DNA from: a plasmid
Assembly (NCBI RefSeq): GCF_053078305.1
Contig: NZ_CP166875.1
DNA length: 64,000 nucleotides
Reading direction: 5' to 3' (one strand)
Shown: positions 1 through 64,000 of the stretch, piece by piece
Numbering within the stretch: the stretch's first letter is position 1
Layout: every line of letters starts with the position of its first letter
Made by a program: the position numbers and the translations under genes
Notes under the pieces: model-generated
Told to the model about the DNA's origin: nothing
What the model saw: only the letters and a program-made list of their open reading frames with translations
The model's database searches: none

Positions 1-1095
1 GTGTTCGACATGGGGGATGGCTACAAGTCCCTGTGTGAAAACATGGGGGGCGTATATCTGGACGGTGAAACCCTGCGCTTTAACCCGTTTGCGAACATCA
101 CCGATATTGACCAGTCAGCGGAGCGTGTCCGTGACCAGCTGTCGGTGATGGCCAGCCCCAACGGTAACCTGGATGAAGTGCATGAAGGTCTGCTGCTGCA
201 GGCGGTCAGGGCCTCCTGGCTTACCAGACAGAACCGGGCGCGTATTGATGACGTGGTGGATTTCCTGAAAAACGCCCGGGATAACGACCAGTATGCCGAG
301 TCCCCGACCATCCGCAGCCGTCTGGATGAAATGATAGTGCTGCTGGACCAGTACACAGCCAACGGTACTTACGGCCAGTATTTTAACTCTGATGAACCGT
401 CCCTGCGGGATGACGCAAAAATGGTGGTGCTGGAGCTGGGTGGACTGGAAGACCGTCCGTCCCTGCTGGTTGCGGTGATGTTCAGCCTTATCATTTACAT
501 CGAGAACCGGATGTACCGCACGCCGCGTAACCTCAAGAAACTGAACGTCATTGATGAGGGGTGGCGTCTGCTGGACTTCAAAAATCACAAGGTCGGTGAG
601 TTTATTGAGAAAGGTTACCGTACCGCCCGCCGTCATACTGGTGCCTATATCACCATCACACAGAACATCGTCGACTTTGACTCTGACAAGGCCTCCAGTG
701 CGGCCCGTGCGGCATGGGGTAACTCCTCCTACAAAATTATCCTCAAACAGAGTGCGAAGGAGTTCGCGAAATATAACCAGCTGTATCCGGACCAGTTCCT
801 GCCACTGCAGCGCGACATGATTGGTAAGTTTGGTGCGGCCAAAGACCAGTGGTTCAGTTCCTTCCTGCTGCAGGTGGAAAACCACTCCTCCTGGCACCGT
901 CTGTTTGTGGACCCGCTAAGCCGTGCCATGTACAGCTCTGACGGCCCGGATTTTGAGTTTGTGCAGCAGAAACGTAAAGAGGGGCTGAGTATTCATGAGG
1001 CGGTGTGGCAGCTGGCGTGGAAGAAGTCAGGGCCGGAGATGGCTTCGCTGGAAGCATGGCTGGAAGAACATGAGAAATACAGGAGTGTTGCATGA
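1..1095 (+). CDS. traC: TraC conjugative ATPase (VirB4-like), C-terminal part; 5' end lies outside the window
   Basis: ORF runs from window edge; translation resembles the TraC C-terminus as remembered; followed by trbI-traW-traU in F order; stop overlaps trbI start (ATGA). Confidence 0.85.
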   Translation: MFDMGDGYKSLCENMGGVYLDGETLRFNPFANITDIDQSAERVRDQLSVMASPNGNLDEVHEGLLLQAVRASWLTRQNRARIDDVVDFLKNARDNDQYAESPTIRSRLDEMIVLLDQYTANGTYGQYFNSDEPSLRDDAKMVVLELGGLEDRPSLLVAVMFSLIIYIENRMYRTPRNLKKLNVIDEGWRLLDFKNHKVGEFIEKGYRTARRHTGAYITITQNIVDFDSDKASSAARAAWGNSSYKIILKQSAKEFAKYNQLYPDQFLPLQRDMIGKFGAAKDQWFSSFLLQVENHSSWHRLFVDPLSRAMYSSDGPDFEFVQQKRKEGLSIHEAVWQLAWKKSGPEMASLEAWLEEHEKYRSVA

Positions 1096-1478
1096 CCACA
1101 ACGCAAAAAACGACTGATGTGACAGCCCGTCGACGCAGCCACTGGTGGTGGACGGTGCCGGGATGCCTGGCAATGGTGTTACTGAACGCAGCCGTCAGTT
1201 ACGGCATTGTCAGACTGAACACGCCGGTAACCGTCGCCTTCAACATGAAACAGACAGTGGATGCGTTTTTTGACAGCGCCAGCCAGAAAAAACTGTCAGA
1301 AGCGCAGTCGAAGGCGCTGGCTGACCGTTTTAACGCGGCACTGGAGGCCAGTCTGCAGACGTGGCAGCAGAAGCACCACGCTGTCATTCTGGTGTCGCCT
1401 GCCGTGGTACAGGGGGCACCGGATATCACCCGTGAAATCCAGCAGGATATTGCCCGGCGAATGAGGGCAGAACCATGA
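1092..1478 (+). CDS. trbI: TrbI
   Basis: 128 aa, N-terminal TM segment, position between traC and traW as in F; ATGA overlap with traC. Confidence 0.8.
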   Translation: MTTTQKTTDVTARRRSHWWWTVPGCLAMVLLNAAVSYGIVRLNTPVTVAFNMKQTVDAFFDSASQKKLSEAQSKALADRFNAALEASLQTWQQKHHAVILVSPAVVQGAPDITREIQQDIARRMRAEP

Positions 1479-2107
1479 GATGCCGGGGGCTGATTGCCCT
1501 GCTGGTATGGGGGCAGAGTGTGGCTGCAGCTGATCTTGGCACCTGGGGGGATTTGTGGCCGGTAAAGGAGGCGGACATGCTGACGGTGATTATGCAGCGT
1601 CTGACAGCTCTGGAGCAGTCCGGAGAGATGGGCCGGAAAATGGATGCGTTTAAGGAGCGGGTGATCCGCAACAGCCTGCGGCCCCCTGCCGTGCCCGGTA
1701 TCGGTCGGACGGAGAAATACAGCAGCCGCCTGTTTGACCCGTCTGTCAGACTGGCTGCGGATATCCGGGATAACGAAGGTCGTATCTTCGCCCGCCAGGG
1801 GGAGGTGATGAACCCGCTGCAGTATGTGCCTTTTAACCAGACACTGTATTTCATCAACGGTGATGATCCTGAGCAGATTGAATGGATGAAGCGCCAGACG
1901 CCTCCCACACTGGAGAGCAAAATTATCCTGGTGCAGGGCAGTATCCCGGAGATGCAGAAGGCTCTGGACAGTCGTGTTTACTTTGATCAGAACGGCGTGA
2001 TCTGCCAGCGTCTCGGCATTGATCAGGTGCCGGCACGGGTGAGTGCTGTCAGTGGCGATCGTTTCCTGAAGGTGGAGTTTATTCCGGTCGGGGAGGGAGG
2101 GAAATGA
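1475..2107 (+). CDS. traW: TraW pilus assembly protein
   Basis: 210 aa with signal peptide; size and synteny match F TraW. Confidence 0.85.
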   Translation: MRCRGLIALLVWGQSVAAADLGTWGDLWPVKEADMLTVIMQRLTALEQSGEMGRKMDAFKERVIRNSLRPPAVPGIGRTEKYSSRLFDPSVRLAADIRDNEGRIFARQGEVMNPLQYVPFNQTLYFINGDDPEQIEWMKRQTPPTLESKIILVQGSIPEMQKALDSRVYFDQNGVICQRLGIDQVPARVSAVSGDRFLKVEFIPVGEGGK

Positions 2108-3096
2108 AACGGTGTATGTGGTTGTGTGTGGTTTTGCTGCTGACTGGCCATGTTCCCGCAGCCTCAGCGGACGCTGCCTGTGAAGGGCGGTTTGTTAACC
2201 CGATCACGGATATCTGCTGGAACTGCATTTTTCCACTGTCGCTGGGCAGCACAAAAGTGAGTCAGGGGAAGGTGCCGGATACAATAAACCCGTCAATGCC
2301 GATCCAGTTCTGTCCTGCGCCACCGCCTGTATTTAAACGTATCGGGCTGGCTATTGGTTACTGGGAGCCGATGGCACTGACGGATGTGACCCGCAGTCCG
2401 GGATGTATGGTAAATCTTGGAATAACAATCCCGGAGCTGGGGAAAACCGGGCAGGGAACGGCCAAAAAAGACGACAAGCAGGTGAACGGGGCATTTTACC
2501 ATGTTCACTGGTACAAATACCCGCTGACATACTGGCTGAGTATTATCACCTCAGCAGGATGTCTGATGGGCGGCGATATGGATATCGGGTACATCTCAGA
2601 AATTGACCCTACCTGGACAGACAGCAGTCTGACCACCATTCTCAACCCGGAAGCGGTCATCTTTGCAAATCCGATAGCACAGGGAGCCTGTGCGGTGGAT
2701 GCCATTGCCAGTGCCTTTAACAAGCCGCTGGATATCCTGTTCTGGTGTGCCGGTTCGCAGGGCAGTATGTATCCGTTTAATGGCTGGGTGAGCAATGAAT
2801 CCAGTCCGTTGCAGTCATCCCTGCTGGTCAGTGAACGGATGGCGTTTAAGCTCCACCGTCAGGGAATGATAATGAACAGCATCGGCGTGGATGTGGCTGT
2901 CTGTTATGAATATCCGTCGCCCATACTTCCCAAAGAGCGCTGGCGTTATCAGATGGTGAATATGTACCCGGACAGCGGACAGTGCCATCCGTTCGGACGC
3001 AGTGTGATGCGCTGGGAGACGGGAAAAAATCCGCCCAACACAAAGAAAAACTTCGGTTACCTGATGTGGCGTAAACGTAACTGTGTGTTCCTGTAA
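2104..3096 (+). CDS. traU: TraU
   Basis: 330 aa, signal peptide, Cys-rich; size and synteny match F TraU. Confidence 0.9.
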   Translation: MKRCMWLCVVLLLTGHVPAASADAACEGRFVNPITDICWNCIFPLSLGSTKVSQGKVPDTINPSMPIQFCPAPPPVFKRIGLAIGYWEPMALTDVTRSPGCMVNLGITIPELGKTGQGTAKKDDKQVNGAFYHVHWYKYPLTYWLSIITSAGCLMGGDMDIGYISEIDPTWTDSSLTTILNPEAVIFANPIAQGACAVDAIASAFNKPLDILFWCAGSQGSMYPFNGWVSNESSPLQSSLLVSERMAFKLHRQGMIMNSIGVDVAVCYEYPSPILPKERWRYQMVNMYPDSGQCHPFGRSVMRWETGKNPPNTKKNFGYLMWRKRNCVFL

Positions 3097-3109
3097 TCGG
3101 GAAAATGTG

Positions 3110-3652
3110 ATGCGCAACAGTAAAGTGCAACTTGTATCAATCCTCAGACAGGTCAGTCTTTCACTGAACACGGAGCCATTACGACAGTTTATCTCTCTGA
3201 GGGAGATTGCAGAAGAGACGGATCACGTCGCTGCTCGTTTGTCCGGAGGAAAACGGGTAACACCTGCACAAATTTATGAATTGTGTGCACAGTTATGGAT
3301 GGCCAGGATGAAGGCAGTTGAAGTTTATGGGCGACATTCTGATGTGGTGATGTCTCTGGAAAGACAGACTGATTTACTTGAGGCTGCAGGCAACGTATTA
3401 AAACAACGCTGGTTTTACCGTCCGTGGGGATCATCAAAAGCATCTGTGATGCTGACAGGTATACTGGTGATCCCCGTATTTCTGGTTTTATCCGGATTGT
3501 TGAGTGCAGGGTATCCCGGGTTATTATGTATTACCGTATCCGGCTGTTATTTTTCCGGGATTGCCGCTTTTTCTTTGCGGGCTAAAGATCCAGTCGGGCT
3601 TTGCTGGTCTGTGTTCTGTTTTATTCTGCTATATCTGCTCCTGAAAAAATGA
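3110..3652 (+). CDS. hypothetical protein with soluble N-domain and C-terminal hydrophobic helices (non-F cargo)
   Basis: ORF 3083..3652, probable ATG at 3110; AT-rich codon usage unlike flanking tra genes; no family recognised. Confidence 0.35.
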   Translation: MRNSKVQLVSILRQVSLSLNTEPLRQFISLREIAEETDHVAARLSGGKRVTPAQIYELCAQLWMARMKAVEVYGRHSDVVMSLERQTDLLEAAGNVLKQRWFYRPWGSSKASVMLTGILVIPVFLVLSGLLSAGYPGLLCITVSGCYFSGIAAFSLRAKDPVGLCWSVFCFILLYLLLKK

Positions 3653-3654
3653 GA

Positions 3655-4446
3655 TTAATTATTCTGCGTCTGAATAATGAATGCTCCGCCATTGCGATGT
3701 ACTCTGAATCCATTGGGATGCCTCCTGCAGGAGAACAGTCTGTAGCGGGTTTTTCCCCCATACCTCAGATTCAGGACAATAGTTTCACAGAGTGGCGTCT
3801 TCCTTGCCTTTTCTTTATATAGTATACCTTTTTTTTTCAGGTTATTAGCTATTCTGTTTCGGATTCCGTGGCGCAGGATGTGAGACTGTAATGTGATCGT
3901 GTTATAAGACGGATAGCATAATATGAAATGTTCAATATTTCCGACAAGCTTGTCTGCGTTGATTCTTGAGGATACTTTGACAGATGGTCTGGTAATATAT
4001 TGTGGATGTATATCGATTCTCAGGCTGGATATAAAGGGGGTAAGATAAAGACCCGTAACAGGCGTTCTGAGCATGGACGATGAGAAAAAGAACAGAAAAA
4101 ACCATAGTGTAATTACAGATATCCCTGACCTGATAATTACAGAGTATATGTTTCCGCTGAAAGGTGAATAATCTTTTTGTATCATCAGATGTATGATGGA
4201 TGACAGTAAAAACAAAATAAAGCCAGCCGGGAATGGTCTTCTCAGAACTCTGAAAAAGAGACTGTTATTTATGAAGCGAAAACGAAGCAGGACCGTTAAC
4301 AACAGCGATAAGAATATCAGTATTATGACCATTTGCACTCCGAAACTGATACATGAACAGATGTTTAAGGGTGATATTAAATGAGTGAAGGGACAAGAGT
4401 AAATGATTTTGCTTATGTCAAACAGGCCCTTTTGGCGGTGTTTCAT
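3655..4446 (-). CDS. hypothetical polytopic membrane protein (may instead be antisense shadow of + strand genes)
   Basis: 263-aa ORF uninterrupted in AT-rich DNA; F/L/I-rich; overlaps small + strand ORF 4193..4384. Confidence 0.3.
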   Translation of the reverse strand: MKHRQKGLFDISKIIYSCPFTHLISPLNICSCISFGVQMVIILIFLSLLLTVLLRFRFINNSLFFRVLRRPFPAGFILFLLSSIIHLMIQKDYSPFSGNIYSVIIRSGISVITLWFFLFFFSSSMLRTPVTGLYLTPFISSLRIDIHPQYITRPSVKVSSRINADKLVGNIEHFILCYPSYNTITLQSHILRHGIRNRIANNLKKKGILYKEKARKTPLCETIVLNLRYGGKTRYRLFSCRRHPNGFRVHRNGGAFIIQTQNN

Positions 4447-4827
4447 CGGATGAATACCCGGCCGCTCACCAGGCTATGTGAAAAAGATGATATTCAGCGT
4501 GGAATTGCAGATATTCAATGGATGTTACATCATCACTATTATCCATCACCCGGACAGGTTTGTTTTATAATATTTTTATTGCGGGATGAGAAGTTCCGGG
4601 TAGTGCGGGAAGATGGGCGTCAGTCATTCCTTGCAGTTGAAATTCAGTCGTTAATTGATGTTCTGAAAGATATACGGAAATACCTGCAGTTTGTGACACG
4701 GTATGACTGTGATGGTTGTATTATCAGGCTGCATGCCAGTGCTGAACGTAAATACCTGTGGATTTTCCTTGAGTGTGTAATTGTGTTTATTTTGTGTGCT
4801 GTGCTGTTTTTTCTGATTATCTGTTAA
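4381..4827 (+). CDS. hypothetical protein with C-terminal TM anchor (non-F cargo)
   Basis: 148 aa; start overlaps stop of upstream 63-aa ORF (ATGA), suggesting translational coupling; no family recognised. Confidence 0.4.
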   Translation: MSEGTRVNDFAYVKQALLAVFHRMNTRPLTRLCEKDDIQRGIADIQWMLHHHYYPSPGQVCFIIFLLRDEKFRVVREDGRQSFLAVEIQSLIDVLKDIRKYLQFVTRYDCDGCIIRLHASAERKYLWIFLECVIVFILCAVLFFLIIC

Positions 4828-4835
4828 AAACACCT

Positions 4836-5015
4836 GGTGGTGAACATGTACCCGGACAGCGGACAGCGGACAGCGGACAGCGGACAGCGGACAGCGGACA
4901 GTGCCATCCGTTCGGGCGCAGTGTGATGCGCCGGGAGACGGAAAAAAATCCGCCTGACACAAAGAAAAACTTCGGTTACCTGATGTGGCGTAAACGTAAC
5001 TGTGTATTTCTGTAA
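4836..5015. repeat. direct duplication of the traU 3' end (copy of ~2953..3096) carrying an expanded heptamer tract
   Basis: Near-identical to traU 3' end including the TraU C-terminal codons and stop; read directly from sequence. Confidence 0.85.
4854..4888. repeat. tandem heptanucleotide GGACAGC x5 plus one degenerate unit
   Basis: Native traU copy at 2970..2983 has one perfect plus one degenerate unit; duplicate has five perfect units. Confidence 0.9.
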
Positions 5016-5041
5016 CTTAAACAAAAAGAGGAATATTTTAA

Positions 5042-5374
5042 ATGGAAAAGAAATTAAGCAGTAAATACATTCATATTTATATGAGTATATCCTGTGTGTT
5101 CATTCGTTTGACAGGCAAAGCATTAAAATTGTTTCCTTTTGCACTGGTGATGCTATTCACGGTGTTGTTTTATTTTATGCCTGAAAATGTTATCTGTGAC
5201 ATTATCAGTGAATGGCAGAGAAGTGATGTGTCAGACAGGATCAGAGTTATCAGACTATATCTGGGAACAACTTTTTTATGCACCTGGGCGGCTGTTTTTT
5301 TGGAGTTTCTCTGCTCTGATGAGTTTCTGCCGGGAAAGAGATTAAACAAAAATGAAGAAGAGAATAACGGGTAA
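5042..5374 (+). CDS. hypothetical small membrane protein (non-F cargo)
   Basis: 110-aa ORF, hydrophobic segments, AT-rich. Confidence 0.3.
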   Translation: MEKKLSSKYIHIYMSISCVFIRLTGKALKLFPFALVMLFTVLFYFMPENVICDIISEWQRSDVSDRIRVIRLYLGTTFLCTWAAVFLEFLCSDEFLPGKRLNKNEEENNG

Positions 5375-5602
5375 TATCTGACTCATTTTATGTGCATCGG
5401 TCAGAAATGAATTAATGATTTAACAGAGTGAATATCCGGTATCGTTTATCTAATTGCTGCCAGTCTCAGAAAAAAGATAAATGGAGAAAGAAGTTAATCA
5501 ACGATCTTCGTTGTGTTTAACATGGCGTCAGTTATCTCCAGGCTTGCTCTATTGAGCACCTCATTATGACGATTAATTACTGTCTGTTTGCAGGAGAATT
5601 AT

Positions 5603-6241
5603 ATGAACAAAAAAATATACATTTTATTCGCCCTGACAGCAGGATTGTTTCTTTCTGCCCATGCTTCGGAAAATGTGAATACGCCCGAAAATCGCCAGTT
5701 CCTGAAGCAGCAGGAAACACTGAGTCAGCAGTTGCGTGAAAAGCCGGACACACAACTGCAGGCATGGGCAGAACAGCAGGTCAGGGCGAATCCCCTTCAG
5801 CATGCCGATAACCAGTTTCTCGATGAACTGGTCCGTAAACAGCAGGCTGCTCAGAAAGACAAACCACAGCAGGGGGCCGTGTATTTTGTGTCGTTCTCCA
5901 TTCCCGAAGAGGGACTGAAACGGATGCTGGGAGAAACCAGGCACTACGGCATTCCGGCCACACTGCGGGGTATGGTGAACAATGACCTGAAGACTACCGC
6001 TGAAGCCGTGTTGTCCCTGGTAAAAGATGGCGCGACCGATGGTGTTCAGATTGACCCGACGTTGTTTTCACAGTACGGCATCCGCAGCGTGCCGGCCCTG
6101 GTGGTGTTCTGCAGCCAGGGGCACGACATCATCCGGGGAAATCTGCGCGTCAGGCAGGCGCTGGAAAAAGTGGCCGCCACGGGAGACTGCCGGCAGGTGG
6201 CTCAGGGACTGCTGGACGGCACCGGGGATAAGCTGCAATGA
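5603..6241 (+). CDS. trbC: TrbC
   Basis: ATG at 5603 preceded by aggag; 212 aa with signal peptide; size and synteny match F TrbC. Confidence 0.85.
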   Translation: MNKKIYILFALTAGLFLSAHASENVNTPENRQFLKQQETLSQQLREKPDTQLQAWAEQQVRANPLQHADNQFLDELVRKQQAAQKDKPQQGAVYFVSFSIPEEGLKRMLGETRHYGIPATLRGMVNNDLKTTAEAVLSLVKDGATDGVQIDPTLFSQYGIRSVPALVVFCSQGHDIIRGNLRVRQALEKVAATGDCRQVAQGLLDGTGDKLQ

Positions 6242-6618
6242 GTTTACCTGCCGGGTATTACCGGATTGAACCGGACATCCGTGCACTGGTGGCCGCGATG
6301 AACGTTCACGGATTCCGTACATATGCCTCCTGTCAGGGACATGGTTTCCCGGTCACAAAGCTGCTGCCTTATATTGCCTTTGCCTGTCCGGTAAAAATGA
6401 CTGCCCTTCTTGAGCAGCGACTGCGGCAGGATGCTGAATCAGCAATACCACGTCTGACATGGGGATGGTCGGTGAAGGGGGCTTTTAACAGTGACCTTCA
6501 GCTCTGTTTCCGGCTTCAGCCGGAAGGTCCTCATTGCTGGTATCACCGGTACTGTCGTCGTTCACTGCGTGCAGACTTCAGGACGCTGATATTGTTACTG
6601 AAGTCGTTATCTGAGTAG
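6238..6618 (+). CDS. hypothetical Cys/His-containing protein, not part of the F tra set
   Basis: 126 aa; ATGA overlap with trbC stop; no family recognised. Confidence 0.4.
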   Translation: MSLPAGYYRIEPDIRALVAAMNVHGFRTYASCQGHGFPVTKLLPYIAFACPVKMTALLEQRLRQDAESAIPRLTWGWSVKGAFNSDLQLCFRLQPEGPHCWYHRYCRRSLRADFRTLILLLKSLSE

Positions 6619-6699
6619 TAATCCCGGTACGCCAGGAAGCTCCATACACCAAAATCAACACCGTTCTGAAGTTGAGATGACATCACTTCATTCTCCAGT

Positions 6700-8616
6700 A
6701 TGGATCAGGTTATGAAAGAAAAGATAAATACCTTTTTCAGGTCTCTGAATGTTAATGACTCCGGAAGACCGCGCAATATTTGTGCAATTGTTTTTTTCCT
6801 GAGCTTTTCTGTATTTGCCGACAGCAACAGTGATTACCGGGCAGGTTCCGATTTTGCCCGTCAGATCCAGGGGCAGGGTATTGGCAGTATTCAGAGTTTT
6901 AATCCGCAGGAGAGTATCCCCGGGTATAACGCGAACCCGGATGAGACGCAGTATTACGGTGGGGTGACTGCCGGCGGGGATGGCGGTCTGAAAAATAACG
7001 GCACCACACAATGGGCAACCAGTGAAACCGGCAAAACCATCACAGAGTCATTCATGAACAAGCCGAAAGACATTCTGTCACCGGATGCGCCGTTTATTCA
7101 GACCGGCAGGGATGTGGTGAACCGGGCTGACAGTATCGTGGGAAATACCGGACAGCAGTGCAGTGCGCAGCAGATAAACCGCAGTGAATTCACAAACTAT
7201 ACCTGTGAACGTGACACGATGGTGGAGGAATATTGTTCCAGGACAGCCAGGATCACAGGAGACTGGAAATACACGGATGAATATCGTGAGGTGACGATAC
7301 CGCACTCACAGTTCCGGTTCAGTATGAACGGTCTGAAACTGGTGTTCAGCGTTACCGTACCTGTTGCCGGGACAGTGGAAAGTGCCTCGCTGTCGGCTCA
7401 TGCAGGGCTATATTTCCTTAACTCCCGTTACGACTTTATGAACACAGCCTTTAATGTGCAACTGGTTACAGGACAGAGCGGGACTTTCACCATACCTGTG
7501 CCCTCCGGGTTTTCTGTCACACAGGGGCAGGTTCTGACCGGTAGTGGCTGTACTGCAAACGGTAATTGCCTCCCGCACGGGAATGGTGACAGGATGGTCT
7601 ATGAATCGCTTGTCAGTGGTGCTTCCACCTTTACGCTGAAACTCAGGATGAAGGTCCGTGATAAGGAATGGGTTCCACGGGTGGAGTGGGTGGAGAGTTG
7701 TCCGTTTAATAAAGCGGATGGCGTGCTGAAAGGCACTGAGTGTTCAGAGCCGGGTGGTACGAAAACGGGTGTGATGGAAGGTAAAACCTGGAGCATCACA
7801 CAGGCGTGCTGGGCATACCGGGATAAATATGTCACACAGTCCGCAGATAACGGCACCTGTCAGAAATATGTCGATAATCCGGCCTGTACGCTGGCCTCAC
7901 GTCAGTGCGCGTTTTATTCCGATGAGGGAGCTTGTCTGCATGAGTATGCCACGTACTCCTGCGAGTCCAGAACGTCCGGAAAAGTGATGGTCTGTGGTGG
8001 TGATGTCTTCTGCCTTGACGGTGAATGCGACAAGGCGCAGAGCGGAAAAAGCAGTGATTTTGGTGAGGCAGTATCACAGCTGGCTGCGCTTGCCGCCGCA
8101 GGTAAGGATGTTGCCGCCCTGAATGGTGTGGATGTCAGGGCTTTCACGGGCGAGGCGAAATTCTGCCGTAAGGCCGCAGCCGGCTTCAGTAACTGCTGTA
8201 AGGATGGTGGCTGGGGTCAGGATGTGGGTTTGGCGAAGTGCAACAGCGAAGAAAAGGCGCTGGGAAAGGCAAAGGACAACAAACTGACGGTGAGTGTGGG
8301 CGAGTTCTGCTCCCGGAAAGTGCTGGGTGTCTGTCTGCAGAAAAAGCGCAGTTACTGCCAGTTTGATTCGAAGCTGGCGCAGATAGTCCAGCAGCAGGGG
8401 CGTAACGGGCAGTTGCGTATCGGGTTTGGCAGCGCAAAAAGTCCTGACTGCCGGGGAATAACCGTGGATGAACTGCAGCGTATTAAGTTCGACCAGCTGG
8501 ACTTCACTAACTTCTACGAAGACCTGATGAATAACCAGAAAATCCCGGATAATGGTGCGCTGACCGAAAAAGTGAAAGAGCAGATTGCCGGTCAGCTGAA
8601 ACAGGTGGGGCAGTAA
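6700..8616 (+). CDS. traN: TraN mating pair stabilisation protein
   Basis: Large Cys-rich protein with signal peptide; matches remembered TraN motifs; a later in-frame start at 6712 is possible. Confidence 0.9.
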   Translation: MDQVMKEKINTFFRSLNVNDSGRPRNICAIVFFLSFSVFADSNSDYRAGSDFARQIQGQGIGSIQSFNPQESIPGYNANPDETQYYGGVTAGGDGGLKNNGTTQWATSETGKTITESFMNKPKDILSPDAPFIQTGRDVVNRADSIVGNTGQQCSAQQINRSEFTNYTCERDTMVEEYCSRTARITGDWKYTDEYREVTIPHSQFRFSMNGLKLVFSVTVPVAGTVESASLSAHAGLYFLNSRYDFMNTAFNVQLVTGQSGTFTIPVPSGFSVTQGQVLTGSGCTANGNCLPHGNGDRMVYESLVSGASTFTLKLRMKVRDKEWVPRVEWVESCPFNKADGVLKGTECSEPGGTKTGVMEGKTWSITQACWAYRDKYVTQSADNGTCQKYVDNPACTLASRQCAFYSDEGACLHEYATYSCESRTSGKVMVCGGDVFCLDGECDKAQSGKSSDFGEAVSQLAALAAAGKDVAALNGVDVRAFTGEAKFCRKAAAGFSNCCKDGGWGQDVGLAKCNSEEKALGKAKDNKLTVSVGEFCSRKVLGVCLQKKRSYCQFDSKLAQIVQQQGRNGQLRIGFGSAKSPDCRGITVDELQRIKFDQLDFTNFYEDLMNNQKIPDNGALTEKVKEQIAGQLKQVGQ

Positions 8617-8629
8617 GGTCGGGAAAATA

Positions 8630-8887
8630 ATGAAAGTCATATTCACGTCGAATCGTCTTGTTGATTTTCTTATCCGGCTTGTTATTACAGCAATTGTCAT
8701 TTCCCCGGTAATTATCTGGTCGTGGGATACGGTAAAAGAAACCACGGCAGGCGGGGTGCTTGCTGCTGCTTTCATTATCCTTTACTCCGGTGTGCTCCTG
8801 TTTATTCTGTATGGTTGTTTTTCTGCACTGGCTGACCTGCAGAAACCTGATGAAAGAAAAAGTGATGAAAGGAATGAAGATGAATAA
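8630..8887 (+). CDS. trbE: TrbE
   Basis: 85-aa hydrophobic protein in the F TrbE position. Confidence 0.65.
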   Translation: MKVIFTSNRLVDFLIRLVITAIVISPVIIWSWDTVKETTAGGVLAAAFIILYSGVLLFILYGCFSALADLQKPDERKSDERNEDE

Positions 8888-9623
8888 AGCATTACTGCCG
8901 CTGTTACTCTGCTGCTTTATTTTTCCGGCGTCAGGGAAAGATGCAGGCTGGCAGTGGTATAACGAGAAAATAAATCCGAAGGAAAAAGAAAATAAACCAG
9001 TACCAGCAGCTCCCCGTCAGGAGCCGGATATTATGCAGAAACTGACCGCGCTGCAGACGGCAACAAAGCGGGCGCTGTACGAAGCCATTCTGTATCCCGG
9101 CGTGGATAATTTTGTGAAATATTTCCGGCTGCAGAATTACTGGACTCAGCAGGCCGGGCTTTTCACCATGAGCGCCAAAAAGGCCATGCTGGCACATCCT
9201 GAACTGGACTATAACCTGCAGTACAGCCATTACAACGGCACGGTACGGAACCAGCTGGCAGCAGACCAGGCGCAGCAGCGACAGGCGATTGCCAGACTGG
9301 CAGAGCATTACGGCATTATGTTTTTTTACCGGGGGCAGGACCCCATCGACGGGCAGCTGGCGCAGGTCATTAATGGCTTCCGGGATACGTATGGTCTGAG
9401 TGTTATTCCCGTTTCCGTGGATGGCGTGATTAATCCACTATTGCCGGATTCCCGGACTGACCAGGGGCAGGCGCAGCGCCTCGGCGTGAAATATTTCCCG
9501 GCCATGATGCTGGTAGACCCGAAACAGGGCAGTGTTCGTCCATTATCATACGGCTTTATTTCGCAGGATGACCTGGCAAAACAGTTCCTGAACGTATCTG
9601 AAGATTTTAAACCGAATTTTTAA
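8880..9623 (+). CDS. traF: TraF (thioredoxin-fold pilus assembly protein)
   Basis: Start set at MNKALLPLLL (8880) within the longer ORF 8760..9623; 247 aa; matches remembered F TraF N-terminus. Confidence 0.9.
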   Translation: MNKALLPLLLCCFIFPASGKDAGWQWYNEKINPKEKENKPVPAAPRQEPDIMQKLTALQTATKRALYEAILYPGVDNFVKYFRLQNYWTQQAGLFTMSAKKAMLAHPELDYNLQYSHYNGTVRNQLAADQAQQRQAIARLAEHYGIMFFYRGQDPIDGQLAQVINGFRDTYGLSVIPVSVDGVINPLLPDSRTDQGQAQRLGVKYFPAMMLVDPKQGSVRPLSYGFISQDDLAKQFLNVSEDFKPNF

Positions 9624-9636
9624 CCAAAGGATATAT

Positions 9637-9978
9637 ATGCATACAGGGGATTTGTGTTTTTTTACAGGTGCCAGCCTGTTTATCGTGGGGGGTGTTGGTT
9701 ATTTCTTTACAGGACCAAATAATAAAGGAGTTTATCTGCTGAGCTCGTTTGTCTTCTTTGTAGTAAATGTCATAAGTGTATGTGTGCTGCCAGATAATTT
9801 CTTGTTTCTTTGTGGTGCGGTTATGAATCAGTGTGCCGTACCCGTTGTTTCAATGGCAGTCGGTACCATTCCGGTTATCACGAAGTTCGAGAGGTTCAGA
9901 AGAATATTTGTCTGTATTATGTTGTCATCAGCATGGTCAGGAGTAATGTGGTTTTTTATTATTTCATTAGTGAAATGA
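9637..9978 (+). CDS. trbA: TrbA
   Basis: 113-aa hydrophobic protein in the F TrbA position. Confidence 0.55.
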   Translation: MHTGDLCFFTGASLFIVGGVGYFFTGPNNKGVYLLSSFVFFVVNVISVCVLPDNFLFLCGAVMNQCAVPVVSMAVGTIPVITKFERFRRIFVCIMLSSAWSGVMWFFIISLVK

Positions 9979-10303
9979 CTGGTGCTAATTTGTCATAAAT
10001 GACAAATCCAATAGTGAGGTTGATTACCACAGACCAGAGGATAAACCAGACTGCTATCCAGTGACTTCTGAATAATTCACAAAAATAAACATAGATGATT
10101 AGAAATAGCCATATCACAACAGCGATGATTGCTATAAATAACAGTATCGTCACAAATAAATCAGCAAAGGTTTTAATGGGGAAGGAATGCAATAATGAAT
10201 ACACCAGTAAAGCAAAAGCCGCATTACCTGATAATGACTCTCTTATGATGTTTCTCACTATTTCCAGTTTTTCTTTGAAAGATAACTTTTTCATATAACA
10301 CAC
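9959..10303 (-). CDS. artA: ArtA-like antisense-strand ORF
   Basis: 114-aa hydrophobic ORF on opposite strand between trbA and traQ, as artA in F. Confidence 0.4.
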   Translation of the reverse strand: MCYMKKLSFKEKLEIVRNIIRESLSGNAAFALLVYSLLHSFPIKTFADLFVTILLFIAIIAVVIWLFLIIYVYFCELFRSHWIAVWFILWSVVINLTIGFVIYDKLAPVISLMK

Positions 10304-10375
10304 TGATTAATTTCACGAAAGTTAAGCAGGTTATATACGTGAATAAATTCATGTAAACCACAACAGGATATTCAA

Positions 10376-10666
10376 ATGATAAGTAAACACAGATTCTCTT
10401 TACCCCGACTGGATATTACGGGGATGTGGGTATTTTCCCTGGGTGTCTGGTTCCATATTGTTGCCCGTCTGGTTTACAGAAAACCCTGGATGGCTTTCTT
10501 TCTGGCAGAGCTTATTGCAGCCATTCTCGTTCTGTTTGGCGCATACCAGATACTGGATACATGGATAGCCCGCGTCAGTCAGGAAGAGCGTGAGGCACTG
10601 GAAGTCAGACAGCAGTTGTTACTGAGAGAACGGAAGGATAATGATGATGAACATGTTTCCCGTTAA
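10376..10666 (+). CDS. traQ: TraQ pilin chaperone
   Basis: 96 aa, TM segment, F synteny. Confidence 0.8.
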   Translation: MISKHRFSLPRLDITGMWVFSLGVWFHIVARLVYRKPWMAFFLAELIAAILVLFGAYQILDTWIARVSQEEREALEVRQQLLLRERKDNDDEHVSR

Positions 10667-11198
10667 ATCGCTGTCCGTTGTCCTGCTTTTTCTGGCCAGC
10701 TGTACACAGGCATCCACACGTGCGGAAATCGAGCGACTCTGGCATCCGGAGGGAATGGCAGCACGGACAACTCAGCCGGCAGCAGACGCACAGGTGCGAC
10801 AGGAGAAAGCAGCAACCCGCTGGTTCCGCCTCAGCAACGGAACTCAGGTCAATCTTGCTGACTGGAAAGTGGTGCTGTTCATGCAAGGGCGATGTCCGTA
10901 CTGTCACCAGTTTGACCCGGTACTGAAACAACTGGCGCTGCAGTACGGATTTTCCGTATTTCCCTATACCCTGGATGGTCAGGGTGATACGGCCTTTCCG
11001 CAGGCGTTACCTGCACCACCGGATGTACTGAAAACATTCTTCCCGAATATCCCGGTGGCCACACCGACCACCTTCCTGGTCAACGTCAACACGCTTGAGG
11101 CATTACCGCTTTTACAGGGGGCAACGGATGCCGCCGGTTTTATGGCGCGGATGGATACCGTTCTGCAGATGTACGGAGGGAAAAAAGGTGCGAAATAA
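10641..11198 (+). CDS. trbB: TrbB thioredoxin-like disulfide isomerase
   Basis: 185 aa, signal peptide, CPYC motif. Confidence 0.85.
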   Translation: MMMNMFPVKSLSVVLLFLASCTQASTRAEIERLWHPEGMAARTTQPAADAQVRQEKAATRWFRLSNGTQVNLADWKVVLFMQGRCPYCHQFDPVLKQLALQYGFSVFPYTLDGQGDTAFPQALPAPPDVLKTFFPNIPVATPTTFLVNVNTLEALPLLQGATDAAGFMARMDTVLQMYGGKKGAK

Positions 11199-11412
11199 GC
11201 AGGTGGTGTTACTCATTGCCGGAATATCCGGCGTCGCGACGGGAATAATCGTCAGCCTGAATATCCCCTTTATCCGTCAGGGACTTTTTTATCCCGCCAG
11301 CCCTGCAGAAATTGTCGTTTCGCTGTGTCTTACCTTTTCTGTTTCTGTTGTGTTTTTGTGGGGGCAATTGTGGGATGGATTTCAGTATCTGAAATATATT
11401 ACAGCCGCATGA
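11188..11412 (+). CDS. trbJ: TrbJ
   Basis: Small hydrophobic protein; GTG start at 11188 inferred inside ORF 11095..11412. Confidence 0.5.
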   Translation: MRNKQVVLLIAGISGVATGIIVSLNIPFIRQGLFYPASPAEIVVSLCLTFSVSVVFLWGQLWDGFQYLKYITAA

Positions 11413-11421
11413 ACGGTCTGA

Positions 11422-11847
11422 ATGAATCATCAGAAATATCAGAGGAAACTTATAATGAAAGAAAAAAGAAATGATGCGGAACAAAAAAACAGAAAAACTA
11501 AACGGGATTATGATTATGAACGCAGGGTTTCTGATATATATTTTGATCTGTTTTTTGTGTTCGTTGCTGCCGGAACTTTTTTATGGGTGATTATGCACAG
11601 TATTTTTGATGCCTGTATTGATTCGTGGAAAGCGGACCCGAAATTACTTAATTTCCACTATATGTGGAACATCCTGATGTATGTCATTCCGTATACGTTA
11701 TGGGCGTTTGCAGGTGGATTTCTTATCGTATACGTCAGGAACCCTTTAAATGAATTAATAAACGGGGGGATCAGGATATTCCGGCTGAAACGCCGTATGC
11801 GCCGGGATAACAAATTAAGGGAGGGTGGCAATAATGCTTCGCATTAA
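11422..11847 (+). CDS. trbF: TrbF
   Basis: 141-aa ORF with TM segments in the F TrbF position. Confidence 0.6.
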   Translation: MNHQKYQRKLIMKEKRNDAEQKNRKTKRDYDYERRVSDIYFDLFFVFVAAGTFLWVIMHSIFDACIDSWKADPKLLNFHYMWNILMYVIPYTLWAFAGGFLIVYVRNPLNELINGGIRIFRLKRRMRRDNKLREGGNNASH

Positions 11848-13207
11848 ACCTCTTCTGGTTCTTTGTGCCGCTTTACTGACGGTCACACCTGCAGCGTCAG
11901 CGGATGTGAACAGCGACATGAACCAGTTCTTCAACAAGCTGGGCTTTGCCACCAATACCACCCAGGCCGGAGTCTGGCAGGGGCAGGCTGCCGGGTATGC
12001 CTATGGCGGTTCTCTGTATGCCCGTAATCAGGTCAGAAATATCCAGCTTATCTCCATGACACTGCCCGACATCAATGCAGGGTGTGGTGGCATCGATGCC
12101 TATCTCGGCTCATTCAGTTTTATTAATGGCGAGCAGCTGCAGCGTTTTGTTAAGCAGATTATGAGTAACGCGATGGGGTACTTTTTTGACCTTGCCCTGC
12201 AGACAACGGTGCCCGAAATCAAAACCGCGAAAGACTTCCTGCAGAAGATGGCGAATGACATTAACAGTATGAACCTCAGCTCCTGTCAGGTGGCACAGGG
12301 GATTGTCGGAGGATTATTTCCTCAGACTCAGGTGTCACAGCAGAAGGTCTGTCAGGATATTGCAGGTGAGAGCAATATTTTCGCCGACTGGGCCGCGTCC
12401 CGTCAGGGCTGCACGGTTGGGGGGCAGTCATCGTCTGTTCGTGACAAGGCCAGTGACAAAGATAAGGAACGGGTGCTGAAGAACATAAATATCATCTGGG
12501 ACTCGCTGTCCAAAAACAGGATGCTTGATGGTAACAAAGAGCTGAAAGAGTTCATTATGACGCTCACAGGTACGCTGATTTTTGGTGAAGACAGCGAGAT
12601 TACCCCCCTGCCGGCGCGTACCACTGACCGCGATATCCTCCGGGCGATTATGGAGGGGGGAACGGCAAAAATTTACCACTGCAACGATTCGGACAAGTGT
12701 CTGAAGGTGGTGGCGGATGCAAATGTGACCATCGCCCGGGATAAAGCCCTGAAATCACAGATTACAAAACTGCTCACCAGTATTCAGAATAAAGCCGTGA
12801 GTGACACTCCGCTGGATGACAGGGAAAAAGGCTTCATTTCCAGCACCACCGTCCCCGTCTTTAAATATCTTATTGACCCGCAGATGCTCGGTGTGTCCAG
12901 CAGCGTGGTTTACCAGCTGACGGACTATATCGGCTACGACATCATGCTCCAGTACATTCAGGAACTGCTTCAGCAGGCCCGGGCCATGATTGCCACCGGG
13001 AACTATCCACAGACCGTGCTGGACAGTGTGCTGGAGAATCTGAATCAGGCACAGCAACAGATTGCGGTTTTCCAGGGGCAGGTAAAGGTCCAGCAGGATG
13101 CACTGCTGGTTGTTGACCGTCAGATGAGCTACATGCGCCAGCAGCTGTCCGCCCGTATGCTCAGCCGTTACCAGAACAACTATCACTTCGGAGGGAGCAC
13201 GCTGTGA
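11825..13207 (+). CDS. traH: TraH
   Basis: 460 aa with signal peptide; size and synteny match F TraH. Confidence 0.9.
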   Translation: MAIMLRIKPLLVLCAALLTVTPAASADVNSDMNQFFNKLGFATNTTQAGVWQGQAAGYAYGGSLYARNQVRNIQLISMTLPDINAGCGGIDAYLGSFSFINGEQLQRFVKQIMSNAMGYFFDLALQTTVPEIKTAKDFLQKMANDINSMNLSSCQVAQGIVGGLFPQTQVSQQKVCQDIAGESNIFADWAASRQGCTVGGQSSSVRDKASDKDKERVLKNINIIWDSLSKNRMLDGNKELKEFIMTLTGTLIFGEDSEITPLPARTTDRDILRAIMEGGTAKIYHCNDSDKCLKVVADANVTIARDKALKSQITKLLTSIQNKAVSDTPLDDREKGFISSTTVPVFKYLIDPQMLGVSSSVVYQLTDYIGYDIMLQYIQELLQQARAMIATGNYPQTVLDSVLENLNQAQQQIAVFQGQVKVQQDALLVVDRQMSYMRQQLSARMLSRYQNNYHFGGSTL

Positions 13208-16047
13208 ATGAAGTCTATGTGATTGCCGGTGGTGAGTGGTTGCGCAATAACCTGAACGCCATTGCCGCTTTTATGGGGACCCGGACGTGGGATTCCATTG
13301 AAAAAATTGCGCTCACATTATCTGTTCTCGCAGTGGCTGTGATGTGGGTACAACGGCACAACGTGATGGATTTGCTGGGCTGGGTGGCCGTGTTTGTGCT
13401 TATCAGCCTGCTGGTTAATGTCCGCACATCGGTGCAGATTATTGATAACAGTGACCTGGTTAAGGTTCACCGGGTGGACAATGTGCCGGTCGGTCTGGCG
13501 ATGCCACTTTCACTGACGACCCGTATCGGGCATGCGATGGTGGCCGGCTATGAGATGGTGTTCGCTCAGCCGGACAGCGCCACCTACAGCAAGACAGGCA
13601 TGCTGTTCGGGGCGAACCTGATTGTGAAAAGCACCGATTTCCTGTCCCGGAATCCGGAAATCATCAATCTGTTTCAGGACTACGTCCAGAACTGCGTGCT
13701 GGGTGATATTTACCTGAACCATAAATACACGCTGGAAGACCTGATGGCCTCCTCTGACCCGTACACCATAATCTTTTCTCAGCCCAGCCCTTTACGTCAG
13801 GTGCCGAATAATAATTACAGTTTTCTGCAAAGCTCAGAGCCGTTTGTGTCCTGTAAGGACGCATCCGTCGGACTGAAGGATAAGCTGAATTTTGATACGA
13901 ATACCGGAGGCAAGACCTGGAATTATTATGTGCAGCAGATATTTGGCGGCAGGCCGGACCCTGACCTGTTATTCAGACAACTGGTGAGTGACAGTTACAG
14001 TTATTTCTACGGCTCCAGCCAGTCTGCCAGCCAGATTATGCGCCAGAACGTCACCATGAATGCCCTGAAAGAGGGTATCACCAGTAATGCGGCCCGTAAC
14101 GGTGATACCGCCAGCCTGGTGAATCTGGCCACCACCTCATCGATGGAGAAACAGCGTCTGGCACATGTCTCCATTGGTCATGTGCTGATGCGAAACCTGC
14201 CGATGGTACAGACCATTCTGGTGGGCATTACTATTGGTATCTTCCCGCTCCTGGTGCTGGCTGCGGTCTTCAACAAACTGACGCTGTCCGTCCTGAAAGG
14301 CTATGTGTTTGCCCTGATGTGGTTCCAGACTTGGCCGTTGCTGTATGCCATCCTGAACAGTGCCATGACATTCTATGCGAAGCAGAACGGGGCTCCGGTC
14401 GTGCTCTCTGAACTCTCTCAGATACAGCTGAAATACTCCGACCTGGCATCAACCGCAGGTTATCTTTCAGCAATGATCCCCCCTCTGTCATGGATGATGG
14501 TACGAGGCCTTGGTGCCGGATTTTCCAGCGTATACAGCCACTTTGCGTCTTCTTCCATCACGCCAACCGCCAGTGCGGCAGGCAGTGTGGTTGACGGTAA
14601 TTACTCCTACGGCAACATGCAGACGAATAACGTGAACGGCTTCAGCTGGAGCACCAACAGCACCACGTCATTTGGTCAGATGACGCACCAGACCGGTAGT
14701 GGTGCAACCGCCACGCAGACCCGTGACGGCAGTATGGTGATGGACGCCAGTGGGGCAATGTCCCGTTTGCCGGTTGGTATTAATGCAACGCGTCAGATTG
14801 CAGCAGCGCAACAGGAAATGGCCCGGGAGTCGATGAATAAGGCGGAAAGTGCCCTGCATGGTTTCAGCAGCAGTATTGCCAGTGCCTGGAACACACTCAG
14901 CCAGTTTGGCTCTAACCGGGGAAGCAGTGATTCAGTCACCAGTGGCGCTGACAGCACGATGAGCGCGCAGGACTCCATGATGGCCAGCCGTATGCGCAGT
15001 GCGGTGGAAAGCTATGCGAAGGCGCATAATATCAGCGATGAGCAGGCGACAAGAGAACTGGCATCCAGAAGTACGAGAGGTTCTGCGGGGATGTATGGTG
15101 ATGCTCATGCTGAATGGGGGGTTAAACCTAAAATTCTTGGTGTTGGTGGTGGCGCAGGTGTCAGAGGTGGTGGTAGGACAAGTATTGACTGGAATGATGA
15201 GGATGCGCATCAGGCCAGCAGTGGTTCACGGGCCAGCCATGATGCCCGTCATGATATTGATGCCAGAGCTACACAAGACTTTAAAGAAGCAAGCGATTAC
15301 TTTACCAGTCGCAAGGTCAGTGAATCCGGCAGCCATACTGACAATAATGCCGATTCCAGGGTGGACCAGCTTTCTGCAGCCCTGAACTCAGCGAAACAGA
15401 GTTACGACCAGTACACGACGAATATGACCCGCAGCCATGAATATGCTGAAATGGCCTCCCGTACTGAAAGCATGAGTGGGCAGATGAGTGAAGACCTGTC
15501 ACAACAGTTTGCACAGTATGTGATGAAACACGCGCCGCAGGATGCAGAAGCTATTCTGACAAACACCAGTTCACCGGAGATTGCAGAACGTCGTCGGGCA
15601 ATGGCCTGGTCTTTTGTTCAGGAACAGGTACAGCCTGGTGTTGATAACGCCTGGCGTGAATCCCGTGGCGATATCGGTAAAGGAATGGAGAGCGTACCTT
15701 CGGGCGGTGGCAGCCAGGATATTATTGCAGACCATCAGGGGCATCAGGGTATTATTGAGCAAAGAACGCAGGACAGTAATATCCGTAACGATGTGAAGCA
15801 GCAGGTTGATAATATGGTCACAGAATATCGGGGCAATATCGGGGATACTCAGAACAGCATCCACGGCGAGGAAAATATTGTAAGAGGGCAGTATTCTGAA
15901 CTGCAAAATCACCATAAAACAGAGGCATTATCTCAGAATAATAAATATAATGAAGAAAAATCAGCTCAGGAAGGAATGCCCGGTGCTGACAGCCCACAGG
16001 AACTTATGAACAGGGCAAAAGAGTATCAGGATAAGTATAAGCAATAA
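13204..16047 (+). CDS. traG: TraG (mating pair stabilisation / entry exclusion determinant)
   Basis: 947 aa, polytopic N-domain plus hydrophilic C-domain; size and synteny match F TraG. Confidence 0.9.
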   Translation: MNEVYVIAGGEWLRNNLNAIAAFMGTRTWDSIEKIALTLSVLAVAVMWVQRHNVMDLLGWVAVFVLISLLVNVRTSVQIIDNSDLVKVHRVDNVPVGLAMPLSLTTRIGHAMVAGYEMVFAQPDSATYSKTGMLFGANLIVKSTDFLSRNPEIINLFQDYVQNCVLGDIYLNHKYTLEDLMASSDPYTIIFSQPSPLRQVPNNNYSFLQSSEPFVSCKDASVGLKDKLNFDTNTGGKTWNYYVQQIFGGRPDPDLLFRQLVSDSYSYFYGSSQSASQIMRQNVTMNALKEGITSNAARNGDTASLVNLATTSSMEKQRLAHVSIGHVLMRNLPMVQTILVGITIGIFPLLVLAAVFNKLTLSVLKGYVFALMWFQTWPLLYAILNSAMTFYAKQNGAPVVLSELSQIQLKYSDLASTAGYLSAMIPPLSWMMVRGLGAGFSSVYSHFASSSITPTASAAGSVVDGNYSYGNMQTNNVNGFSWSTNSTTSFGQMTHQTGSGATATQTRDGSMVMDASGAMSRLPVGINATRQIAAAQQEMARESMNKAESALHGFSSSIASAWNTLSQFGSNRGSSDSVTSGADSTMSAQDSMMASRMRSAVESYAKAHNISDEQATRELASRSTRGSAGMYGDAHAEWGVKPKILGVGGGAGVRGGGRTSIDWNDEDAHQASSGSRASHDARHDIDARATQDFKEASDYFTSRKVSESGSHTDNNADSRVDQLSAALNSAKQSYDQYTTNMTRSHEYAEMASRTESMSGQMSEDLSQQFAQYVMKHAPQDAEAILTNTSSPEIAERRRAMAWSFVQEQVQPGVDNAWRESRGDIGKGMESVPSGGGSQDIIADHQGHQGIIEQRTQDSNIRNDVKQQVDNMVTEYRGNIGDTQNSIHGEENIVRGQYSELQNHHKTEALSQNNKYNEEKSAQEGMPGADSPQELMNRAKEYQDKYKQ

Positions 16048-16062
16048 TGCTGGGTTTGGGAG

Positions 16063-16566
16063 ATGATAATGAAAAATTTAGCTCATGTTGCTCTGATAAC
16101 TGTGATACAGCTCATTGCCTGTAATCTGGCTGATTGGGGGGGCGCTGAGACAGTTTTTATCCTGTGCTTTATTGTACTATGGCAGGGATTGTTTATATGG
16201 TTGTTTTCTCAAATACGAAAAAAACGGCATGTGTCGGATGAGTTTAAATTCAGTAAAGGCGTTTGGTATATACTGATGCCAGTATCTTCTTTATTCTCTC
16301 CGTTATTAAGCCTGATGACTTTTATCATTGGTACACTATACGAATTAAGGCGAGTTTGTGGTTGTGTAAGTGTAAGAGAATGGATGCAATCTCAGGTAAA
16401 TGAAAACACCAATGAAGAATTGCATCTGGATTTTGATGATGTGAATTTTGATTATGTGGATTTTTATCGTACTAATCCGGCAACAGGATTAGCTATGCAT
16501 GGAGGATTTGATTCAGCAGGAAATACTTTTGGGACTTGTTGGCAGGACTATGATGATAGGCGATAA
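16063..16566 (+). CDS. traS: TraS-like entry exclusion inner membrane protein
   Basis: 167-aa hydrophobic protein between traG and traT. Confidence 0.55.
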
Positions 16567-16597
16567 GAAAACTGTAGCTTGTAATAAAGGTAATTTG

Positions 16598-17329
16598 ATG
16601 AAAACAAAAAAATTGATGATGGTTACCCTGGTCAGTTCCACTCTGGTCCTTTCAGGGTGTGGTGCGATGAGCACAGCAATCAAGAAGCGTAATCTTGAAG
16701 TCAAAACTCAGATGAGTGAAACCATCTGGCTGGAGCCTTCCAGTGAACGCACCGTTTTCCTGCAAATCAAAAACACATCTGACAAGGATATGAGTGGATT
16801 GCAGGCAAAAATCAGTGATGCCGTTAAAGCCAAAGGCTACCAGGTTGTGACCTCACCTGACAAGGCATACTACTGGATCCAGGCCAATGTCCTGAAGGCA
16901 GACAAAATGGATTTGCGGGAGTCCCAGACCTGGCTGAACAGCGGTTATGAAGGTGCCATTGCCGGTGCAGCATTGGGCACCGGCATCACAGGATATAACT
17001 CCAGCTCTGCCGGTGCGGCGCTGGGTGTAGGGATTGCCACAGGGTTGATTGGTATGGCTGCCGATGCAATGGTGGAGGATATCAACTACACCATGATCAC
17101 GGATGTGCAGATTGCAGAGCGGACAACATCTAAAGTCAGAACTGATAATGTTGCTGCTCTCCGCCAGGGAACCTCCGGTGCAAAAGTGCAGACCAGCACA
17201 TCAACCGGAAATCAACATAAATACCAGACCCGTGTGGTATCTAATGCCAACAAGGTTAACCTGAAATTTGAAGAAGCGAAGCCTGTACTGGAAGACCAGC
17301 TGGCTAAATCCATCGCGAACATCCTGTAA
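16598..17329 (+). CDS. traT: TraT surface exclusion lipoprotein
   Basis: Start at MKTKKLMMV with lipobox LSGC; 243 aa, near-identical to remembered F TraT; perfect 7-bp-stem hairpin immediately downstream (17341..17364). Confidence 0.92.
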
Positions 17330-17388
17330 ATTACCCATCCGGCCCGGACAGATTGTACCGGGCCGATATTCCTGCCCCGGATGAATAC

Positions 17389-17649
17389 ATGAACCGTGCA
17401 GAATCTCGTCTCTCGCAGGTACTCTTTCTGCTGGGCTATGACAGTGAAAAGTATCCTGAGCATGTATGTCGGGAGTTATTAAAAGAACTTTACCGGTTTG
17501 CTGATGCAACCGGAGATTCTGAACTGGCCATAGCCTGCCAGAGATACCTGACAGCACTGGAACCGTTCTCTGCATATGAGATCGGCGTAAGCGCAACAGA
17601 ATATCTTCCTGTGAGTGAATATCCGACCGGACGTCGCAGAAGAAAATAG
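17389..17649 (+). CDS. hypothetical protein in traT/traD insert
   Basis: ORF 17353..17649 begins with TTG inside the traT hairpin; first ATG at 17389; weak ribosome-binding site. Confidence 0.3.
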   Translation: MNRAESRLSQVLFLLGYDSEKYPEHVCRELLKELYRFADATGDSELAIACQRYLTALEPFSAYEIGVSATEYLPVSEYPTGRRRRK

Positions 17650-17716
17650 CTGACGCCTCGCGTTGCTCGTTGTCCAACCCCGGGAAGTAACAAAATAAAT
17701 TTTGTCACTTCCCGGC
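17641..17716. repeat. conserved ~75-bp hairpin element, copy 1 (second copy at 29931..30005)
   Basis: Shared flanks TGACGCCT(T)CGCGTTGCTC(A)GTTGTCCAACCCCGG ... CCCGGCGTTTC around a stem-loop; both copies abut a stop codon. Confidence 0.7.
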
Positions 17717-17816
17717 GTTTCCGAAATAAATATGAGAACACTGAACGGTTGTGCAAATTCTTTGTGCGACCGTGAAGTGTTGCCGGCGAAGCCGGAAGCT
17801 TCCGGAGAAAGTCATT

Positions 17817-18548
17817 ATGACATCAGACAATATCGCTGAATATGTTGGTGAGAATAATCAATTTACTGAGAAGCCTGTAACTGAATACTCCCCGGTGATA
17901 CAGGATAATACAGCGACCACAAAAGATTATCTGTACAGCAATAATATTGATACTGACCTTTTAGTGGTTATCGGAGGGCTTATTGTTATATTGTTTCTCA
18001 TGATGCTTGTCATGTACTTTATTAATTCTCTCAGGCATAAGGAATTAACTGAAATACTGACAAAAATATCTTTTCCTGAGAAATCCGGGAGCAATCCGCT
18101 TAAGCCGGAAGAGGGCCGCTGTAATTTGTTGTCCCTGTGTGTGCTGGCCCCGGTATTCTGTACCCCCAAAAAACTGGCAGAAGTCTCCAGACAGATCATC
18201 GTGACCAGTGCGAAGGAAATTGCCTGGACGCCCGGGAGTAGCCGTATTGATGGTGAGCAGGAAGAAAATATTACCTGGTCTCTGTCGTCACAGACTCATG
18301 CCGATAAATACGATCTCATCAATAAAACATCCCGTGTTTCTCCTGACAGTGGCCACTTTTATGAACCGGGCACGGCTCTGGATTATCGTGAGCGGGTACG
18401 CCTTTTTGTTCAGATCCAGTATTCACACGAGAGTGACTGGTCTGAAATATTGCGCCTGACTGATATCGTGCTGGAAAAAGTTTCTTCCGGCAGACCAGCA
18501 GGCGGCTATCACCACCGGTATACAGGGTATACATGGTTTGTTCTGTGA
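17817..18548 (+). CDS. hypothetical membrane-anchored protein in traT/traD insert
   Basis: ATG at 17817 preceded by ggaga; one TM helix near residue 70; not an F tra protein. Confidence 0.45.
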   Translation: MTSDNIAEYVGENNQFTEKPVTEYSPVIQDNTATTKDYLYSNNIDTDLLVVIGGLIVILFLMMLVMYFINSLRHKELTEILTKISFPEKSGSNPLKPEEGRCNLLSLCVLAPVFCTPKKLAEVSRQIIVTSAKEIAWTPGSSRIDGEQEENITWSLSSQTHADKYDLINKTSRVSPDSGHFYEPGTALDYRERVRLFVQIQYSHESDWSEILRLTDIVLEKVSSGRPAGGYHHRYTGYTWFVL

Positions 18549-18603
18549 ATGTATTCCACACCGCTCTTTTCTGCTCTGTACCTGACTTTACCGGAGTTTC
18601 ATC

Positions 18604-20802
18604 ATGAGTTTTAACGCAAAGGATATGACCCAGGGCGGTCAGATTGCGTCCATGCGTATCCGCATGTTCAGCCAGATCGCCAATATCATGCTTTACTGCC
18701 TGTTTATTTTTTTCTGGATCCTCGTTGGTCTGGTTTTATGGGTAAAAATAAGCTGGCAGACGTTTGTGAACGGCTGTATTTACTGGTGGTGCACCACGCT
18801 GGAAGGCATGCGGGATTTAATCAGGTCCCAGCCGGTCTATGAGATCCAGTATTACGGCAAAACCTTCCGGATGAACGCGGCTCAGGTACTGCATGATAAA
18901 TACATGATCTGGTGCGGTGAGCAGCTATGGTCTGCATTCGTTCTGGCGTCTGTCGTGGCCCTGGTTATCTGCCTGATCACCTTCTTTGTTGTCTCCTGGA
19001 TTCTGGGGCGTCAGGGTAAACAGCAGAGTGAAAATGAAGTCACAGGTGGTCGTCAGCTGACTGACAATCCGAAAGAGGTTGCCAGGATGCTGAAAAAAGA
19101 CGGCAAGGACTCCGATATCCGGATTGGCGATCTGCCGATTATCCGGGATTCTGAAATCCAGAATTTCTGTCTGCACGGCACGGTCGGGGCCGGTAAGTCG
19201 GAAGTTATCCGTCGTCTGGCCAACTACGCCCGTCAGCGCGGTGATATGGTGGTGATTTATGACCGATCAGGGGAATTTGTTAAAAGTTACTATGACCCGT
19301 CCATCGATAATATCCTGAATCCGCTGGATGCCCGCTGTGCCGCCTGGGATTTGTGGAAGGAGTGCCTGACACAGCCGGATTTTGATAATACGGCAAATAC
19401 CCTGATCCCGATGGGCACAAAAGAAGACCCGTTCTGGCAGGGCTCAGGACGCACCATTTTTGCGGAAGCGGCGTACCTGATGCGTAATGACCCCAACCGC
19501 AGCTACAGCAAACTGGTGGATACACTACTCTCCATCAAAATTGAAAAACTGCGTACCTTCCTGCGTAACTCACCGGCGGCCAACCTGGTGGAAGAGAAAA
19601 TCGAGAAAACGGCGATTTCCATCCGTGCTGTGCTGACCAACTACGTGAAAGCCATCCGTTACCTGCAGGGGATTGAGCATAATGGTGAGTCCTTCACCAT
19701 CCGTGACTGGATGCGGGGTGTCCGTGAAGATAAGAAAAACGGCTGGCTGTTTATTTCGTCGAATGCCGACACCCATGCTTCCCTGAAACCGGTGATCTCC
19801 ATGTGGCTGTCCATCGCCATTCGTGGCCTGATGGCGATGGGGGAGAACCGTAACCGTCGTGTGTGGTTCTTCTGTGATGAGTTACCCACGTTACACAAAC
19901 TGCCGGACCTGGTGGAGATCCTGCCGGAAGCCCGTAAGTTCGGTGGCTGTTATGTGTTCGGTATCCAGTCCTATGCCCAGCTGGAAGATATCTACGGTGA
20001 GAAATCGGCAGCCTCGCTGTTTGACGTCATGAACACCCGTGCCTTTTTCCGTTCCCCCAGCCATAAGATTGCAGAGTTCGCTGCCGGTGAAATTGGTGAG
20101 AAAGAGCACCTGAAAGCCAGCGAGCAGTATTCCTACGGTGCTGATCCGGTACGTGACGGGGTATCGACCGGTAAGGATATGGAGCGCCAGACGCTGGTCA
20201 GTTATTCCGACATTCAGTCTCTGCCGGATCTGACCTGTTATGTCACCCTGCCCGGACCGTATCCGGCAGTAAAACTCTCCCTGAAATATCAGGCACGACC
20301 GAAGGTTGCTCCGGAGTTTATTCCGCGTGACATCAATCCTGAAATGGAGAACCGTCTGAGTGCCGTACTTGCCGCAAGGGAAGCAGAAGGTCGTCAGATG
20401 GCCAGCCTCTTCGAACCGGATGTCCCGGAGGTTGTTTCCGGAGAAGACGTGACTCAGGCTGAACAGCCGCAACAGCCGCAACAGCCGCAACAGCCGCAAC
20501 AGCCGCAACAGCCGCAACAGCCGGTGTCTCCTGCCATCAACGATAAGAAGTCAGATGCAGGTGTGAATGTTCCGGCAGGGGGGATCGAGCAGGAGCTGAA
20601 AATGAAACCGGAAGAAGAGATGGAACAGCAACTGCCACCCGGGATCAGTGAATCCGGTGAAGTGGTGGATATGGCCGTTTATGAGGCATGGCAACGGGAG
20701 CAGAATCCGGATATCCAGCAGCAGATGCAGCGCCGTGAAGAGGTGAATATCAACGTGCACCGGGAGCGCGGGGAGGATGTTGAGCCGGGAGATGATTTCT
20801 GA
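18604..20802 (+). CDS. traD: TraD type IV coupling protein
   Basis: 732 aa, N-terminal TM helices, Walker [10 protein letters not shown]-terminal QQP repeats; N-terminus matches remembered F TraD. Confidence 0.92.
20464..20523. repeat. tandem 9-bp repeat (CAGCCGCAA-type, ~6 units) encoding the PQQ repeat of the TraD C-terminal tail
   Basis: Read directly from sequence. Confidence 0.9.
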
Positions 20803-23800
20803 TGTTGAGTTTCAGCGTTGTTAAATCGGCAGGCAGTGCCGGAAACTATTACACCGACAAGGATAATTACTATGTGCTGGGTAGCATGGGGGAACGCTGG
20901 GCGGGCAAGGGGGCTGAACAGCTTGGGCTGCAGGGCAGTGTTGATAAGGATGTCTTTACCCGTCTTCTGGAGGGGAAGCTGCCGGACGGGGCGGATTTAA
21001 GCCGTATGCAGGATGGCAGTAATAAGCATCGTCCCGGCTATGACCTGACCTTCTCCGCCCCCAAAAGTGTCTCCATGATGGCCATGTTAGGTGGCGATAA
21101 GCGCCTGATTGATGCACATAATCAGGCCGTGGATTTTGCTGTCCGTCAGGTGGAGGCGCTGGCTTCCACACGGGTGATGACGGACGGACAGTCAGAAACG
21201 GTACTGACCGGTAATCTGGTGATGGCACTCTTTAACCACGACACCAGTCGCGATCAGGACCCACAGTTACACACGCATGCGGTGGTGGCTAATGTCACGC
21301 AGCATAACGGCGAATGGAAGACACTGAGCAGTGATAAAGTGGGGAAAACCGGTTTTTCCGAGAACGTGCTCGCGAACCGTATTGCGTTCGGGAAAATATA
21401 TCAGAGTGAGTTACGTCAGCGCGTTGAGGCGCTGGGCTATGAAACTGAAGTGGTGGGTAAGCACGGTATGTGGGAGATGCCGGGCGTACCGGTGGAGGCC
21501 TTTTCCGGACGCTCACAGGCTATCCGGGAGGCCGTCGGGGAAGACGCCTCGCTGAAATCCCGGGATGTGGCGGCACTGGATACGCGAAAATCCAAACAGC
21601 ACGTCGATCCTGAAGTCAGAATGGCTGAATGGATGCAGACGCTGAAGGAAACCGGGTTCGACATCCGGGCGTATCGTGACGCGGCAGACCAACGGGCGGA
21701 GACCCGCACGCAGACACCCGGACCCGCTTCACAGGACGGGCCGGATGTGCAGCAGGCGGTGACACAGGCCATTGCCGGATTAAGTGAACGAAAAGTGCAG
21801 TTCACGTACACGGACGTGCTGGCCAGGACGGTCGGCATACTGCCGCCGGAAGCCGGTGTGATTGAGCGGGCGCGTGCCGGTATCGATGAGGCCATCAGCC
21901 GTGAGCAGCTTATCCCCCTCGACCGTGAGAAGGGGCTGTTCACGTCCGGGATTCATGTGCTCGATGAGCTGTCCGTCCGGGCACTCAGTCGTGACATCAT
22001 GAAACAGAACCGGGTGACTGTACATCCGGAGAAAAGTGTTCCCCGGACGGCCGGTTACAGCGATGCGGTCAGTGTTCTGGCACAGGATCGCCCGTCGCTG
22101 GCCATTGTGTCCGGGCAGGGCGGTGCAGCCGGGCAGCGTGAGCGGGTGGCTGAACTGGTCATGATGGCCCGGGAGCAGGGGCGGGAGGTGCAGATTATTG
22201 CCGCTGACCGTCGCTCACAGATGAACCTGAAGCAGGATGAACGGCTGTCCGGTGAACTGATAACCGGACGTCGTCAGCTGCTGGAAGGCATGCCCTTCAC
22301 GCCGGGCAGTACCGTTATCGTCGACCAGGGCGAAAAACTCTCCCTGAAAGAGACGTTAACCCTGCTGGACGGTGCCGCACGTCATAACGTACAGGTCCTG
22401 ATAACCGACAGCGGGCAGCGAACCGGTACAGGCAGTGCGCTGATGGCCATGAAGGATGCCGGGGTGAACATATATCGCTGGCAGGGGGGAGAGCAGCGAC
22501 CGGCAACCATCATCTGTGAACCGGACCGTAATGTCCGCTATGCCCGGCTGGCCGGAGATTTTGCGGCCAGCGTGAAAGCCGGAGAAGAGAGCGTGGCACA
22601 GGTCAGCGGAGTACGGGAACAGGCCATACTGACACAGGCCATTCGCAGTGAACTGAAAACGCAGGGCGTACTCGGGCAGAGGGAGGTGACCATGACGGTG
22701 CTGTCACCGGTCTGGCTGGACAGCCGGAGTCGTTATCTGCGGGATATGTACCGCCCGGGGATGGTGATGGAGCAGTGGAACCCGGAGACACGCAGTCATG
22801 ACCGCTATGTTATCGACCGGGTGACAGCGCAGAGTCACAGCCTGACCCTGCGGGATGCGCAGGGCGAAACGCAGGTGGTGCGTATATCCTCCCTGGACAG
22901 CAGCTGGTCGTTGTTCCGGCCGGAAAAAATACCGGTGGCAGACGGCGAGCGTCTGAGGGTGACAGGGAAAATTCCCGGACTCCGCGTCTCCGGCGGTGAC
23001 CGCCTGCAGGTGGCATCCGTCAGTGAAGATGCGATGACGGTTGTTGTGCCGGGGCGGGCTGAACCGGCCACCCTGCCTGTGAGCGATTCACCGTTCACGG
23101 CACTGAAGCTGGAGAGCGGCTGGGTGGAAACGCCCGGGCATTCCGTCAGTGACAGTGCGAAGGTTTTTGCCTCCGTCACACAGATGGCAATGGACAACGC
23201 CACCCTGAACGGTCTGGCCCGCAGCGGTCGTGATGTCCGGCTGTATTCCTCACTGGATGAAACCCGTACTGCGGAAAAACTTGCCCGTCACCCCTCCTTT
23301 ACGGTGGTTTCTGAGCAGATAAAGGCGCGTGCCGGTGAGACATTGCTGGAAACCGCTATCAGTCTGCAGAAAGCCGGGCTTCACACGCCGGCACAGCAGG
23401 CCATTCATCTGGCCCTTCCTGTGCTGGAAAGTAAAAACCTGGCCTTCAGCATGGTGGACCTGCTGACAGAGGCGAAGTCGTTTGCTGCAGAAGGAACCAG
23501 TTTTACTGAACTGGGAGGGGAAATCAATGCGCAGATAAAACGCGGTGATTTGCTGTATGTGGATGTGGCAAAAGGCTATGGCACAGGCCTGCTGGTTTCC
23601 CGTGCGTCGTATGAGGCAGAAAAGAGCATTCTTCGCCATATTCTCGAAGGTAAGGAGGCGGTCACGCCGCTGATGGAGAGGGTACCCGGCGAACTCATGG
23701 AGACACTGACGTCGGGGCAGCGTGCCGCCACCCGCATGATACTGGAAACGTCCGACCGTTTCACGGTGGTGCAGGGTTATGCCGGTGTGGGTAAGACCAC

Positions 23801-26072
23801 ACAGTTCCGGGCGGTGATGTCAGCCGTGAAGATGCTGCCGGAGAGTGAGCGTCCCCGTGTCGTGGGGCTGGGCCCCACGCACCGTGCGGTCGGTGAGATG
23901 CGCAGCGCCGGCGTGGATGCACAGACACTGGCATCCTTTCTGCATGACACGCAGCTGCAGCAGCGCAGCGGAGAAACGCCGGATTTCAGCAACACGCTGT
24001 TCCTGCTCGATGAGAGCTCTATGGTGGGCAATACCGACATGGCACGGGCATACGCCCTGATTGCGGCCGGTGGTGGTCGTGCCGTGGCCAGCGGTGACAC
24101 GGACCAGCTGCAGGCTATCGCGCCCGGTCAGCCTTTCCGTCTCCAGCAGACGCGCAGTGCTGCCGATGTGGTCATCATGAAGGAGATTGTGCGTCAGACG
24201 CCGGAACTGCGGGAGGCGGTATACAGCCTGATTAACCGGGATGTGGAAAGGGCACTGTCCGGGCTTGAGAGTGTGAAACCGTCTCAGGTGCCACGTCAGG
24301 AGGGCGCATGGGCACCGGAGCACTCCGTGACGGAGTTCAGTCACAGCCAGGAAGCGAAACTGGCAGAAGCGCAGCAGAAGGCGATGCTGAAAGGCGAGGC
24401 TTTTCCGGATGTCCCCATGACACTGTATGAAGCCATTGTCCGCGACTATACCGGCAGAACACCGGAAGCACGGGAGCAGACGCTGATTGTCACGCACCTG
24501 AATGAGGACCGGCGCGTACTGAACAGCATGATTCATGATGTACGGGAAAAGGCCGGTGAGCTGGGGAAAGAGCAGGTCATGGTGCCTGTCCTGAACACAG
24601 CGAATATACGTGACGGAGAGCTGCGTCGTCTCTCCACCTGGGAGACACATCGGGACGCACTTGCCCTGGTGGATAATGTGTATCACCGGATTGCCGGTAT
24701 CAGTAAGGATGACGGGCTGATAACCCTGGAGGATGCGGAAGGTAACACGCGGCTGATTTCGCCCCGGGAGGCGGTGGCTGAAGGTGTCACACTGTACACC
24801 CCGGACACCATCCGGGTGGGGACCGGTGACCGGATGCGCTTCACGAAGAGTGACCGGGAGCGCGGCTATGTGGCCAACAGCGTCTGGACGGTGATGGCGG
24901 TTTCCGGTGACAGTGTCACGCTTTCTGACGGACAGCAGACCCGGGTGATTCGCCCCGGCCAGGAGCAGGCAGAGCAACATATTGACCTGGCCTATGCCAT
25001 CACCGCTCACGGTGCGCAGGGGGCGAGTGAAACCTTTGCCATCGCGCTTGAAGGCACGGAAGGTAACCGGAAACAGATGGCCGGCTTTGAGTCAGCCTAT
25101 GTGGCCCTGTCGCGTATGAAGCAGCATGTGCAGGTGTACACCGATAACCGTCAGGGCTGGACGGATGCCATCAGCAAAGCCGTACAGAAAGGAACGGCCC
25201 ATGATGTGCTGGAGCCGGGGGCTGACCGGGAGGTCATGAATGCAGAGCGGTTGTTCAGTACGGCACGGGAGCTGCGGGATGTGGCAGCTGGCCGTGCTGT
25301 TCTCCGCCAGGCGGGACTGGCCGGGGGCGACAGTCCGGCACGGTTTATTGCACCGGGGCGCAAATATCCGCAGCCGTATGTGGCCCTGCCGGCTTTTGAC
25401 CGTAACGGCAAGTCCGCCGGTATCTGGCTGAACCCACTGACCACGGATGACGGAAACGGGCTGCGGGGATTCAGTGGTGAAGGCCGGGTGAAAGGCAGCG
25501 GGGATGCGCAGTTTGTGGCCCTGCAGGGCAGCCGTAACGGCGAGAGCCTGCTGGCTGATAATATGCAGGATGGTGTCTGGATTGCCCGTGATAACCCCGA
25601 CAGCGGTGTGGTGGTGAGAATCGCCGGTGAAGGTCGTCCGTGGAATCCCGGTGCCATCACCGGTGGCCGCGTGTGGGGGGATATCCCGGACAACAGCGTC
25701 CAGCCGGGGGCCGGAAACGGTGAGCCGGTCACGGCAGAGGTGCTGGCACAGCGGCAGGCTGAAGAGGACATCCGTCGTGAAACGGAACGCCGTGCGGATG
25801 AGATTGTCAGAAAAATGGCAGAGGAAAAACCTGACCAGCCGGATGGTAAAACAGAGCAGGCTGTCAGGGCTATTGCCGGGCAGGAGCAGGACAGGGCTTC
25901 GTCATCAGAACGGGAAACTGCGCTGCCGGAAAGTGTGCTGCGTGAGTCTCAACGGGTGCAGGACGCTGTCCGGGAGGTTGCCCGGGAAAATCTGCTGCAG
26001 GAGCGACTTCAGCAGATGGAGCGGGATATGGTCCGTGACCTGCAGAAAGAGAAAACCCTGGGCGGAGACTGA
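20802..26072 (+). CDS. traI: TraI relaxase/helicase
   Basis: 1756 aa; N-terminal relaxase followed by helicase domains; start overlaps traD stop by one base. Confidence 0.95.
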   Translation: MLSFSVVKSAGSAGNYYTDKDNYYVLGSMGERWAGKGAEQLGLQGSVDKDVFTRLLEGKLPDGADLSRMQDGSNKHRPGYDLTFSAPKSVSMMAMLGGDKRLIDAHNQAVDFAVRQVEALASTRVMTDGQSETVLTGNLVMALFNHDTSRDQDPQLHTHAVVANVTQHNGEWKTLSSDKVGKTGFSENVLANRIAFGKIYQSELRQRVEALGYETEVVGKHGMWEMPGVPVEAFSGRSQAIREAVGEDASLKSRDVAALDTRKSKQHVDPEVRMAEWMQTLKETGFDIRAYRDAADQRAETRTQTPGPASQDGPDVQQAVTQAIAGLSERKVQFTYTDVLARTVGILPPEAGVIERARAGIDEAISREQLIPLDREKGLFTSGIHVLDELSVRALSRDIMKQNRVTVHPEKSVPRTAGYSDAVSVLAQDRPSLAIVSGQGGAAGQRERVAELVMMAREQGREVQIIAADRRSQMNLKQDERLSGELITGRRQLLEGMPFTPGSTVIVDQGEKLSLKETLTLLDGAARHNVQVLITDSGQRTGTGSALMAMKDAGVNIYRWQGGEQRPATIICEPDRNVRYARLAGDFAASVKAGEESVAQVSGVREQAILTQAIRSELKTQGVLGQREVTMTVLSPVWLDSRSRYLRDMYRPGMVMEQWNPETRSHDRYVIDRVTAQSHSLTLRDAQGETQVVRISSLDSSWSLFRPEKIPVADGERLRVTGKIPGLRVSGGDRLQVASVSEDAMTVVVPGRAEPATLPVSDSPFTALKLESGWVETPGHSVSDSAKVFASVTQMAMDNATLNGLARSGRDVRLYSSLDETRTAEKLARHPSFTVVSEQIKARAGETLLETAISLQKAGLHTPAQQAIHLALPVLESKNLAFSMVDLLTEAKSFAAEGTSFTELGGEINAQIKRGDLLYVDVAKGYGTGLLVSRASYEAEKSILRHILEGKEAVTPLMERVPGELMETLTSGQRAATRMILETSDRFTVVQGYAGVGKTTQFRAVMSAVKMLPESERPRVVGLGPTHRAVGEMRSAGVDAQTLASFLHDTQLQQRSGETPDFSNTLFLLDESSMVGNTDMARAYALIAAGGGRAVASGDTDQLQAIAPGQPFRLQQTRSAADVVIMKEIVRQTPELREAVYSLINRDVERALSGLESVKPSQVPRQEGAWAPEHSVTEFSHSQEAKLAEAQQKAMLKGEAFPDVPMTLYEAIVRDYTGRTPEAREQTLIVTHLNEDRRVLNSMIHDVREKAGELGKEQVMVPVLNTANIRDGELRRLSTWETHRDALALVDNVYHRIAGISKDDGLITLEDAEGNTRLISPREAVAEGVTLYTPDTIRVGTGDRMRFTKSDRERGYVANSVWTVMAVSGDSVTLSDGQQTRVIRPGQEQAEQHIDLAYAITAHGAQGASETFAIALEGTEGNRKQMAGFESAYVALSRMKQHVQVYTDNRQGWTDAISKAVQKGTAHDVLEPGADREVMNAERLFSTARELRDVAAGRAVLRQAGLAGGDSPARFIAPGRKYPQPYVALPAFDRNGKSAGIWLNPLTTDDGNGLRGFSGEGRVKGSGDAQFVALQGSRNGESLLADNMQDGVWIARDNPDSGVVVRIAGEGRPWNPGAITGGRVWGDIPDNSVQPGAGNGEPVTAEVLAQRQAEEDIRRETERRADEIVRKMAEEKPDQPDGKTEQAVRAIAGQEQDRASSSERETALPESVLRESQRVQDAVREVARENLLQERLQQMERDMVRDLQKEKTLGGD

Positions 26073-26091
26073 TACAGGAAGACAAACGCTG

Positions 26092-26838
26092 ATGACAACG
26101 GATAACACGAACACGACACGTAACGATTCACTGGCTGCCCGGACCGATACCTGGCTGCAGTCGTTGCTGGTCTGGTCACCCGGACAGCGGGATACCATCA
26201 AAACGGTGGCACTGGTGCTGATGGTGCTGGACCATGCAAACCGCATTCTGCATCTGGAGCAGACGTGGATGTTTCTGGCCGGGCGGGGCGCGTTTCCGCT
26301 GTTTGCGCTGGTCTGGGGACTGAATCTGTCCCGTCATGCGCATATCCGTCAGGCGTCCGTAAACCGCCTGTGGGGATGGGCTGTTGTGGCGCAGTTCGGG
26401 TACTTTCTGGCGGGATATCCGTGGTATGAGGGCAATATTCTGTTTGCCTTTGCGGTGGCAGCACAGATGCTGAAATGGTGTGAATATCACTCGCTGGTAT
26501 GGTCAGTCAGTGCACTTACACTTCTGGTTCTCTGGTTCCCGTTATCTTCCACCAGTTACGGTGCTGTCGGGATCATATTACTGATGCTCTGTCACAGGAT
26601 ATACAGGACGACGCACCTTTCTGTACGGAGCATGCTGGCGCTTTGTCTTTTCCCGGTCGTTGCTCTCGTTAACCTGCAGGACAGCGTGACTGCCGCTGTC
26701 AGTGGTGTGTTAGTGACATACATGGTCGTCAGGATGGTATCCGGTATCCGGTGGCCTGCTGCCCGTTTCTGGCCGGCAGACTTTTTCCCGGTATTTTATG
26801 TCTGTCATCTCGCTGTGCTGGGAGTGATGGCCCTGTAG
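26092..26838 (+). CDS. traX: TraX pilin acetyltransferase
   Basis: ATG at 26092 after traI stop; 248-aa polytopic membrane protein. Confidence 0.88.
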   Translation: MTTDNTNTTRNDSLAARTDTWLQSLLVWSPGQRDTIKTVALVLMVLDHANRILHLEQTWMFLAGRGAFPLFALVWGLNLSRHAHIRQASVNRLWGWAVVAQFGYFLAGYPWYEGNILFAFAVAAQMLKWCEYHSLVWSVSALTLLVLWFPLSSTSYGAVGIILLMLCHRIYRTTHLSVRSMLALCLFPVVALVNLQDSVTAAVSGVLVTYMVVRMVSGIRWPAARFWPADFFPVFYVCHLAVLGVMAL

Positions 26839-26917
26839 CAGGAAGCGCAAGAAAGCGGATGAACTGTGAAAGTCTTTTTGTTTAAATCAGAGCGCATTCA
26901 GGAAAAAACAGGAGCAG

Positions 26918-27289
26918 ATGATGAAAAAAATATTACTGGTGGCAGCCATTACGGGAATGTTCGTTCAGGGGGTATGGGCAAAATCAGATCAGCAAATCCG
27001 GGATGAGGCTAAAAATAATGTGATCACTGTTTCTCAGGTGAGTGACATGACGGAGGGGACCGGTGTGACGCTGAATGGTCAGATAGTGAAGCAACTGGCA
27101 GCCGAAGAGGATCATTTTGAACTCAGTGATGCATCAGGAAGTATTGTCATTGATGTCGATGATGAAGTATGGCGCCCGCTGGCCCTGAAAGCCGGAGATA
27201 AAGTTCAGGTTGTGGGAGAAGTGGATATTTCTGATGAGGGAAACCGGAAAGCCACGGTGGATGTACTGACTCTTGAGCGTCTTCGCTGA
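26918..27289 (+). CDS. YgiW/BOF-family periplasmic OB-fold protein
   Basis: 123 aa with signal peptide; family assignment from memory. Confidence 0.5.
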   Translation: MMKKILLVAAITGMFVQGVWAKSDQQIRDEAKNNVITVSQVSDMTEGTGVTLNGQIVKQLAAEEDHFELSDASGSIVIDVDDEVWRPLALKAGDKVQVVGEVDISDEGNRKATVDVLTLERLR

Positions 27290-27324
27290 TATGAACAACG
27301 GATACCGGTGAGGGCAGGTGAGTT

Positions 27325-27882
27325 ATGACAGAGCAGAAACGGCCAGTACTGACACTGAAACGAAGAACCGACGTGGAAACACCGACCCGGAGCCGGAAAA
27401 CCATCATCAATGTCACCACGCCACCAAAATGGAAGGTGAAAAAGCAGAAACTGGCGGAGAAGGCTGCCCGGGAAGCAGAGCTGGCGGCGAAGAAAGCACA
27501 GGCCAGACAGGCGCTGTCCATTTATCTGACGCTGCCCTCGCTGGATGAGGCGGTGAACACTCTGAAACCCTGGTGGCCGGGATTGTTTGACGGTAACACG
27601 CCCAGGCTTCTTGCCTGCGGTATCCGGGAGGTTTTACTGGATGAGGTGTCTCAGCGAAATATCCCGCTCTCTCATAAAAAACTCAGCCGGGCGCTGAAAG
27701 CCATCACCCGTTCGGAAAGTTATCTGTGCGCAATGAAAGCCGGCGCCTGCCGCTATGATACGGAAGGCTATGTGACAGAACATATCACACAGGAAGAAGA
27801 ACAGTATGCGCAGGCGCGCCTGGAAAAGGTGCGCAGACAGAACCGGATCAAGGATGAGCTGCGGGCGATCCTGGCTGAATAA
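27325..27882 (+). CDS. finO: FinO fertility inhibition RNA chaperone
   Basis: 185 aa, Lys/Arg-rich N-terminus; position after traX. Confidence 0.88.
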
Positions 27883-28983
27883 TAAAAACGCCCTCTGTAT
27901 GACAGAGGGCAACAGCGAAAAAATCGGGAAAACAGACATCCAGAGTTTTGATGGAGAAAAACACCCAACCGTTCAGGGATGTTTCATAATGTTTCTGACA
28001 TAATCCGGGCGCCGGGTCAAGGGGGGGATAAAAAATGGCTGTATCCAGTGGATTATCTGAGCACAGCGGTATTTATCGCTATCAGCGCGTGGGGCGTCAT
28101 GCCGTCCGTCAGGAGATTCGTGGCTTTTTCAGGGAAGCCGCTGAGGCCTGGCAGAATGCGGCCCGGCTGGCACCCTGTGAAGCATGGCGGGATTTTGCCC
28201 TGAAGAGGGCATCTGCATGCCGGTGTAAGTGCCGATAAAAATAACCCCCGTCGCGGAGCTCCGGGGGATCAGGCTTATATGGCAGATCGTTATTATTATT
28301 ATTATAGTGGTGTAAGAAGGAGTTGCCCTGTCTTTCAAACGGACATCACAGAATTAACATATTTCACCTCCCGGGTAAGCCAGCAGGGATAAAAAATGTG
28401 ATGAATTTCAAGAAGCAGGAGGTGACAGTGGCATGCATAACAGCAGGGTTATCCGGTGAATCTGACAGACAGCCGGGCTGTATTCGCGGCAGGATAAAGA
28501 AAAACCGGGAGATGACTCTCCCGGTCCGTCTTATCGCTAATCCCCTGAGCAGGGCATGTATGACTTATCTATGACCATTATATTCAGCGCCACATCCGGT
28601 AGCCTGCGATATAACACAGTTATCCTGTCAGTAAGAGCAGGTATGATGAATACACGGAGATTAAAAATATAATCTCCGTCACATGTTACCCCCGGAAACC
28701 GGTAACGCCGTCACGGGAAAGACGTGACAGAAAAAGCAGCCTCCGTTACTCCAGGTATCAGAAGGCTGAATAATGCATGAGACTTTCTTTCTTATGTGTC
28801 TGGTCAGGCTGGCTGACCAGCGTTTTTAGTAACACATAGCCATATGTGTATTAAGCCACCTCATCTTATTTTGTTGAATTGATCACAATTCAACGGTTTA
28901 TTTTTGGCGTGATGTGTGAGCCGTTATTCATCCCGGCATGGAATTCATGCAATAACGAAAAGTAATCAGTGACGGAGAGTAAA

Positions 28984-29445
28984 ATGAAGAAATATATACC
29001 ACTGGTATTATTTGTTTTTTCATGTCAGGTATTTTCTGCTGATATTCATGGACGGGTTGTGCGTGTTCTGGATGGCGATACCATTGACGTTATGTTATCT
29101 CAGCATCCGGTGCGTGTCCGTCTTGTTAATATTGATGCACCTGAAAAGAAACAGGACTATGGCCGGTGGTCTGAAAAAATAATGAAATCTCTGGTTGCGG
29201 GAAAAACGGTTACTGTCACATATTTTCAGCGAGATCGTTATGGTCGTATTCTCGGGCAGGTTTATGCACCAGACGGAATGAATGTTAATCAGTTTATGGT
29301 CCGTGCAGGCGCTGCATGGGTTTATGAGCAGTACAACACCGATCCTGTTCTTCCCGTCCTGCAGGGAGAAGCACGACAGCAGAAACGTGGTCTGTGGGCA
29401 GACAGCGCTCCTGTTCCGCCCTGGGTATGGCGCTCACGGAAATAA
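28984..29445 (+). CDS. secreted thermonuclease (staphylococcal nuclease-like)
   Basis: Signal peptide plus SNase-like motifs; ATG at 28984 preceded by ggagag. Confidence 0.75.
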   Translation: MKKYIPLVLFVFSCQVFSADIHGRVVRVLDGDTIDVMLSQHPVRVRLVNIDAPEKKQDYGRWSEKIMKSLVAGKTVTVTYFQRDRYGRILGQVYAPDGMNVNQFMVRAGAAWVYEQYNTDPVLPVLQGEARQQKRGLWADSAPVPPWVWRSRK

Positions 29446-29532
29446 TGATATTTCTGTGGCTATTGAGTTCTCATTGAAATGCGATATTTAAAAGTATGAA
29501 GCATATTACATTATTAACTTATTTCTCTGTTA

Positions 29533-29931
29533 ATGAAAGGTGAACAAATGAACTATCAGGCAGTATCAGAATTAATCACATCGTCTAATCATAATGTTCT
29601 TATTGTGGGGGACTCAGCTTCTGAAGTTGATAGCTTTTTAAATAAACTGAATATTACTGATTATAAGTATTATGATTTCAGCCAGATTTACAGTTGTTCT
29701 GACAGAACATTAAATGATTATGCGGTTATTTTTATCAGGGATGCACTGAACGCCAGTGAGCATATTATTATTTTTAATTGTACAGGATGGCCTGATTTGA
29801 ATAATGAATCTGCCGTCATGCAGTTTGCCAGAGTGGCACGAAAATCAGGAAAACAACTGATAGTCGCAGTAAGAGAACAGGATATGAAAAAAATGGAAGC
29901 AGAGTTTGGAAGGATCATAAAAATCCACTGA
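29533..29931 (+). CDS. hypothetical protein
   Basis: 132-aa ORF; stop abuts conserved hairpin element copy 2. Confidence 0.4.
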   Translation: MKGEQMNYQAVSELITSSNHNVLIVGDSASEVDSFLNKLNITDYKYYDFSQIYSCSDRTLNDYAVIFIRDALNASEHIIIFNCTGWPDLNNESAVMQFARVARKSGKQLIVAVREQDMKKMEAEFGRIIKIH

Positions 29932-30005
29932 CGCCTTCGCGTTGCTCAGTTGTCCAACCCCGGGGACGGGAAAAAGCAAGTTTTCCCCGCCCCCGGCGTT
30001 TCTGT
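29931..30005. repeat. conserved ~75-bp hairpin element, copy 2
   Basis: Same conserved flanks and stem-loop position as copy 1. Confidence 0.7.
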
Positions 30006-30210
30006 AGTGAAAAGCGGGAAATGGAGGGAATGGTCAGTAACAGGGAATGTGGTATTATCGCGGCGGGTGTCTGAGCCTTTCTGGTTCAGGCAAGACGCAG
30101 GTACTAGAAATGCGAAGACCCCACTTGTTAATCCATTAACTCGTGAGGCCTGCATGAAGTACTTGAACACTACTGATTGTAGCCTCTTCCTTGCAGAGAG
30201 GTCAAAGTTT

Positions 30211-30360
30211 ATGACGAAATATGCCCTTATCGGGTTGCTCGCCGTGTGCGCCACGGTGTTGTGTTTTTCACTGATATTCAGGGAACGGTTATGTGAGCTG
30301 AATATTCACAGGGGAAATACAGTGGTGCAGGTAACTCTGGCCTACGAAGCACGGAAGTAA
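30211..30360 (+). CDS. Hok/Gef-family type I toxin (SrnB/PndA-like)
   Basis: 49-aa peptide with N-terminal TM helix; in-frame upstream leader ORF (from 30154) as in srnB/pnd loci. Confidence 0.8.
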   Translation: MTKYALIGLLAVCATVLCFSLIFRERLCELNIHRGNTVVQVTLAYEARK

Positions 30361-30643
30361 GCTGCCGGGCGGGGACGGAAGTCCCCGCTTTCCGGAAGTG
30401 TGAGGTATTTCAGGGGCAGACACCCGACATGCCAGAAACCGCCGGTCCCGCCCGGGGCCGGCACACAGGTTAAGGCATTTCCTGTTTTTCAGCCATTTCG
30501 CAACAAAAATCACATTAAACAACAGTAATCACCGTTGATTTGTGCGCCAACACAGATCTTCGTCACAATTCTCAAGTCGCTGATTTCAAAAAACTGTAGT
30601 ATCCTCTGCGAAACGATCCCTGTTTGAGAATTGAGGAGGCGAG

Positions 30644-30904
30644 ATGTCGCAGACAGAAAATGCAGTGACTTCCTCATTGAGTCAAAAGCGGTTTGTGCGC
30701 AGAGGTAAGCCTATGACTGACTCTGAGAAACAAATGGCCGCTGTTGCAAGAAAACGTCTTACACACAAAGAGATAAAAGTTTTTGTCAAAAATCCTCTGA
30801 AAGATCTCATGGTTGAGTACTGCGAGAGAGAGGGGATAACACAGGCTCAGTTCGTTGAGAAAATCATCAAAGATGAACTGCAGAGACTGGATATACTAAA
30901 GTAA
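30644..30904 (+). CDS. copB: CopB/RepA2 transcriptional repressor of repA
   Basis: 86 aa, matches remembered R100/R1 CopB; RBS gaggagg. Confidence 0.9.
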
Positions 30905-31024
30905 AGACTTTACTTTGTGGCGTAGCATGCTAGATTACTGATCGTTTAAGGAATTTTGTGGCTGGCCACGCCATAAGGTGGCAGGGAACTGGTTCTGATG
31001 TGGATGTACAGGAGCCAGAAAAGT

Positions 31025-31115
31025 GAAAACCCCGATAATCTTCTTTAACTTTGGCGAGTGAGAAAGATTACCGGGGCCATCTAAAAACCGTATAGCCAAC
31101 AATTCAGCTATGCGG
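31025..31115 (-). ncRNA. copA: CopA antisense RNA (approximate bounds)
   Basis: CopT target motifs recognisable on + strand; exact ends not determinable by eye. Confidence 0.4.
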
Positions 31116-31128
31116 GGAGTATAGTTAT

Positions 31129-31203
31129 ATGCCCGGAAAAGTTCAAGACTTCTTTCTGTGCTCGCTCCTTCTGCGCATTGTAAGTGCAGGATGGTGTGAC
31201 TGA
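31129..31203 (+). CDS. tap: Tap/RepA6 leader peptide coupled to repA1
   Basis: 24-aa peptide [24 protein letters not shown]; stop overlaps repA1 start region. Confidence 0.7.
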
Positions 31204-32053
31204 TCTTCAACAAACGTATTACCGCCAGGTAAAGAACCCGAATCCGGTGTTTACACCCCGTAAAGGTGCCGGAACGCTGAAGTTCTGCGAAAAACTGATG
31301 GAAAAGGCGGTGGGCTTCACCTCCCGTTTTGATTTCGCCATTCATGTGGCGCATGCCCGTTCGCGTGGTCTGCGTCGACGCATGCCACCGGTGCTGCGTC
31401 GACGGGCTATTGATGCGCTGCTGCAGGGGCTGTGTTTCCATTATGACCCGCTGGCCAACCGCGTCCAGTGTTCCATTACCACACTGGCCATTGAGTGCGG
31501 ACTGGCGACAGAGTCCGGTGCAGGAAAACTCTCCATCACCCGGGCCACCCGGGCCCTGACGTTCCTGTCAGAGCTGGGACTGATTACCTACCAGACGGAA
31601 TATGATCCGCTTATCGGGTGCTACATTCCGACCGATATCACGTTCACACCGGCGCTGTTTGCCGCCCTTGATGTGTCTGAGGATGCAGTGGCAGCTGCGC
31701 GCCGCAGCCGTGTGGTATGGGAAAACAGACAGCGCAAAAAGCAGGGGCTGGATACCCTGGGTATGGATGAGCTGATAGCGAAAGCCTGGCGTTTTGTCCG
31801 TGAGCGTTTCCGCAGTTACCAGACAGAGCTTAAGTCCCACGGCATGAAACGTGCCCGTGCGCGCCGCGATGCAGGCAGAACCCGCCAGGACATTGTCACC
31901 CTGGTGAAACGGCAGCTGACGCGTGAAATCGCGGAAGGGCGTTTCCGGGGAAGCCTGGAGGCCGTGAAGCGCGAAATCGACCGTCGTGTGAAGGAACGCA
32001 TGATAATGTCGCGTAACAACAACTACACACGGCTGGCCACTGCCTCCCCCTGA
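31196..32053 (+). CDS. repA1: RepA1 replication initiator (RepFIIA)
   Basis: GTG start at 31196; 285 aa; near-identical to remembered R100 RepA1. Confidence 0.92.
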
Positions 32054-32224
32054 GTTTTACCTCATCTGAATAATCCGGCCTGCGCCGGAGGCATCTGCAC
32101 GCCTGAAGCCTGTCAGCGAACAAAAAAACAGCACCACATACAAAAAACAATCTCATCATCCCGCTTCTGGTGCATCCGGCCCCCCTGTTTTCGATACAAA
32201 ACATGCCTCACTGACGGGGAATTT

Positions 32225-32420
32225 TGCTTATCCACATTTAACTGCAAGGGACTTCCCCATAAAGTTACAACCGTTCATGTCATAAAGCGCCAGCCGCCAG
32301 CCTTACAGGGTGCAATGTATCTTTTAAACACCTGTTTATATCTCCTTTAAACCACTTAACTACATTCATTTAAAAAGAAAACCTATTCACTGCCTGTCCT
32401 GTGGACAGACAGATATGCAC
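32225..32420. other. candidate oriR of the FII replicon
   Basis: DnaA box TTATCCACA at 32228..32236 followed by AT-rich DNA ~170 bp downstream of repA1. Confidence 0.4.
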
Positions 32421-32623
32421 CTCCCACCGCAAGCGGCGGGCCCCGACCGGAGCCACTTTAGTTACAACACTCAGATACAACCACCAGAAAAACCCAAGTC
32501 CCGCGCAGAACTGAAACCACAAAGCCCCTCCTCATAACTGAAAAGCGGCCCCGCCCCGGCCCAAAGGGCCGGAACAGAGTCGCTTTTAATTATGAATGTT
32601 GTAACTATACTCCATCATTGCTG

Positions 32624-32897
32624 TCAGTATTCTGGCTGGAAGTCCTCAGTACACGCTCGTAAGCGGCCCTCACGGCCCGCTAACGCGGAGATACGCCCCG
32701 ACTTCGGGTAAACCCTCGTCGGGACCACTCCGACCGCGCACATAAGCTCTATCATAGCTGACAGCGGGTATGGCTTTGCAGGGTGGGGATGGGTAAGGTG
32801 AAATCTATCAATCAGTACCGGCTTACGCCGGGCTTCGGCGGTTTTACTCCGGTATCACATGTAACCACAGCGTGCCGCCTTACATGCGCTGACGCGC
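32624..32897. repeat. ~270-bp direct repeat, copy 1 (copy 2 at 34506..34779)
   Basis: Long near-identical GC-rich segment with multiple internal palindromes. Confidence 0.85.
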
Positions 32898-32988
32898 ATA
32901 AACAACAAGTTGCTACATTAGCTTACAGGTTAATTCACCTTGCATAAGATTAGCATATAGGTTAATGTTTATCGAAATGGGAGGTCAT

Positions 32989-33318
32989 ATGTTTAGCGTT
33001 GTTTATCACCCGGAAGCCAGGGAAGAAGCCACAGCATTACCCATAAAAATCAGGGTGAAGTTTGACCGTCTCATCAGCAAACTGGAATATGACGCCCGAT
33101 TACTGCGGGAACCGGATACAAAGCCCCTGGGGGATGGACTTTTTGAGATCCGCACGATGGGGACGGACATAGCCAGAGGCATCTGGGTATACCACAAAGG
33201 CAATACCATCATCATGCTCCGGGTTTTCATCAAGAAGTCTCAGAAAACGCCAGCAAAAGAAATCGATCTCGCCAAAAAGCGGTTAGCGGAGGTACTTAAT
33301 GAAACTGGTAAGCCATAA
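32989..33318 (+). CDS. RelE/ParE-superfamily toxin (HigB-like, toxin-first order)
   Basis: ATG at 32989 preceded by gggagg; ~109 aa; overlaps downstream HTH gene. Confidence 0.65.
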   Translation: MFSVVYHPEAREEATALPIKIRVKFDRLISKLEYDARLLREPDTKPLGDGLFEIRTMGTDIARGIWVYHKGNTIIMLRVFIKKSQKTPAKEIDLAKKRLAEVLNETGKP

Positions 33319-33580
33319 AGAACTGCATAACGAGTGGATGCAGGACGACGAATATCGCGCTGCATGGCAGGAAGAAGAACGTAAGGAGAAACTCAGGGAG
33401 TTGCTTGCAGAATGGCGTAAGCATGACAATTTGACAAAAGCGCAGGTTGCTGAACGCATGGGGGTTACTCCTCCTGTTATTTCCCGCCTGGAAAACAACA
33501 TCACTAAAGCCAGCATCGACACCCTGACTCGCTATGCCCATGCGTGCGGTATCAAAAAACCTGTTATTACGCTGTACTGA
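33299..33580 (+). CDS. HTH (XRE-type) antitoxin, HigA-like
   Basis: 93 aa with helix-turn-helix segment. Confidence 0.65.
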   Translation: MKLVSHKELHNEWMQDDEYRAAWQEEERKEKLRELLAEWRKHDNLTKAQVAERMGVTPPVISRLENNITKASIDTLTRYAHACGIKKPVITLY

Positions 33581-33768
33581 ACTCTGCTCTATGGCTGCCA
33601 GTTCTGGAGAAATCAGTAACTAAATTTTAATTAGCTACGTTATGGTAAATCTGCCTGATGTGTCGATTTCTCTGAAAGTAATTCGGCTTCTGTGGGCTGC
33701 GTTTGCCTTGTGCCACCTGAATGTAATCACTATGATTAAATATGATTAACAACTAATCGGATATACAA

Positions 33769-34047
33769 ATGAAAAACAATACCGCACAGGCAACAAAAGT
33801 AATTACCGCGCATGTGCCATTACCTATGGCTGATAAAGTCGACCAGATGGCCGCCAGACTGGAACGCTCCCGGGGCTGGGTTATCAAACAGGCACTTTCT
33901 GCATGGCTTGCCCAGGAGGAGGAGCGTAATCGCCTGACGCTGGAAGCCCTGGACGATGTGATATCCGGACAGATTATCGACCATCAGGCTGTACAGGCCT
34001 GGGCAGACAGCCTCAGTACTGACAATCCGTTACCGGTTCCACGCTGA
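33769..34047 (+). CDS. RHH/CopG-type antitoxin (ParD/RelB-like)
   Basis: 92 aa; one-base overlap with downstream toxin gene. Confidence 0.7.
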   Translation: MKNNTAQATKVITAHVPLPMADKVDQMAARLERSRGWVIKQALSAWLAQEEERNRLTLEALDDVISGQIIDHQAVQAWADSLSTDNPLPVPR

Positions 34048-34322
34048 TGGAACTGAAGTGGACCAGTAAGGCGCTTTCTGATTTGGCGCGGTTATATGAT
34101 TTTCTGGTGCTGGCCAGTAAACCTGCCGCCGCCAGAATGGTACAGTCCCTGATACAGGCACCGGTCATTCTGTTAACTCATCCACGTATGGGAGAACAGT
34201 TGTTTCAGTTTGAACCCAGGGAGGTCAGACGGATTTTTGCTGGCGAGTACGAAATCCGTTACGAACTTAATGGGCTGCGTTTGGGAAACGTACAATATTG
34301 TACGGTTGCGCTATTGCGGTAG
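34047..34322 (+). CDS. RelE/ParE-family toxin
   Basis: 91 aa with RelE/ParE-like C-terminal motifs. Confidence 0.75.
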   Translation: MELKWTSKALSDLARLYDFLVLASKPAAARMVQSLIQAPVILLTHPRMGEQLFQFEPREVRRIFAGEYEIRYELNGLRLGNVQYCTVALLR

Positions 34323-34505
34323 GGTGTACTCCAACGCTATACGGTATTTGGCAGACCTTTAGGGACATGAGATAACCTAAATGCAATAAGAGAAAAGCAA
34401 TAACTTAAAGGCGATAGCTGATCACGATGAATCAATCAGTTACTTATCCGCATCGATTAAAAAATGCTCCTAACGTACAATAATTCCGTTTCCCAAACCG
34501 ACCCC

Positions 34506-34779
34506 TCAGTGTTCTGGCTGGAAGTCCTCAGTACACGCTCGTAAGCGGCCCTGACGGCCCGCTAACGCGGAGATACGCCCCGACTTCGGGTAAACCCTCG
34601 TCGGGACCACTCCGACCGCGCACAGAAGCTCTCTCATGGCTGAAAGCGGGTATGGCTTAACAGGGTGGGAATGGGATAGGCGAAATCTATCAATCAGTAC
34701 CGGCTTACGCCGGGCTTCGGCGGTTTTACTCCGGTATCACATGTAACCACAGCGTACCGCCTTCCATGCCGCTGGCGCG
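34506..34779. repeat. ~270-bp direct repeat, copy 2
   Basis: Near-identical to 32624..32897. Confidence 0.85.
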
Positions 34780-34847
34780 GCATATCATGGTGACGATATC
34801 TGAATCGTTATATACTGTGTATATACGTGGTAATGACGAGGTGATAA

Positions 34848-34940
34848 ATGGCACAGGTTAATATGAGTTTAAGAATCGACGCTGAACTGAAGGATGCTTT
34901 TATGGGGTCAGCCTGGAATTCGGAAAATAAACCACGTTAA
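34848..34940 (+). pseudogene. RelB/DinJ-like antitoxin N-terminal fragment
   Basis: 30-codon ORF MAQVNMSLRIDAELKDAF... resembling the RHH strand of RelB/DinJ, ending prematurely. Confidence 0.35.
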
Positions 34941-35112
34941 GACTATTTTTTAGCCAAATGACTGTCAGGAATCCGGACGGTCGGAACATTTCGTACAGCC
35001 TTTACGTTCAGTGAGTTAGCTGGCCTGGATGTAACCACTCGTTCAACTCAATTCTCTTAGCGTGGGAAAATTTCCGTTTTCCAAGCGGACCCCTAGAAGA
35101 AGGGAAGCGATA

Positions 35113-35529
35113 TCAAGCCCAGGGATTAATAATTGATACTCCGGTTAATTCAAAATCACCAACATTTCTGGTTACAACCGTCATCCCATGTACCAGCGCC
35201 GTTGCTGCGATCAATGCGTCTCGTTCACTGCGCCTGTCGGGAACATGTAAACGAGAACAACGTAATGCAACCGCAGTATCTACAGGAAGTATCTTATCAG
35301 AAAACGCTGGTAACACATGCTGATCCATCCAAGAACGTAGCATAATCCCTTGTCGCATATCTCGACGTTCAACTTGTAATATTCCCTGTTCAAGTTCCAT
35401 TATGGAAATAACAGAAATAAAGAAATCTGCCGCATCTGTATGCAATACCCATTTTGCAACATTATTATCTATACGTCCTGTCCGAGCCTTCCGTAGCTCA
35501 GAGATAACATTAGTATCAAGAATATACAC
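35113..35529 (-). CDS. vapC: VapC PIN-domain toxin (VagD-like)
   Basis: 138 aa, MYILDTNVISE N-terminus typical of PIN domain. Confidence 0.85.
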   Translation of the reverse strand: MYILDTNVISELRKARTGRIDNNVAKWVLHTDAADFFISVISIMELEQGILQVERRDMRQGIMLRSWMDQHVLPAFSDKILPVDTAVALRCSRLHVPDRRSERDALIAATALVHGMTVVTRNVGDFELTGVSIINPWA

Positions 35530-35783
35530 TATAAAAACTCCGCAGGTTTTAAACTAACCGTAATACGAGGCGGTTCAAATTCAACTGCATCAGCATCGGG
35601 CATCGCCAGAATGTCAATGAGAGTTCGTCGTTGTTGCGTCAATTTTCGGTATTCTTCGATACTAAGAAGTACATGTGCGGTTTTACCCCGATCAGTAATA
35701 AATACTGGACCATAATTCGTGGCGCGTTTGGCTCGAGTTACATCTTGATTAAGTTCCCGACTGGATAGGGTTGTAATCTTCAT
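35529..35783 (-). CDS. vapB: VapB antitoxin (VagC-like)
   Basis: Start at MKITTL inside ORF 35529..35843; one-base overlap with vapC. Confidence 0.8.
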   Translation of the reverse strand: MKITTLSSRELNQDVTRAKRATNYGPVFITDRGKTAHVLLSIEEYRKLTQQRRTLIDILAMPDADAVEFEPPRITVSLKPAEFL

Positions 35784-35942
35784 GCTGTTGCCTTTTGATG
35801 TATATAGGTACGTTACTACATTGTAGGGCATGAAATAGTACAATGCAAGAAATGTACTTGATTAGGGGTAGTCTTCGCCGCTTGTTGCTGTCAGATATTA
35901 ATGCTAATGTATGCATACATTAGCATTAATGAGGGATGATAT

Positions 35943-36356
35943 GTGAGAGACAAAACCAGGGAGGCCATGCGGTTTTTTTTAGGCGGCAGGTGTTACACGG
36001 CTGAAAACCTTGAAAAGGATTATCTGGCTGAAGTTGCTAATTACAGTGACGACCGCTGGGAAGCACCCCAACGCGCCGCACGTCTGGCAGCTGCCGTAAA
36101 GCGTTACAAGACATCAGAAATGCTGCGCTTTATTTTTGCTACCACTGCCTACGATCCCGATCCAGATTTAACCCCGCTGACTGTGAGACGTTTGTGCAAG
36201 GCATTGTTCGGCAGAACAGGAAGCCAGTGGCTGGTTGTTGAAGTTTTTGGGGAGAAGGGGCGTCAGCACCGCAGCGCGGACAGCAATCCGGAGATGGTGG
36301 AAAAAGGGGGTTCGCGCCCATTTCCTCTAAAAGTCTCACCTTGCTTAGGTAATTAA
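35943..36356 (+). CDS. hypothetical protein whose 3' end runs into the transposon inverted repeat
   Basis: GTG-initiated ORF; C-terminal ~16 codons are encoded by the Tn left inverted repeat. Confidence 0.25.
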   Translation: MRDKTREAMRFFLGGRCYTAENLEKDYLAEVANYSDDRWEAPQRAARLAAAVKRYKTSEMLRFIFATTAYDPDPDLTPLTVRRLCKALFGRTGSQWLVVEVFGEKGRQHRSADSNPEMVEKGGSRPFPLKVSPCLGN

Positions 36357-36362
36357 TTGAAT

Positions 36363-36944
36363 TTATTTATAAAACGTTGCAATTTTAGCATCATTTTTTA
36401 TTGTTCTTTTTAACCTGAAGTACGTCGATCGAGAGATACCTGTTTTTTCTGTCACACTGCCCAGAGATTCTCCCTGTGATATAAGCTCCAACGCTGTAGG
36501 CGTTCGTGGATGCTTCTTCCTGCCAAATTTTACGCCTGCGGCAAGTGCCGCTATTCTTCCGTCGTTTGTCCGCTCCAGAATACGCTCACGTTCCGCTTCA
36601 GCTACAGCAGCAAGGATTTGGATAACCATTTTGCCCATTGTCCCTTCTGTACTGAGACCGTTCTCCAGGAACCGGATGGCGATCCCCTTTTTGTAACAGC
36701 TATCAACCACACGAATCATGTCAGCAGTGTTACGCCCCAGTCGGTCCATTTTTGTACAGATGATTACGTCGTCTTTCTCTGCACGGGCCAACAACCGCTG
36801 TAGTCCTTCCCGTTCATCAGTTGCGCCAGTCATCATATCCGTAAAAATACGATCTTCCCGTACCCCGGCATTTTTTAGCTCCGAGATTTGATGTGTTAGC
36901 TTCTGATGACTGGTTGATACCCGTGCATACCCCAATAACGCCAT
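36363..36944 (-). CDS. tnpR: serine recombinase / resolvase
   Basis: N-terminal MALLGYARVSTSHQ catalytic motif, C-terminal HTH. Confidence 0.85.
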   Translation of the reverse strand: MALLGYARVSTSHQKLTHQISELKNAGVREDRIFTDMMTGATDEREGLQRLLARAEKDDVIICTKMDRLGRNTADMIRVVDSCYKKGIAIRFLENGLSTEGTMGKMVIQILAAVAEAERERILERTNDGRIAALAAGVKFGRKKHPRTPTALELISQGESLGSVTEKTGISRSTYFRLKRTIKNDAKIATFYK

Positions 36945-37100
36945 TTTTAGTCTCACTTATCGTTTTTGACACTGCATGGTATCATAATGTACAAAATACG
37001 ATTTTTGAAACCTGCTTTTATGCTGTTTTAGACAGGTATCAGATATCTTAATATTTGATACTAGCCATATTTAACAAATATTTAGCATTTTGGTAAATGT

Positions 37101-40100
37101 ATGCAGAAGTACAAGAAAAGAATTAGTATATTAACAAAAAGTGAAATAAATGAATTATATCAAGTCCCCTCTTTTAATCCTGTTGAAAGGGATGAGTTTT
37201 TTTCGCTGGATATCAGCCTTAAAAGAGAAATTGATAAAATAATAAATATAGAAAGCAGGGTGTATCTGATATTAATAACAGGGTATTTCAGATATAAACC
37301 TGTGATTCCTGAATTTACATTAAAAGACGTAAAAAGGGATGTGAAATATATTATCCAGACATATTATAAAAACGAAAGTACTAATCTCAATTTAAACATA
37401 CCTAAAAGTACAAAGTACCGCCTTGTTAAACGAATGCTTTCTACTCTAGGATTTGAACAACTCACCCCATCTATAAAAAATGAGTTAAGTGAACGTCTGA
37501 ATGATGTTGCTACTATATGTATGGAACCAAAATATATTTTTGATGAATTACTTGCTTTTTTAGGACAGCGGCGTATAGCTCTTCCTGGATACAGTACTGT
37601 CCAGAACCTCGTTTCAGATGCTTTAAACTTTGAAAGGAAAAGGACAATTAATATTTTGTCAAAGAGAATTTATCCTGCCACTGCACAAAAGATTACATCC
37701 ATCATCCATGATGATGGAATATTAAATTCCATCAGGGGATATAATTATAGCACGAGAGACTTCTCAGCATCAGAAATAGAAAATGAATTAAGAACTCACA
37801 ATGTGATAAGTAGTATTTACTATGAAATAAAAGATATAATTAATTCATTAGGTATATCCCAGGGAAACATGGAGTACTATGCAACTATCGTAAAACACAG
37901 TACAACATTCAGACTTAAGCGACACCCTAAATGGCAAGGAATACTTTATTTGTGCTGCTACTTGTACTTCAGATACAGAGAGATAAATGATAAAATAATC
38001 ACAGCCTTCAGATATTTAGTAAAAAAACATAAAGACGCTTCAGTTTTGTTTGCAAAAGCTCGGGCAACAGAGGAAATAGATCTAATAAATAAAAAGCTTA
38101 AGTTTGCGAGTAAAATATTTAACTTCTTCGTTGATAGTAACATTGAAGACAGCATCCCTTTTGGATATGTTCGTGAAAAGGTTTTTTCACTTATATCGAA
38201 AGATGATATGCATCTTGTGAGTGAATTTTTTGACAAAAATAAAATCGATGTAATTGAATATCAATGGCAGTATATTGACAGCCATCACCTTAAGATCGCC
38301 AATTCAATCCGAAAGCTTTTTCTGGCTATAGATATAGTATATGACAACGAGAAGTCTGTTATTGGCCAGCAAATTACTGCTGCCAAGGATGATCTCAGAG
38401 GAAAAGGAAAGCTGGATGCTAAGGATCTGAGGGTAATTCATCCATCCGAGAAAAATTACATTGTAAAAGAAGGAGAAATTAACACTCAACGATTCGAATT
38501 TCATATGTACAGCAGGGTATCTAACCATCTGGAAAACGGTGTCTTTTATGCTGCGGAGAGTGAACAAAACAAGAGACTGGAAGATGATCTCATAGAACGA
38601 AGTTACTGGCATAAGAATAAATCGATTTTGATAGAGAAAACAGGCCTTGAACGACTTATCACACCAATAACGCAGACTCTTAATGAGCTGGAGAATACCT
38701 TTAGCGATAAACTGGCTCGTATAACCATTGGAATAAACTCAGATGCTAATGAGTTTGTGAAAAAACAACCACACTCCAACAGATTACAGTGGAGTCTGGC
38801 CAGTAAAAAATGGAAGACCAGCATCGATAATCCGATTTACAATCAGATAAAAAATATCGGAATAGTTGACGTAATGAAGTATGTAAACAATGAGACGAAT
38901 TTTTTGTCTGTGTTTAATGCCATATCATCCAGGAAAAATAATCTTGAAGCTGACTATAATGACCTTCTTGCCTGTATATTTGGTAATGGCGCAAATTATG
39001 GTGTTCACAGAATGGCATCTGCATCAGACCGTAGTATTGGAATACTACGTGATGTGAATGACAAATTCATTCGTCCAGAAACAACAGGAATGGCCAACAC
39101 AGTAATATCTGATGCAATTGCAAATCTTTCTGTATATAAATACTGGACGATAAATGAAGATTCTCCATTTGGAAGTGTTGATGGGCAGAAGCACACTTGC
39201 AGAATAAATACATTTAAAGCCCGTTATTCTGCCAAGTATTTCAGAAAGGGGAAAGGGGTTTCTGCGATGACACTGGTATCTAATCATGTGCCATTATCAA
39301 CTGTGGTAATTTCTCCAAATGAATATGAAGGTCATTTTGCATTTGACTTGTTATATAACAACACCAGTGAAATACAACCAAAGTCATTAGCGACTGACAA
39401 TCATGGTATAAACAACGTTAATTTTGCGATTCTTGACATTTTTGGCTATCAGTTTTCACCACGTTATGCAAAATTCAAGAAAATATTTAATGAATTATTT
39501 GATGTTATACTGGAGAGTGATAAACTCATTATAAAACTTAAAAAACAATTTAACTTTAAGCTCATTGAACATGAATGGGAAAACATCCAACATATTATTT
39601 GTTCTTTAAGCAGAAAAACAACCATTCAAAGTACGGTTGTTAAGAAGTTATCTAATACAAAGCGTAGCAACAAGACATTAGCAGCACTTCGGGAGTATGA
39701 CCGAGTTATAAAATGCATATATGTCCTGGATTATGCTGACAATAAAACCTTAAGGCAATTTGTGCAACAAGCACTGAACAGAGGTGAAGCTTATCATCAA
39801 CTAAGAAGAGCAATAGCATCAGTAAATGGAAATCAATTTCGCGGTGGTAATGACTACCAAATAGATCAATGGAACGACTGTGCGAGGTTAATAGCTAATT
39901 GTGTAATCTATTATAATTCAGCAATATTATCCAGGCTGGTCGAGAAATTTGAAAAAGAAAATAATAAAAAAGCGATAGATGTTCTGGCTAACTTATCCCC
40001 AGTAGCATGGAGACACATTCTCCTTGGAGGGAATTATTCTTTTGAAGATCAAGTTGCGATCACAAATTTGGACAGTCTTTTGGAGGGAGTAGACCCACTA

Positions 40101-40139
40101 AGTGATATCGGAGATATTGAGTCCGAATATGACGGTTAA
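37101..40139 (+). CDS. tnpA: Tn3-family DDE transposase
   Basis: 1012 aa; N- and C-terminal regions consistent with Tn3-family TnpA; low-GC codon usage. Confidence 0.85.
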   Translation: MQKYKKRISILTKSEINELYQVPSFNPVERDEFFSLDISLKREIDKIINIESRVYLILITGYFRYKPVIPEFTLKDVKRDVKYIIQTYYKNESTNLNLNIPKSTKYRLVKRMLSTLGFEQLTPSIKNELSERLNDVATICMEPKYIFDELLAFLGQRRIALPGYSTVQNLVSDALNFERKRTINILSKRIYPATAQKITSIIHDDGILNSIRGYNYSTRDFSASEIENELRTHNVISSIYYEIKDIINSLGISQGNMEYYATIVKHSTTFRLKRHPKWQGILYLCCYLYFRYREINDKIITAFRYLVKKHKDASVLFAKARATEEIDLINKKLKFASKIFNFFVDSNIEDSIPFGYVREKVFSLISKDDMHLVSEFFDKNKIDVIEYQWQYIDSHHLKIANSIRKLFLAIDIVYDNEKSVIGQQITAAKDDLRGKGKLDAKDLRVIHPSEKNYIVKEGEINTQRFEFHMYSRVSNHLENGVFYAAESEQNKRLEDDLIERSYWHKNKSILIEKTGLERLITPITQTLNELENTFSDKLARITIGINSDANEFVKKQPHSNRLQWSLASKKWKTSIDNPIYNQIKNIGIVDVMKYVNNETNFLSVFNAISSRKNNLEADYNDLLACIFGNGANYGVHRMASASDRSIGILRDVNDKFIRPETTGMANTVISDAIANLSVYKYWTINEDSPFGSVDGQKHTCRINTFKARYSAKYFRKGKGVSAMTLVSNHVPLSTVVISPNEYEGHFAFDLLYNNTSEIQPKSLATDNHGINNVNFAILDIFGYQFSPRYAKFKKIFNELFDVILESDKLIIKLKKQFNFKLIEHEWENIQHIICSLSRKTTIQSTVVKKLSNTKRSNKTLAALREYDRVIKCIYVLDYADNKTLRQFVQQALNRGEAYHQLRRAIASVNGNQFRGGNDYQIDQWNDCARLIANCVIYYNSAILSRLVEKFEKENNKKAIDVLANLSPVAWRHILLGGNYSFEDQVAITNLDSLLEGVDPLSDIGDIESEYDG

Positions 40140-40205
40140 CAACATGATAAATAATGGTTTTTATGCTAAGAGTGAGACTTTTGGAGGAAATGGGCGCAGA
40201 ACCCC

Positions 40206-40429
40206 TGTATCTGCCGTTCGGTTTTTGCACGAAGTTTTTCTGAGCTTTTACCGAACTGCATACGTTGCAGTTTCGCAACCAGCGCCTTCAGCCGGTTGAT
40301 TTCGGAAGCATAAGCCGCCACCCGCTGTGAGAGCAGGCGGTTGTATTCAGCCATCTGGCGGATGGTGTCCTGTTGCGTCTGCAACAGTGCCCGCAGGCGG
40401 GCGTTCTCATGAGCAAGTGAGGTGTCCAT
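40206..40429 (-). pseudogene. IS66-family transposase (TnpC), N-terminal fragment only
   Basis: N-terminal coiled-coil region with GKSSEK motif; reading frame continues into the Tn inverted repeat. Confidence 0.7.
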
Positions 40430-40448
40430 ATCCTCACTTTACAACGGG

Positions 40449-40796
40449 TTATATGCGGATTCCAGCGCGTTCCGTTCGTTTCGGGTGCTTCCAGTTGATA
40501 CCTTCAAGAAGCATGGATAACTGAGCCGGAGTAAGGTGCACCTTGCCGTCACGGGTGACTGGCCAGACGAAGCGGCCCCGCTCCAGGCGTTTGGTGAAGA
40601 GGCACAGTCCGTCACTGTCAGCCCACAACACTTTTATCTGGTCACCCCGGCGTCCGCGGAAGATGAACAGGTGTCCGGAGAACGGGTCATCCTTCAGGAC
40701 GTTCTGAACTTTTGATGCCAGGCCGTTAAAGCCATTTCGCATATCGGTGATACCTGCAACCAGCCAGATACGCGAACCTGCAGGGAGAGATATCAT
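40449..40796 (-). CDS. IS66 Orf2 (TnpB)
   Basis: 115 aa, characteristic IS66 orf2 sequence. Confidence 0.8.
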   Translation of the reverse strand: MISLPAGSRIWLVAGITDMRNGFNGLASKVQNVLKDDPFSGHLFIFRGRRGDQIKVLWADSDGLCLFTKRLERGRFVWPVTRDGKVHLTPAQLSMLLEGINWKHPKRTERAGIRI

Positions 40797-41473
40797 CAGT
40801 GGCTGCTCCCTTTTATTTCGCGGATAAGTGTCTGTAATAACGCCGGCGTCAGTTTACCTTTAAGCCTGAGAGTTCCGGCCGGCAGAACCAGCTCACAACA
40901 CAGACTGTCGGACGGTGTATTTATCTGCTCTGGTTCCTGTGCGGGGGCCGGGATTTTATTATCCGGCTCCGGCGTTAACGTCACGGGAAGCAGTGCCGGC
41001 ATATTTTTTCCGGAAGGCAGCAGGCCACCTTTCCGGTATTGATGGCGCCAGTTGAAGAGCAGGTTATCGTTGATTCCGTTTTCCCGGGCGATCTGCGCCA
41101 CACAGGCTCCGGGCTGCAGTGACTGCTCCACTAAGGCGATTTTAAACTCATAAGGGAAGTTGGGCCGCCGGGGACGTTTTTTTACCACGGGGGCTTCGGA
41201 TATAACGGTGCTTTCAGGACGTACGACTGGTACCGTGGAAAATTGTCCGTAAAGGCAGGCATCAAGTTCCTGCTCCGACATGCCTGCGGGCAAAGGCCAC
41301 GAAAGGCCAGCTCTCCGAAAGCGCACGAACATACTACAAACTGTTGATTTTGGTACACCCAGGCGACGCCCGGCCACAACCCGGGGTAAATGTTCTTCAA
41401 AGTGAAGACGTAAAGCTTCAGTGATCCAGGTCCGGTGTTTCATACGATAGTGTCCATTAAAAATGATGGACAT
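40796..41473 (-). CDS. IS66-family Orf1-like accessory protein
   Basis: 225-aa ORF immediately upstream of orf2 with overlapping stop/start. Confidence 0.55.
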   Translation of the reverse strand: MSIIFNGHYRMKHRTWITEALRLHFEEHLPRVVAGRRLGVPKSTVCSMFVRFRRAGLSWPLPAGMSEQELDACLYGQFSTVPVVRPESTVISEAPVVKKRPRRPNFPYEFKIALVEQSLQPGACVAQIARENGINDNLLFNWRHQYRKGGLLPSGKNMPALLPVTLTPEPDNKIPAPAQEPEQINTPSDSLCCELVLPAGTLRLKGKLTPALLQTLIREIKGSSH

Positions 41474-41849
41474 TATTTTTGTAGAGCCGGAGGAAACAGA
41501 CCAGACGGTTTAAATGAGCCGGTTACAAACAAATTCGCTTCATAAATTTCATAGTGCAGACCACATCCCCAATGAGCCTGCTTTTCCAGCCTGCTGATCA
41601 CCACATCAGCCCGGATAACATCAAAGGGATTGCGGGAATGAATATTACGAATAAAGCCATCGGTACGTGCTGCTGACATATTTCTGCCCATCTTTAATAC
41701 ACCTCTGTTTTTTGCCCCCATCATCTGTTGAGTTTCGGGAGCCGCGGTTTTGACGTTTTGCGGGGACCTGCCTTTTGTTCCCTCCGGTATTCACCATCAC
41801 CTGTTTGAGAACCTTCGCCGCAAGGGGCATCACTGCCACGGCCGGAAAC

Positions 41850-42160
41850 GACTGTCCGGGGGCAGACCGCAAAAGTTTTTGCCTGCTTTTGGGCAAAAAG
41901 TTTTGCGGGATGTGCATTTCACCCCTGGACTGGCGGAGACGGTTGTGGCTGTCTTTGCCCCCGGCGACAGGGGCTTAAACAGGTGTATGGCACCGGACAC
42001 AACAACGGGCAGGGACCCGCCGCAACGACGAAGAGCGCGTGCGCGAAACGGCGTTGCCCCTTACATCCCGGCGGCCTTTTGCCGGGATGCCAGGAGCGCA
42101 GGCCACGGCGCGACAGAGGCGGCGCGACCGGAACGGTCGCTGCAAGCCCGGGGTTTCGCG
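41850..42160 (-). promoter_or_regulatory. Frpo/ssi-like structured single-strand promoter region, copy A
   Basis: GC-rich non-coding block sharing motifs (CTGTCCGGGGGC, GAGCGCAGGCCACGGCGCGACA, GTCGCTGCAAGCCCGG) with the region upstream of ssb. Confidence 0.5.
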
Positions 42161-42583
42161 TCAGGGATGGAAGCCCGCCAGGGCGGAGACAGCTTCGCTG
42201 GCTCCGTTCACGACAGCCCGCCCCGCCTGGGGGACGCCCGGAAAAGGCATAAGCAGGAGAACAACAAAACAGACAATAATCAGGGCAGCAGTAATCAGAG
42301 TCAGAACAGGAGGAAAAAGAGAATAATCAAAGGGAAGGTGATGTGATTTCCGACAGGTCATAAACAGAGAAGGCGGGGGAAAAGAACGGGCGCCGCAGGC
42401 GCGCGTTCATCCCCGTTCCCGGAGGGAATCGGCCTTCCTGGCAGTCTGGTTGTTCATGCTGCTGCAATGTCAGCAAGGAGAAAGGGGCCACCGGCGAACC
42501 AGCAGCCCCTTTATAAAGGCGCTTCAGTGCAGTCAGACCAGCATCAGCCCTGAAAAGGCGGGCCTGCGCCCGCCTCCAGGTTG

Positions 42584-42742
42584 CTACTTACCGGATTCGT
42601 AAGCCATGAAAGCCGCCACCTCCCTGTATCCGTCTCTGTAACGAATCTCGCACAGCGATTTTCGTGTCAGATAAGTAAATATCAACAGTGTGAGACACAC
42701 AATCAACACACACCAGACAAGAGAGCTGCGTGGTAGTTTCAT
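42584..42742 (-). CDS. hok: Hok type I toxin (flmA/hok-type)
   Basis: 52-aa peptide [52 protein letters not shown]; overlapping upstream leader ORF. Confidence 0.85.
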
Positions 42743-43016
42743 GGCCTTCTTCTCCTTGCGCAAAGCGCGGTAAGAGGCTATCCTGATGTTGTCAGACATA
42801 TGGGATGCCTCGTGGGTTAATGAAAAATTAACTACGGGGCTATCTTCTTTCTGCCACACAACACGGTAACAAACCACCTTCACGTCATGAGGCAGAAAGC
42901 CTCAAGCGCCGGGCACATCATAGCCCATATACCTGCACGCTGACCACACTCACTTTTCCTGAAAATAACCCGCTCATTCAGGCTGTTTACGGGTAATCTG
43001 TGTGATTGTTGCCGCA

Positions 43017-43736
43017 TCACGCCGCCTCCCGGAGTTTGTTCGGCACCATCCACCGCTCCATCTCACGGACAGCGTGACCCGCCTCCCTTGCTGCCATACC
43101 TGCCTCTGCGATGACCTGCCAGAATGGCATATCCTGCCACTGCCAGCGTTCCATCCCGGCCAGTGACGGAAAACGCTCACCCCACTGCCAGAACAGGGTT
43201 TCCAGGTCATGCTCTGCCACCCGGTCACTCCAGCGTGCATACCAGCTTCCGACTGTTTCCGGTGAATGGAACGCCAGTTCGATTTCAGCCTGAGCGACCA
43301 GCGTCTGGTACGCACGGGCTTTCTGCTCTGCCTCCCGTGCCTGCTGGCGGCTGTACTTCTGCATGACCAGCACGGATTTATGGCGACTGCGTTCCCTGAC
43401 ACGGAACCGCACCGACGGGAACAACCGCTCTGCTGCATCACCGGGAAGGGGAAGGAGGCAGACCTCGCCCTGTGTTTCAATCAGCACATCGACGGCATAC
43501 AGCCACTGAGAACGGTTGCCGCGCAGTTCTTCTGCGGTCAGGGACGGCATGAAAAATCGCAGGTCAGACAGCGAAATCCTGCGGCTTCCGTTCAGACAGC
43601 GGAAAAACGCCCCCGCATACGGATATTCCGCCAGCGTGTTACCCTGGTGGCGGCGTTTTTCTGTCTCCGCCACCGCCCGCCATGCGGCCTGTTGCTCTGT
43701 GCTGAGAGGAACCAGTGCCTGTGAACGTGCGCTCAT
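43017..43736 (-). CDS. psiA: PsiA
   Basis: 239 aa; position immediately after psiB as in F leading region. Confidence 0.88.
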
Positions 43737-44167
43737 GCCTGACCTCCTTCCGCCATCAGGATATGGATGATGTCACTGACGCTGTATCCCTGTTCATCCA
43801 GTGATGCCGCCAGTGCCAGTGAATGGCTGACAGCTTCCGGTGCAAACCGCCGCTGCACCTGAACCACCGCAAACGGCTCACCACCGGCATTCACCAGAAC
43901 CAGCACCCAGACCTGAGAGACATCGCCCGGTGAACATAACGCCAGGTGAAAACGTTCGTGGGCAGGCGTGAAACGGACCTGGACGGGGAAAAAGCCGCCG
44001 AACTCGCTGCCGTACTCGCCATTCATCGTCCAGTTGTCCGGCGCATCCAGTTCCCGCATCACGGCGTGTGTCAGCTCACGGCGTTCATCACTTCCGGCAG
44101 CCCGGATATCTTCATATTCCTGTGCGCTCATGGTCTGTAATACATTCAGGGTCAGTTCAGTTTTCAT
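43733..44167 (-). CDS. psiB: PsiB plasmid SOS inhibition protein
   Basis: Start at MKTELT preceded by gggaga; 144 aa. Confidence 0.9.
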
Positions 44168-44221
44168 CACGGTATCTCCCTTGCTGCCGCCCCGTCTCCG
44201 GCGGGGCGGTGTGGTTGTTCA

Positions 44222-46180
44222 TCAGGCGGCATCAGCCAGGTTATCGGCGCGTTCAGTGGCATCCGTCTGTGGACGTGGTGAACCCATCCAGCCAGGCACC
44301 CAGCGGTTGTCTTTCATGTGGAACTCTGCATGTTCAGCGGCATCGCCTTTCTTCATCTTCTCCGCGTCCCGTGCGGCACCGGACAGTCCGGCATCATTCA
44401 GGGCATCGATAATCTGCGGCTTTTTCAGGTGACCGAAGAAGTTTGCTTTTGTCGGCTGCCACCAGTCACGCATGTGAAAGCCGATGGCGCTCTCCAGCGA
44501 GTCCAGCGGACTGCGTGACGTGTGACCATACTCGCGGGTCTGAACGCCGTGGATGCTGCACGCGGTGCAGAAACTGAGCAGTGATAACAGCACGTCCTGG
44601 CTGAGTGACAGGAACGTCGTCATGTCCCGTGCCCATCCCTCCGGTAACAGGGCAGCAAGACGGGCTTTTTCTGCCATCATCGCCATGAATGCGGCACCGT
44701 CCTTCCCCGATGGCGCATCGCTGGTCAGCGAATAATGTTTACATTCCAGGCTGATTTGTGCTGGTTTACTGTACGCTCCGCTGCCAAACACATTCAGGCA
44801 GAGCGTCCATGCCAGCAGTGCCAGAGATTTGTCCGGTTGCTGCATGAGTGCCGCCTGGACTGCCAGCGTGCGTTCGGAAGACATTTTCGTCAGCAGTGGC
44901 AGACTGATTTCCTCCACTGACGCTTTCTCCTGCACCTGTTCCGTGCGGTCAGCGTCGTCAGTCACGTCATCTTCACTGCGCAACTGCACACCACGCTGGA
45001 CACACACATTACCGTAACGCCAGGACACCACCACGCCACTTCCGGCACGCATCTCCGGCGTCCACGCCCTGACCTTCGCCATGCAGTCAATCAGCTTCAT
45101 TTCTGCTGCCAGCAGGTCAGATTCCTCACACTGGTTTTCCAGCGCGTCGTAACGCATCATCAGTTCGTTCAGGCGTTCTTCTTCTGCCTCCGTCAGCACC
45201 GCTTCCGGCTCCGGCAGGTTGCGGTATGCCCGGGAATCTTCACGGCACTCACCGACAGGCTCCATGCGTCCGGCGCACCATTCCCAGCCTTCGGCTTCCC
45301 GAAGGTGTTCAGCGACAGCCTGGAGTTTTTCCAGCAGGGCGGCATCGAGCGCCACGCAGTCCACATAGCCACCCTCGTCATCGCTGAACAAATCAGTACG
45401 CAGTTCGTCAGGTGAGAAAGCATCAGCCCCCACGAAGCGGAATTTAGTGTTGTCCTTCACCGCCACTTCACTTTCCGTAATCAGATTGCGGATAACCCGC
45501 ACATCCGGTTTACCGCCCCATCCTGACTGGCAGGCCGCTTCAAACACCTGCACCTGACGCGCGGTGTCGTTCTCCAGCGCCAGCGCCTGACAGTGCTCGG
45601 TGGTGATGCGGTCTTCTGCCAGCGCATCGAGGATGACAGGCGCAAGGTCTGCCAGTTTCAGCATTCGCTGAACGTGGCGGGGCGAATAACCCAGCAAATC
45701 ACCGATTTGTGCAGGTGTTTTGCCTTCCTGCGCCATTGCACGGAATCCGGCAATCTGTTCGGCAGGGTGCATATCCCGACGATGACCGTTCTCGGTCATC
45801 GATGCGGCAGTCGCCAGCTCCTGCGGAATGACCTTCACACGGACAGGCCAGTCAACCTGAATGATGTCACGCTCTGCCAGCATGTTGAGTGCTGCCAGTC
45901 GGCGACCACCTGCGGCGACACCGTAACGGTCACCTGGCAGGGCATGAACAACCAGATTCTGTAACAGGCCGACACCTTTAATGGAGTCCGCCAGTTCGCT
46001 GACGGACTCCGCAGAATACGGCACCGTGCGCACATTCAGCGGAGACTTAATCAGCGAGGCCAGCGGCACGCTCACTTCCTCCGTCTGCGCCAGCAGGGCC
46101 GACAGGACTGTTTCCTGCGTTTTTGCAGGTTTACGGCTGGATTTACGCTCCGTTTTTGCCTTAGACTCTGTAACTGACAT
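44222..46180 (-). CDS. ParB-like nuclease-domain protein of the leading region
   Basis: Start at MSVTESKAK preceded by gggagg; 652 aa; ParB/Srx-like N-terminal region. Confidence 0.75.
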   Translation of the reverse strand: MSVTESKAKTERKSSRKPAKTQETVLSALLAQTEEVSVPLASLIKSPLNVRTVPYSAESVSELADSIKGVGLLQNLVVHALPGDRYGVAAGGRRLAALNMLAERDIIQVDWPVRVKVIPQELATAASMTENGHRRDMHPAEQIAGFRAMAQEGKTPAQIGDLLGYSPRHVQRMLKLADLAPVILDALAEDRITTEHCQALALENDTARQVQVFEAACQSGWGGKPDVRVIRNLITESEVAVKDNTKFRFVGADAFSPDELRTDLFSDDEGGYVDCVALDAALLEKLQAVAEHLREAEGWEWCAGRMEPVGECREDSRAYRNLPEPEAVLTEAEEERLNELMMRYDALENQCEESDLLAAEMKLIDCMAKVRAWTPEMRAGSGVVVSWRYGNVCVQRGVQLRSEDDVTDDADRTEQVQEKASVEEISLPLLTKMSSERTLAVQAALMQQPDKSLALLAWTLCLNVFGSGAYSKPAQISLECKHYSLTSDAPSGKDGAAFMAMMAEKARLAALLPEGWARDMTTFLSLSQDVLLSLLSFCTACSIHGVQTREYGHTSRSPLDSLESAIGFHMRDWWQPTKANFFGHLKKPQIIDALNDAGLSGAARDAEKMKKGDAAEHAEFHMKDNRWVPGWMGSPRPQTDATERADNLADAA

Positions 46181-46245
46181 AGTTAGTACCTCCCAAAACG
46201 GTAATAATGATTGTCTGCCGGACGCGTTCCCGTCCGGCACCTCTC

Positions 46246-46521
<276 letters not shown>

Positions 46522-46536
46522 TCACAGTCAGGCCAG

Positions 46537-47064
46537 TCAGAACGGGATATCGTCTGAAAATCCGTAATCCTCCCCCTCCGGCGGCTGAGGCTGAGGCTCG
46601 GGCTGCGCGGCCTTACGTCCACGGCCTTTCGTTTTCGCGCCACTTTTTTTCGTCGCGTCAGCACTCTGTGGCTGCCCATTCTGCTGAGGCTGCGGTTGTG
46701 CCTGAGCGTTCTGCTGTGGTGCAATCCCCAGCATCTGCATGGTGCCCGTGGTCTTAACAAGAATTTCAGTGACGTAACGGGTGATACCGTTATCTTCCCA
46801 GCTACGGGTTCGGAGTTGCCCCTCGATATAGACCTGCGCGCCCTTGCGCAGATATTCACCAGCCACTTCCGCGAGCTTGCCGAACAGCACCACGCGGTGC
46901 CATTCCGTCTGCTCCCGCATCTCCCCCGTCTTTTTGTCGCGCCAGCTTTCTGATGTGGCCACCTGCAGGTTTGCCACTGCGCCCCCGTTGGGGATGTAAC
47001 GGACCTCCGGATCATTGCCCAGACGCCCGACGAGGATGACCTTGTTGATACCACGTGCACTCAT
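46537..47064 (-). CDS. ssb: plasmid single-stranded DNA-binding protein
   Basis: OB-fold N-domain, Gln/Pro-rich linker and acidic C-terminal DDIPF tail. Confidence 0.92.
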
Positions 47065-47227
47065 GAGAACCTCCTGACTGAAAGATGTGAGATAAACCGG
47101 ATACCGGAGACGGGACGTTCATATGCCCCTTCAGAGGAGCGAAAGCTCCTCCTGCCGTCCACTTCTTCGGGGTTTCTCCCCGCAGTGGACCTTTCCGATG
47201 GGGGCCCGTTTACCGCCTCACGGGACA

Positions 47228-47452
47228 GCTGTCCGGGGGCGGACGCAAAATTTTTTGCCGGGTTCATGGCTAAAAATTTTGTGGCCGGTATATCTTCCCC
47301 TGGACTGATGGAACGGGAGGTGGTTACGTCTGCCCCCCGGAAAGTCCACAGCGGGAAACAGGCCGCAGAGGTGGCGGCAGAAGAGGAGCGCAGGCCACGG
47401 CGCGACAAAGGCGGCGCGACCGTTCCGGTCGCTGCAAGCCCGGGTTTTCACG
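47228..47452 (-). promoter_or_regulatory. Frpo/ssi-like structured single-strand promoter region, copy B, upstream of ssb
   Basis: Homologous to 41850..42160; non-coding, GC-rich, hairpin-rich. Confidence 0.55.
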
Positions 47453-47764
47453 CATCGGACCGTAGCGACAGCCCGAAACCGCGCCAGCGGGTTCGGCGGA
47501 GACTGGCGGGTGCGCCAGCAGTTGCCTGTCGGAGTCGGGCCTGACGACCGGATGCCGCCAGGCAGCCGGGAGCCGAAGGGGCGCATGTGTAAGAAGGTTC
47601 TTTAACGACAGGTCTGTAACAGGTACTTCCTGAAACAACGCCTGTCACCAACAGGAAGGGTAACGGGCGACGCGCCAGCGTGGCCCGCATCCCTTCCGGC
47701 AGGCGCCAGCCTGCCAGGGGTTTTCGCGCGGGCTGACAGGCGGCCTCCACCGCCTACCCCTGTA

Positions 47765-47956
47765 TCACCTGTGCCTGCTGCCCTGAAGGATGTAGTGACC
47801 ACCGAGGAAAACCGCCTGCTGATTCGCCACAAAATCACAGATTTCATCAACAATCTGCGCGGTGGTGAGCGGTTTCTGCCCCATTTCACGACGCCGCGCA
47901 TTAATCACGGCTTTGTAATTGCGCAGAATTTCGCGGGTTTCCGTGCTGATATTCAT
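47765..47956 (-). CDS. hypothetical small protein
   Basis: 63-aa ORF whose start overlaps upstream gene stop. Confidence 0.45.
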   Translation of the reverse strand: MNISTETREILRNYKAVINARRREMGQKPLTTAQIVDEICDFVANQQAVFLGGHYILQGSRHR

Positions 47957-48375
47957 TACCCGTTCTCCCCGTCCAGCGCCTGACGCATTACCCGCATAAT
48001 CTCACGTTCTTCCCTGACAAATGCGTCACCGTCGCCCCCGTTCTCGCTCCCTACAGCATGGAGGCGATAAATTTCACTACCAGCCATCACCATCACTTTT
48101 TCCAGCAGCACCGCAGGGACTGTTACAAGACGGTTTACGCGCTTTTCCTCCATCAGTTCATTGACAATATCGGAAACAACTCTGTCACATGCGCCATATA
48201 CAAAAGCATCGTCCAGCCGCTGCATGACGGTTTCCAGCTCATCGTCTGACAGGTTCCAGTCCCGGGCTATGTGGCGCACATCCCCGCGGGTCAGCACCAC
48301 GGCAAAAACACATTCACTGTCCGGCACGTCTGTATTCAGCACTTCGCGGATAATTTCTTTAACAGTACAGTACAT
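47956..48375 (-). CDS. hypothetical protein
   Basis: 139 aa; ATG preceded by aaggag. Confidence 0.55.
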   Translation of the reverse strand: MYCTVKEIIREVLNTDVPDSECVFAVVLTRGDVRHIARDWNLSDDELETVMQRLDDAFVYGACDRVVSDIVNELMEEKRVNRLVTVPAVLLEKVMVMAGSEIYRLHAVGSENGGDGDAFVREEREIMRVMRQALDGENG

Positions 48376-48421
48376 GTTCTCGTCTCCTTTACAGGGGCGG
48401 CATTGCCGCCCCGTCCGTTAA

Positions 48422-48847
48422 TCAGTCCAGTGCCGCGTAAATCGCGTTACATTCGGGGTGAAATTCGATGTGGCTCCACAACTGCGCATCGCGCATCCGG
48501 TAAAGCTGGGTCAGTCCTGCATCCCCGCTGTCGTGGTACAGCCACAACTGGCGGTTAATCACAAGGGAAGTCAGGATGATACCTGCGGCATCAGCACTCA
48601 CAGTGCGGTCAAACCAGTTTTCACCGTTGACCAGATGAAAACGGTCGCCATCCGGCATCATGTAACCGCCACCGTCCGGCAGGCGGATGAAATGCCAGAA
48701 GCCTCCCTGATATTCCGGCATCATTTTTTGCGCCAGCGCGTACACATACGCCTCGGCATACAGAAAATCGTTGCCAAACAGGTAAGGCAGAAAGGAGAGA
48801 CGGTCGCACTCTTCAACGTTCAGAGTGACAGATTTCGCATACTGCAT
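48422..48847 (-). CDS. antirestriction-family protein (ArdB/KlcA/YfjX-like)
   Basis: Start at MQYAKS inside ORF 48422..49066; motifs [20 protein letters not shown]; family assignment from memory. Confidence 0.65.
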
Positions 48848-49093
48848 GGGATTTCCTCCGTTGTTCACATATTCCGCGACACCGGGCGGTGCCGTGCCTC
48901 CAGAAAAGCCGGGCGATAAGGCGGGGATGCAAGGGCGCAAGGGAAGCCGCAGCCTGACGCACACGGCTGGCGGGAGTTGGAGGGTGAGACCGCGAAATCT
49001 GAGCGGGTGAACGACCGGAAAATCACGGCAGACGGGAAGGAGGGACCGGGTGACCGCCGCGTGCATTTTACCCTTGCATCCCCGCCAGCGTCA

Positions 49094-49864
49094 TCATTTC
49101 CGGATTTTCGCCAGTGCATCCGCCATGCTGCGGATTTCATCCCGTGCCTCCAGAACAACCTCCCGCAGAATATCCCTGTCAAACCAGCGACGGGACGGTT
49201 CATCCGGTATACGCAGCACATCACAGACCAGACCACTGGCCAGGATATGCTCCACACACTCACAGACCAGGTACATTTCCACCGCCGAAAAACGGGCGCC
49301 ACGGTTCAGAATGGCATCGAGCACCACGGGCAGATTTTCGTCATCTTCATCAAGCCAGCAGGGGTAATCGCTTTCCTTCACGACCAGACGAAAGCGGCGC
49401 GTCTGGCGGGTCAGCAACGTCTGACCGGTGGTGGTCAGCGCCGCCCGGATACGCCGCGTATCTTCTGCCACCTGGTAACAGATGCTTCGTACTGCATTGC
49501 GCACCGCATCAAGAACTGCCCTGATTTCTTCCTCCGTCAGCCATTCACCGGCATACGGGAAAGACACCTGCGTTCCGTCTGCCGGAAGTACCGGCAGCGC
49601 CTGCCACTGGCTGCCGGACAGAACAAGTTCCGCTCCGGTTCCGGTCAGTTTCTGAATGGCGGAGGCCAGGTGCGGCGGCAGTACGCCATCATGGCGGCTG
49701 ATAAGTAACGTCGCCAGCCGGGATATATCCAGTCGCACATAAATGCTGATCCAGCCCGGATAGTGCGGATTCAGTTGTTCAATATCCGTCTCTTCCGGCC
49801 AGCCCTGCGCCAGCAGCAGGTTACGGGCGTGGCGACAAACCAGTGCATTCAGCGTTTTGTTCAT
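49094..49864 (-). CDS. hypothetical protein
   Basis: Start at MNKTLN preceded by ggaga; 256 aa. Confidence 0.55.
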
Positions 49865-49908
49865 GATTAATGGTCTCCCTGAATCGCCGCCCGAAGGCGG
49901 CGATAACA

Positions 49909-50343
49909 TCAGTCGTTTTCGTGTGTGTTGTTTTTCAGCAGGGCGCGGGCCTGATTAACCACCGCCTGACGGCGGGTGACGCATTCCGGGACGACGAGGC
50001 CGTTATCACGGGCGTCCCACTCACGTTTCCACAGTGCCTGTTCGGCGGTCTGAATCAGGGACGCCAGCAGTTCAGCCGGGACGGTCACCTGGCGGTTTTC
50101 GCTCACGTTGCTGATAATCTCCATCGCCACGCCGGAAGAAATACCGGACTCAGTCCGCTGGTCTTCCGGGATGTCCTCCAGGCGCACCAGGACGGTCCTG
50201 ATTTCATGATCGGACAGGGAAATATCCATTCCGTCAGCGAGGGCCTGAATCTCTTCCGGGGACCAGACAACCAGCATCAACGGCGTGTCTCCCGGATACT
50301 TTACTGCCAGCGCCCGGCAGAGCGTTTCGCATGTTCCGTACAT
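49909..50343 (-). CDS. hypothetical protein
   Basis: Start at MYGTCE preceded by gaggggag; 144 aa. Confidence 0.55.
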
Positions 50344-50354
50344 ACTCTCTCCCC

Positions 50355-50576
50355 TCAATCTTTGAAGCAGGAATCCAGTTCCAGAATTTCGGTATATGCC
50401 TCCATCAGGAGGCGGTTTGCGCGAAACAGCGTCTGACGCACCAGACGTTCCGGCAGGGTGTCAGCATTAAAGCTGTACCGCCGCTCCATCTCATTCATGG
50501 TTGTACGCAGGTCGCACATGGCATTGGCCACCTCCGCCACTTCGGCGCGAAGGTTTTCATGTCCGGCATAGTTCAT
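50355..50576 (-). CDS. hypothetical small protein
   Basis: 73-aa ORF adjacent to methyltransferase stop. Confidence 0.45.
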   Translation of the reverse strand: MNYAGHENLRAEVAEVANAMCDLRTTMNEMERRYSFNADTLPERLVRQTLFRANRLLMEAYTEILELDSCFKD

Positions 50577-51260
50577 TTACGCAGCCTCCGGCATAAACCA
50601 GTCATCATTTGCGGCCCCCTGCTGCATGGCCCGCTGTACGGCAGCCAGACGTTGCTGTCCGGCACGGTGATACTGCTCAAGCAGCTCGATACCGATATAC
50701 CGGCGTCCGGACTGGAGGGCGGCGACGCAGGTTGAGCCGCTGCCTGCAAACGGGTCCAGCACAATCGCGTTCGGATGTGTGAAGCTCTCAATCAGTGGTT
50801 GCAGGCTGGTAACGGGCTTTTCCGTCGGGTGATGGCGGTTGCCCGAATATTTCCAGCCCAGCACATCCGGCAGCGGGTTACGGGGCCGGGCCGGACTGCC
50901 CTTTGCCAGGATGTAAGCGCATTCGTGGCGGTACGCGACATACACAGATTTGGATGTGTAGTTTTTGGTGAAGACCAGGTGCCCAACCACGCTGAATCCG
51001 GCGCGTTTCCAGGCCGCCATAAAGCGGTCAATACGGTGCCAGCCGTAGAAGCTGACCATCAGCGCGTCTTTTTTGAGTACGCGGTACATCTCATTGCTGG
51101 CAGGTTGCAGCCAGTCATCATTAACGTCACCGGCAATGGTGCGCCCGGAACGGTCACGGAAACCGACGAGATATGGCGGATCGGTTAATATGAAATCAAT
51201 GGCGTTATCAGGAATCGTGGCCATAACACGCACGCAGTCACCCAGGATAAAACGGGACAT
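50577..51260 (-). CDS. orphan DNA N6-adenine methyltransferase
   Basis: Start at MSRFILGDC preceded by aaggag; DPPY catalytic motif; no restriction endonuclease partner seen nearby. Confidence 0.8.
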   Translation of the reverse strand: MSRFILGDCVRVMATIPDNAIDFILTDPPYLVGFRDRSGRTIAGDVNDDWLQPASNEMYRVLKKDALMVSFYGWHRIDRFMAAWKRAGFSVVGHLVFTKNYTSKSVYVAYRHECAYILAKGSPARPRNPLPDVLGWKYSGNRHHPTEKPVTSLQPLIESFTHPNAIVLDPFAGSGSTCVAALQSGRRYIGIELLEQYHRAGQQRLAAVQRAMQQGAANDDWFMPEAA

Positions 51261-51643
51261 AACAGCTCCTTCTCTTACAGAGGGCACCGGGAGGGCACCC
51301 CTGTGGTGCCCGTTCCCCGCTGCCTGTGGGCTGTACACCGCGTCCGGTAACGGGTCAGGCCGACCGTGGAATACCGCAGCCGTCGTCTTTTTGACGGCAA
51401 GGTTATGCCGCGAAAGCGGCTTGAAGGGCGTTCATCAGAAAAGGGCGACGGGCTGGCGTACACTGTCACCGACGCCAGCCGGGAGCGGTAAAAGCGCCCG
51501 TCCCGTGCCCGGCCGGACGCGGGACACTGACCACAGGCAGCGTTTATGCCGCGCCGCATCAGCCGGCGCAGTAAAAAGAGGAGCACAGCGACATCCTTTA
51601 CCGGAAAAGAAACGGGCGGTTGCCCGCCCGTCTCCGTCATACT

Positions 51644-52570
51644 TCATCCGCCATAATGCGCCACCTTGTCGACTATCCACGCAGGTCCGGTGACTTCCGG
51701 CAGCTCATCGTCATCTGTCGGGGAAGACCATTCCAGTTCCCCCCACAGCACATCAACGAGCTCTCCGCGCTCATACAACTGCCAGCCACAGAAATCACAG
51801 CCCTGTTCGGCATACCAGTGCTCCAGCGTGCAGCTGAAACGGCGGCTTAATTCTGCAATAACGTCGCTTTCCGGCTGACACCACGGCGTGTCGAAATCAA
51901 CCTGAATGAAGTTGTCTCCCTGACTACTGATATTCACCTCATACCCCACAGGCCACTTCACGCCATACCGTTCCGTATACCAGTGATATGCAGAAGGAAC
52001 ACCGTTCAGAACACCACCGTTAAAGCCATTCACTTCAACATCCAGGCGGGTCGGCAGAACCGTCAGCAGGTCAAACGGCATGGTTTTTTCCGGCAGTACG
52101 TTGTCACACAGACGGTTCCACCACACCGATACATCCTCGTTACTCCAGAAGCCACACCAGTCACCTCTTTTTGCGGTGAAAAGTGCGGTGATGGTATCCC
52201 TGACATCGTCCGGTAATCCTTTCCAGCGACGCTGTCCAGTACCGCTCTGCAGCCAGAGTTCATGCAGCATCAGGCAGTTTTGCTCATCCAGCAGTACACC
52301 GTCCTGCAGGTGTGTCAGCCAGCGGGTGAACGCGATATTCTCCGGCGATACAACGCCACGTCCGGCAGCCGTCAGTCCGGGGCATGGTTCAAACCGCACA
52401 TCTTCAGTGGTCTGCAGAAGTCCGGCACTTCCGGCCAGAAACAGCTGAATACCTTCATTTGTGGCGCGGCGATAAAGCGGTGTGACTGCACCGCTGGCCA
52501 GTCGTTTAATCTCAGCAATCTGTGCCGGTTCACCAGAAAAATGCATACGATTTGAGCACCAGTTTGGCAT
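51644..52570 (-). CDS. hypothetical protein (MPNWCSNR N-terminus)
   Basis: Start at 52570 preceded by gagaggag; ~308 aa. Confidence 0.55.
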   Translation of the reverse strand: MPNWCSNRMHFSGEPAQIAEIKRLASGAVTPLYRRATNEGIQLFLAGSAGLLQTTEDVRFEPCPGLTAAGRGVVSPENIAFTRWLTHLQDGVLLDEQNCLMLHELWLQSGTGQRRWKGLPDDVRDTITALFTAKRGDWCGFWSNEDVSVWWNRLCDNVLPEKTMPFDLLTVLPTRLDVEVNGFNGGVLNGVPSAYHWYTERYGVKWPVGYEVNISSQGDNFIQVDFDTPWCQPESDVIAELSRRFSCTLEHWYAEQGCDFCGWQLYERGELVDVLWGELEWSSPTDDDELPEVTGPAWIVDKVAHYGG

Positions 52571-52922
52571 GGGAATTCTCCTCTCACATGCGGCCTCCAT
52601 CAGGCCGTGCCGCACCTGTAACCGGGCGACCGCATACGAATGCAGGTGCGGCCCCGAAGCCGCATCGCGTGGAGGAGGAACGACGAAACGTGACCGGGTG
52701 AGGAGGCTGGCGACAGCGACACACTTGCATCGGATGCAGCCCGGTTAACGTGCCGGCACGGCCTGGGTAACCAGGTATTTTATTCACAGAACCGTGCGCA
52801 AAATGCTGTGGATAAGCTGGACACAGCAGTCCACAGCAGGCATACAGCCACCCCCTCAGAGAATTGAGCGTTTTTTAGTCACAATAATGACATTTGACTG
52901 TGTGGATTCAGTTATTAGAATG

Positions 52923-52938
52923 CTGTATATACATACAG
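52923..52938. promoter_or_regulatory. LexA (SOS) box CTGTATATACATACAG upstream of impC
   Basis: Matches CTGT-N8-ACAG consensus; sits ~25 bp upstream of impC start. Confidence 0.65.
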
Positions 52939-52961
52939 CAATAGAAAAGGGAGATGAGAAC

Positions 52962-53210
52962 ATGATCCGCATTGAAATTCTTTTCGACCGCCAGAGCACA
53001 AAAAACCTCAAATCAGGCACACTTCAGGCGCTACAGAATGAAATCGAACAACGTCTGAAACCACACTACCCGGAAATCTGGCTGCGTATAGACCAGGGCA
53101 GCGCCCCGTCTGTATCTGTCACAGGAGCCCGCAACGACAAGGATAAAGAACGTATCCTGTCTCTGCTGGAAGAAATCTGGCAGGACGACAGCTGGCTGCC
53201 TGCAGCATGA
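52962..53210 (+). CDS. impC: ImpC (DinI-like)
   Basis: 82-aa DinI-like protein; ATG preceded by aaaagggaga. Confidence 0.75.
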   Translation: MIRIEILFDRQSTKNLKSGTLQALQNEIEQRLKPHYPEIWLRIDQGSAPSVSVTGARNDKDKERILSLLEEIWQDDSWLPAA

Positions 53211-53644
53211 GTACCGTTTATCACCGTCCGGCTGACCCTTCAGGCGATGACAGTTACGTGCGACCGTTGTTTGCCGATCGTTGCCAGGCCGGTTTTCCTT
53301 CGCCTGCCACTGATTATGCTGAGCAGGAACTGGATCTGAACAGCTATTGCATCAGCAGACCTGCAGCCACCTTCTTTCTGCGCGCCAGCGGTGAATCGAT
53401 GAACCAGGCTGGCGTGCAGAATGGTGATCTGCTGGTAGTGGACAGGGGCGAAAAACCACAACACGGGGACATCGTTATCGCTGAGATCGACGGTGAGTTC
53501 ACCGTCAAACGACTGCTGTTGCGCCCACGCCCGGCACTGGAGCCGGTTTCAGACAGCCCGGAATTCCGCACACTGTATCCGGAAAACATCTGTATTTTTG
53601 GTGTTGTCACTCACGTGATACACAGGACGCGGGAGTTACGCTGA
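53207..53644 (+). CDS. impA: ImpA (UmuD-like, LexA-type self-cleaving protein)
   Basis: 145 aa with S24 peptidase-like motifs GESM and KRL. Confidence 0.88.
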   Translation: MSTVYHRPADPSGDDSYVRPLFADRCQAGFPSPATDYAEQELDLNSYCISRPAATFFLRASGESMNQAGVQNGDLLVVDRGEKPQHGDIVIAEIDGEFTVKRLLLRPRPALEPVSDSPEFRTLYPENICIFGVVTHVIHRTRELR

Positions 53645-54918
53645 TGTTTGCACTGGCTGATATCAACAGTTTCTACGCCTCATGTGAAAAAGTTTTCCGC
53701 CCGGACCTTCGCAACGAACCGGTCATCGTACTCAGCAATAACGATGGCTGTGTGATCGCGCGCAGCCCGGAGGCAAAAGCCCTTGGCATCAGAATGGGGC
53801 AGCCCTTGTTTCAGGTGAGACAAATGCGCCTGGAGAAGAAAATACATGTATTTTCCAGCAATTATGCGCTGTACCACAGCATGAGCCAACGGGTCATGGC
53901 TGTTCTGGAGTCGCTTTCTCCCGCAGTTGAGCCCTACTCAATTGATGAAATGTTTATTGATTTGCGGGGGATAAATCATTGCATCTCTCCGGAGTTTTTT
54001 GGTCATCAGCTCAGGGAACAGGTAAAGAGCTGGACAGGACTCACCATGGGGGTGGGCATTGCGCCTACAAAAACGCTGGCTAAAAGTGCACAGTGGGCAA
54101 CAAAGCAATGGCCACAGTTTTCCGGTGTGGTCGCGCTGACGGCAGAAAACCGTAATCGGATCTTGAAGCTACTGGGACTGCAGCCAGTTGGTGAGGTCTG
54201 GGGAGTAGGACACAGACTGACGGAAAAGCTGAATGCGCTGGGTATTAACACAGCACTGCAGCTGGCGCAGGCTAACACGGCATTCATCCGGAAAAACTTC
54301 AGCGTCATTCTTGAGCGTACGGTACGCGAACTCAACGGCGAGTCCTGCATATCCCTGGAAGAAGCACCACCGGCAAAACAGCAGATTGTCTGTAGTCGCA
54401 GTTTTGGTGAACGAATCACAGACAAAGATGCCATGCACCAGGCTGTTGTTCAGTATGCAGAGCGGGCCGCAGAGAAACTACGTGGGGAGCGTCAGTATTG
54501 CCGGCAGGTGACGACATTTGTACGGACATCCCCCTTTGCAGTAAAAGAACCCTGTTACAGCAATGCCGCTGTGGAAAAGCTTCCATTGCCCACACAGGAC
54601 AGCCGGGACATTATTGCCGCCGCATGCAGAGCCTTAAACCATGTCTGGCGTGAAGGGTACCGCTATATGAAGGCAGGAGTCATGCTGGCTGATTTCACAC
54701 CATCGGGTATAGCGCAGCCGGGATTATTTGATGAAATCCAGCCCCGTAAAAACAGTGAAAAGTTAATGAAAACACTCGATGAACTGAACCAGTCGGGAAA
54801 AGGGAAAGTGTGGTTTGCGGGGCGAGGAACCGCCCCTGAATGGCAAATGAAACGGGAAATGTTGAGTCAGTGTTATACAACTAAATGGCGAGATATTCCC
54901 CTGGCCAGGCTGGGTTAG
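53644..54918 (+). CDS. impB: ImpB (UmuC-like Y-family polymerase subunit)
   Basis: 424 aa starting MFALADINSFYAS. Confidence 0.9.
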   Translation: MFALADINSFYASCEKVFRPDLRNEPVIVLSNNDGCVIARSPEAKALGIRMGQPLFQVRQMRLEKKIHVFSSNYALYHSMSQRVMAVLESLSPAVEPYSIDEMFIDLRGINHCISPEFFGHQLREQVKSWTGLTMGVGIAPTKTLAKSAQWATKQWPQFSGVVALTAENRNRILKLLGLQPVGEVWGVGHRLTEKLNALGINTALQLAQANTAFIRKNFSVILERTVRELNGESCISLEEAPPAKQQIVCSRSFGERITDKDAMHQAVVQYAERAAEKLRGERQYCRQVTTFVRTSPFAVKEPCYSNAAVEKLPLPTQDSRDIIAAACRALNHVWREGYRYMKAGVMLADFTPSGIAQPGLFDEIQPRKNSEKLMKTLDELNQSGKGKVWFAGRGTAPEWQMKREMLSQCYTTKWRDIPLARLG

Positions 54919-54919
54919 T

Positions 54920-55336
54920 TCAGTCATCTCCGAACATATTTTCAGCGTTTCTTCTGGTCTGGTCTTCACCGTCATTTCTCGACAGACTCTGCTCTGTAAG
55001 AGGAGTACTGCAATCCACAGACGTATGGAGACCAGATTGTTTTTCCAGTAATTCAAGCAATTTCTTTTCAACCGAAAAAGCACCTGGTATCACGCTGGAA
55101 ATCACCTTATTAATATCATCCAGAGTCGTATTTTCTGTCAGTAACTCCGATATCAGCAAAGGAAGACGTTTATCTATAGCTGCAAACGCCGCACCAGTAA
55201 CTAACATCGCGCGCATGAAACGTCCCCGCTCCTTCAGTTTTTCATTTGCAATGAGCTCATCTGCTATCTTATCTCCTGTCCGTTCATCCGGGAAAAGTTC
55301 AAATGAGCAGCGTCTGGATTTATTTTCATCACTCAT
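54920..55336 (-). CDS. ParR/StbB-like partition adaptor
   Basis: 138-aa ORF immediately downstream of and overlapping parM. Confidence 0.5.
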   Translation of the reverse strand: MSDENKSRRCSFELFPDERTGDKIADELIANEKLKERGRFMRAMLVTGAAFAAIDKRLPLLISELLTENTTLDDINKVISSVIPGAFSVEKKLLELLEKQSGLHTSVDCSTPLTEQSLSRNDGEDQTRRNAENMFGDD

Positions 55337-56309
55337 TAGTCACACCACCTTTCATTTTTATCATTCCCATGACTAAATCAAACTGCGGGGATGAGCTCAG
55401 ATAAAAGCGCTCATCAGGAACCTTAGTCAGGTTCTTCACAGCCTCGGCCACAATTTCAGCCCCACCACCAACACACATTACATGTGTATAGTCGGTGAAA
55501 CGGCTGATGACATCATTAACTCGTTTAATAAGCAACTTCTGCCGTTCATTGATAACATTAATGATAGACTCACGCTGTTCAGCATTATAAATGCGACGGG
55601 AAAGGTAGTCAGGTTCATTACGGTGCACAATGATATTGTCAGCCTGGAATGAGCTCACTCTTGTATTAGCATGTACAGCCATCTGTTCCTTAACCCCGGA
55701 TGTAATCAGGGACACGCCGATATTCGGATCACACCAGGTTTTTGTAATCCCTGTCATTTTGCTACGAACATGCGACACATCAAGAGTTGTACCACCGAGA
55801 TCTACGATCAAAAGGGATTCATCATCCTCAAGCCCCGCAAGAACACTGAAACCAGCGGGAATACTTTCAGGAAGAACGGAAACACTGCGAATAACAAATG
55901 CATCACTCCCCTGCACCCGTACTTCACGCATCACATTTTTTTTCTTTCTTTCAATGTTTTGCTTATTTTTCTGATTGTTGGCGTCAAGGTATTCAGAGAT
56001 CGGCAATGTGACGATGACATCAACAGGCTGCGCTTTCAGGCCGGTCTGCTGTAGCGCATGCTGAATGGCCACAACATTCACATCACTGTACTGATAGCGT
56101 GTTTCAGTCGTTACGACAGCATCAGCACTTAATGGATCAAATGAAAACTTCTCGCCGTCGATCTCGTAATTAGCCGGGGCAGCATCATCCAGTAAACTAA
56201 AAGACCATTCCGGTTTAAAGCTGTTAGGGCTGATTAACGTTTTCACGTCACCATCCTCCAACCAGGCAAGTTTAATGTTGGTAGAACCATCATCAATAAA
56301 GATTTTCAT
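55329..56309 (-). CDS. parM: ParM/StbA actin-like segregation ATPase
   Basis: Start at MKIFIDDGSTNIKL; similar throughout to remembered R1 ParM. Confidence 0.85.
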   Translation of the reverse strand: MKIFIDDGSTNIKLAWLEDGDVKTLISPNSFKPEWSFSLLDDAAPANYEIDGEKFSFDPLSADAVVTTETRYQYSDVNVVAIQHALQQTGLKAQPVDVIVTLPISEYLDANNQKNKQNIERKKKNVMREVRVQGSDAFVIRSVSVLPESIPAGFSVLAGLEDDESLLIVDLGGTTLDVSHVRSKMTGITKTWCDPNIGVSLITSGVKEQMAVHANTRVSSFQADNIIVHRNEPDYLSRRIYNAEQRESIINVINERQKLLIKRVNDVISRFTDYTHVMCVGGGAEIVAEAVKNLTKVPDERFYLSSSPQFDLVMGMIKMKGGVTNE

Positions 56310-56722
56310 AACCAGTCTCCGTTGCTCATAAACAAATAGAAAAAACAAACATGCTTCATACATGCAATGTATATTTAATTATAATGAAAAAATGGTCTTT
56401 CTGAAAGGAGAAATACAACATAAAAACACGATAAATTGCATGTGCATTGTACACACAACTTTAAGACCAGAGGAAATCATAGATACAAAAACATTATGAA
56501 GGTTATATGTAATACATAAATGCAATATAAAAACATCTTTGACATCATGGTTCAGGTTAAGGGAAAAGGAATGACATGGTGAAACTGAGAGGAAAGGAAA
56601 GCGGTGACGAATCATGTCACCATAAACAGAAAGATGTCTAATGGGGACTCTTTAGGTACGTGAAGAATCCCCATAACGCATTTAAAAGACACACATCAGA
56701 TACCCTTAAGGTATCCGATAGT

Positions 56723-57031
56723 TTATTGACCTATTGCACCATCACGTTCAAGCTTCTCTCTTATAGCCTCAATAATATATGAGCTAAAATCCAGAGATGT
56801 TTTACTGGTCGCTTTAAGTTCCGCATGAGCTTCAAAATACGACAGCGGTATGGCCTTAAGATTCTTAGCCTTCGTCCTGGCAGCCACGGGACGACCTGAA
56901 ACTTCCTCTGCACCTTCATTTGGCTGAGACGGGGCTGTTGCTGTTACGGCAGAAGAAGAAGTTTGTAATCTGGCAGAATCCACCAGGTTTTTCAGTTTTT
57001 CAGCCTGTGCACTAAATTTCGCTTTGCTCAT
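56723..57031 (-). CDS. small partition adaptor downstream of parA (ParG/ParB-like)
   Basis: 102 aa with flexible N-terminus and C-terminal ribbon-helix-helix-like region. Confidence 0.45.
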   Translation of the reverse strand: MSKAKFSAQAEKLKNLVDSARLQTSSSAVTATAPSQPNEGAEEVSGRPVAARTKAKNLKAIPLSYFEAHAELKATSKTSLDFSSYIIEAIREKLERDGAIGQ

Positions 57032-57117
57032 GAGATAACCAAGGATGTTTGTTAGATACTTAAAAGATATCCATTAAAAGCCCAAAGGATACTATATGGA
57101 TACCCAATAGATACACC

Positions 57118-57762
57118 TTACTGTTTGTTATTTTCAATCAGATGATTGATTTCTTCGATCAGGGCAATAACTTCCTTACCTCCTGCCGAATAGCGCCCAT
57201 GAACAGACTCAGTGATTCCCATCCCAGTCTCAATGACATCCTCAAATTCTGCACGAGCAGAAATGCGGCTCTTCATCAGTTTCAGATGTTTGAACGATGG
57301 CAGGATTGCATCAAGCTTAGGGAATTTCTTCTTGTTAGGATTAACTTTACAGAGATACAGGTGAGCAGTTATATCGGTCCCCATGATAGAGCTGATTTCG
57401 TCCAGTACTCCATCAAAATGCATCAAACCAATACGTTCAGTCAGGGAGTCTTTTGAAGGGACAATAACGCAGTCTGCAAAGGCAATCGCAGTACGGGTAA
57501 GATCTGAGTCAAATCCCCCACAGTCAATAAGTAACGTCTTATCGCTGTTCTTGTAGGGAGTCATAATTTCGATTAACTCATCCACTGTTTTGGGTACTTT
57601 CACGGAAATTTCTTTTCCTTCAGGTCTCAGTCCCAGAATGATAGAAAGCCCGGTATGAGTATCCAGATCAACTGTATCAGACTTCATTTCACCAACAATG
57701 TTTACGGATGAAGTTGTCTTACCCACACCACCTTTGGGATGCGTATTAGCAATAACAGGCAT
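57118..57762 (-). CDS. parA: ParA/ParF-type Walker partition ATPase
   Basis: Start at MPVIANTHPKGGVGKTT preceded by ggaga; deviant Walker A. Confidence 0.85.
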   Translation of the reverse strand: MPVIANTHPKGGVGKTTSSVNIVGEMKSDTVDLDTHTGLSIILGLRPEGKEISVKVPKTVDELIEIMTPYKNSDKTLLIDCGGFDSDLTRTAIAFADCVIVPSKDSLTERIGLMHFDGVLDEISSIMGTDITAHLYLCKVNPNKKKFPKLDAILPSFKHLKLMKSRISARAEFEDVIETGMGITESVHGRYSAGGKEVIALIEEINHLIENNKQ

Positions 57763-57942
57763 AGTGTATCTCCAGAATCCACATGTAATACCCATAAAGA
57801 ACCCCCAAAGACACCTTTCGGATATCCAAGAGGTACTCAATAGATGTTTTTTTACTCTATACCGGTCCTGCATGTCAACAGAATATGAAATACCGATAAT
57901 ATATCCATGAGATATCCGAAAGGGATTTAAAAAAGTCAGAGC

Positions 57943-58722
57943 TTAAGGAATTCTTTTGAGCATAGACACCGCATCGGACTCAGGCATCGAAAACTGCACC
58001 CGGTGCCGTGCAGCCACATCCAGCGCAAACACCTTCGTGTAGACCTCTGTTGAGCTGATGGACTTATGCCCCATCAGGCTCTGCAGGACCTTCAGTGGTA
58101 TACCGGCATACAGCATGTGCATCGCATAGGAATGGCGGAACGTATGTGGAGTGACCGGGACAGAAAACGTCACACCATCAGCGGCAGCGGCGGCAACCGC
58201 TTCCCCAATCCAAGTCCTGGCCGTTCTGTCCGTCACTTCCCAGATCCGCGCTTTCTCTGTCCTGCCTGTTCGTTTATTACGCCGTTCCATGGGGATTTTC
58301 AGTGTGGCCATCATCGTCTGCAGCTGGCTGACGTACTGGTGATCTGAGAGCGGAACCAGGCGGTGTGTCTGCGCACCGGCTGCCGGACGTCCTGCCGTTC
58401 TGCCGGCTTTTTCCGTTCGCTGCTTGAGGGTCGCCAGCTGGACGAACGGGTAGGGAGATGTCAACTGAAAGTCATTCCGGGTCAGGGCCAGCGCTTCATT
58501 AATACGCGCGCCGGTGTTCCATAAAGTGGCCAGCAGCATTTTTCGGTGAAGGTCGGGCACGTAGTGGAGCAGGGCGCTGATTTCGGGCGCCAGCAGGTAT
58601 TTCGGCAGTTCGTCCTGAACGAGGGCCATCTGGCGCAGGGCCAGCGCCGCAGGGTAGTCGATGGCTACCGGCAACTGAGCAGTTGTCAACGAAACACCCT
58701 GACCTGGAACTGTCGGCATCAT
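57943..58722 (-). CDS. tyrosine site-specific recombinase (multimer-resolution type)
   Basis: 259 aa with catalytic-region motifs HTFRHSYA and Y. Confidence 0.85.
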   Translation of the reverse strand: MMPTVPGQGVSLTTAQLPVAIDYPAALALRQMALVQDELPKYLLAPEISALLHYVPDLHRKMLLATLWNTGARINEALALTRNDFQLTSPYPFVQLATLKQRTEKAGRTAGRPAAGAQTHRLVPLSDHQYVSQLQTMMATLKIPMERRNKRTGRTEKARIWEVTDRTARTWIGEAVAAAAADGVTFSVPVTPHTFRHSYAMHMLYAGIPLKVLQSLMGHKSISSTEVYTKVFALDVAARHRVQFSMPESDAVSMLKRIP

Positions 58723-58734
58723 TGTTTGTCGTCC

Positions 58735-59127
58735 TTAGCCATTGAGTCCATTGTGCTCTCCGGCTTCATTGGTTGTTGCGTGTCCGGCTTCAGCTTTAAT
58801 GATCGCGGTGACGGCTTTGTCTACTGAGAATGGGCGCAACTCCTGATTACTGAACCGAACTTTAAAACAAAGGTGCTGGGCATACTGCCCGTTCTGCCGT
58901 AACTCGTAATCAACAACAAAGGCAACGATGTGGCGGCCGTTCAGTTCCCAGCCTGGCGAAGCACCGCAGTAGCGGATGTAGAGATCTGACAGCTCGTCAA
59001 AGAACTCGCCTTCAGTTACTGGGCCGGATGCTCTTACCTCGTCACGCCGGGTCATGAAGTGATCCACGGCTGCCTTTTTGGAAGAAAACTCCCGTCCCCC
59101 GATAATCACCTTAGTGGAACGCCCCAT
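58735..59127 (-). CDS. hypothetical protein upstream of the recombinase
   Basis: 130 aa; ATG preceded by aaggag. Confidence 0.5.
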   Translation of the reverse strand: MGRSTKVIIGGREFSSKKAAVDHFMTRRDEVRASGPVTEGEFFDELSDLYIRYCGASPGWELNGRHIVAFVVDYELRQNGQYAQHLCFKVRFSNQELRPFSVDKAVTAIIKAEAGHATTNEAGEHNGLNG

Positions 59128-60121
59128 CCTTAACTCCTTTCTGGTTATGCAGCATTATTGTGAAATCCCGCCAGCCCTGGTGTGAGTGCCCTGCTTTCCG
59201 GCAGGACACTCAGTTTATCCCGGCGTGTAAGAAAAACCCTTTTTATCGAAGGCGGCTTTCTTACATACCTGGTTTACCGCTGGAGGAGCAGATACACGAT
59301 ACTAAGTATCGTAGGCAGGCATTTATAAAGCAGTGTCAGTACCATCTTTTTAATTGATAACTTCATAAACTAGCTGATATCTGTCTTGCTTTTCGTTGGT
59401 TTCATAGAAGCTCCTTTGCTTCTGATTAAAGCCAACATTATGCGCAAAGTTACATTTGAGTAGGGGATCAACAAAAAATTTCTTCCCTTCTCAAGATCAT
59501 TCTGATGACGATTCTGATCGCCCTCTCCAGTACAGTGATAACGCAGAAAACAATCACCATCAGCAACCATCCATACCACCGATAACCTGCCTGACTGTCA
59601 CTCTGATGGATTTTCCCTGCCGTAATGTTTACTTCTTATGATAATTCGCAGACATATAAAAACTACACTAAATTACTGGATGCCGGTTTTCAGATGATCC
59701 GATTTTCTGACTATACACGACTTTCCGGAAGTGTAGCACGCCTGAAGAATAAGCGAAGCGCTGTTTTCCGCCCCAGCGCGGCGCATCACAGGTCAGGGAG
59801 ATGACACAACATATAGTGTCACAAGCAGATGAATCCGGCACTACATATTGTGCTGACGGAAGATGGCGCTGTGCGGAGGGAGAGGAAGATCCGTGACCCA
59901 GGGTTTTCGGATCTGCGCGGCAGAAAAGCCGGAAACCGGATCTGCGCGGCGGGAAACGGGCAGGTGATATGATAATTAAGCAACACACATAAATTCATAG
60001 CAGACATGATTTTAATCATCAGTAATGAAATAATATCTGATATTATCAGAAATCGATAACACAAAAATCATATAGAATTTGATTTTTACCTGTCAGAACA
60101 TTATCAGATGGAGCGCGCAGG

Positions 60122-60379
60122 ATGGATGAAGAAAGGGTGTTTTCACTCAGCTATGAACAACTGACCCGGTTTGCGGAAAAACGCATCCGGGAATGCAATC
60201 TGGACAGCCAGGGCGCGATTTATCTCTGCGAGTCAGCCAAAGCCGGAGCCGTGCTGATCTTCTGGCATGAACTGGCCATAAATGGCTATGCCTCAATGAA
60301 TGCCATAAAGAGACAGGAGCTCATTGACGCCGACTTTCAGCGCCTCAGAAACCTCATCTGGCCGGAGAATGACAGGTAA
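60122..60379 (+). CDS. hypothetical protein
   Basis: 85-aa ORF whose stop overlaps next gene start. Confidence 0.4.
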   Translation: MDEERVFSLSYEQLTRFAEKRIRECNLDSQGAIYLCESAKAGAVLIFWHELAINGYASMNAIKRQELIDADFQRLRNLIWPENDR

Positions 60380-60969
60380 TGACCCAAAGCCGCCGACCGT
60401 CGCCACTGCAGCGGAGAGTGCTGATTGTGCTGGCTGCCCTTGATGAAAAACGGCCAGGCCCCGTGCTGACGCGGGACCTGGAACGGGTGCTGGAGCGAAG
60501 CGGGGAAGCCCCGGTCTACGGGCCAAACCTGCGCGCCTCCTGCCGTCGTCTGGAGGATGCCGGCTGGCTGCGTACCCTGCGCGCTCCGAACCTGCAGCTG
60601 GCAGTGGAGCTGACGGACGCCGGCCGGGCCGTGGCACAGCCTCTGCTGCTGGCAGAACAGGACCGCCTCCGGGCAGAACAGCGTGCGGCAGAAGTCGTCG
60701 TACTGCCGCTGATCCCGGCAGCAGGTCTGCCCGCAGACGGCACTTCTGCCACTGATCTGGCGGTGGAGCTGAACGGCATAACGTATCAGGCCTGCCGTGG
60801 GGATTTTGTGGTGCGTCTCGACGGCAGCACCTGTCTGCAGTTATGGAATAAAGAAGGCAGGGTGGTACGCCGGGAGGGCGATCCGCTGGAAGTGGCGCAG
60901 TGGCTGCAGGCCTGTCATGACGCAGGAATAGAAGTTCGCGTACAGATAAATGAAAGTGCCGCTCCGTAA
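60379..60969 (+). CDS. hypothetical GC-rich protein, possible winged-helix N-domain
   Basis: 196 aa; markedly GC-rich codon usage; overlap with upstream ORF. Confidence 0.45.
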   Translation: MTQSRRPSPLQRRVLIVLAALDEKRPGPVLTRDLERVLERSGEAPVYGPNLRASCRRLEDAGWLRTLRAPNLQLAVELTDAGRAVAQPLLLAEQDRLRAEQRAAEVVVLPLIPAAGLPADGTSATDLAVELNGITYQACRGDFVVRLDGSTCLQLWNKEGRVVRREGDPLEVAQWLQACHDAGIEVRVQINESAAP

Positions 60970-60988
60970 GAACACGCCTGTGCACGGT

Positions 60989-61336
60989 TTACACATCATC
61001 CCATGGTGGCAGCCGGTTAACTTTCCTGCGCCACCAGTGGAAAGAGGCCATGCACAGTCCGAACAAAAAACCCCCCGTGATACTTATAATAATGGCCTCA
61101 CCTGCCACCATTCCTGACGGCCCCCAGTAGATAAACCACATTGCACATCCCCAGGAAATGCCCCATAAGCCCCCCATCAGCACCGTGACCTGCCAGAACG
61201 GCATAAAGGGTAATGGCAGAAGCCGGATACCCAGCCGCCAGAGAATACGCAGAAGAGGAGGGGCATAATTGCTCCGCCACATCTTTTTGCTGTCCATCAG
61301 GGCAATGGCCCGGGCTTTTTTCTGCTCAAAGGTCAC
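60989..61336 (-). CDS. hypothetical membrane protein
   Basis: 115 aa with predicted TM helices. Confidence 0.4.
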   Translation of the reverse strand: MTFEQKKARAIALMDSKKMWRSNYAPPLLRILWRLGIRLLPLPFMPFWQVTVLMGGLWGISWGCAMWFIYWGPSGMVAGEAIIISITGGFLFGLCMASFHWWRRKVNRLPPWDDV

Positions 61337-61464
61337 AGGAGCACCTCCGTTCCATGATGTAAACGTGACACAACTTATTGTTATTGATTATTATTATCAT
61401 GCTGTGGTTATGTTGTCATGCATCAGTACATTGACAAAAGTGCAAAAGAAAGGAAAACAGGCAG

Positions 61465-61800
61465 ATGAACAGAAAATATTATTTTAATAATATGTGGTGG
61501 GGATGGTTTATGGGTGGGTATACTCTGTATATGTCATGGGATTATGAGTTTAAATACAGATTGCTGTTCTGGTGTATTTCTCTCTGCGGAATGGTTTTGT
61601 ATCCGGTTGCCAGATGGTGTATTGAAAATACTGCCCTGAAATTTACCCGGCCTGATTTCTGGAACAGCGGTTTTTTTGCTGATACTCCCGGAAAAATGGG
61701 ATTACTTGCGGTTTATACGGGTACTGTTTTCATATTATCTCTTCCGTTAACTCTGATATATATTCTTTCTGTTATCATAAAAAGGCTGTCTGTAAGATAG
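61465..61800 (+). CDS. colicin Ia/Ib-type immunity protein
   Basis: 111-aa polytopic protein starting MNRKYYFNNMWWGW, recalled as colicin Ia immunity; convergent with colicin gene. Confidence 0.8.
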   Translation: MNRKYYFNNMWWGWFMGGYTLYMSWDYEFKYRLLFWCISLCGMVLYPVARWCIENTALKFTRPDFWNSGFFADTPGKMGLLAVYTGTVFILSLPLTLIYILSVIIKRLSVR

Positions 61801-61821
61801 ACAGCCTGTCTTATATATTAT

Positions 61822-63239
61822 TTAAATGCCCCAGAACTTATTCGCTTTTTCCACAAGCGTTTCATCAATCAGTGCACCGGTGACAGCCATCAGTAAACCA
61901 TACCCGATAATGCCTAAAGCGCTTCCGGTAAGAATACTGAAGACCAGAGCAACAAGAGCCGTTGCGGCATTACCTGCTATGATGGTTTCTGTTTTAACAA
62001 AAAAGGACGCCAGTTATCTGTCCGGGCAGCCTTACCAAACTCAGTGATCCAGTCAGCAAAATTTGTAATTTTTCCTGCATATCCCAGTCCGCGACTGAAC
62101 CTGTTCAGATTAGACGATATATCAGACAGCTTCACAGACTCAAGGGCTGCGGCAATCGCTGCACGATCTTTTGCATTAATTTTTTTGTTAATGTCAGTCC
62201 GGTACTTTTCATACGTTTTTAATGCCTCTTCAACATTACGTATTTTCTTCCCTTTAGCCTGCCCGGCCATCTCTCTGGCTAACTGCTCAGCTTTTGCACC
62301 ATATTTTTCTGAAACTGATTTCAGGAACTCTGTTGTGAAATTAATTGCGTCTTTCGTTGCCTTCAGTTCATCCTGTTTTCTTTTCTCTTCCGCTATCTTC
62401 TGATTGATGCCGGCAAGCTGGTTACGGGTATTCTCTTTTTCCTTCAACAGGGCATTAAGAGCGTCATTTGCATGCTTTTGCTCATTTGTTCTGGCACTGA
62501 GGTTATTTCTCACCGAATTTACCGCAGATTCAGCAGAGGTGATTTTATTTCTGGCATCAAGCAATCTTTGCCGTAACTTATCCCATTCAGTAACTTCAGC
62601 ATTATAAATTTTCTTGTCACCTTCCACATCCTCTGTCACCACCGGATTCCGGTCATTCAGAATATTGCGTTTATAGTCCAGACCGGAATGAGTCAGAAGA
62701 TAATTCAGGTTTGCACGGTTATCGATGACTGCGCTGGTTGTGATTTTTATCGTATCGGCAAATCTCGGATCACCGCTCACAACAATAGAATGATTTGTTG
62801 ATGAACGCCCCGGGAATTTTTCAGAGGAAACTATCGTTTTGCCGTCAGGCGTGTTTTTCTGTTGCGTCAGCTGTTGTTCAGCTCTGGTTAATGCATTACG
62901 GGCCGTGTTAAGCGATTCCGTCACCGAACTGAGTTTATTCCGGGCCTCTGAAATGGCCCTGTCATTCCGTGTCTGCTGCTCGAGCAGACGGGCCTGTTGT
63001 GCATCAAGAACGGCAAGGGCTGCCCCGCCCTTTTTTTCCAGCTCTGACAACCGCGTATTCAGAATACCTTTTCTGCGCTCGTATTCAGCAAGCATATCAG
63101 CGGCCTTCTTGTCTGCGTTCTGCGCATCCTTCTGCCGTTTTTCAGCCTGTTCAATTAACGACCTGGCCTCGCGGGGAGATATACGAAGAGAATCAGCATC
63201 AGCAAACAGCATCCGGCTCTCTGTATGTGTCAACGCCAC
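61822..63239 (-). pseudogene. cia: colicin Ia-like pore-forming colicin, 5'-truncated and frameshifted
   Basis: 420-aa ORF matches colicin Ia from HTESRMLFADADSL onward; final ~50 codons (channel domain, ending KFWGI) are in another frame after a T-run near 62005..62015; colicin Ia N-terminus (MSDPVRITNPG...) not found in any frame upstream. Confidence 0.75.
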
Positions 63240-64000
63240 GATGTTTGACCGTCTTATATCACTGGCGCTGACAACACGACAGAGTTATCAGGCATGGTGT
63301 CAATCAGTTCACAATTTTTCCATCGGAGCAGCCTACCACCGGTGATAACCTGACTTTGCCTGTAGTTTGTATACACAATCCCTGGCATTGAAACACGCAT
63401 ATGAGGTGTACTTCGGAATATGACCGTGCGCTCAGGAAGTACGGCAGATTCCGTCAAAAATTACCTGTAAAGACAGACTTCAGAAAAAACAGTGCTCGCC
63501 GCAGACCGGTGACCGGGCGAAGCCCGCGAACCGGCGAGGAAGCGCAATATATCTGTAGTTACAATGAGCAGGTACGCCCTGAAGCCTTCATAATCGGTAG
63601 TGTATGTTGTTTTTCTGGAATGATTTATCCACATATCTGGAGGTCCGATCCAGTAAACAGATCCATGAATGATCAACAAAGGATCCATTAAAGATCCCCA
63701 TATCGCTGCAAACCTTGTCACTCATGGGCCGGGACCACGATCACATAAGCTGTGGCATGTTACTGATAAACTGTAACATGCTAATGATAAGCTGTATTCA
63801 GTAATCCATATACTGAAGTAAGTTAATGACATAAACTATGGTCAGTACGTCAGACTCAGTTGTTAAATACAGGCTGCAGGTTTTTATTCAGTCAGTTAGC
63901 GGAGTTCTGACACACGATTTTCTGTTTATTCTTTTACTGTCCACAGGCTGGAGGCTTTCTGGAAAACGAAAATTCAGACATCAAAAAACTGTTCGGCGAG

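What the first reader, a model, noticed from the sequence alone, without database searches (positions are those of the whole stretch)
28560..28960. Palindrome-rich non-coding stretch upstream of the secreted nuclease gene
Several perfect or near-perfect palindromes occur: GGAGATTA..TAATCTCC near 28657..28679, CTGGTCAG..CTGACCAG near 28800..28820 and TTGAATTG..CAATTCAA near 28876..28895. They sit in about 1.1 kb of non-coding DNA between finO and the nuclease gene and may be operators or remnants of lost genes.
Basis: seen in the sequence. Interest (0 to 1): 0.3.

Follow-up and report, generated by a model that had tools for sequence, protein, structure and literature searches.

The report
Hairpins of an IncF antisense-RNA spacer
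The palindromes are real and far more frequent than chance, but they look like ordinary RNA-hairpin and terminator elements in a rearranged IncF plasmid spacer that keeps the front half of a known antisense RNA (AS-pc02) upstream of the nuclease gene.

Summary
All three palindromes exist within 1-3 bases of the stated positions. Three perfect inverted repeats occur where 0.06 are expected, and no shuffle out of 1000 reached that count.

The 1.1 kb is not all non-coding. It holds yigA (28035-28238), a small ANR-family ORF. It is also a mosaic:
- yigA' plus a lineage-specific segment X (28239-28600)
- a roughly 100-nt patch (28601-28699)
- 28700-28983, which is 72-75% identical to the ANR-to-nuclease spacer of R100 and F

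Rfam AS-pc02 (RF02876, antisense to the ANR gene) hits the minus strand at 61.6 bits against a threshold of 40. Only its 5' half (28807->28715) is truly retained.

- **28800-28820:** this palindrome sits at the start of that RNA. R100-type plasmids keep it with a compensatory C-G to T-A change. Here it also carries a T-run, so it looks like a plus-strand terminator.
- **28873-28894:** this one lies where R100 and F have a perfect CRP-consensus palindrome. Here the CRP match is only 8/10, which is chance level, and the repeat is imperfect in 4 of 6 sibling plasmids.
- **28654-28679:** this one lies in the lineage-specific patch and has no clear role.

Expression is inferred, not shown. The finding is ordinary and of low interest.

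The parts
27890..27910 (-). Hairpin just right of the finO stop, followed by a T-run on the minus strand (GTTTTTATTA). It is an intrinsic-terminator-like stop for leftward transcription before finO.
   Evidence: -16.5 kcal/mol, z -5.1. R100 has equivalent minus-strand terminators right of finO.
28035..28238 (+). yigA', a divergent ANR-family small ORF of 67 aa.
   Evidence: NCBIfam ANR_neg_reg gives 29 bits against a 32-bit cut-off. The DNA profile of R100-type ANR loci aligns to 27987-28210 at E 3e-18.
28243..28260 (-). GC-rich hairpin plus T-run on the minus strand, immediately after the yigA' stop. Terminator-like.
   Evidence: The same element is found in ES5-type locus L015. The sequence is also present in L016.
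28239..28600 (.). Segment X, lineage-specific spacer DNA that travels with yigA'. It is absent from R100 and F.
   Evidence: About 250 plasmids carry it, against about 4000 with the short R100-type spacer. It is 79% identical in L015, where it abuts the nuclease gene. The yigA' 3' end plus the first 174 nt of X also lie between hok and aphA in L016. It occurs at most twice per genome, so it is not a repeated mobile element.
28502..28527 (-). Strong intrinsic-terminator-like hairpin, GGACCGGGAGAGTCATCTCCCGG followed by TTTTTCTTT on the minus strand. Proposed 3' end of the leftward RNA.
   Evidence: -22.3 kcal/mol, z -5.7.
28601..28699 (.). Patch found only in window-type plasmids. It may be a fossil of a nuclease-gene upstream region and start.
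   Evidence: No homologue was found outside window-type plasmids. CTGCGATAT (28604-28612) equals the R100-type nuclease-upstream motif. ACGGAGATTAAAA resembles the nuclease RBS region ACGGAGAGTAAAA at 28972-28984. Alignment P is 0.02-0.04.
28654..28679 (.). Palindrome 1 (I3): 10-bp perfect arms, 6-nt AT loop, no T-run on either strand.
   Evidence: -13.1 and -14.6 kcal/mol. It is invariant in 6 of 6 sibling plasmids, which differ too little (identities about 95-99%) for this to be informative.
28715..28807 (-). Conserved 5' half of the AS-pc02 antisense RNA (Rfam RF02876). It includes helices at 28757-28771 and 28724-28749.
   Evidence: The Rfam hit is 28665-28807 (-), 61.6 bits against 40, and only model positions 1-97 align with high confidence. 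It is 72-75% identical to R100-type. The 10-bp helix is canonical in 127/130 cells as minus-strand RNA against 91/130 as plus-strand RNA, with an A-U to G-C exchange.
28700..28727 (+). Remnant of the 3' end of an R100-type ANR gene. TGA at 28725-28727 lines up with the ANR TAA stop.
   Evidence: Homology is robust from 28715 and weak from 28700 to 28714.
28800..28820 (.). Palindrome 2 (I12): 8-bp arms, 5-nt loop, TTTTT at 28823-28827. On the plus strand it looks like a terminator. On the minus strand it is a stem-loop at the very start of the AS-pc02-like RNA.
   Evidence: R100, F and others keep C[C/T]GGTC-N9-GACC[G/A]G, with pair types CG x8, UA x4 and UG x1. The Rfam 5' end is 28807. R100 has no plus-strand terminator-like site here.
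28826..28854 (-). Candidate leftward promoter, inferred only: TTAATA (28854->28849), 17 nt, TGtTACTAA (28834->28826). The predicted start is about 28819, at the foot of palindrome 2.
   Evidence: Read from the sequence. The TGTG[C/T]TACT motif is conserved against R100-type. It was not picked up by the consensus scan.
28873..28894 (.). Palindrome 3 (I7): 9-bp arms (11 with G-U pairs, 28871-28896), followed by TTTATTTTT at 28897-28905. On the plus strand it looks like a terminator. It overlaps the degenerate CRP-like core TGTTG-N6-TCACA at 28872-28887.
   Evidence: -10.1 kcal/mol. R100-type and F have a perfect TGTGA-N6-TCACA palindrome here. The window's 8/10 match is chance level. The left arm is GTCGAATTG, giving one mismatch, in 4 of 6 siblings.
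28984..29445 (+). Thermonuclease-family gene (yigB) with an N-terminal signal-peptide-like sequence. RBS GGAGAG at 28974-28979.

Best explanation
The stretch is the right-hand part of a mosaic IncF spacer. It carries a leftward (minus-strand) antisense-RNA unit related to AS-pc02, and the palindromes are mostly its hairpins and transcription stops.

Proposed mechanism (inferred):
1. Leftward transcription starts near 28819-28856.
2. The RNA begins with the stem-loop made by palindrome 2.
3. It continues through the conserved AS-pc02 5' module (28807->28715) and palindrome 1.
4. It stops at the strong terminator at 28527->28502. Back-up terminators lie at 28260->28243 and 27911->27889.
5. Rightward transcripts from yigA'/X meet palindrome 2 plus T5 and then palindrome 3 plus its T-run, two tandem terminator-like hairpins. 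These would insulate the nuclease gene and create an overlap with the leftward RNA.

In R100-type plasmids the same RNA runs into the ANR coding sequence. Here a rearrangement replaced that half, so the RNA overlaps only the long 3' region of yigA'.

Shown here: the palindromes, their excess over chance, the homology map, the Rfam hit, and covariation that favours the minus-strand RNA. Inferred: the promoter, the RNA ends, termination, and any regulatory effect.
For: - The Rfam RF02876 hit is above its gathering score in the window (61.6 against 40) and in sibling L021 (53.5). R100 gives the full-length hit at 229.5 bits in the same position and strand.
- The context is collinear (ANR/yigA, spacer, nuclease) in R100, F and 8 other loci.
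- The helices fit the minus-strand RNA far better than the plus strand: 127/130 against 91/130, and 51/52 against 42/52.
- Two pairs change on both sides, one in palindrome 2 and one in the 10-bp helix. Cells paired are 88.6% against 28-50% when partners are slid.
- Terminator-like sites number 7 against 1.0 +/- 1.0 expected in 27800-29100. They are arranged as three leftward stops to the left and two rightward stops to the right.
- The 328-nt leftward RNA folds at -117.6 kcal/mol with z = -4.9.
- R100 has minus-strand terminators right of finO and a minus-strand promoter-like site in the ANR-nuclease spacer.
Against: - No expression data exist for this plasmid type.
- The family rests on one RNA-seq study of pHK01 (Jiang et al. 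2017, pmid 28854680), which is not held in the library and which I could not read.
- Only the 5' half of the model is truly matched. The 3' half aligns with large deletions and low posterior probability.
- No consensus-grade promoter was found on either strand near 28800-28900.
- The Rfam 5' end (28807) lies inside palindrome 2. The hairpin is therefore part of the RNA only if the true start is about 12 nt or more upstream.
- Covariation comes from few independent events: the window lineage, plus L010 for one pair.
- Palindrome 2 itself fits both strands about equally (90/117 against 98/117).
- Palindrome 3 is imperfect in 4 of 6 siblings.
- Palindrome 1 has no T-run and no diverged homologue to test.
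Confidence: 0.55

Rival explanations
1. The palindromes are protein-binding operators. In particular, palindrome 3 would be a CRP/FNR-type site controlling the nuclease promoter, the divergent antisense promoter, or both. Palindrome 2 would be a dimer-binding site over the antisense start.
For: - R100-type plasmids and F have a perfect CRP core TGTGA-N6-TCACA at the aligned position, in 8 of 8 R100-type loci with that region and in F.
- It is centred about 60 bp from the inferred leftward start, which is a classical class I distance by my own arithmetic.
- The window keeps the TCACA half-site in register.
- Each arm of palindrome 3 contains a -35-like TTGAAT.
- The half-site spacing of palindrome 2 (N9) is conserved.
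Against: - The window's CRP match is 8/10. Such matches occur 37 times in the window against 32.6 expected.
- The window palindrome is centred 4 bp away from the R100 one and has a different sequence.
- Its left arm is mismatched in most siblings.
- Symmetric double changes in palindrome 2 are what hairpins predict, not what a fixed protein would tolerate.
- No DNA-binding regulator is encoded next to the stretch. ANR proteins are not known to bind DNA (my own knowledge).
Confidence: 0.2
2. The palindromes are inert by-products of recombination. The stretch would be junk left from joining a yigA'-X-nuclease module to an R100-type ANR-nuclease module, with perfect repeats made by template-switch repair of quasi-palindromes and no present function.
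For: - The structure is a mosaic with breakpoints at about 28600 and about 28700-28715.
- There is an ANR 3' remnant and a possible nuclease 5' fossil around palindrome 1.
- The AS-pc02 3' half has been lost.
- ES5-type plasmids lack the whole 28601-28925 stretch and still have the nuclease gene.
- Palindrome 3 is imperfect in most siblings.
Against: - Palindrome 2 and the AS-pc02 helices are preserved across 72-75% sequence divergence with compensatory changes and a strand-specific G-U pattern.
- Terminator-like sites are 7-fold over expectation and are oriented coherently.
- The stretch is kept at 95-99% identity in about 250 plasmids.
Confidence: 0.2
3. The stretch hides small protein genes. 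Candidates are the hydrophobic 20-aa minus-strand ORF across palindrome 1 (28682->28620, MTEIIFLISVYSSYLLLLTG), which resembles a type I toxin, and the 38-aa plus-strand ORF at 28556-28672.
For: - ORFs of 20-38 aa exist.
- The 20-aa one is hydrophobic and lies in a strongly folded RNA.
- The 38-aa ORF has a 12-aa stretch 50% identical to the ANR N-terminus, at E 0.6-0.8.
Against: - ORFs this short are expected by chance in all six frames.
- None is annotated in 250 records.
- There is no convincing ribosome-binding site, and the similarities are not significant.
- The conserved part (28715-28902) has no ORF conserved between window-type and R100-type: MHETFFLMCLVRLADQRF against MHEICFF (read).
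Confidence: 0.03

Closest known systems
AS-pc02 antisense RNA (Rfam RF02876, 'Antisense to pHK01_099'; Jiang et al. 2017, FEMS Microbiol Ecol 93:fix090, cited in PMC11980398 ref. 46)
   Same: - Same strand and same place, between the ANR/yigA gene and the thermonuclease gene of IncF plasmids.
- The 5' 93-97 nt are homologous and keep their helices.
- The score is above the family threshold.
   Different: - The 3' half, which in R100 and pHK01-type plasmids is antisense to the last ~104 nt of the ANR coding sequence, is replaced by unrelated sequence.
- The score is 61.6 bits against 229.5 in R100.
- The RNA would overlap only non-coding DNA here. A canonical terminator lies about 300 nt downstream rather than an end inside ANR.
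Rho-independent (intrinsic) terminators
   Same: - Palindrome 2 has an 8-bp stem with 5 G-C pairs followed by TTTTT.
- Palindrome 3 has a stem followed by TTTATTTTT.
- The minus-strand hairpins at 28527->28502, 28260->28243 and 27911->27889 all fit the stem-plus-T-run pattern.
   Different: - Palindrome 3 has an AU-rich stem (-10 kcal/mol) and is mismatched in most siblings.
- Palindrome 1 has no T-run on either strand.
- The R100-type equivalents of palindromes 2 and 3 lack T-runs.
CRP (cAMP receptor protein) binding site, consensus TGTGA-N6-TCACA
   Same: The aligned position in R100-type plasmids and in F carries a perfect core inside a 10-bp-arm palindrome. The window keeps TCACA in register.
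   Different: The window's left half-site is TGTTG (TGTCG in siblings). Its own palindrome is shifted 4 bp and unrelated in sequence. The match is at chance level.
Other IncF cis-antisense RNAs (FinP/traJ, CopA/repA, Sok/hok)
   Same: These are short, highly structured leftward RNAs overlapping a rightward mRNA. CopA and sok are present in the same window.
   Different: There is no sequence relation. Those RNAs target 5' leaders and translation starts. This one overlaps a 3' region, and its target and effect are unknown.

Membership tests
Rfam RF02876 AS-pc02 | Covariance-model score at or above the curated gathering score (40 bits) | tested here: met
   61.6 bits, E 2e-14, window 28665-28807 minus strand. 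Sibling L021 scores 53.5 bits.
Rfam RF02876 AS-pc02 | Full-length match, including the 3' half (model positions ~98-185) that is antisense to the ANR coding sequence | tested here: not met
   The model is spanned only through 38-nt and 3-nt deletions with low posterior probability. An nhmmer profile of ANR loci shows homology resuming only at 28700-28715. R100 scores 229.5 bits.
Rfam RF02876 AS-pc02 | Location on the strand opposite to, and between, the ANR/yigA gene and the thermonuclease gene of an IncF plasmid | tested here: met
   Same order and strand in the window, R100, F and other loci.
Rfam RF02876 AS-pc02 | Conserved secondary structure in the RNA strand | tested here: met
   This holds for the 5' half only. 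The 10-bp helix is canonical in 127/130 cells as minus-strand RNA against 91/130 as plus-strand RNA, with one A-U to G-C exchange.
Rfam RF02876 AS-pc02 | A transcript is actually made | not testable with these tools
   No expression data are available. The primary paper is not held.
Intrinsic terminator | G+C-containing stem-loop directly followed by a U-run on the transcribed strand | tested here: met
   Met for palindrome 2 (plus strand), for palindrome 3 (plus strand, weak stem), and for 28527->28502, 28260->28243 and 27911->27889 (minus strand). In all there are 7 sites against 1.0 expected. Not met for palindrome 1.
Intrinsic terminator | Termination of transcription in vivo or in vitro | not testable with these tools
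   This needs Term-seq, 3' RACE or reporter assays.
CRP binding site | Match to TGTGA-N6-TCACA better than chance | tested here: not met
   The window has TGTTG-N6-TCACA at 28872-28887, with 2 mismatches. There are 37 such matches in the window against 32.6 expected. The core is perfect in R100-type loci and in F.
Degraded gene (pseudogene remnant) | Significant collinear similarity to an intact gene elsewhere | tested here: inconclusive
   The ANR 3' end remnant at 28715-28727 sits inside a 5e-23 nhmmer hit. No ANR-like coding remnant is found in 28239-28700 (best E 0.6). The nuclease 5' fossil in 28601-28690 is supported only at P 0.02-0.04.

The most novel reading that the evidence does not exclude
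In this plasmid lineage the AS-pc02 5' module may have been fused to new sequence (palindrome 1 and a strong terminator). The product would be a distinct, highly structured leftward RNA of about 320 nt that no longer overlaps any coding sequence. Its 93-nt conserved module is still about 75% complementary to the region just downstream of the ANR gene on R100-type plasmids. It could therefore act in trans on co-resident IncF plasmids, as plasmid-plasmid RNA cross-talk, or on host targets.
Probability: 0.08. Interest if true: 0.5.

Novelty: new variant of a known kind. Interest (0 to 1): 0.2.

Why it matters
The stakes are modest.
- The analysis explains an unannotated, hairpin-dense kilobase found in about 250 sequenced IncF plasmids, many from Shiga-toxin-producing and bovine E. 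coli.
- It shows that a catalogued plasmid antisense RNA (AS-pc02) has at least three structural states: full in R100, shortened in F, and with its 3' half replaced here. It is absent from ES5-type plasmids.
- It suggests that in this lineage the ANR-family gene has been uncoupled from its antisense RNA, and that the nuclease gene is insulated by terminators.
- If confirmed, it would refine annotation of IncF backbones. It would not change any general concept.

Tried and rejected
- **Second, degraded ANR gene under 28556-28730:** tblastn gave only a 12-aa, E 0.6-0.8 match, and nhmmer found nothing between 28210 and 28700. Rejected, apart from the last ~13-28 nt.
- **Extra ~480 bp as a mobile element:** there are no terminal repeats and at most 2 copies per genome, nearly all on plasmids. 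Rejected.
- **Coding potential of segment X (57-aa ORF 28401-28574):** the L015 homologue keeps the N-terminus and RIKKNREM, but the middle diverges as fast as the DNA and the C-terminus is frameshifted. Judged non-coding.
- **Smith-Waterman of 28560-28720 against nuclease 5' regions and the ANR locus:** nothing exceeded the shuffles except the shared X segment. A more permissive scoring gave only borderline hits.
- **Consensus promoter scans:** no convincing sigma-70 promoter for the nuclease gene or the antisense RNA.
- **Scan of representative genomes for the conserved core:** only 4 mis-binned plasmid contigs, all R100-type, adding no diversity.
- **Other Rfam families in 26.5-32.5 kb:** only sok, CopA, and sub-threshold repZ/repBA pseudoknots.
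- **Literature:** the pHK01 sRNA paper is not held. Papers mentioning AS-pc02, yigA or yigB give no mechanism.

Full report
**Setting**

The window is an IncF plasmid backbone. Its genes run in this order:
- traX
- a YgiW-like OB-fold gene (26918-27289)
- finO (27325-27882)
- a small ORF, yigA (28035-28238)
- a thermonuclease-family gene with a signal-peptide-like N-terminus (28984-29445)
- a hypothetical gene (29533-29931)
- hok/sok
- copB
- CopA RNA
- repA

The finding covers 28560-28960, the right-hand third of the 1101-bp finO-nuclease interval.

**Observation**

The three palindromes exist:
- 28654-28663 / 28670-28679: 10-bp arms
- 28800-28807 / 28813-28820: 8-bp arms
- 28873-28881 / 28886-28894: 9-bp arms

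In 28560-28960 there are three perfect inverted repeats with arms of at least 8 and loops of 3-10. Dinucleotide shuffles give 0.06, and none of 1000 reaches three. The window-wide density is 0.18 per 400 bp. Two more lie further left, at 27890-27910 and 28504-28525.

The interval is not all non-coding. yigA is annotated in sibling plasmids and is a divergent ANR-family protein, at 29 bits against a cut-off of 32. The R100 orthologue scores 40 bits.

In R100 (L008), pPO189_F (L003) and about 4000 other plasmids the order is finO, then ANR (213 nt), then a 243-bp spacer, then the nuclease gene. Only about 250 plasmids carry the long version seen here, at 95-99% identity.

A DNA profile of R100-type ANR loci hits the window in two collinear pieces:
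- profile positions 14-236 match 27987-28210, which is yigA'
- profile positions 250-367 match 28700-28820

About 490 bp therefore lie between parts that are adjacent in R100.

Window 28715-28902 is 72-75% identical to the R100-type spacer. The TGA at 28725-28727 lines up with the ANR stop codon.

The extra DNA has two parts:
- **Segment X (28239-28600).** It is shared at 79% with a rare third arrangement (plasmid of strain ES5, L015), where X abuts the last ~55 nt upstream of the nuclease gene. Together with the yigA' 3' end, its first part also occurs between hok and aphA in L016.
- **A ~100-nt patch (28601-28699).** It is found only in window-type plasmids. It begins with CTGCGATAT, a motif of the R100-type nuclease upstream region. 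The left arm and loop of palindrome 1 (ACGGAGATTAAAA) resemble the nuclease ribosome-binding region (ACGGAGAGTAAAA). Alignment significance is only P 0.02-0.04.

The simplest history is a join between a yigA'-X-nuclease module and an R100-type ANR-nuclease module, with loss of everything between a nuclease 5' end and an ANR 3' end. This is inference.

F (L025) has the R100-type spacer, with an internally deleted ANR and a truncated nuclease gene.

**The antisense RNA**

Rfam RF02876 (AS-pc02, 'Antisense to pHK01_099') hits 28665-28807 on the minus strand at 61.6 bits, against a gathering score of 40.

In R100 and L003 the full 185-nt model scores 229.5 bits. It covers the last 104 nt of the ANR coding sequence plus 80 nt downstream, so pHK01_099 is the ANR gene.

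Scores in the other arrangements:

| Plasmid type | AS-pc02 score |
|---|---|
| R100 | 229.5 bits |
| F | 87.3 bits |
| Window-type sibling L021 | 53.5 bits |
| ES5-type | no hit |

In the window only model positions 1-97 (28807->28715) align with confidence. The rest is bridged by deletions. The window therefore keeps the 5' half of the RNA gene but not the half that was antisense to the coding sequence.

I aligned 15 sequences in the RNA orientation (A5) and counted pairs:
- The 10-bp helix (window 28749->28724) is canonical in 127/130 cells as minus-strand RNA, but only 91/130 as plus-strand RNA. It shows an A-U to G-C exchange and G-U intermediates.
- The Rfam long-range helix is canonical in 51/52 cells against 42/52.
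- Overall 88.6% of cells pair, against 28-50% when partners are slid.

The selected molecule is therefore the leftward RNA. The number of independent changes is small.

**Palindrome 2 (28800-28820)**

It is conserved in all R100-type loci and F as C[C/T]GGTC-N9-GACC[G/A]G. The second pair is C-G in 8 distinct sequences, U-A in 4 (the window lineage and L010) and U-G in 1.

The Rfam 5' end (28807) falls in its right arm.

A conserved TGTG[C/T]TACT motif just upstream on the minus strand gives a possible extended -10 (TGtTACTAA, 28834->28826), with TTAATA 17 nt further up. That would start the RNA at about 28819, at the foot of the hairpin. This is inference: the consensus scan found no promoter here.

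In the window, but not in R100, the hairpin is followed by TTTTT on the plus strand. It therefore also scores as a rightward terminator (-13.9 kcal/mol).

**Palindrome 3 (28873-28894)**

R100-type loci and F have TATTTTGTGA-TTAATT-TCACAAAATA at the aligned place. This is a perfect CRP core, TGTGA-N6-TCACA.

The window keeps TCACA in register, but its left half-site is TGTTG. A match of that quality is at chance level, with 37 found against 32.6 expected.

The window's own palindrome is centred 4 bp to the right and has a different sequence. It is followed by TTTATTTTT and scores as a second rightward terminator (-10.1 kcal/mol).

Four of six siblings have C instead of T at 28875, which breaks one pair. 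Selection for a perfect hairpin is therefore doubtful.

**Palindrome 1 (28654-28679)**

It lies in the lineage-specific patch. It has no T-run on either strand and is invariant in siblings that are too close to be informative. It folds well on both strands. I can say only that it would be an internal stem-loop of the leftward RNA, and that it may have arisen in a gene-start fossil.

**Transcription layout**

Terminator-like sites in 27800-29100 number 7, against 1.0 +/- 1.0 expected. They are arranged coherently:
- leftward stops at 28527->28502 (-22.3 kcal/mol), 28260->28243 and 27911->27889
- rightward stops at palindromes 2 and 3

A leftward RNA from 28822 to 28495 folds at -117.6 kcal/mol, z = -4.9.

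R100 has equivalent leftward terminators right of finO, plus a leftward promoter-like site (TTGTGA-16-TAAAAT) overlapping the CRP palindrome.

The model is convergent transcription: yigA'/X rightward and AS-pc02-like leftward, with hairpins serving as ends.

**Verdict**

There are gene remnants. An operator role is not supported for the best-conserved palindrome and is open only for the third.

The stretch is best described as a rearranged AS-pc02 antisense-RNA locus with flanking intrinsic terminators. That makes it a new structural variant of a known kind, of low general interest. All statements about promoters, RNA ends and regulation are inferences that need transcript mapping.

Noticed in passing
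L008 (R100) 6573-6588; L003 2660-2675; L025 (F) about 1850-1875: A perfect CRP-consensus core (TGTGA-N6-TCACA) inside a 10-bp-arm palindrome lies about 85 bp upstream of the thermonuclease start. It is present in all 8 R100-type loci examined and in F. It suggests cAMP-CRP control of the IncF nuclease gene, the AS-pc02 promoter, or both. I found no report of this.
   Followed up: partly
window 28035-28238: yigA' is a divergent ANR-family (AraC negative regulator) protein that falls just below the NCBIfam cut-off (29 against 32 bits). That is why RefSeq calls it 'hypothetical protein' in this plasmid lineage.
   Followed up: yes
L015 (NZ_CP133870) 2291-2890: A third arrangement, in the plasmid of strain ES5: yigA' plus segment X joined directly to the last ~55 nt upstream of the nuclease gene. 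It has no AS-pc02 hit.
   Followed up: yes
L016 (NZ_CP069530) 2406-2699 and L005: The 3' part of yigA' plus the first 174 nt of segment X (78.5% identical) also sit between hok and aphA. RefSeq annotates a 97-aa 'hypothetical protein' across them, probably a spurious ORF over a truncated yigA'.
   Followed up: partly
window 28401-28574 (+): A 57-aa ORF (MNFKKQEV...RIKKNREM...) in segment X, annotated only in AP026744. Its L015 counterpart shares the N-terminus and RIKKNREM but diverges in the middle and is frameshifted at the end. It is probably not a gene.
   Followed up: partly
L021, L022, L023, aligned to window 28829-28839: An 11-bp tandem duplication (AGTAACACATA) lies immediately after the T-run of palindrome 2 in three sibling plasmids. 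It falls in the region proposed as the antisense -10/-35 spacer.
   Followed up: no
L022 (CP046678), aligned to window 28692-28759: A ~70-nt stretch over the ANR remnant and the first AS-pc02 helix is heavily diverged in this one sibling, while the flanks are near-identical. This could be a recombination patch or a sequencing problem.
   Followed up: no
L025 (F plasmid) 1561-1749 and about 1945-2034: In F the ANR gene has an internal ~66-nt deletion that changes its C-terminus, and the nuclease gene is cut off after about 90 nt. AS-pc02 scores only 87 bits there.
   Followed up: partly
window 28289-28306: A short (TTA)5-like microsatellite (GTTATTATTATTATTATAG) in segment X. Its length differs in L015 and L016.
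   Followed up: no
window 28710-28728: A fourth small palindrome, GTCACG-N7-CGTGAC, created by a 4-nt insertion relative to R100-type. It overlaps the 3' arm of the conserved 10-bp AS-pc02 helix, so the two structures are alternatives in this lineage.
   Followed up: partly
window 30065-30221 and 31021-31111: The sok antitoxin RNA with a hok/srnB-type toxin ORF (30150-30360), and the CopA copy-number RNA. Both are standard IncFII features and both are above Rfam thresholds.
   Followed up: no

Follow-up and report, generated by a model that had tools for sequence, protein, structure and literature searches.

The window analyzed here, a 64,000-nucleotide stretch of plasmid DNA taken at its full length, almost certainly contains two type I toxin-antitoxin cassettes of the hok/sok family, each intact and independent of the other, which, judged from their sequence, are the counterparts of srnB/srnC and of flm (hok/mok/sok) on plasmid F. 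The SrnB-type toxin ORF (30211..30360, + strand) encodes 49 amino acids between an ATG at 30211 and a TAA at 30358-30360, while the flmA-type hok ORF (42584..42742, - strand) encodes 52 amino acids between an ATG at 42742 and a TAG at 42586-42584; neither is interrupted. Local comparison with NC_002483 shows that the SrnB peptide is 100% identical to the plasmid F product at 2926-3072 and that the Hok peptide is likewise 100% identical to FlmA/Hok of F (F 62976-63131). Both peptides exceed the cutoff of 22 bits for the Pfam family HOK_GEF (PF01848), with scores of 36 bits for SrnB and 73.7 bits for Hok. The hok product also reaches 125 bits against the NCBIfam Hok subfamily NF007279 (cutoff 73), whereas SrnB, at 33 bits, falls under the cutoff of that subfamily yet remains above that of Pfam. 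At the RNA level, the Rfam family RF01794 (gathering score 59) matches both loci, at 30065-30221 (+) for srnB with 94.6 bits (E 5e-20) and at 42740-42911 (-) for hok with 87.2 bits (E 4.6e-18). An earlier, sequence-only reading of this DNA had proposed two different Hok-family type I loci on one replicon, and the intact ORFs, the Pfam and Rfam matches and the identity with F bear it out.

Small ORFs and RNA motifs could in principle be chance features of an intergenic region of mixed AT and GC content. Nothing favors that explanation beyond the short length of the ORFs, and it deserves no credence in view of the Rfam E-values, the complete identity of both peptides with characterized toxins and the thousands of homologous plasmid loci. 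PLSDB has 2,915 records with an srnB-type locus and more than 5,000 with one of hok type. Neither tblastn nor an Rfam scan run over the whole window with permissive settings revealed a third Hok-type locus. The one weak candidate, an SrnB tblastn match at 5140-5262 (-) with an E-value of 0.019, was set aside as chance because it has no matching ORF of at least 30 aa and no Rfam signal. The window contains exactly two such loci, neither of which is a chance feature.

Genomic setting and kinship with known systems

The srnB cassette lies between the FinO and nuclease genes on one side and the CopB-CopA-RepA genes of the RepFII replicon on the other, the full order being FinO (27325-27882), a thermonuclease gene, a 132-aa ORF, the srnB cassette, CopB (30644-30904), CopA RNA (31021-31111, -) and RepA (31184-32053). 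This agrees with the earlier placement of an SrnB-type toxin beside the replicon at 30211..30360. The span of 30154-30360 originally assigned to the locus holds for the leader and toxin coding part only; the whole cassette on the + strand extends from ~30031 to 30430, possibly to ~30495. Past hok, psiA (43017-43736), psiB, a ParB-like gene and ssb follow on the - strand, so that the flmA-type toxin at 42584..42742 does lie in the leading-region block, as the sequence-only reading had it.

Both cassettes have close relatives in the same surroundings elsewhere. The srnB/srnC locus of plasmid F, attributed to Nielsen et al. 1991 in PMC4147584 and bioRxiv 10.1101/2025.08.07.668861, is 97.6% identical in DNA over 464 nt that take in the two promoters, tac and fbi as well as the leader ORF. 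The difference amounts to 11 point substitutions, of which two in the upstream part of the leader are synonymous. The two srnB loci share a site between finO and the copB/repA2 genes of an FII-type replicon, which in F adjoins the RepFIC copB/tap genes. Upstream of the srnB promoter, however, the sequence is unrelated to F, and the window instead has the nuclease gene and the 132-aa ORF. For hok, the F flm locus, with flmA positioned in the leading region after psiB, is 95.8% identical in DNA to its counterpart in the window. In F flm and R1/R100 hok/mok/sok (parB), the promoters, tac/fbi, ucb, 3' hairpin and terminator are conserved at 96.5% DNA identity, and both adjoin psiA, as in the window. 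The Hok peptide of R100 differs from that of the window at a single residue, where Y38 in the window is H in R100 (TAC/CAC codon).

That an IncF replicon carries two different Hok-family loci is already known and is a textbook arrangement; F itself has this pair at the corresponding sites, and both are found on many IncF plasmids. In one published table, "hok-sok, srnBC" were recorded together in 16 of the 17 tabulated F33:A-:B- plasmids (PMC6052338). Since srnB/srnC and hok/sok belong to the standard IncF backbone, the significance of the pair beyond correct annotation is small.

Several further features of the window may be recorded alongside the two cassettes. Three type II toxin-antitoxin pairs lie between RepFII and a Tn3-family transposon (32965-35843): a Gp49 (HigB-like)/HTH pair at 32965-33580, an RHH (CopG)/ParE pair at 33769-34322 and a Phd/PIN pair at 35113-35843 (-). 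Together with the two type I systems, this brings the number of addiction modules to at least five within ~13 kb, a load of five or more on the plasmid that is relevant to plasmid curing. The 132-aa ORF (29533-29931) immediately before the srnB promoter matches no Pfam family; at the corresponding position upstream of srnB, a related STEC plasmid carries an annotated hypothetical protein (384 nt). In the tra region, the segment 3094-6817 has no counterpart in F, and a hydrophobic 110-aa ORF within it (5042-5374) has no Pfam match. Further Rfam antisense families score above their gathering thresholds, namely AS-pc02 at 28665-28807 (-), AS-traI at 23651-23727 (-) and AS-traG at 13944-14029 (-); the names of the families refer to antisense RNAs of traI, traG and pHK01_099.

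Anatomy and predicted folds of the toxin mRNAs

The promoter of the srnB mRNA (30031..30058, +), called by a promoter scan, consists of TGGTCA, a 16-nt spacer and TG-TATTAT. The first position of the Rfam model, 30065, comes 7 nt after the end of the -10 box, and the promoter stretch is identical in F. The full-length mRNA is accordingly drawn at 30065..30429 (+), with a start at ~30065, the first model position, and an approximate 3' end. Its 5'-terminal tac element GGGTGTCTG (30065-30073, +) is the perfect complement of the fbi element CAGACACCC near the 3' end (30417-30425, +). Between them lie the ucb element CCCC (30119-30122, +), the leader Shine-Dalgarno (SD) sequence GAGG (30145-30148, +), 5 nt before the leader ATG, and a G+C-rich 3' roadblock hairpin (30367-30390, +). 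The leader ORF, srnB', is the analogue of mok (30154..30360, +); it comprises 68 aa in frame with srnB, and its ATG lies 57 nt upstream of the toxin ATG. A homologous srnB leader ORF is annotated by RefSeq as a 68-aa Hok/Gef family protein.

The hok cassette on the - strand contains the same elements. Its mRNA promoter (42917..42946, -; TGGTCA, 18-nt spacer, TATGAT), also found by the promoter scan and conserved in F and R100, precedes a predicted mRNA of 42476..42910 (-) that would start at 42910, with ends good to a few nucleotides. Tac GGCGCTTGAG (42910-42901, -) is followed by the ucb element CCCC (42839-42836, -), the leader SD GAGG (42811-42808, -), 8 nt before the leader ATG, and a leader ORF in the position of mok (42584..42799, -) of 71 aa, in frame with hok from an ATG at 42799. 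Downstream are the 3' roadblock hairpin (42576-42555, -), fbi CTGAAGCGCC (42527-42518, -) and the terminator (42512-42476, -). The hok mRNA of plasmid R1 occurs as isoforms of 441, 398 and 361 nt (PMC1635323), and the layout of the window hok mRNA agrees with these lengths.

Minimum free energy (MFE) folds of the two full-length mRNAs are closed by blunt pairing between their ends. In the srnB mRNA, nt 1-9 pair with fbi at nt 353-361, with an unpaired probability of at most 0.01; in the hok mRNA, nt 1-10 pair with fbi at nt 384-393, with an unpaired probability of at most 0.10. In both MFE folds the SD sequence GAGG is paired with CCCC, which matches the SD/anti-SD pairing of R1 (PMC9841398). 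The tac/fbi helices themselves covary between the two loci, with compensatory changes in both partners at four of nine pairs (C-G to G-C, G-C to U-A, C-G to G-C and U-A to C-G). Such covariation is the basis of the published hok-family folding model. When the mRNAs are truncated at the 3' end, MFE folding predicts that the 5' hairpin forms in both srnB and hok and that the SD stays paired; thermodynamic prediction alone does not reproduce the published open form, in which tac pairs with ucb and the SD is released or pairs with dcb. This outcome is regarded as neutral with respect to the mechanism below, whose refolding step is therefore taken from the literature.

Predicted antisense RNAs, proposed mode of action and the strand of the Rfam model

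On the strand opposite srnB, a candidate srnC promoter (30176..30205, -) combines TTGACC, an 18-nt spacer and TACAAT (30181-30176), agrees with the consensus at 10 of 12 positions and is identical in F. With the start placed 7 nt after the -10 box, at ~30169, the predicted SrnC RNA spans 30105..30169 (-), a length of ~65 nt whose ends are accurate to within a few nucleotides. It would start with a 14-nt 5' tail whose sequence is complementary to leader codons 1-5, continue in a long stem-loop that spans the SD and ATG of the leader, and end in a U-rich tail; its predicted folding energy is -21.5 kcal/mol, with a z-score of -3.83.

The corresponding sok promoter (42756..42784, +; TTGCGC, 17-nt spacer, TATCCT at 42779-42784) was read from the sequence, as the promoter scanner did not call it: it agrees with the consensus at 8 of 12 positions, under the threshold of that program. 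In alignment, both hexamers are nonetheless unchanged in F, R100 and two other plasmids (L007 and L008), and a divergent locus (L006) has a single change in the -35 box, to TTGCGT. The 5' end of Sok could be placed through the anti-Sok peptide nucleic acid PNA-1, TATGTCTAGTC, of which the 11-nt tail at the 5' end of R1 Sok is the complement (PMC1635323). Mapped onto the alignment with R100, which served as the R1-type reference sequence, the PNA-1 site sets the start 7 nt after the -10 box, at G42791 in the window. The predicted Sok RNA (42791..42850, +; ~60 nt, ends within a few nucleotides) begins with an 11-nt 5' tail, GUCAGACAUAU, which is followed by a stem-loop and then by U-rich sequence; it covers both the leader SD and the initial 9 nt of the leader ORF. 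This is the geometry of E. coli K-12 sokC, which is annotated as a 59-nt RNA on the opposite strand over the first 9 nt of mokC. For the stretch 42792-42856, folding yields -23 kcal/mol (z-score -4.27). Folded as sense strands, the two antisense stretches reach z-scores of only -2.5 and -2.1, compared to -4.27 and -3.83 for the antisense strands.

At both loci, then, an opposite-strand promoter is present, and a short, structured antisense RNA is predicted to overlap the leader start. The sequence-only reading had anticipated short opposite-strand transcripts overlapping the leaders, and had staked its case on antisense promoters being present and the toxin ORFs undisrupted; the promoters are in place, the ORFs are intact and the predicted folds have z-scores of -3.8 and -4.3.

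The two antisense RNAs are predicted to be specific for their own targets. The 5' tails pair with their own mRNA at -27.2 and -22.7 kcal/mol, and with the other locus at only -11.5 and -7.3 kcal/mol; on this modeling the two systems should be insulated from one another, and cross-talk between srnB and hok should not be expected. Cross-regulation was rejected on two further grounds, namely that Sok can be aligned with SrnC at no more than 46 of 75 columns and that neither tail pairs with the target site of the other locus. Such insulation is in line with a report that R1 hok escapes repression by Sok RNAs of chromosomal origin (PMC9841398). One stretch of complementarity does occur away from the target site, where the Sok tail UCAGACAU (42792-42799) can form 8 bp, seven Watson-Crick pairs and one G-U pair, with tac of the srnB mRNA (30066-30073) at -11.5 kcal/mol. 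This match between the Sok tail and the 5' end of srnB is probably due to chance.

A mode of action for both cassettes can be proposed from the characterized homologues of R1, F and R483 (PMC9841398, PMC1635323, PMC4147584). The stable full-length mRNA would be closed by tac/fbi pairing while the CCCC box holds the leader SD, so that neither ribosomes nor antisense RNA could bind. Slow 3' trimming to the roadblock hairpin would then free the 5' end, allowing the mRNA to refold and expose the leader start. As long as the plasmid is present, the constitutive promoter on the opposite strand would supply short, unstable SrnC or Sok, whose 5' tail would bind the refolded leader start and block leader translation, and thereby the coupled translation of the toxin, with RNase III cutting the resulting mRNA/antisense duplex. 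Upon plasmid loss the antisense RNA would decay first, leader and toxin would be translated, and the small membrane peptide would kill the cell. Post-segregational killing, rifampicin-induced killing and RNase III duplex cleavage have been demonstrated for the homologues on F and R1 (PMC4147584, PMC1635323), and it is by analogy with this literature that RNA half-lives, 3' processing, refolding, RNase III cleavage and killing may be assigned to the cassettes in the window.

For annotation, the strand of the Rfam model is of practical consequence. At both loci the match to RF01794 lies on the toxin-sense strand, and the model ends with the AUG of hok as its final three positions. The model therefore describes the mRNA leader and not the antisense RNA, and its "sok" matches were ruled out as antisense coordinates. 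An Rfam scan had been suggested earlier as a check for Sok- and SrnC-type RNAs; it does yield strong matches at both loci, but in the sense orientation, which leaves the delimiting of Sok and SrnC to other evidence. Pipelines that copy an RF01794 match as a feature would put "sok" on the wrong strand and with the wrong length, and users of such annotation should be aware that an Rfam "sok" match denotes the sense-strand leader. RefSeq-style annotation omits both antisense RNAs; Sok and SrnC features are absent from the two RefSeq E. coli plasmid records inspected (L001 and L002), and PLSDB gene tables hold no RNA genes at all. The predicted coordinates given above now delimit Sok and SrnC for annotation. 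The toxin genes are also affected, as RefSeq hok CDSs in related plasmids are often N-terminally truncated, to 33-41 aa instead of 52; shortened calls were seen at 14073-14198 in L001, 13009-13134 in L004, 7401-7526 in L005, 212-334 in L006, 215-316 in L007 and 6276-6377 in L008.

The hok leader allele and its surroundings

The sequence-only reading assigned an in-frame leader to each toxin, and the two leader ATGs, at 30154 and 42799, each lie 57 nt upstream of the respective toxin start. The srnB leader is in frame in F too. For hok, in contrast, the frame is a feature of this allele and distinguishes it from the R1 and F prototypes: the distance from leader ATG to hok ATG is 57 nt in the window and 58 nt in F and R100, where the additional nucleotide puts the leader in the +1 frame and yields a 70-aa Mok (DUF5431). 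In the window a TGA closes the classical Mok frame, of which only the C-terminal 41 codons retain a match to DUF5431. Published mutations in R1 show the mok start codon to include positions 117-118 (T117C, G118T) and the hok start codon to include position 176 (G176T) (PMC9841398), consistent with the 58-nt spacing measured in R100. Over ~20 nt, the region of the leader start and Sok tail represents a third allele beside the R1 type and the F type, and the stretch 42791-42830, covering the leader start and the Sok 5' tail, has the appearance of a mosaic in which R1-type and F-type sequences are combined. The predicted Sok tail of the window is GUCAGACAUAU, whereas R1 has GACUAGACAUA.

An in-frame leader is not new in itself. 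In E. coli K-12 hokC/mokC/sokC (gef) the leader likewise begins in frame 19 codons (57 nt) upstream, and the hok allele of the window occurs at an identity of at least 99% in 108 PLSDB plasmids, as a minority allele that was seen directly in two of them. K-12 hokC differs in being chromosomal, in its toxin sequence and in being reported without post-segregational killing (bioRxiv 10.1101/2025.08.07.668861). Mutagenesis has shown that what matters is that mok be translated as far as the start region of hok, not the Mok product (PMC9841398); by this analogy the in-frame leader would be expected to work.

These departures from the prototypes bear on whether one or both cassettes might be inactive relics, akin to several chromosomal hok loci, that can neither kill nor stabilize the plasmid. 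Chromosomal hokA, hokB and hokC proved unable to bring about post-segregational killing (bioRxiv 10.1101/2025.08.07.668861), the leader start region of the window hok is rearranged with respect to F and R100, and an IS66-family element cuts the leading region ~0.9 kb beyond hok. Yet the insertion sequence lies outside the cassette and homology with F continues to window position 41703; moreover, none of the known elements is damaged, both toxins have the sequence of functional F proteins, and the hok allele has been kept in those 108 plasmids. Inactivity of either cassette is consequently very improbable, and two intact systems remain the preferred interpretation.

The block to which hok belongs has itself been reorganized. 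Relative to tra, the leading-region block at 40449-52849 (hok, psiA, psiB, the parB-like gene, ssb and onwards, corresponding to F 64016 down to 52573) has the reverse of its orientation in F, and it ends at ~41.7 kb against IS66-family genes (TnpB_IS66, 40449-40796). The inversion and the IS66 boundary mean that the hok of the window is unlinked from its usual oriT-proximal genes. This arrangement has a bearing on the idea that the cassettes are functional but that the leading-region hok acts mainly early after conjugative entry, in establishment or in defense and anti-defense. A passage of bioRxiv 10.1101/2025.08.07.668861, citing Samuel et al. 2024, reports hok/sok in the leading regions of conjugative plasmids and suggests such an early role in establishment, and in the window hok indeed lies directly beside psiA, psiB and ssb. 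However, with the block inverted and IS66 separating it from the oriT-proximal genes, hok may not be among the first DNA to enter the recipient, and post-segregational killing is the only function experimentally shown for flm and hok (PMC4147584). A role mainly upon entry is hence unlikely, and plasmid maintenance by post-segregational killing is the function favored here for both cassettes.

The hok allele may, finally, be considered as a functionally distinct variant, one in which ribosomes initiating at the leader ATG would produce a 71-aa N-terminally extended Hok and no separate Mok, and whose Sok tail, unlike those of R1 and F, would define a separate antisense specificity class. This is conceivable, though we consider it doubtful. 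If it were true, a distinct Sok specificity could let related IncF plasmids coexist without cross-neutralizing each other's killers.

Follow-up and report, generated by a model that had tools for sequence, protein, structure and literature searches.

The pemIK toxin-antitoxin (TA) genes have been described as adjoining the RepFIIA replicon, and yacAB as typical of ColV/ColBM plasmids (PMC4707298). Gene order differs between toxin families, PF_gp49 toxins being encoded ahead of their antitoxins and PF_ParE toxins behind them (PMC11980606, Table 1); the toxin-first order is described as invariable for gp49 toxins (PMC5906591), which are ribosome-dependent mRNases (PMC5906591, PMC11980606). The Pfam family PF05016, to which ParE-like toxins are assigned, is a mixture of gyrase poisons and RelE-type RNases (PMC11980606), and the toxicity of ParE maps to its C-terminal third (PMC6813445). 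Tn3-derived miniature elements (TIMEs) are present in many copies on enterobacterial plasmids, where they constitute recombination joints (PMC13367494, PMC4133298).

The DNA analysed here, referred to below as the window, is a stretch of 64,000 nucleotides from a plasmid (contig NZ_CP166875.1), in which addiction-type genes adjoining an FII replicon had been predicted to form a dense addiction cluster. Pfam, NCBIfam and Rfam matches confirmed that type II TA genes adjoin an IncFII replicon, but the description as a dense addiction cluster is overstated, as no more than two of the four modules have remained intact and their density is no statistical anomaly. The explanation we prefer, to which as a whole we assign a probability of about 0.75, is that the host plasmid is an F-like conjugative E. 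coli plasmid carrying, in a variable cargo slot just downstream of the IncFII origin, type II TA modules in differing states of repair: two intact pairs, one damaged toxin and one stump. All of the proteins are existing RefSeq entries and the modules have already been catalogued, being found in 15 to ~2,670 PLSDB plasmids; the cluster is a typical F-plasmid maintenance region assembled from such modules, ordinary for these plasmids, and there is little to be gained from it in itself.

The IncFII replicon and the adjoining slot

The basic replicon (30644..32236, + strand) comprises the components which define the IncFII type: copB/repA2 (30644-30904, + strand; Pfam RepB-RCR_reg, 151 bits), the CopA antisense RNA (31021-31111, - strand; Rfam CopA, 98.9 bits), repA1 (31196-32053, + strand; TIGR03474 incFII_RepA, 581 bits) and, downstream of repA, an origin with a DnaA box perfectly matching TTATCCACA (32228-32236), which marks the start of oriR. 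Directly upstream of the replicon lies a hok/sok-type type I TA system (30065..30360, + strand), whose sok RNA region (30065-30221) matches Rfam RF01794 with 94.6 bits and whose Hok domain forms the end of the ORF 29950-30360 (Pfam HOK_GEF on residues 91-132, stop at 30360). An Rfam scan of 28-41 kb returned CopA, sok and one antisense family, upstream only, and no RNA antitoxin within the cluster itself.

Downstream of oriR, the first copy of a conserved sequence (32624..32900, + strand; direct repeat family D1) terminates in a short hairpin, ATGCGCTGACGCGCAT, beyond which FII plasmids diverge. The homology of pRHBSTW-00177_5, pMyNCGM377 and pUTI89 to the window stops at 32899-32900, and past this point the cargo differs between FII plasmids. 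In pMyNCGM377, a pemIK-carrying FII plasmid used as a stand-in for R100, the end of homology at window position 32900 is followed by genes for a CAAX-protease, PemI and PemK, with pemIK situated ~0.8 kb further on, and the site can therefore be considered a variable slot. No pemI or pemK homologue was found by tblastn anywhere in the window, which in this respect differs from R100/R1-type plasmids, where pemIK (parD/kis-kid) flanks the FII replicon on the side on which the cargo described here lies. It had been proposed that the position held by pemIK in R100 is taken by other modules; the absence of pemIK and the variability of the slot, as seen in the comparison with pMyNCGM377, are in keeping with this. 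The modules had also been placed within 3 kb downstream of oriR, but the end of the cluster is ~3.55 kb from the DnaA box. The hairpin at 32900, as a defined end of the FII backbone, provides a handy landmark for plasmid typing.

A toxin-first gp49/HTH pair

The first module in the slot (32989-33580) consists of an intact gp49/HigB-like toxin of 109 aa (32989..33318, + strand), identical to WP_000493283.1 and to the protein of the relative L002, and an intact XRE-type HTH (HigA-like) antitoxin of 93 aa (33299..33580, + strand), identical to WP_000780223.1. The toxin gene, whose ATG is preceded by an SD-like GGAGG, comes first and overlaps the antitoxin gene by 20 nt. Against PF05973 (Gp49) the toxin scores 81.2 bits, above the gathering cut-off of 23.9, and it matches the PDB entry for HigB, 6af3_A (E=2.7e-5), while the antitoxin matches HTH_3 (50.8 bits), HigA 6af3_B (E=2.9e-3) and also HigA2 7ewc. 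Since the two proteins match both chains of one HigB-HigA complex, they are partners of cognate kinds, and the predicted toxin-first RelE-like/HTH pair is indeed present.

The toxin family, the reversed gene order and the XRE-type partner are those of the gp49 subfamily of HigBA. Described members (Acinetobacter baumannii HigBA, Paracoccus Tad-Ata and S. pneumoniae HigBA, 6af3) share with the window the toxin-first order, the overlapping genes and the domain pair, although the window toxin is only distantly similar to tested members, as the E value to HigB of 6af3 indicates. By analogy with these, the toxin would cleave mRNA in a ribosome-dependent manner, and the two genes probably constitute a functional unit. 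The same pair of proteins, present in 1,215 PLSDB records, is often carried by plasmids of Klebsiella and E. coli.

An intact RHH antitoxin with a hybrid ParE-like toxin

In the second module (33769-34322) an RHH gene lies directly upstream of a parE gene, with a 1-nt overlap, an antitoxin-first order which, like the RHH antitoxin itself, is shared with the ParDE systems of RK2, Caulobacter (ParDE1, 3kxe) and E. coli O157 (PaaA2-ParE2, 5cw7). The RHH (CopG/ParD-like) antitoxin of 92 aa (33769..34047, + strand; RHH_1, 41.5 bits) is intact and identical, save for the choice of start codon, to the protein of L002. Tandem TATGATTAA repeats upstream of its gene, found by direct inspection, are operator-like; a promoter consensus scan produced fewer matches than in shuffled sequence and gave no information.

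The toxin ORF of 91 aa (34047..34322, + strand; ParE_toxin, allele WP_000421250.1) is a hybrid, of which residues 1-76 are native, the remainder (77-91) being encoded by the inverted repeat of an inserted element. Its end therefore reads ...YELNG-LRLGNVQYCTVALLR, in contrast with ...YELNG-QTIYVLRLWHTRENR in the intact allele, a 15-aa end unlike that of the intact alleles of both L002 and L004, with the length of the ORF unchanged. Both genes of the predicted RHH/ParE-like pair are thus in place, but the C-terminus of the toxin is not ParE sequence. The hybrid scores 45.2 bits against PF05016 over profile positions 1-71 of 89, as compared with 63 bits over 1-88 of 89 for the intact allele. W85, H86 and E89 are missing, affecting the conserved WHxRE residues of the family; in an alignment of 57 family sequences conservation at H86, E89 and R91 is 90% or higher, and the first two of these are lost, so that the window allele, unlike those of described ParDE systems, is not a complete toxin with the conserved C-terminal residues. 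The AF2 model of the intact allele (pLDDT 96.6) shows the ParE fold, an N-terminal alpha-hairpin followed by a three-stranded sheet, with residues 78-86 belonging to the final strand; when searched with Foldseek its top matches are all ParE toxins, on whose solved structures it superposes with TM 0.77-0.88, ahead of RelE/YoeB. For the hybrid, in which foreign sequence stands in place of this strand, pLDDT falls to 65 and 41 in the last two blocks, the tail still being threaded as a strand in a fold driven by the alignment.

The exact hybrid protein was found on at least 1,000 contigs. This number, together with a lasting open ORF and an undamaged RHH partner, would also fit retained function, and bears on the alternative that all three complete-looking pairs are functional, the hybrid ParE being toxic or having gained a new activity from its transposon-derived tail, and the region forming a triple addiction block. 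The unchanged length of the ORF, its RefSeq accession, the intact state of the cognate antitoxin and the terminal strand still modelled by AF2 are in keeping with such a block, although the contig numbers may merely mirror the success of a plasmid lineage. The loss of three residues from the conserved C-terminal motif, a Pfam score lower by 18 bits with the last 18 profile positions unmatched, a tail with pLDDT 41-65 and the mapping of ParE toxicity to the very part that was replaced (PMC6813445) make three functional pairs improbable, and to judge from its sequence the hybrid ParE is most likely non-toxic. Annotation pipelines nevertheless label it a normal "RelE/ParE family toxin" despite a C-terminus made of transposon sequence, and censuses of IncF TA modules would therefore over-count functional ones.

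The yacA remnant and vapBC

The predicted RelB-like fragment is real and consists of the yacA promoter followed by the start codon and first 19 codons of this RelB/DinJ-like antitoxin gene (34848..34903, + strand), cut by the second of two miniature elements described below. The 30-aa ORF 34848-34940 (+ strand) runs from the stump into this element, with its stop at 34940; over the first 19 residues it agrees perfectly with the 89-aa YacA of pFHI_NMBU_11_02, a full-length protein which itself matches the RelB/DinJ model TIGR02384 with E=2e-5, below the cut-off of the model. In the window, tblastn found residues 1-22 of yacA only and no match to yacB. The yacAB of ColV/ColBM and other F plasmids starts in the same way, with this promoter region and these 19 codons joined directly to the sequence downstream of oriR, a junction found in 1,878 PLSDB records; the window, in contrast, keeps 19 of the 89 codons as a stump.

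The last module, vapBC, is present as predicted (35113-35783, - strand; PIN and PhdYeFM matches). The intact VapC toxin of 138 aa (35113..35529, - strand; PIN, 51 bits) has one substitution relative to WP_000275620.1, V28 for A28, and aligns end to end with FitB 2h1o (E=5e-16 over residues 1-137). By reading of this alignment, D5, E45 and D104 correspond to acidic residues of FitB, whereas the fourth is displaced, FitB D122 facing N122 in the window with D125 three residues further on. The intact VapB antitoxin of 84 aa (35529..35783, - strand) is of the Phd/YefM type (PhdYeFM_antitox, 37.1 bits; TIGR01552), matches YefM 2a6q with E=6e-3 and is identical to WP_000705662.1; its gene lies immediately upstream of vapC with a 1-nt overlap. 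A PIN toxin with the three conserved acidic residues and a small, coupled upstream antitoxin gene are shared with VapBC/FitAB systems, but FitA is an RHH protein and Shigella MvpA is of the AbrB type. The Phd/YefM antitoxin and VapC probably form a functional unit, in which the PIN nuclease would cleave RNA, probably tRNA or rRNA. This vapBC is rare, with 15 PLSDB records, all from E. coli.

Beyond it, a hypothetical gene (35943..36305, + strand; 155 aa in relatives), with no Pfam, NCBIfam or PADLOC match and not recognised as TA by any library, is cut by a transposon at 36305, where its homology to L003 (6246-6608) stops. The right boundary is formed by this 3.9-kb Tn3-family transposon of low GC content (0.363), which is bounded by an inverted repeat (36306..40205, flanks AAAAA and TGTAT) and carries tnpR (36363-36956, - strand; Resolvase, 130.9 bits) and tnpA (37101-40139, + strand; DDE_Tnp_Tn3, 391 bits).

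Predicted function of the modules

The HMM matches obtained for the pairs are those of cognate kinds of partner; non-cognate pairings were not among them. Given these identities, in each intact pair a labile antitoxin would bind its toxin and repress the operon, and cells which had become plasmid-free would lose the antitoxin and then be inhibited; toxicity, neutralisation and post-segregational killing would thus be the expected properties of the two intact modules. No evidence was found in this analysis for the modules acting as a cooperating set.

Another possibility, which we consider rather unlikely, is that the modules serve mainly in conflict between mobile elements and not in post-segregational killing, either as abortive-infection phage defence or through the orphan RHH protein acting as an anti-addiction factor against ParE toxins from rival FII plasmids. 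With the intact RHH-ParE module carried by ~2,670 PLSDB plasmids, encounters between a resident antitoxin and an incoming cognate toxin would be frequent; TA systems are also increasingly tied to phage defence, and in PADLOC the gp49 toxin weakly matched NsnC (E=4e-6) and the HTH antitoxin HTH_VI (E=5e-11). These two models, however, describe generic domains, none of the remaining four TA proteins matched PADLOC and no defence-system architecture was found, while stabilisation modules are classically sited beside the replicon of a low-copy conjugative plasmid (PMC4707298).

Miniature elements and the origin of the cluster

Two miniature elements of the Tn3 type interrupt the cluster. The first (34272..34505, + strand, 234 bp) starts at codon 77 of parE, is bounded by IR-L GGGCTGCGTTTGGGAAACG... 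and IR-R GGGGTCGGTTTGGGAAACGGAATTATTGTACGTTAGGA (reverse complement), and has neither a transposase nor a target-site duplication (flanks TTAAT and TCAGT). It is collinear with MITESen1, to which it is related (67% global identity), and occurs in 365 PLSDB records, including a 100% identical copy beside an IS66 fragment in p_STEC1585_2. The second (34904..35093, + strand, 190 bp), which cuts yacA, is bounded by IR-L GGGGTCAGCCTGGAATTCGGAAAATAAACCACGTTAAG (Tn21/TIME244-like) and IR-R GGGGTCCGCTTGGAAAACGGAAATTTTCCCACGCTAAG (reverse complement), likewise with no target-site duplication (flanks TTTAT/TAGAA); it is found in 2,167 PLSDB records, with coverage reaching 80% or more in 504 of these, and in a longer form (~285 bp) in L004. 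Three of the four IRs begin with GGGGTC, IR-L of the first element beginning with GGGCTGCG.

Both elements fall within the 50-500 bp range of TIMEs, have no transposase and no ORF, end in Tn3-family-type IRs and recur as the same unit in unrelated contexts. They differ from described TIMEs in having no flanking 5-bp (or 6-bp) direct repeats and in flanking TA genes and scars, not resistance genes. The absence of repeats is expected for recombinant joints, and argues against simple insertion but not against the type of element. IS101, IMU, TIME244 and MITESen1 were considered as identities; only the first element and MITESen1 are meaningfully similar, the second having no similarity to any of the four outside its IRs. 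The 3.9-kb transposon is not proposed as the driver of these elements, the IRs being unrelated: even with up to 14 mismatches allowed, no match to the miniature-element IRs was found at its ends. Elements of this kind usually escape annotation; the recombination joints are marked here by two unnamed ones, carried by hundreds or thousands of enterobacterial plasmids.

At the base right after the outer end of IR-R of the first element, the sequence found downstream of oriR begins again as a second copy, which continues into the yacA promoter region (34506..34847, + strand). The two copies form a 279-bp direct repeat (copy 2, 34506-34784) with 94% identity; in copy 2, 34506-34640 is identical to pUTI89 2820-2954 (100% over 135 bp), and 34506-34790 is 97.2% identical to pUTI89. 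The left part of the region equals pFHI_NMBU_11_02 and p_STEC1585_2 and the right part pSTEC2018_553-c, p_STEC1585_2 carrying the same parts ~30 kb apart, and every module boundary falls on a recombination or transposon scar. Simple insertion of the first element into parE was rejected, as there is no 5-bp duplication and the 3' end of parE is nowhere in the window. The start of copy 2 at the end of the element and the absence of target-site duplications argue for a cluster that is a recombination mosaic of two F-plasmid backbones and not a designed unit, its clustering being, on this reading of the joints, a by-product of their joining at Tn3-derived miniature elements.

One backbone would have contributed oriR, gp49/HTH and RHH/ParE, and the other its own oriR', yacAB (cut later) and vapBC; joining would have deleted the second replicon, with its oriR-downstream sequence staying behind as a duplicate. 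The joining may have taken place by homologous recombination between copies of an element or by an intramolecular transposition accompanied by a deletion, and from one sequence the order and mechanism of the events can be proposed only tentatively. An extension of this mosaic origin, which we offer as speculation with long odds against it, is that such elements act as general joints for stacking and swapping TA cassettes at the FII slot, and that the widely distributed RHH-ParE allele, its toxin disabled but its antitoxin intact, has been kept as an anti-addiction gene; if so, it would let a plasmid lineage displace competitors carrying intact RHH-ParE without death of the host.

No PLSDB complete plasmid and no complete E. 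coli genome has 80% or more of 32300-36400 at a single site, and the joints fall on repeated elements, as would be expected if the oriR-downstream repeat and the adjacency of the modules were an assembly artefact arising from mis-joined or collapsed repeats of two co-resident F plasmids. We consider an artefact highly implausible. The copies of the repeat differ at 6% of positions and would not collapse, and the full arrangement is present in two independent draft E. coli assemblies, found only by exact look-up of the VapC variant of the window: GCA_000736735.1 (100% over 29113-40205) and GCA_026420205.1 (99.7% over 29114-36416). The joint between ParE and IR-L of the first element is also present in a finished plasmid, CP045714.

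Composition and plasmid setting of the cluster

The toxin–antitoxin (TA) genes located next to the FII replicon, at 32989-35783, form a mosaic in which modules already on record are linked through small Tn3-derived elements. All of the genes named in the original prediction, namely a RelE-like/HTH pair (here assigned to gp49/HTH), an RHH/ParE-like pair, a RelB-like fragment and vapBC, were recovered by family matches and coordinates. The interpretation of this region as an addiction cluster was borne out in part: the modules do belong to TA families, but only two are intact, while one toxin is probably disabled and one module is a remnant. Such a mosaic is normal F-plasmid biology, and the cluster is therefore of low interest.

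The window belongs to an F-like conjugative plasmid of E. coli, and its nearest complete relatives were carried by Shiga-toxigenic E. coli and E. coli of animals (e.g., p_STEC1585_2 and pFHI_NMBU_11_02). To the left of the cluster lie tra genes, including a 1,756-aa ORF at the traI position, where related plasmids encode a relaxase, followed by finO and a thermonuclease gene. The IncFII replicon is complete, with copB (30644-30904), CopA RNA (31021-31111), repA1 (31196-32053; TIGR03474, 581 bits) and a perfect DnaA box (32228-32236). Immediately before copB comes a hok/sok-type type I TA system (30065-30360; sok RNA at 30065-30221, Hok domain up to 30360), which places addiction genes on both sides of the replicon. 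The right side contains a 3.9-kb Tn3-family transposon, IS66 remnants and a leading region with psiA and a ParB-like gene, together with an impCAB-like operon (DinI-like, S24 peptidase and Y-family polymerase; 52794-54918), a ParM/StbA segregation ATPase gene (55329-56363) and a 420-aa ORF (61977-63239) whose product combines colicin Ia and pore-forming domains but is shorter than full-length colicin Ia.

A variable slot downstream of the replicon

The predicted absence of pemIK, which in R100 would occupy this position, was confirmed: a tblastn search of the window detected neither pemI nor pemK (best E about 1). Conservation of the backbone stops at 32900, at the end of a small hairpin (32885-32900), beyond which plasmids diverge: this point is followed by gp49/HTH in the window, directly by RHH/ParE in pRHBSTW-00177_5, by a CAAX-protease gene and then pemIK in pMyNCGM377, and by yacA in many other plasmids as well as in a second copy of the backbone end within the window itself. 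Among the 72,556 records of PLSDB, pemK occurs in 4,384, RHH/ParE in about 2,670, gp49/HTH in 1,215 (658 of them from Klebsiella), with 58 having gp49/HTH at exactly this slot, and this vapBC in 15, all from E. coli. Taken together, the differing cargo and these counts make the idea of a variable slot sound.

Two intact type II pairs

The first intact pair consists of a 109-aa gp49-family toxin (32989-33318; PF05973, 81.2 bits) and a 93-aa XRE-HTH protein (33299-33580; HTH_3, 50.8 bits), whose genes overlap by 20 nt and whose products match the two chains of S. pneumoniae HigB-HigA (6af3), the toxin with E=2.7e-5 and the antitoxin with E=2.9e-3. The second pair, on the minus strand, comprises a PIN/VapC toxin (35113-35529) and a Phd/YefM-type antitoxin, VapB (35529-35783); VapC aligns over its full length with FitB (E=5e-16), with D5, E45 and D104 conserved. 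The gp49, HTH and VapB proteins are 100% identical to RefSeq entries, and VapC differs from its entry by one residue. Upstream of the gp49 gene the repeat AGGTTAAT is found twice, upstream of the RHH gene TATGATTAA is likewise found twice, and vapB is preceded by an inverted repeat made up of CATTGTA and its complement TACAATG; these operator-like repeats may regulate their respective operons.

Both intact pairs would be expected to work as standard type II systems, in which the antitoxin, a labile DNA-binding protein, both neutralises its toxin and keeps the operon repressed, and segregants lacking the plasmid would be inhibited. The gp49 toxin would presumably act as a ribosome-dependent mRNase, as PF_gp49 toxins do (PMC11980606), and the PIN toxin as an RNase. 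No sign of cooperation between modules was found in the window, the PADLOC matches being generic only.

The 12-mer GGGCTGCGTTTG has only two copies in the 64-kb window, one at 33694-33705, where the 801-bp gp49/HTH block has its right edge, and the other at 34272-34283, forming the first 12 bases of the left inverted repeat (IR) of a miniature element (element 1, below). The former may be an IR relic, in which case the gp49/HTH block would likewise have been joined via such an element. A perfect 34-36-bp palindrome, TTAATGCTAATGTATGCATACATTAGCATTAA, lies at 35897-35932 between the vapB promoter region and a hypothetical gene, and has several copies in the related plasmids L001 (pFHI_NMBU_11_02), L003 and L005.

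A hybrid ParE and a yacA remnant

The RHH gene (33769-34047) overlaps by 1 nt a ParE-type ORF (34047-34322; PF05016), the end of which has been replaced: the window protein terminates in ...YELNG-LRLGNVQYCTVALLR, as opposed to ...YELNG/YELTG-QTIYVLRLWHTRENR in p_STEC1585_2 and pRHBSTW-00177_5, and its last 15 residues are a translated transposon IR. The Pfam match falls accordingly from 63 bits (profile positions 1-88/89) in the intact allele to 45.2 bits (1-71/89) in the hybrid one. When both alleles were aligned with 55 full-length relatives (36-70% identity) found by searching 1.84 billion representatives, a conserved C-terminal motif, R-x-W-H-x-R-E-x-R, was obtained, in which H86, E89 and R91 each reach at least 90% conservation; the hybrid carries T, L and, by coincidence, R at these positions. 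The AlphaFold model of intact ParE (pLDDT 96.6) has residues 78-86 in the last sheet strand, and its closest structural matches are solved ParE toxins (TM 0.77-0.88), followed by RelE and YoeB; in the hybrid model pLDDT drops to 65 and 41 in the tail. ParE toxicity has been located in the C-terminal third, and C-terminal truncation reduces it (PMC6813445). Because of the lost motif, the shorter Pfam match, the low-pLDDT tail and this C-terminal location of toxicity, the hybrid toxin is probably disabled; its RHH antitoxin is intact. The hybrid is publicly labelled as an ordinary RelE/ParE family toxin (WP_000421250.1); the exact protein is present on at least 1,000 contigs of a collection larger than PLSDB, and the joint between parE and the miniature element in 1 PLSDB record. 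A more novel reading, in which the miniature elements serve as joints between cassettes and the ParDE allele, reduced to its antitoxin, works as an anti-addiction device, is improbable in our estimation.

The RelB-like fragment is a 30-aa ORF (34848-34940), whose first 19 residues are those of the 89-aa antitoxin YacA, itself weakly RelB/DinJ-like (TIGR02384, E=2e-5, below cut-off). By tblastn, only residues 1-22 of YacA and no part of YacB were matched in the window; yacAB is a stump here.

Miniature elements and assembly of the mosaic

The break in parE reads GGGCTGCGTTTGGGAAACGTACAATATTGTACGG, with an inverted partner about 230 bp further on that ends ...CCGTTTCCCAAACCGACCCC at 34505. [quoted passage not shown] Element 1 is found in 365 PLSDB records, and in p_STEC1585_2 a 100% identical copy lies in another context, beside an IS66 fragment. 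A second element of 190 bp (element 2, 34904-35093; 2,167 records) interrupts yacA at codon 19 and lies directly against the 3' end of vapC. In our own sequence comparison the left IR of element 2, GGGGTCAGCCTGGAATTCGGAAAATAAACCACGTTAAG, is similar to that of TIME244, which is of Tn21 type; outside its IRs element 2 matches none of the named TIMEs compared, and pRHBSTW-00177_5 carries an extended version of about 285 bp. Both elements lack annotation.

At the first base beyond the right IR of element 1 begins the second copy of the backbone end (279 bp, 34506-34784), 94% identical to 32624-32900 just downstream of oriR. Over the first 135 bp this copy matches pUTI89 at 100% identity, and it leads directly into the yacA promoter, a joint present in 1,878 PLSDB records. 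The sequence left of element 1 matches p_STEC1585_2 (99.5%, 30000-34273) and pFHI_NMBU_11_02 (98.5%, 31196-34329), and that to its right pSTEC2018_553-c (98.8%, 34697-36305). In p_STEC1585_2 the same parts are present with ParE intact, element 1 and the vapBC block lying some 22-30 kb from it. The simplest reading of this anatomy would be a fusion of two FII-type backbones at copies of miniature elements, whether by homologous recombination or by intramolecular transposition with deletion, which would have removed the second replicon, leaving its downstream stretch behind.

Mis-assembly is very unlikely as the source of the arrangement, which is also present in two draft genomes, GCA_000736735.1 (100% over 29113-40205) and GCA_026420205.1 (99.7% over 29114-36416).

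In pFHI_NMBU_11_02 (NZ_CP045714.1, 3136-3260), 57 bp past the same ParE::IR-L joint, the sequence switches to bona fide MITESen1 ends, GGGGTCAGTTTGGATATAGAGAATTATTGTACG, which shows that recombination within these elements has taken place in other plasmids too.

The 3.9-kb Tn3-family transposon (36306-40205; GC 0.36, IRs GGGGGTTCGCGCCCATTTCC...) is minimal, containing tnpR and tnpA only, and truncates a hypothetical gene at 36305. Comparison of the flanks revealed no 5-bp target duplication at element 1 (TTAAT left, TCAGT right), element 2 (TTTAT, TAGAA) or the transposon (AAAAA, TGTAT). The draft contig JPQG01000009.1, identical in other respects, differs at the right flank of the transposon: there the flank is a 126-bp repeat of window positions 36180-36305, whereas in the window it continues into IS66 genes.

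Follow-up and report, generated by a model that had tools for sequence, protein, structure and literature searches.

A complete cryptic Tn3-family transposon without a target-site duplication, and the probable loss of adjacent DNA, on an IncF plasmid

Introduction

Transposons of the Tn3 family move by replicative (paste-and-copy) transposition, for which the transposase TnpA binds both terminal repeats of about 38 bp, and insertion normally duplicates 5 bp of an AT-rich target. Target immunity generally disfavours transposition into a replicon already carrying the element. The gamma-delta-type serine resolvase TnpR acts at the res site to resolve cointegrates and is a probable repressor of tnpR and tnpA. 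Tn5403 and other cryptic members of the family carry tnpA and tnpR only and have no passenger genes. Tn5403 is mentioned as an active plasmid-borne element (PMC5142620). In derivatives of Tn1331, stepwise deletions adjacent to a Tn3-family element have removed the target-site duplications (TSDs); these derivatives arose by intramolecular transposition, in the cis pathway (He et al. 2016, PMC5142620).

We describe here a transposon found in a 64,000-nucleotide (64-kb) stretch of plasmid DNA (NZ_CP166875.1, assembly GCF_053078305.1), hereafter called the window. The element is an ordinary, intact member of the Tn3 family on an IncF plasmid and shows no departure from the textbook biology of the family.

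Results

Extent and ends of the element

Positions 36306–40205 (plus strand) hold a complete cryptic Tn3-family transposon of 3900 bp, apparently functional, organized as IRL-tnpR-res-tnpA-IRR. The pair of inverted repeats was located at 36300–36339 and 40172–40211. The left repeat (IRL, 36306–36343, plus strand) begins GGGGGTTCGCGCCCATTTCCTCTAAAAGTCTCAC and reads GGGGGTTCGCGCCC; the right repeat (IRR, 40168–40205, minus strand) begins GGGGTTCTGCGCCCATTTCCTCCAAAAGTCTCAC in reverse complement and reads GGGGTTCTGCGCCC. Aligned without gaps, the two are identical at 30 of 34 positions, or at 31 of 38. The repeat core has two matches in the 64-kb window, against none expected in shuffled sequence, and no further copy is present. 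A preliminary description of this DNA gave repeats of about 40 bp from position 36307; the pair is indeed there, but the left end lies at 36306, and IRL starts GGGGGTTC (GGGGG). A length of about 38 bp and a GGGG terminus are typical of Tn3-family repeats, and the ends are identical in all the other copies.

The element contains no third gene, in agreement with the earlier view of a 3.9-kb unit with tnpR and tnpA only; just 57 bp and 66 bp remain at its two ends, which leaves no room for a passenger gene. The same architecture is described for Tn5403. The AT-richness, previously described from codon usage as foreign to the backbone, is mainly that of tnpA (34.5% GC; GC3 31%); tnpR, with 46.7% GC (GC3 44%), is not strongly AT-rich; the GC content of the backbone is 51.6% and the GC3 of traI is 66%.

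The transposase and the resolvase

The gene tnpA (37101–40139, plus strand) encodes a Tn3-family DDE transposase of 1012 aa. The protein matches NF033527 with 604.9 bits (cut-off 500) over profile positions 3–954 of 954, and it also matches PF13700 and the full length of PF01526 (1–389 of 389). Its size of about 1000 aa, the DUF4158 region at its N terminus and its DDE domain of the Tn3 type are features of a Tn3-family transposase. Its DDE triad is intact: D694, D766 and E896 align to D679, D751 and E881, the catalytic residues of Tn4430 (PMC9579193).

The gene tnpR (36363–36944, minus strand) encodes a serine resolvase of 193 aa (PF00239, E 7e-38). It aligns without gaps over 178 aa to the gamma-delta resolvase (1GDT; E 3e-51, 49.4% identity) and keeps the catalytic residues Y6, R8, S10, R68 and R71. 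The Tn3 transposase, the gamma-delta-type resolvase, the GGGG-ended repeats and the 5-bp duplications of other copies (see below) bear out the assignment to a minimal Tn3-family transposon.

The predicted res site

Six GTNTCA hexamers lie within 156 bp, against 0.29 expected, a number reached in none of 20 000 shuffles. They form three inverted pairs of half-sites in a predicted res of 114 bp between tnpR and tnpA (36949–37062, no strand assigned), with site III at 36950–36972, site II at 36979–37011 and site I, adjoining tnpA, at 37036–37061. The spacing is 25-4-35-22-28, counting one flanking base on each side; in gamma-delta res, read from plasmid F, it is 25-5-34-22-28. The predicted sites are kept in three further records (L008, L011 and L012). 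We infer that TnpR binds at this predicted res, and a serine resolvase and a three-part res of this kind would together form the resolution module characteristic of the Tn3 family. The possibility that recombination took place in the middle of site I was considered and rejected: homology with plasmids that carry only tnpR and res (L011 and L012) breaks at 37062/37063, the outer edge of site I, and a res crossover at that break is not demonstrated.

Relationship to known elements

The likeness to Tn3 and gamma-delta (Tn1000) extends to the divergent tnpR and tnpA with res between them, the GGGG-ended terminal repeats of about 38 bp, the 5-bp TSDs, and a res with three sub-sites of the same order, sizes and spacing and the same total length. 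The differences lie in the half-site hexamer, which is GTNTCA here and TGTCYR in gamma-delta, in an extra gene that gamma-delta has and this element lacks, and in tnpA, which is far more AT-rich here. Despite its gamma-delta-type TnpR and res, the element falls outside the Tn3/gamma-delta subgroup by its TnpA, which is only 24% identical to that of gamma-delta, in an alignment confined to the C-terminal 418 residues.

Among the plasmid matches listed, the best named transposase is that of IS3000 (PGAP label ‘Tn3-like element IS3000 family transposase’), with a pairwise identity of 33.5% over 99% of TnpA, which is far too low for naming at the family level. All close copies among these matches are labelled just ‘Tn3 family transposase’, and none of the records listed carries the specific PGAP label ‘Tn3-like element Tn5403 family’. 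A literature search by RefSeq protein accessions and inverted-repeat sequences returned no name for the element. ISYps3 was dropped as a possible identity after comparison by description: it is described as 7.3 kb long, with 34-bp repeats, and carries another IS.

Other copies and their target sites

Copies with the same ends and 99.4–100% identity occur in records of Escherichia coli, Escherichia albertii and Salmonella. Nine of them are bounded, precisely at the element ends, by perfect 5-bp direct repeats (L003, AACAT; L004, TATTA; L008, TTATT; and L021–L026), and a tenth (L020) has a 6-bp repeat. These TSDs in independent copies prove the ends of the element. They also show the 5-bp duplication typical of the family, which the window copy lacks. 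A TSD is likewise absent from eight other full-length copies (L002, L005, L006, L007, L010, L019, L027 and L028) and from a 630-bp derivative of the element in pAA. At the loci examined, about half of the plasmid-borne copies have no TSD, and the copies among chromosomal-type genes keep theirs.

The exact TnpA is found in 594 blocks of public assemblies, corresponding to hundreds of assemblies, under generic annotation. For this distribution 23 contigs were read, of which 10 are shown, and at the loci shown the neighbours are chromosomal-type or plasmid genes. The element therefore looks active. Two strains, FHI_NMBU_11 and E. albertii RM9973, carry copies on two plasmids.

Flanks and junctions of the window copy

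The window copy is flanked by AAAAA on the left and TGTAT on the right, which do not match, and shifting either boundary by 1 bp gives no duplication; the reported absence of a 5-bp duplication is thus correct. On the left, the transposon end cuts a hypothetical plasmid gene, of which the 5′ part (35943–36305, plus strand) is left, 121 of 160 codons. This flank is unrelated to IS66, as first described. The position of the cut was read by comparing the translation with the intact protein of L001 (3069–3551); the open frame continues for 16 codons into IRL. The segment 35876–36305 is 95.6% identical to 3001–3431 of L001.

On the right lies a truncated ISCro1-like element of the IS66 family (40206–41526, minus strand), assigned by NF038385 (295.8 bits), NF033819 (128.9 bits) and a DNA identity of 99.85–100% to ISCro1 copies. 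Of the tnpA-tnpB-tnpC operon that the family carries between terminal repeats, it comprises an accessory tnpA (40796–41473), tnpB (40449–40796) and a 5′ remnant of tnpC (40206–40429). The remnant has 224 nt, or 74 codons plus 2 nt, close to the roughly 75 codons initially estimated. The terminal repeat beside the accessory tnpA is kept, but the opposite one is lost, together with most of tnpC. Deprived of a transposase gene and of this second repeat, this ISCro1 copy is immobile on its own; both genes flanking the transposon are dead.

The left junction recurs, with 99.7% identity, on an independent draft contig (L029), which carries the 137-aa open reading frame of the left fusion and ends inside the element. 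No record of the 87-aa fusion of TnpC′ with IRR was found, a 26-nt string spanning the right junction has no exact match among species-representative genomes, and the two junctions together occur in no plasmid or complete E. coli genome. The right junction being in no other record searched, and the element being multi-copy in some strains, one may ask whether assembly has collapsed or mis-joined two genuine copies with separate TSDs across the 3.9-kb repeat. Such an artefact is very improbable given the independent left junction and the frequency of TSD-less copies in finished plasmids.

Two apparent similarities at the junctions were set aside. The flank of L010 (plasmid A of E. coli C5) seemed to share ISCro1 through an 8-bp BLAST extension past IRR, which proved to be coincidental and contains mismatches (TGGATATG against TGTATCTG). 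An insertion site shared with pAA was suggested by a left-flank match of 6 bp, GAAAAA, which is too short.

Probable loss of DNA beside the element

In the plasmids pWS3294A_133 and pE7476_162 (L001 and L015), both breakpoints lie on one backbone segment, 3.5 kb apart. Homology of the left flank to L001 extends as far as position 3431. The BLAST match of the right flank starts at 6941, and its true start is 6943, the first two bases coinciding with the terminus of IRR. Between the breakpoints the related plasmids complete the hypothetical gene with its 3′ end and carry a ProQ/FinO gene together with the remainder of ISCro1, including most of tnpC. This 3.5 kb, and with it the missing IS66 portion, is absent from the 64-kb window, in which there is a single copy of the transposon. 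The proposal that deletion or recombination took place next to the element after insertion is thereby supported.

An inversion would delete nothing: trans-pathway intramolecular transposition, or recombination between inverted copies, would leave a second copy with reciprocal flanks beyond the window. The visible part of the replicon is 64 kb, and in pFHI_NMBU_11_01 the right end of a near-identical copy borders on this hypothetical gene in inverted orientation, so inversions around the element do occur. At this locus an inversion is nevertheless quite unlikely, since the breakpoints in L001 and L015 face each other as a simple deletion predicts and the missing 3.5 kb is nowhere in the window.

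Discussion

The missing 5-bp duplication is best explained by later deletion or recombination of the DNA adjoining the element. We regard a transposon-adjacent deletion by a single intramolecular replicative transposition as the probable history, with modest confidence. The first insertion would have been in either the tnpC gene of ISCro1 or the neighbouring hypothetical gene. The element was previously said to be cut into IS66; its right end does lie in ISCro1 tnpC, but a first insertion in the hypothetical gene, with the IS reached by later deletion, fits equally well. One transposon end would then have become linked to the second site of this plasmid, most likely in the cis pathway. Such an event would excise the intervening DNA as a circle, leaving a single transposon where the deletion closed and eliminating one copy of the original duplication. 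By comparison with the related plasmids, about 3.5 kb would have been lost: the 3′ end of the hypothetical gene, the ProQ/FinO gene and most of ISCro1 tnpC. The size of this loss is a model and not a measurement, because the comparators diverge: the left flank of L001/L015-type plasmids is only 95.6% identical, and beyond the far end of their ISCro1 the neighbour is a different one. Since searches of plasmids, complete E. coli genomes, species-representative genomes and protein records revealed no progenitor copy having a TSD at one or the other site, we infer both the sequence of events and their completion in a single step. Target immunity counts somewhat against the intramolecular route.

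The same arrangement, a Tn3-family element between truncated genes with the TSD gone, is seen in the Tn1331 derivatives. The transposon is another one, and stepwise intermediates were observed there and not here.

Recombination between two copies is a possible, though less likely, origin of the mismatched flanks. A copy in the hypothetical gene and another in ISCro1 tnpC, directly oriented and each bounded by a separate TSD, could have recombined into a single hybrid copy, either through TnpR at res or through RecA anywhere in the 3.9 kb; on one plasmid the result would be a deletion, and between two replicons a fusion followed by later loss. The predicted outcome is identical to the one observed, copies on two plasmids of one strain do exist, and the contrast between plasmid-borne and chromosomal-type copies in the retention of TSDs is in its favour. 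However, the element would have had to insert twice, independently, within about 3.5 kb, which Tn3-family target immunity normally opposes, and no intermediate was found.

Beyond the deletion that we favour for this plasmid, a wider reading is unlikely: that the element represents an unnamed, spreading cryptic lineage of the Tn3 family in Escherichia and Salmonella, in which a gamma-delta-type IR-tnpR-res was fused to a distant AT-rich tnpA, the seam being the outer edge of res site I. If it were true, the high share of TSD-less plasmid copies would mean that the element is unusually active in generating deletions and rearrangements of IncF virulence plasmids, perhaps because of weak target immunity.

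The significance of these results beyond annotation is little. They fix the precise ends of a cryptic transposon that is common but carries generic annotation, at 3900 bp with an IRL starting GGGGG, predict a res site for it, and explain the truncation of two neighbours, the hypothetical gene and ISCro1 tnpC, on this plasmid. Virulence and resistance plasmids of the IncF group are remodelled by elements of this kind, which can also fuse replicons, and correct boundaries therefore aid the reconstruction of plasmid history.

Limits of the transposon

A single long inverted pair surrounds the reported span (36300–36339 and 40172–40211; repeat finder, 85% complementary), and the 64 kb window contains just two copies of its core, GCGCCCATTTCCTCYAAAAGTC, against zero copies expected from shuffles. 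Megablast against plasmids retrieved near-identical copies (99.4–100%) from E. coli, E. albertii and Salmonella, together with an 87 per cent relative from Citrobacter; in all of these the match starts at query position 105–108 and ends at 4006–4011. When the junctions were extracted, every close copy was found to begin with five or six Gs and to finish with ...GCGCAGAACCCC. The left-end string is GGGGGTTCGCGCCC in all of them except record L007, which has GGGGGGTCGCGCCC.

Perfect 5 bp direct repeats (AACAT, TATTA and TTATT) flank three copies if the start is placed at the first of five Gs. Ten further loci encoding exactly the same TnpA were fetched for reading of the target-site duplication (TSD); six carry 5 bp repeats (GAATA, TATCT, AGATA, TATTT, TTATT and GTATA) and one, L020 (5200–9111), has the 6 bp repeat AAAAGA instead. 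Because direct repeats abut exactly these ends in other copies, the element comprises 36306–40205 (3900 bp). The preliminary description, a 3.9 kb unit delimited by inverted repeats at 36307–40205, was thus accurate apart from its left end, which lies one base earlier. The left (IRL) and right (IRR) repeats are identical at 30 of 34 or 31 of 38 positions, ungapped. The resolvase half-site hexamer GTCTCA is present inside both (36333–36338 and 40173–40178), which could be chance or a contact of TnpR at the ends.

Genes and predicted res site

Two divergent open reading frames lie between the repeats: tnpR (193 aa; 36363–36944, minus strand) and tnpA (1012 aa; 37101–40139, plus strand), the two genes that had been described. 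Only 57 and 66 bp remain outside them at the element ends, so that no passenger gene fits. TnpA scores 604.9 bits against the NCBIfam Tn3 transposase model (cut-off 500) and contains a DUF4158 domain and a full-length DDE_Tnp_Tn3 domain; its residues D694, D766 and E896 align with D679, D751 and E881, the catalytic triad of the solved Tn4430 transposase (PMC9579193). TnpR is 49.4 per cent identical to gamma-delta resolvase over 178 residues without gaps (E = 3e-51), and Y6, R8, S10, R68 and R71 are kept.

The 156 bp tnpR–tnpA intergenic region contains six GTNTCA motifs forming three inverted pairs (36950–36972, 36979–37011 and 37036–37061), the predicted res sub-sites; 0.29 copies are expected from a composition-matched shuffle, and none of 20 000 shuffles reached six. 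With one flanking base added per side, predicted sites and spacers measure 25-4-35-22-28 (114 bp in total), compared with 25-5-34-22-28 in the gamma-delta res from plasmid F, and in both the 28 bp site adjoins tnpA. The predicted sites are kept in relatives of 87–89% identity. Judging from this arrangement, TnpR would bind there, with a crossover point near 37048–37050.

Composition and possible modular origin

The element had been called AT-rich and foreign to the plasmid. This is strongly true of tnpA alone (GC 34.5%, GC3 31%) and not of tnpR (GC 46.7%, GC3 44%); the window outside the element has 51.6 per cent GC, and traI a GC3 of 66 per cent. Whereas TnpR and res are of gamma-delta type, TnpA has different relatives: it is 24 per cent identical to gamma-delta TnpA, over the last 418 residues only, and 33.5 per cent identical over its full length to IS3000-type transposases, the best named among the matches listed. 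Closer relatives of TnpA (55–80% identical) occur in Yersinia, Providencia, Aeromonas, Vibrio, Shewanella and Xenorhabdus, which fits a low-GC origin.

The IRL–tnpR–res half (to 37062) is found alone, at 88–89% identity, in Hafnia, Serratia and Citrobacter plasmids, and the tnpA half (from approx. 37063–37069) alone, at 85 per cent, in Salmonella plasmids. As homology breaks at the outer edge of res site I, assembly from separate modules is plausible on sequence grounds; the break is not at the site centre and thus does not mark a res crossover there. In the Tn3 family, hybrids with their join at res site I have been described (PMC7157771).

Flanking genes and missing duplication

The right flank (40206–41526) is 99.85–100% identical to copies of ISCro1, of the IS66 family. 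It keeps complete tnpA (225 aa) and tnpB (115 aa) genes, and the IS end beside tnpA lies at 41526; it lacks its opposite end as well as about 1.35 kb of tnpC. The 224 nt of tnpC that remain (74 codons plus 2 nt, close to the 75 codons first estimated) run on into IRR. The left flank, correctly described as unrelated to IS66, is an interrupted hypothetical plasmid gene: the reading frame at 35943–36356 consists of the first 121 of its 160 codons and 16 codons from IRL. The outer five bases are AAAAA on the left and TGTAT on the right, and 1 bp shifts of either boundary produce no direct repeat, in agreement with the reported lack of a duplication.

A perfect 34 bp palindrome (ATTAATGCTAATGTATG / CATACATTAGCATTAAT; 35897–35930) lies just upstream of the truncated gene and is shared by three related plasmids (L001, L015 and L016). 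Directly to the left of this gene is a PIN (VapC-like) and Phd-like toxin–antitoxin pair (35113–35843, minus strand), with more type II TA-like pairs at 32965–34322; in none of the related E. coli plasmids that were examined does this segment adjoin the hypothetical gene.

Proposed rearrangement

Plasmids pWS3294A_133 (L001) and pE7476_162 (L015) carry, in order, the hypothetical gene, a ProQ/FinO gene, a partial gene and ISCro1, whose tnpC faces the hypothetical gene. The match of the window's left flank stops at L001 position 3431 and that of the right flank restarts at 6943 (6941 by BLAST, two bases overlapping the IRR terminus); the transposon therefore stands in for about 3.5 kb of such backbone. 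This segment, including the missing IS66 portion, was not found anywhere in the 64 kb window, which holds one copy of the transposon. The adjacent deletion or recombination after insertion proposed initially fits these breakpoints and is a reasonable reading.

The simplest account is that the transposon would have inserted at one of the two sites, and that a cis-type intramolecular replicative transposition would then have deleted the DNA up to the new target, taking away one copy of the original duplication in the same event. Stepwise cis-type adjacent deletions removing the duplication are documented for Tn1331 derivatives (PMC5142620). Recombination between two direct copies of the transposon gives the same product; an inversion, with a second copy beyond the window, is a less likely alternative. 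A progenitor was not found among plasmids and complete E. coli genomes, nor, for the right-junction string, among species-representative genomes; the comparator backbones are only 95.6 per cent identical to the left flank, and the far-side neighbour of their ISCro1 copy differs from that in the window. For these reasons, both the figure of about 3.5 kb for the loss and the order of events are inferences.

An independent record, a draft contig (GCA_026420205.1; 99.7% over 6.5 kb), confirms the left junction and stops 111 bp into the element. For the right junction, a 26 nt string sought in species-representative genomes gave no independent second record. When the window is compared with pWS3294A_133, the ISCro1 end and the umuC fragment are separated by about 13 kb of IncF leading region (psiA, a ParB-like gene, ssb, a methylase gene and umuC; 41530–54747). 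Even the best E. coli plasmid matches share only about 94–95% identity with this backbone, which makes the plasmid a somewhat divergent member of the IncF group.

Other copies and derivatives

The exact TnpA sequence is present in 594 blocks of public assemblies; at the ten loci shown, its neighbours are chromosomal-type or plasmid genes. Among 19 full-length copies examined, the window copy included, a TSD is present in 10 and absent in nine (the window, L002, L005, L006, L007, L010, L019, L027 and L028). The L002 copy (NZ_CP045713.1, pFHI_NMBU_11_01; 3003–7092) differs from ours by one nucleotide; its right end is joined to the same hypothetical gene elsewhere (window 36042; segment 35853–36042, inverted) and its left end adjoins a truncated yacA, another rearranged context without TSD. 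In L019 (4929–9105), the first 277 bp, IRL included, are tandemly duplicated directly before the full copy, with an unrelated Tn3-family element upstream.

Plasmid pAA-EA11 of E. coli O104:H4 (L009, 3007–3636) carries an internally deleted 630 bp derivative without TSD, in which IRL and most of tnpR (window 36306–36898) are joined directly to the 42 bp at the right end, IRR among them; several pAA-type plasmids share this structure. A 126 bp left-end remnant lies between the autotransporter gene eatA and an intact ISCro1 on the ETEC plasmid p504838_88 (L014, 4001–4126). Mixta mediterraneensis (contigs L017 and L018) is the only species-representative genome matching the right-end repeat string exactly, and its copies are partial and 82–87% identical.

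No close copy has an annotation more specific than 'Tn3 family transposase' and 'recombinase family protein', and literature searches by protein accessions or inverted-repeat sequences found no published name. Judged from annotation and literature, the element is, as far as testable, an unnamed member of the Tn3 family. The transposon itself is cryptic and ordinary for that family, and the DNA next to it has been rearranged.
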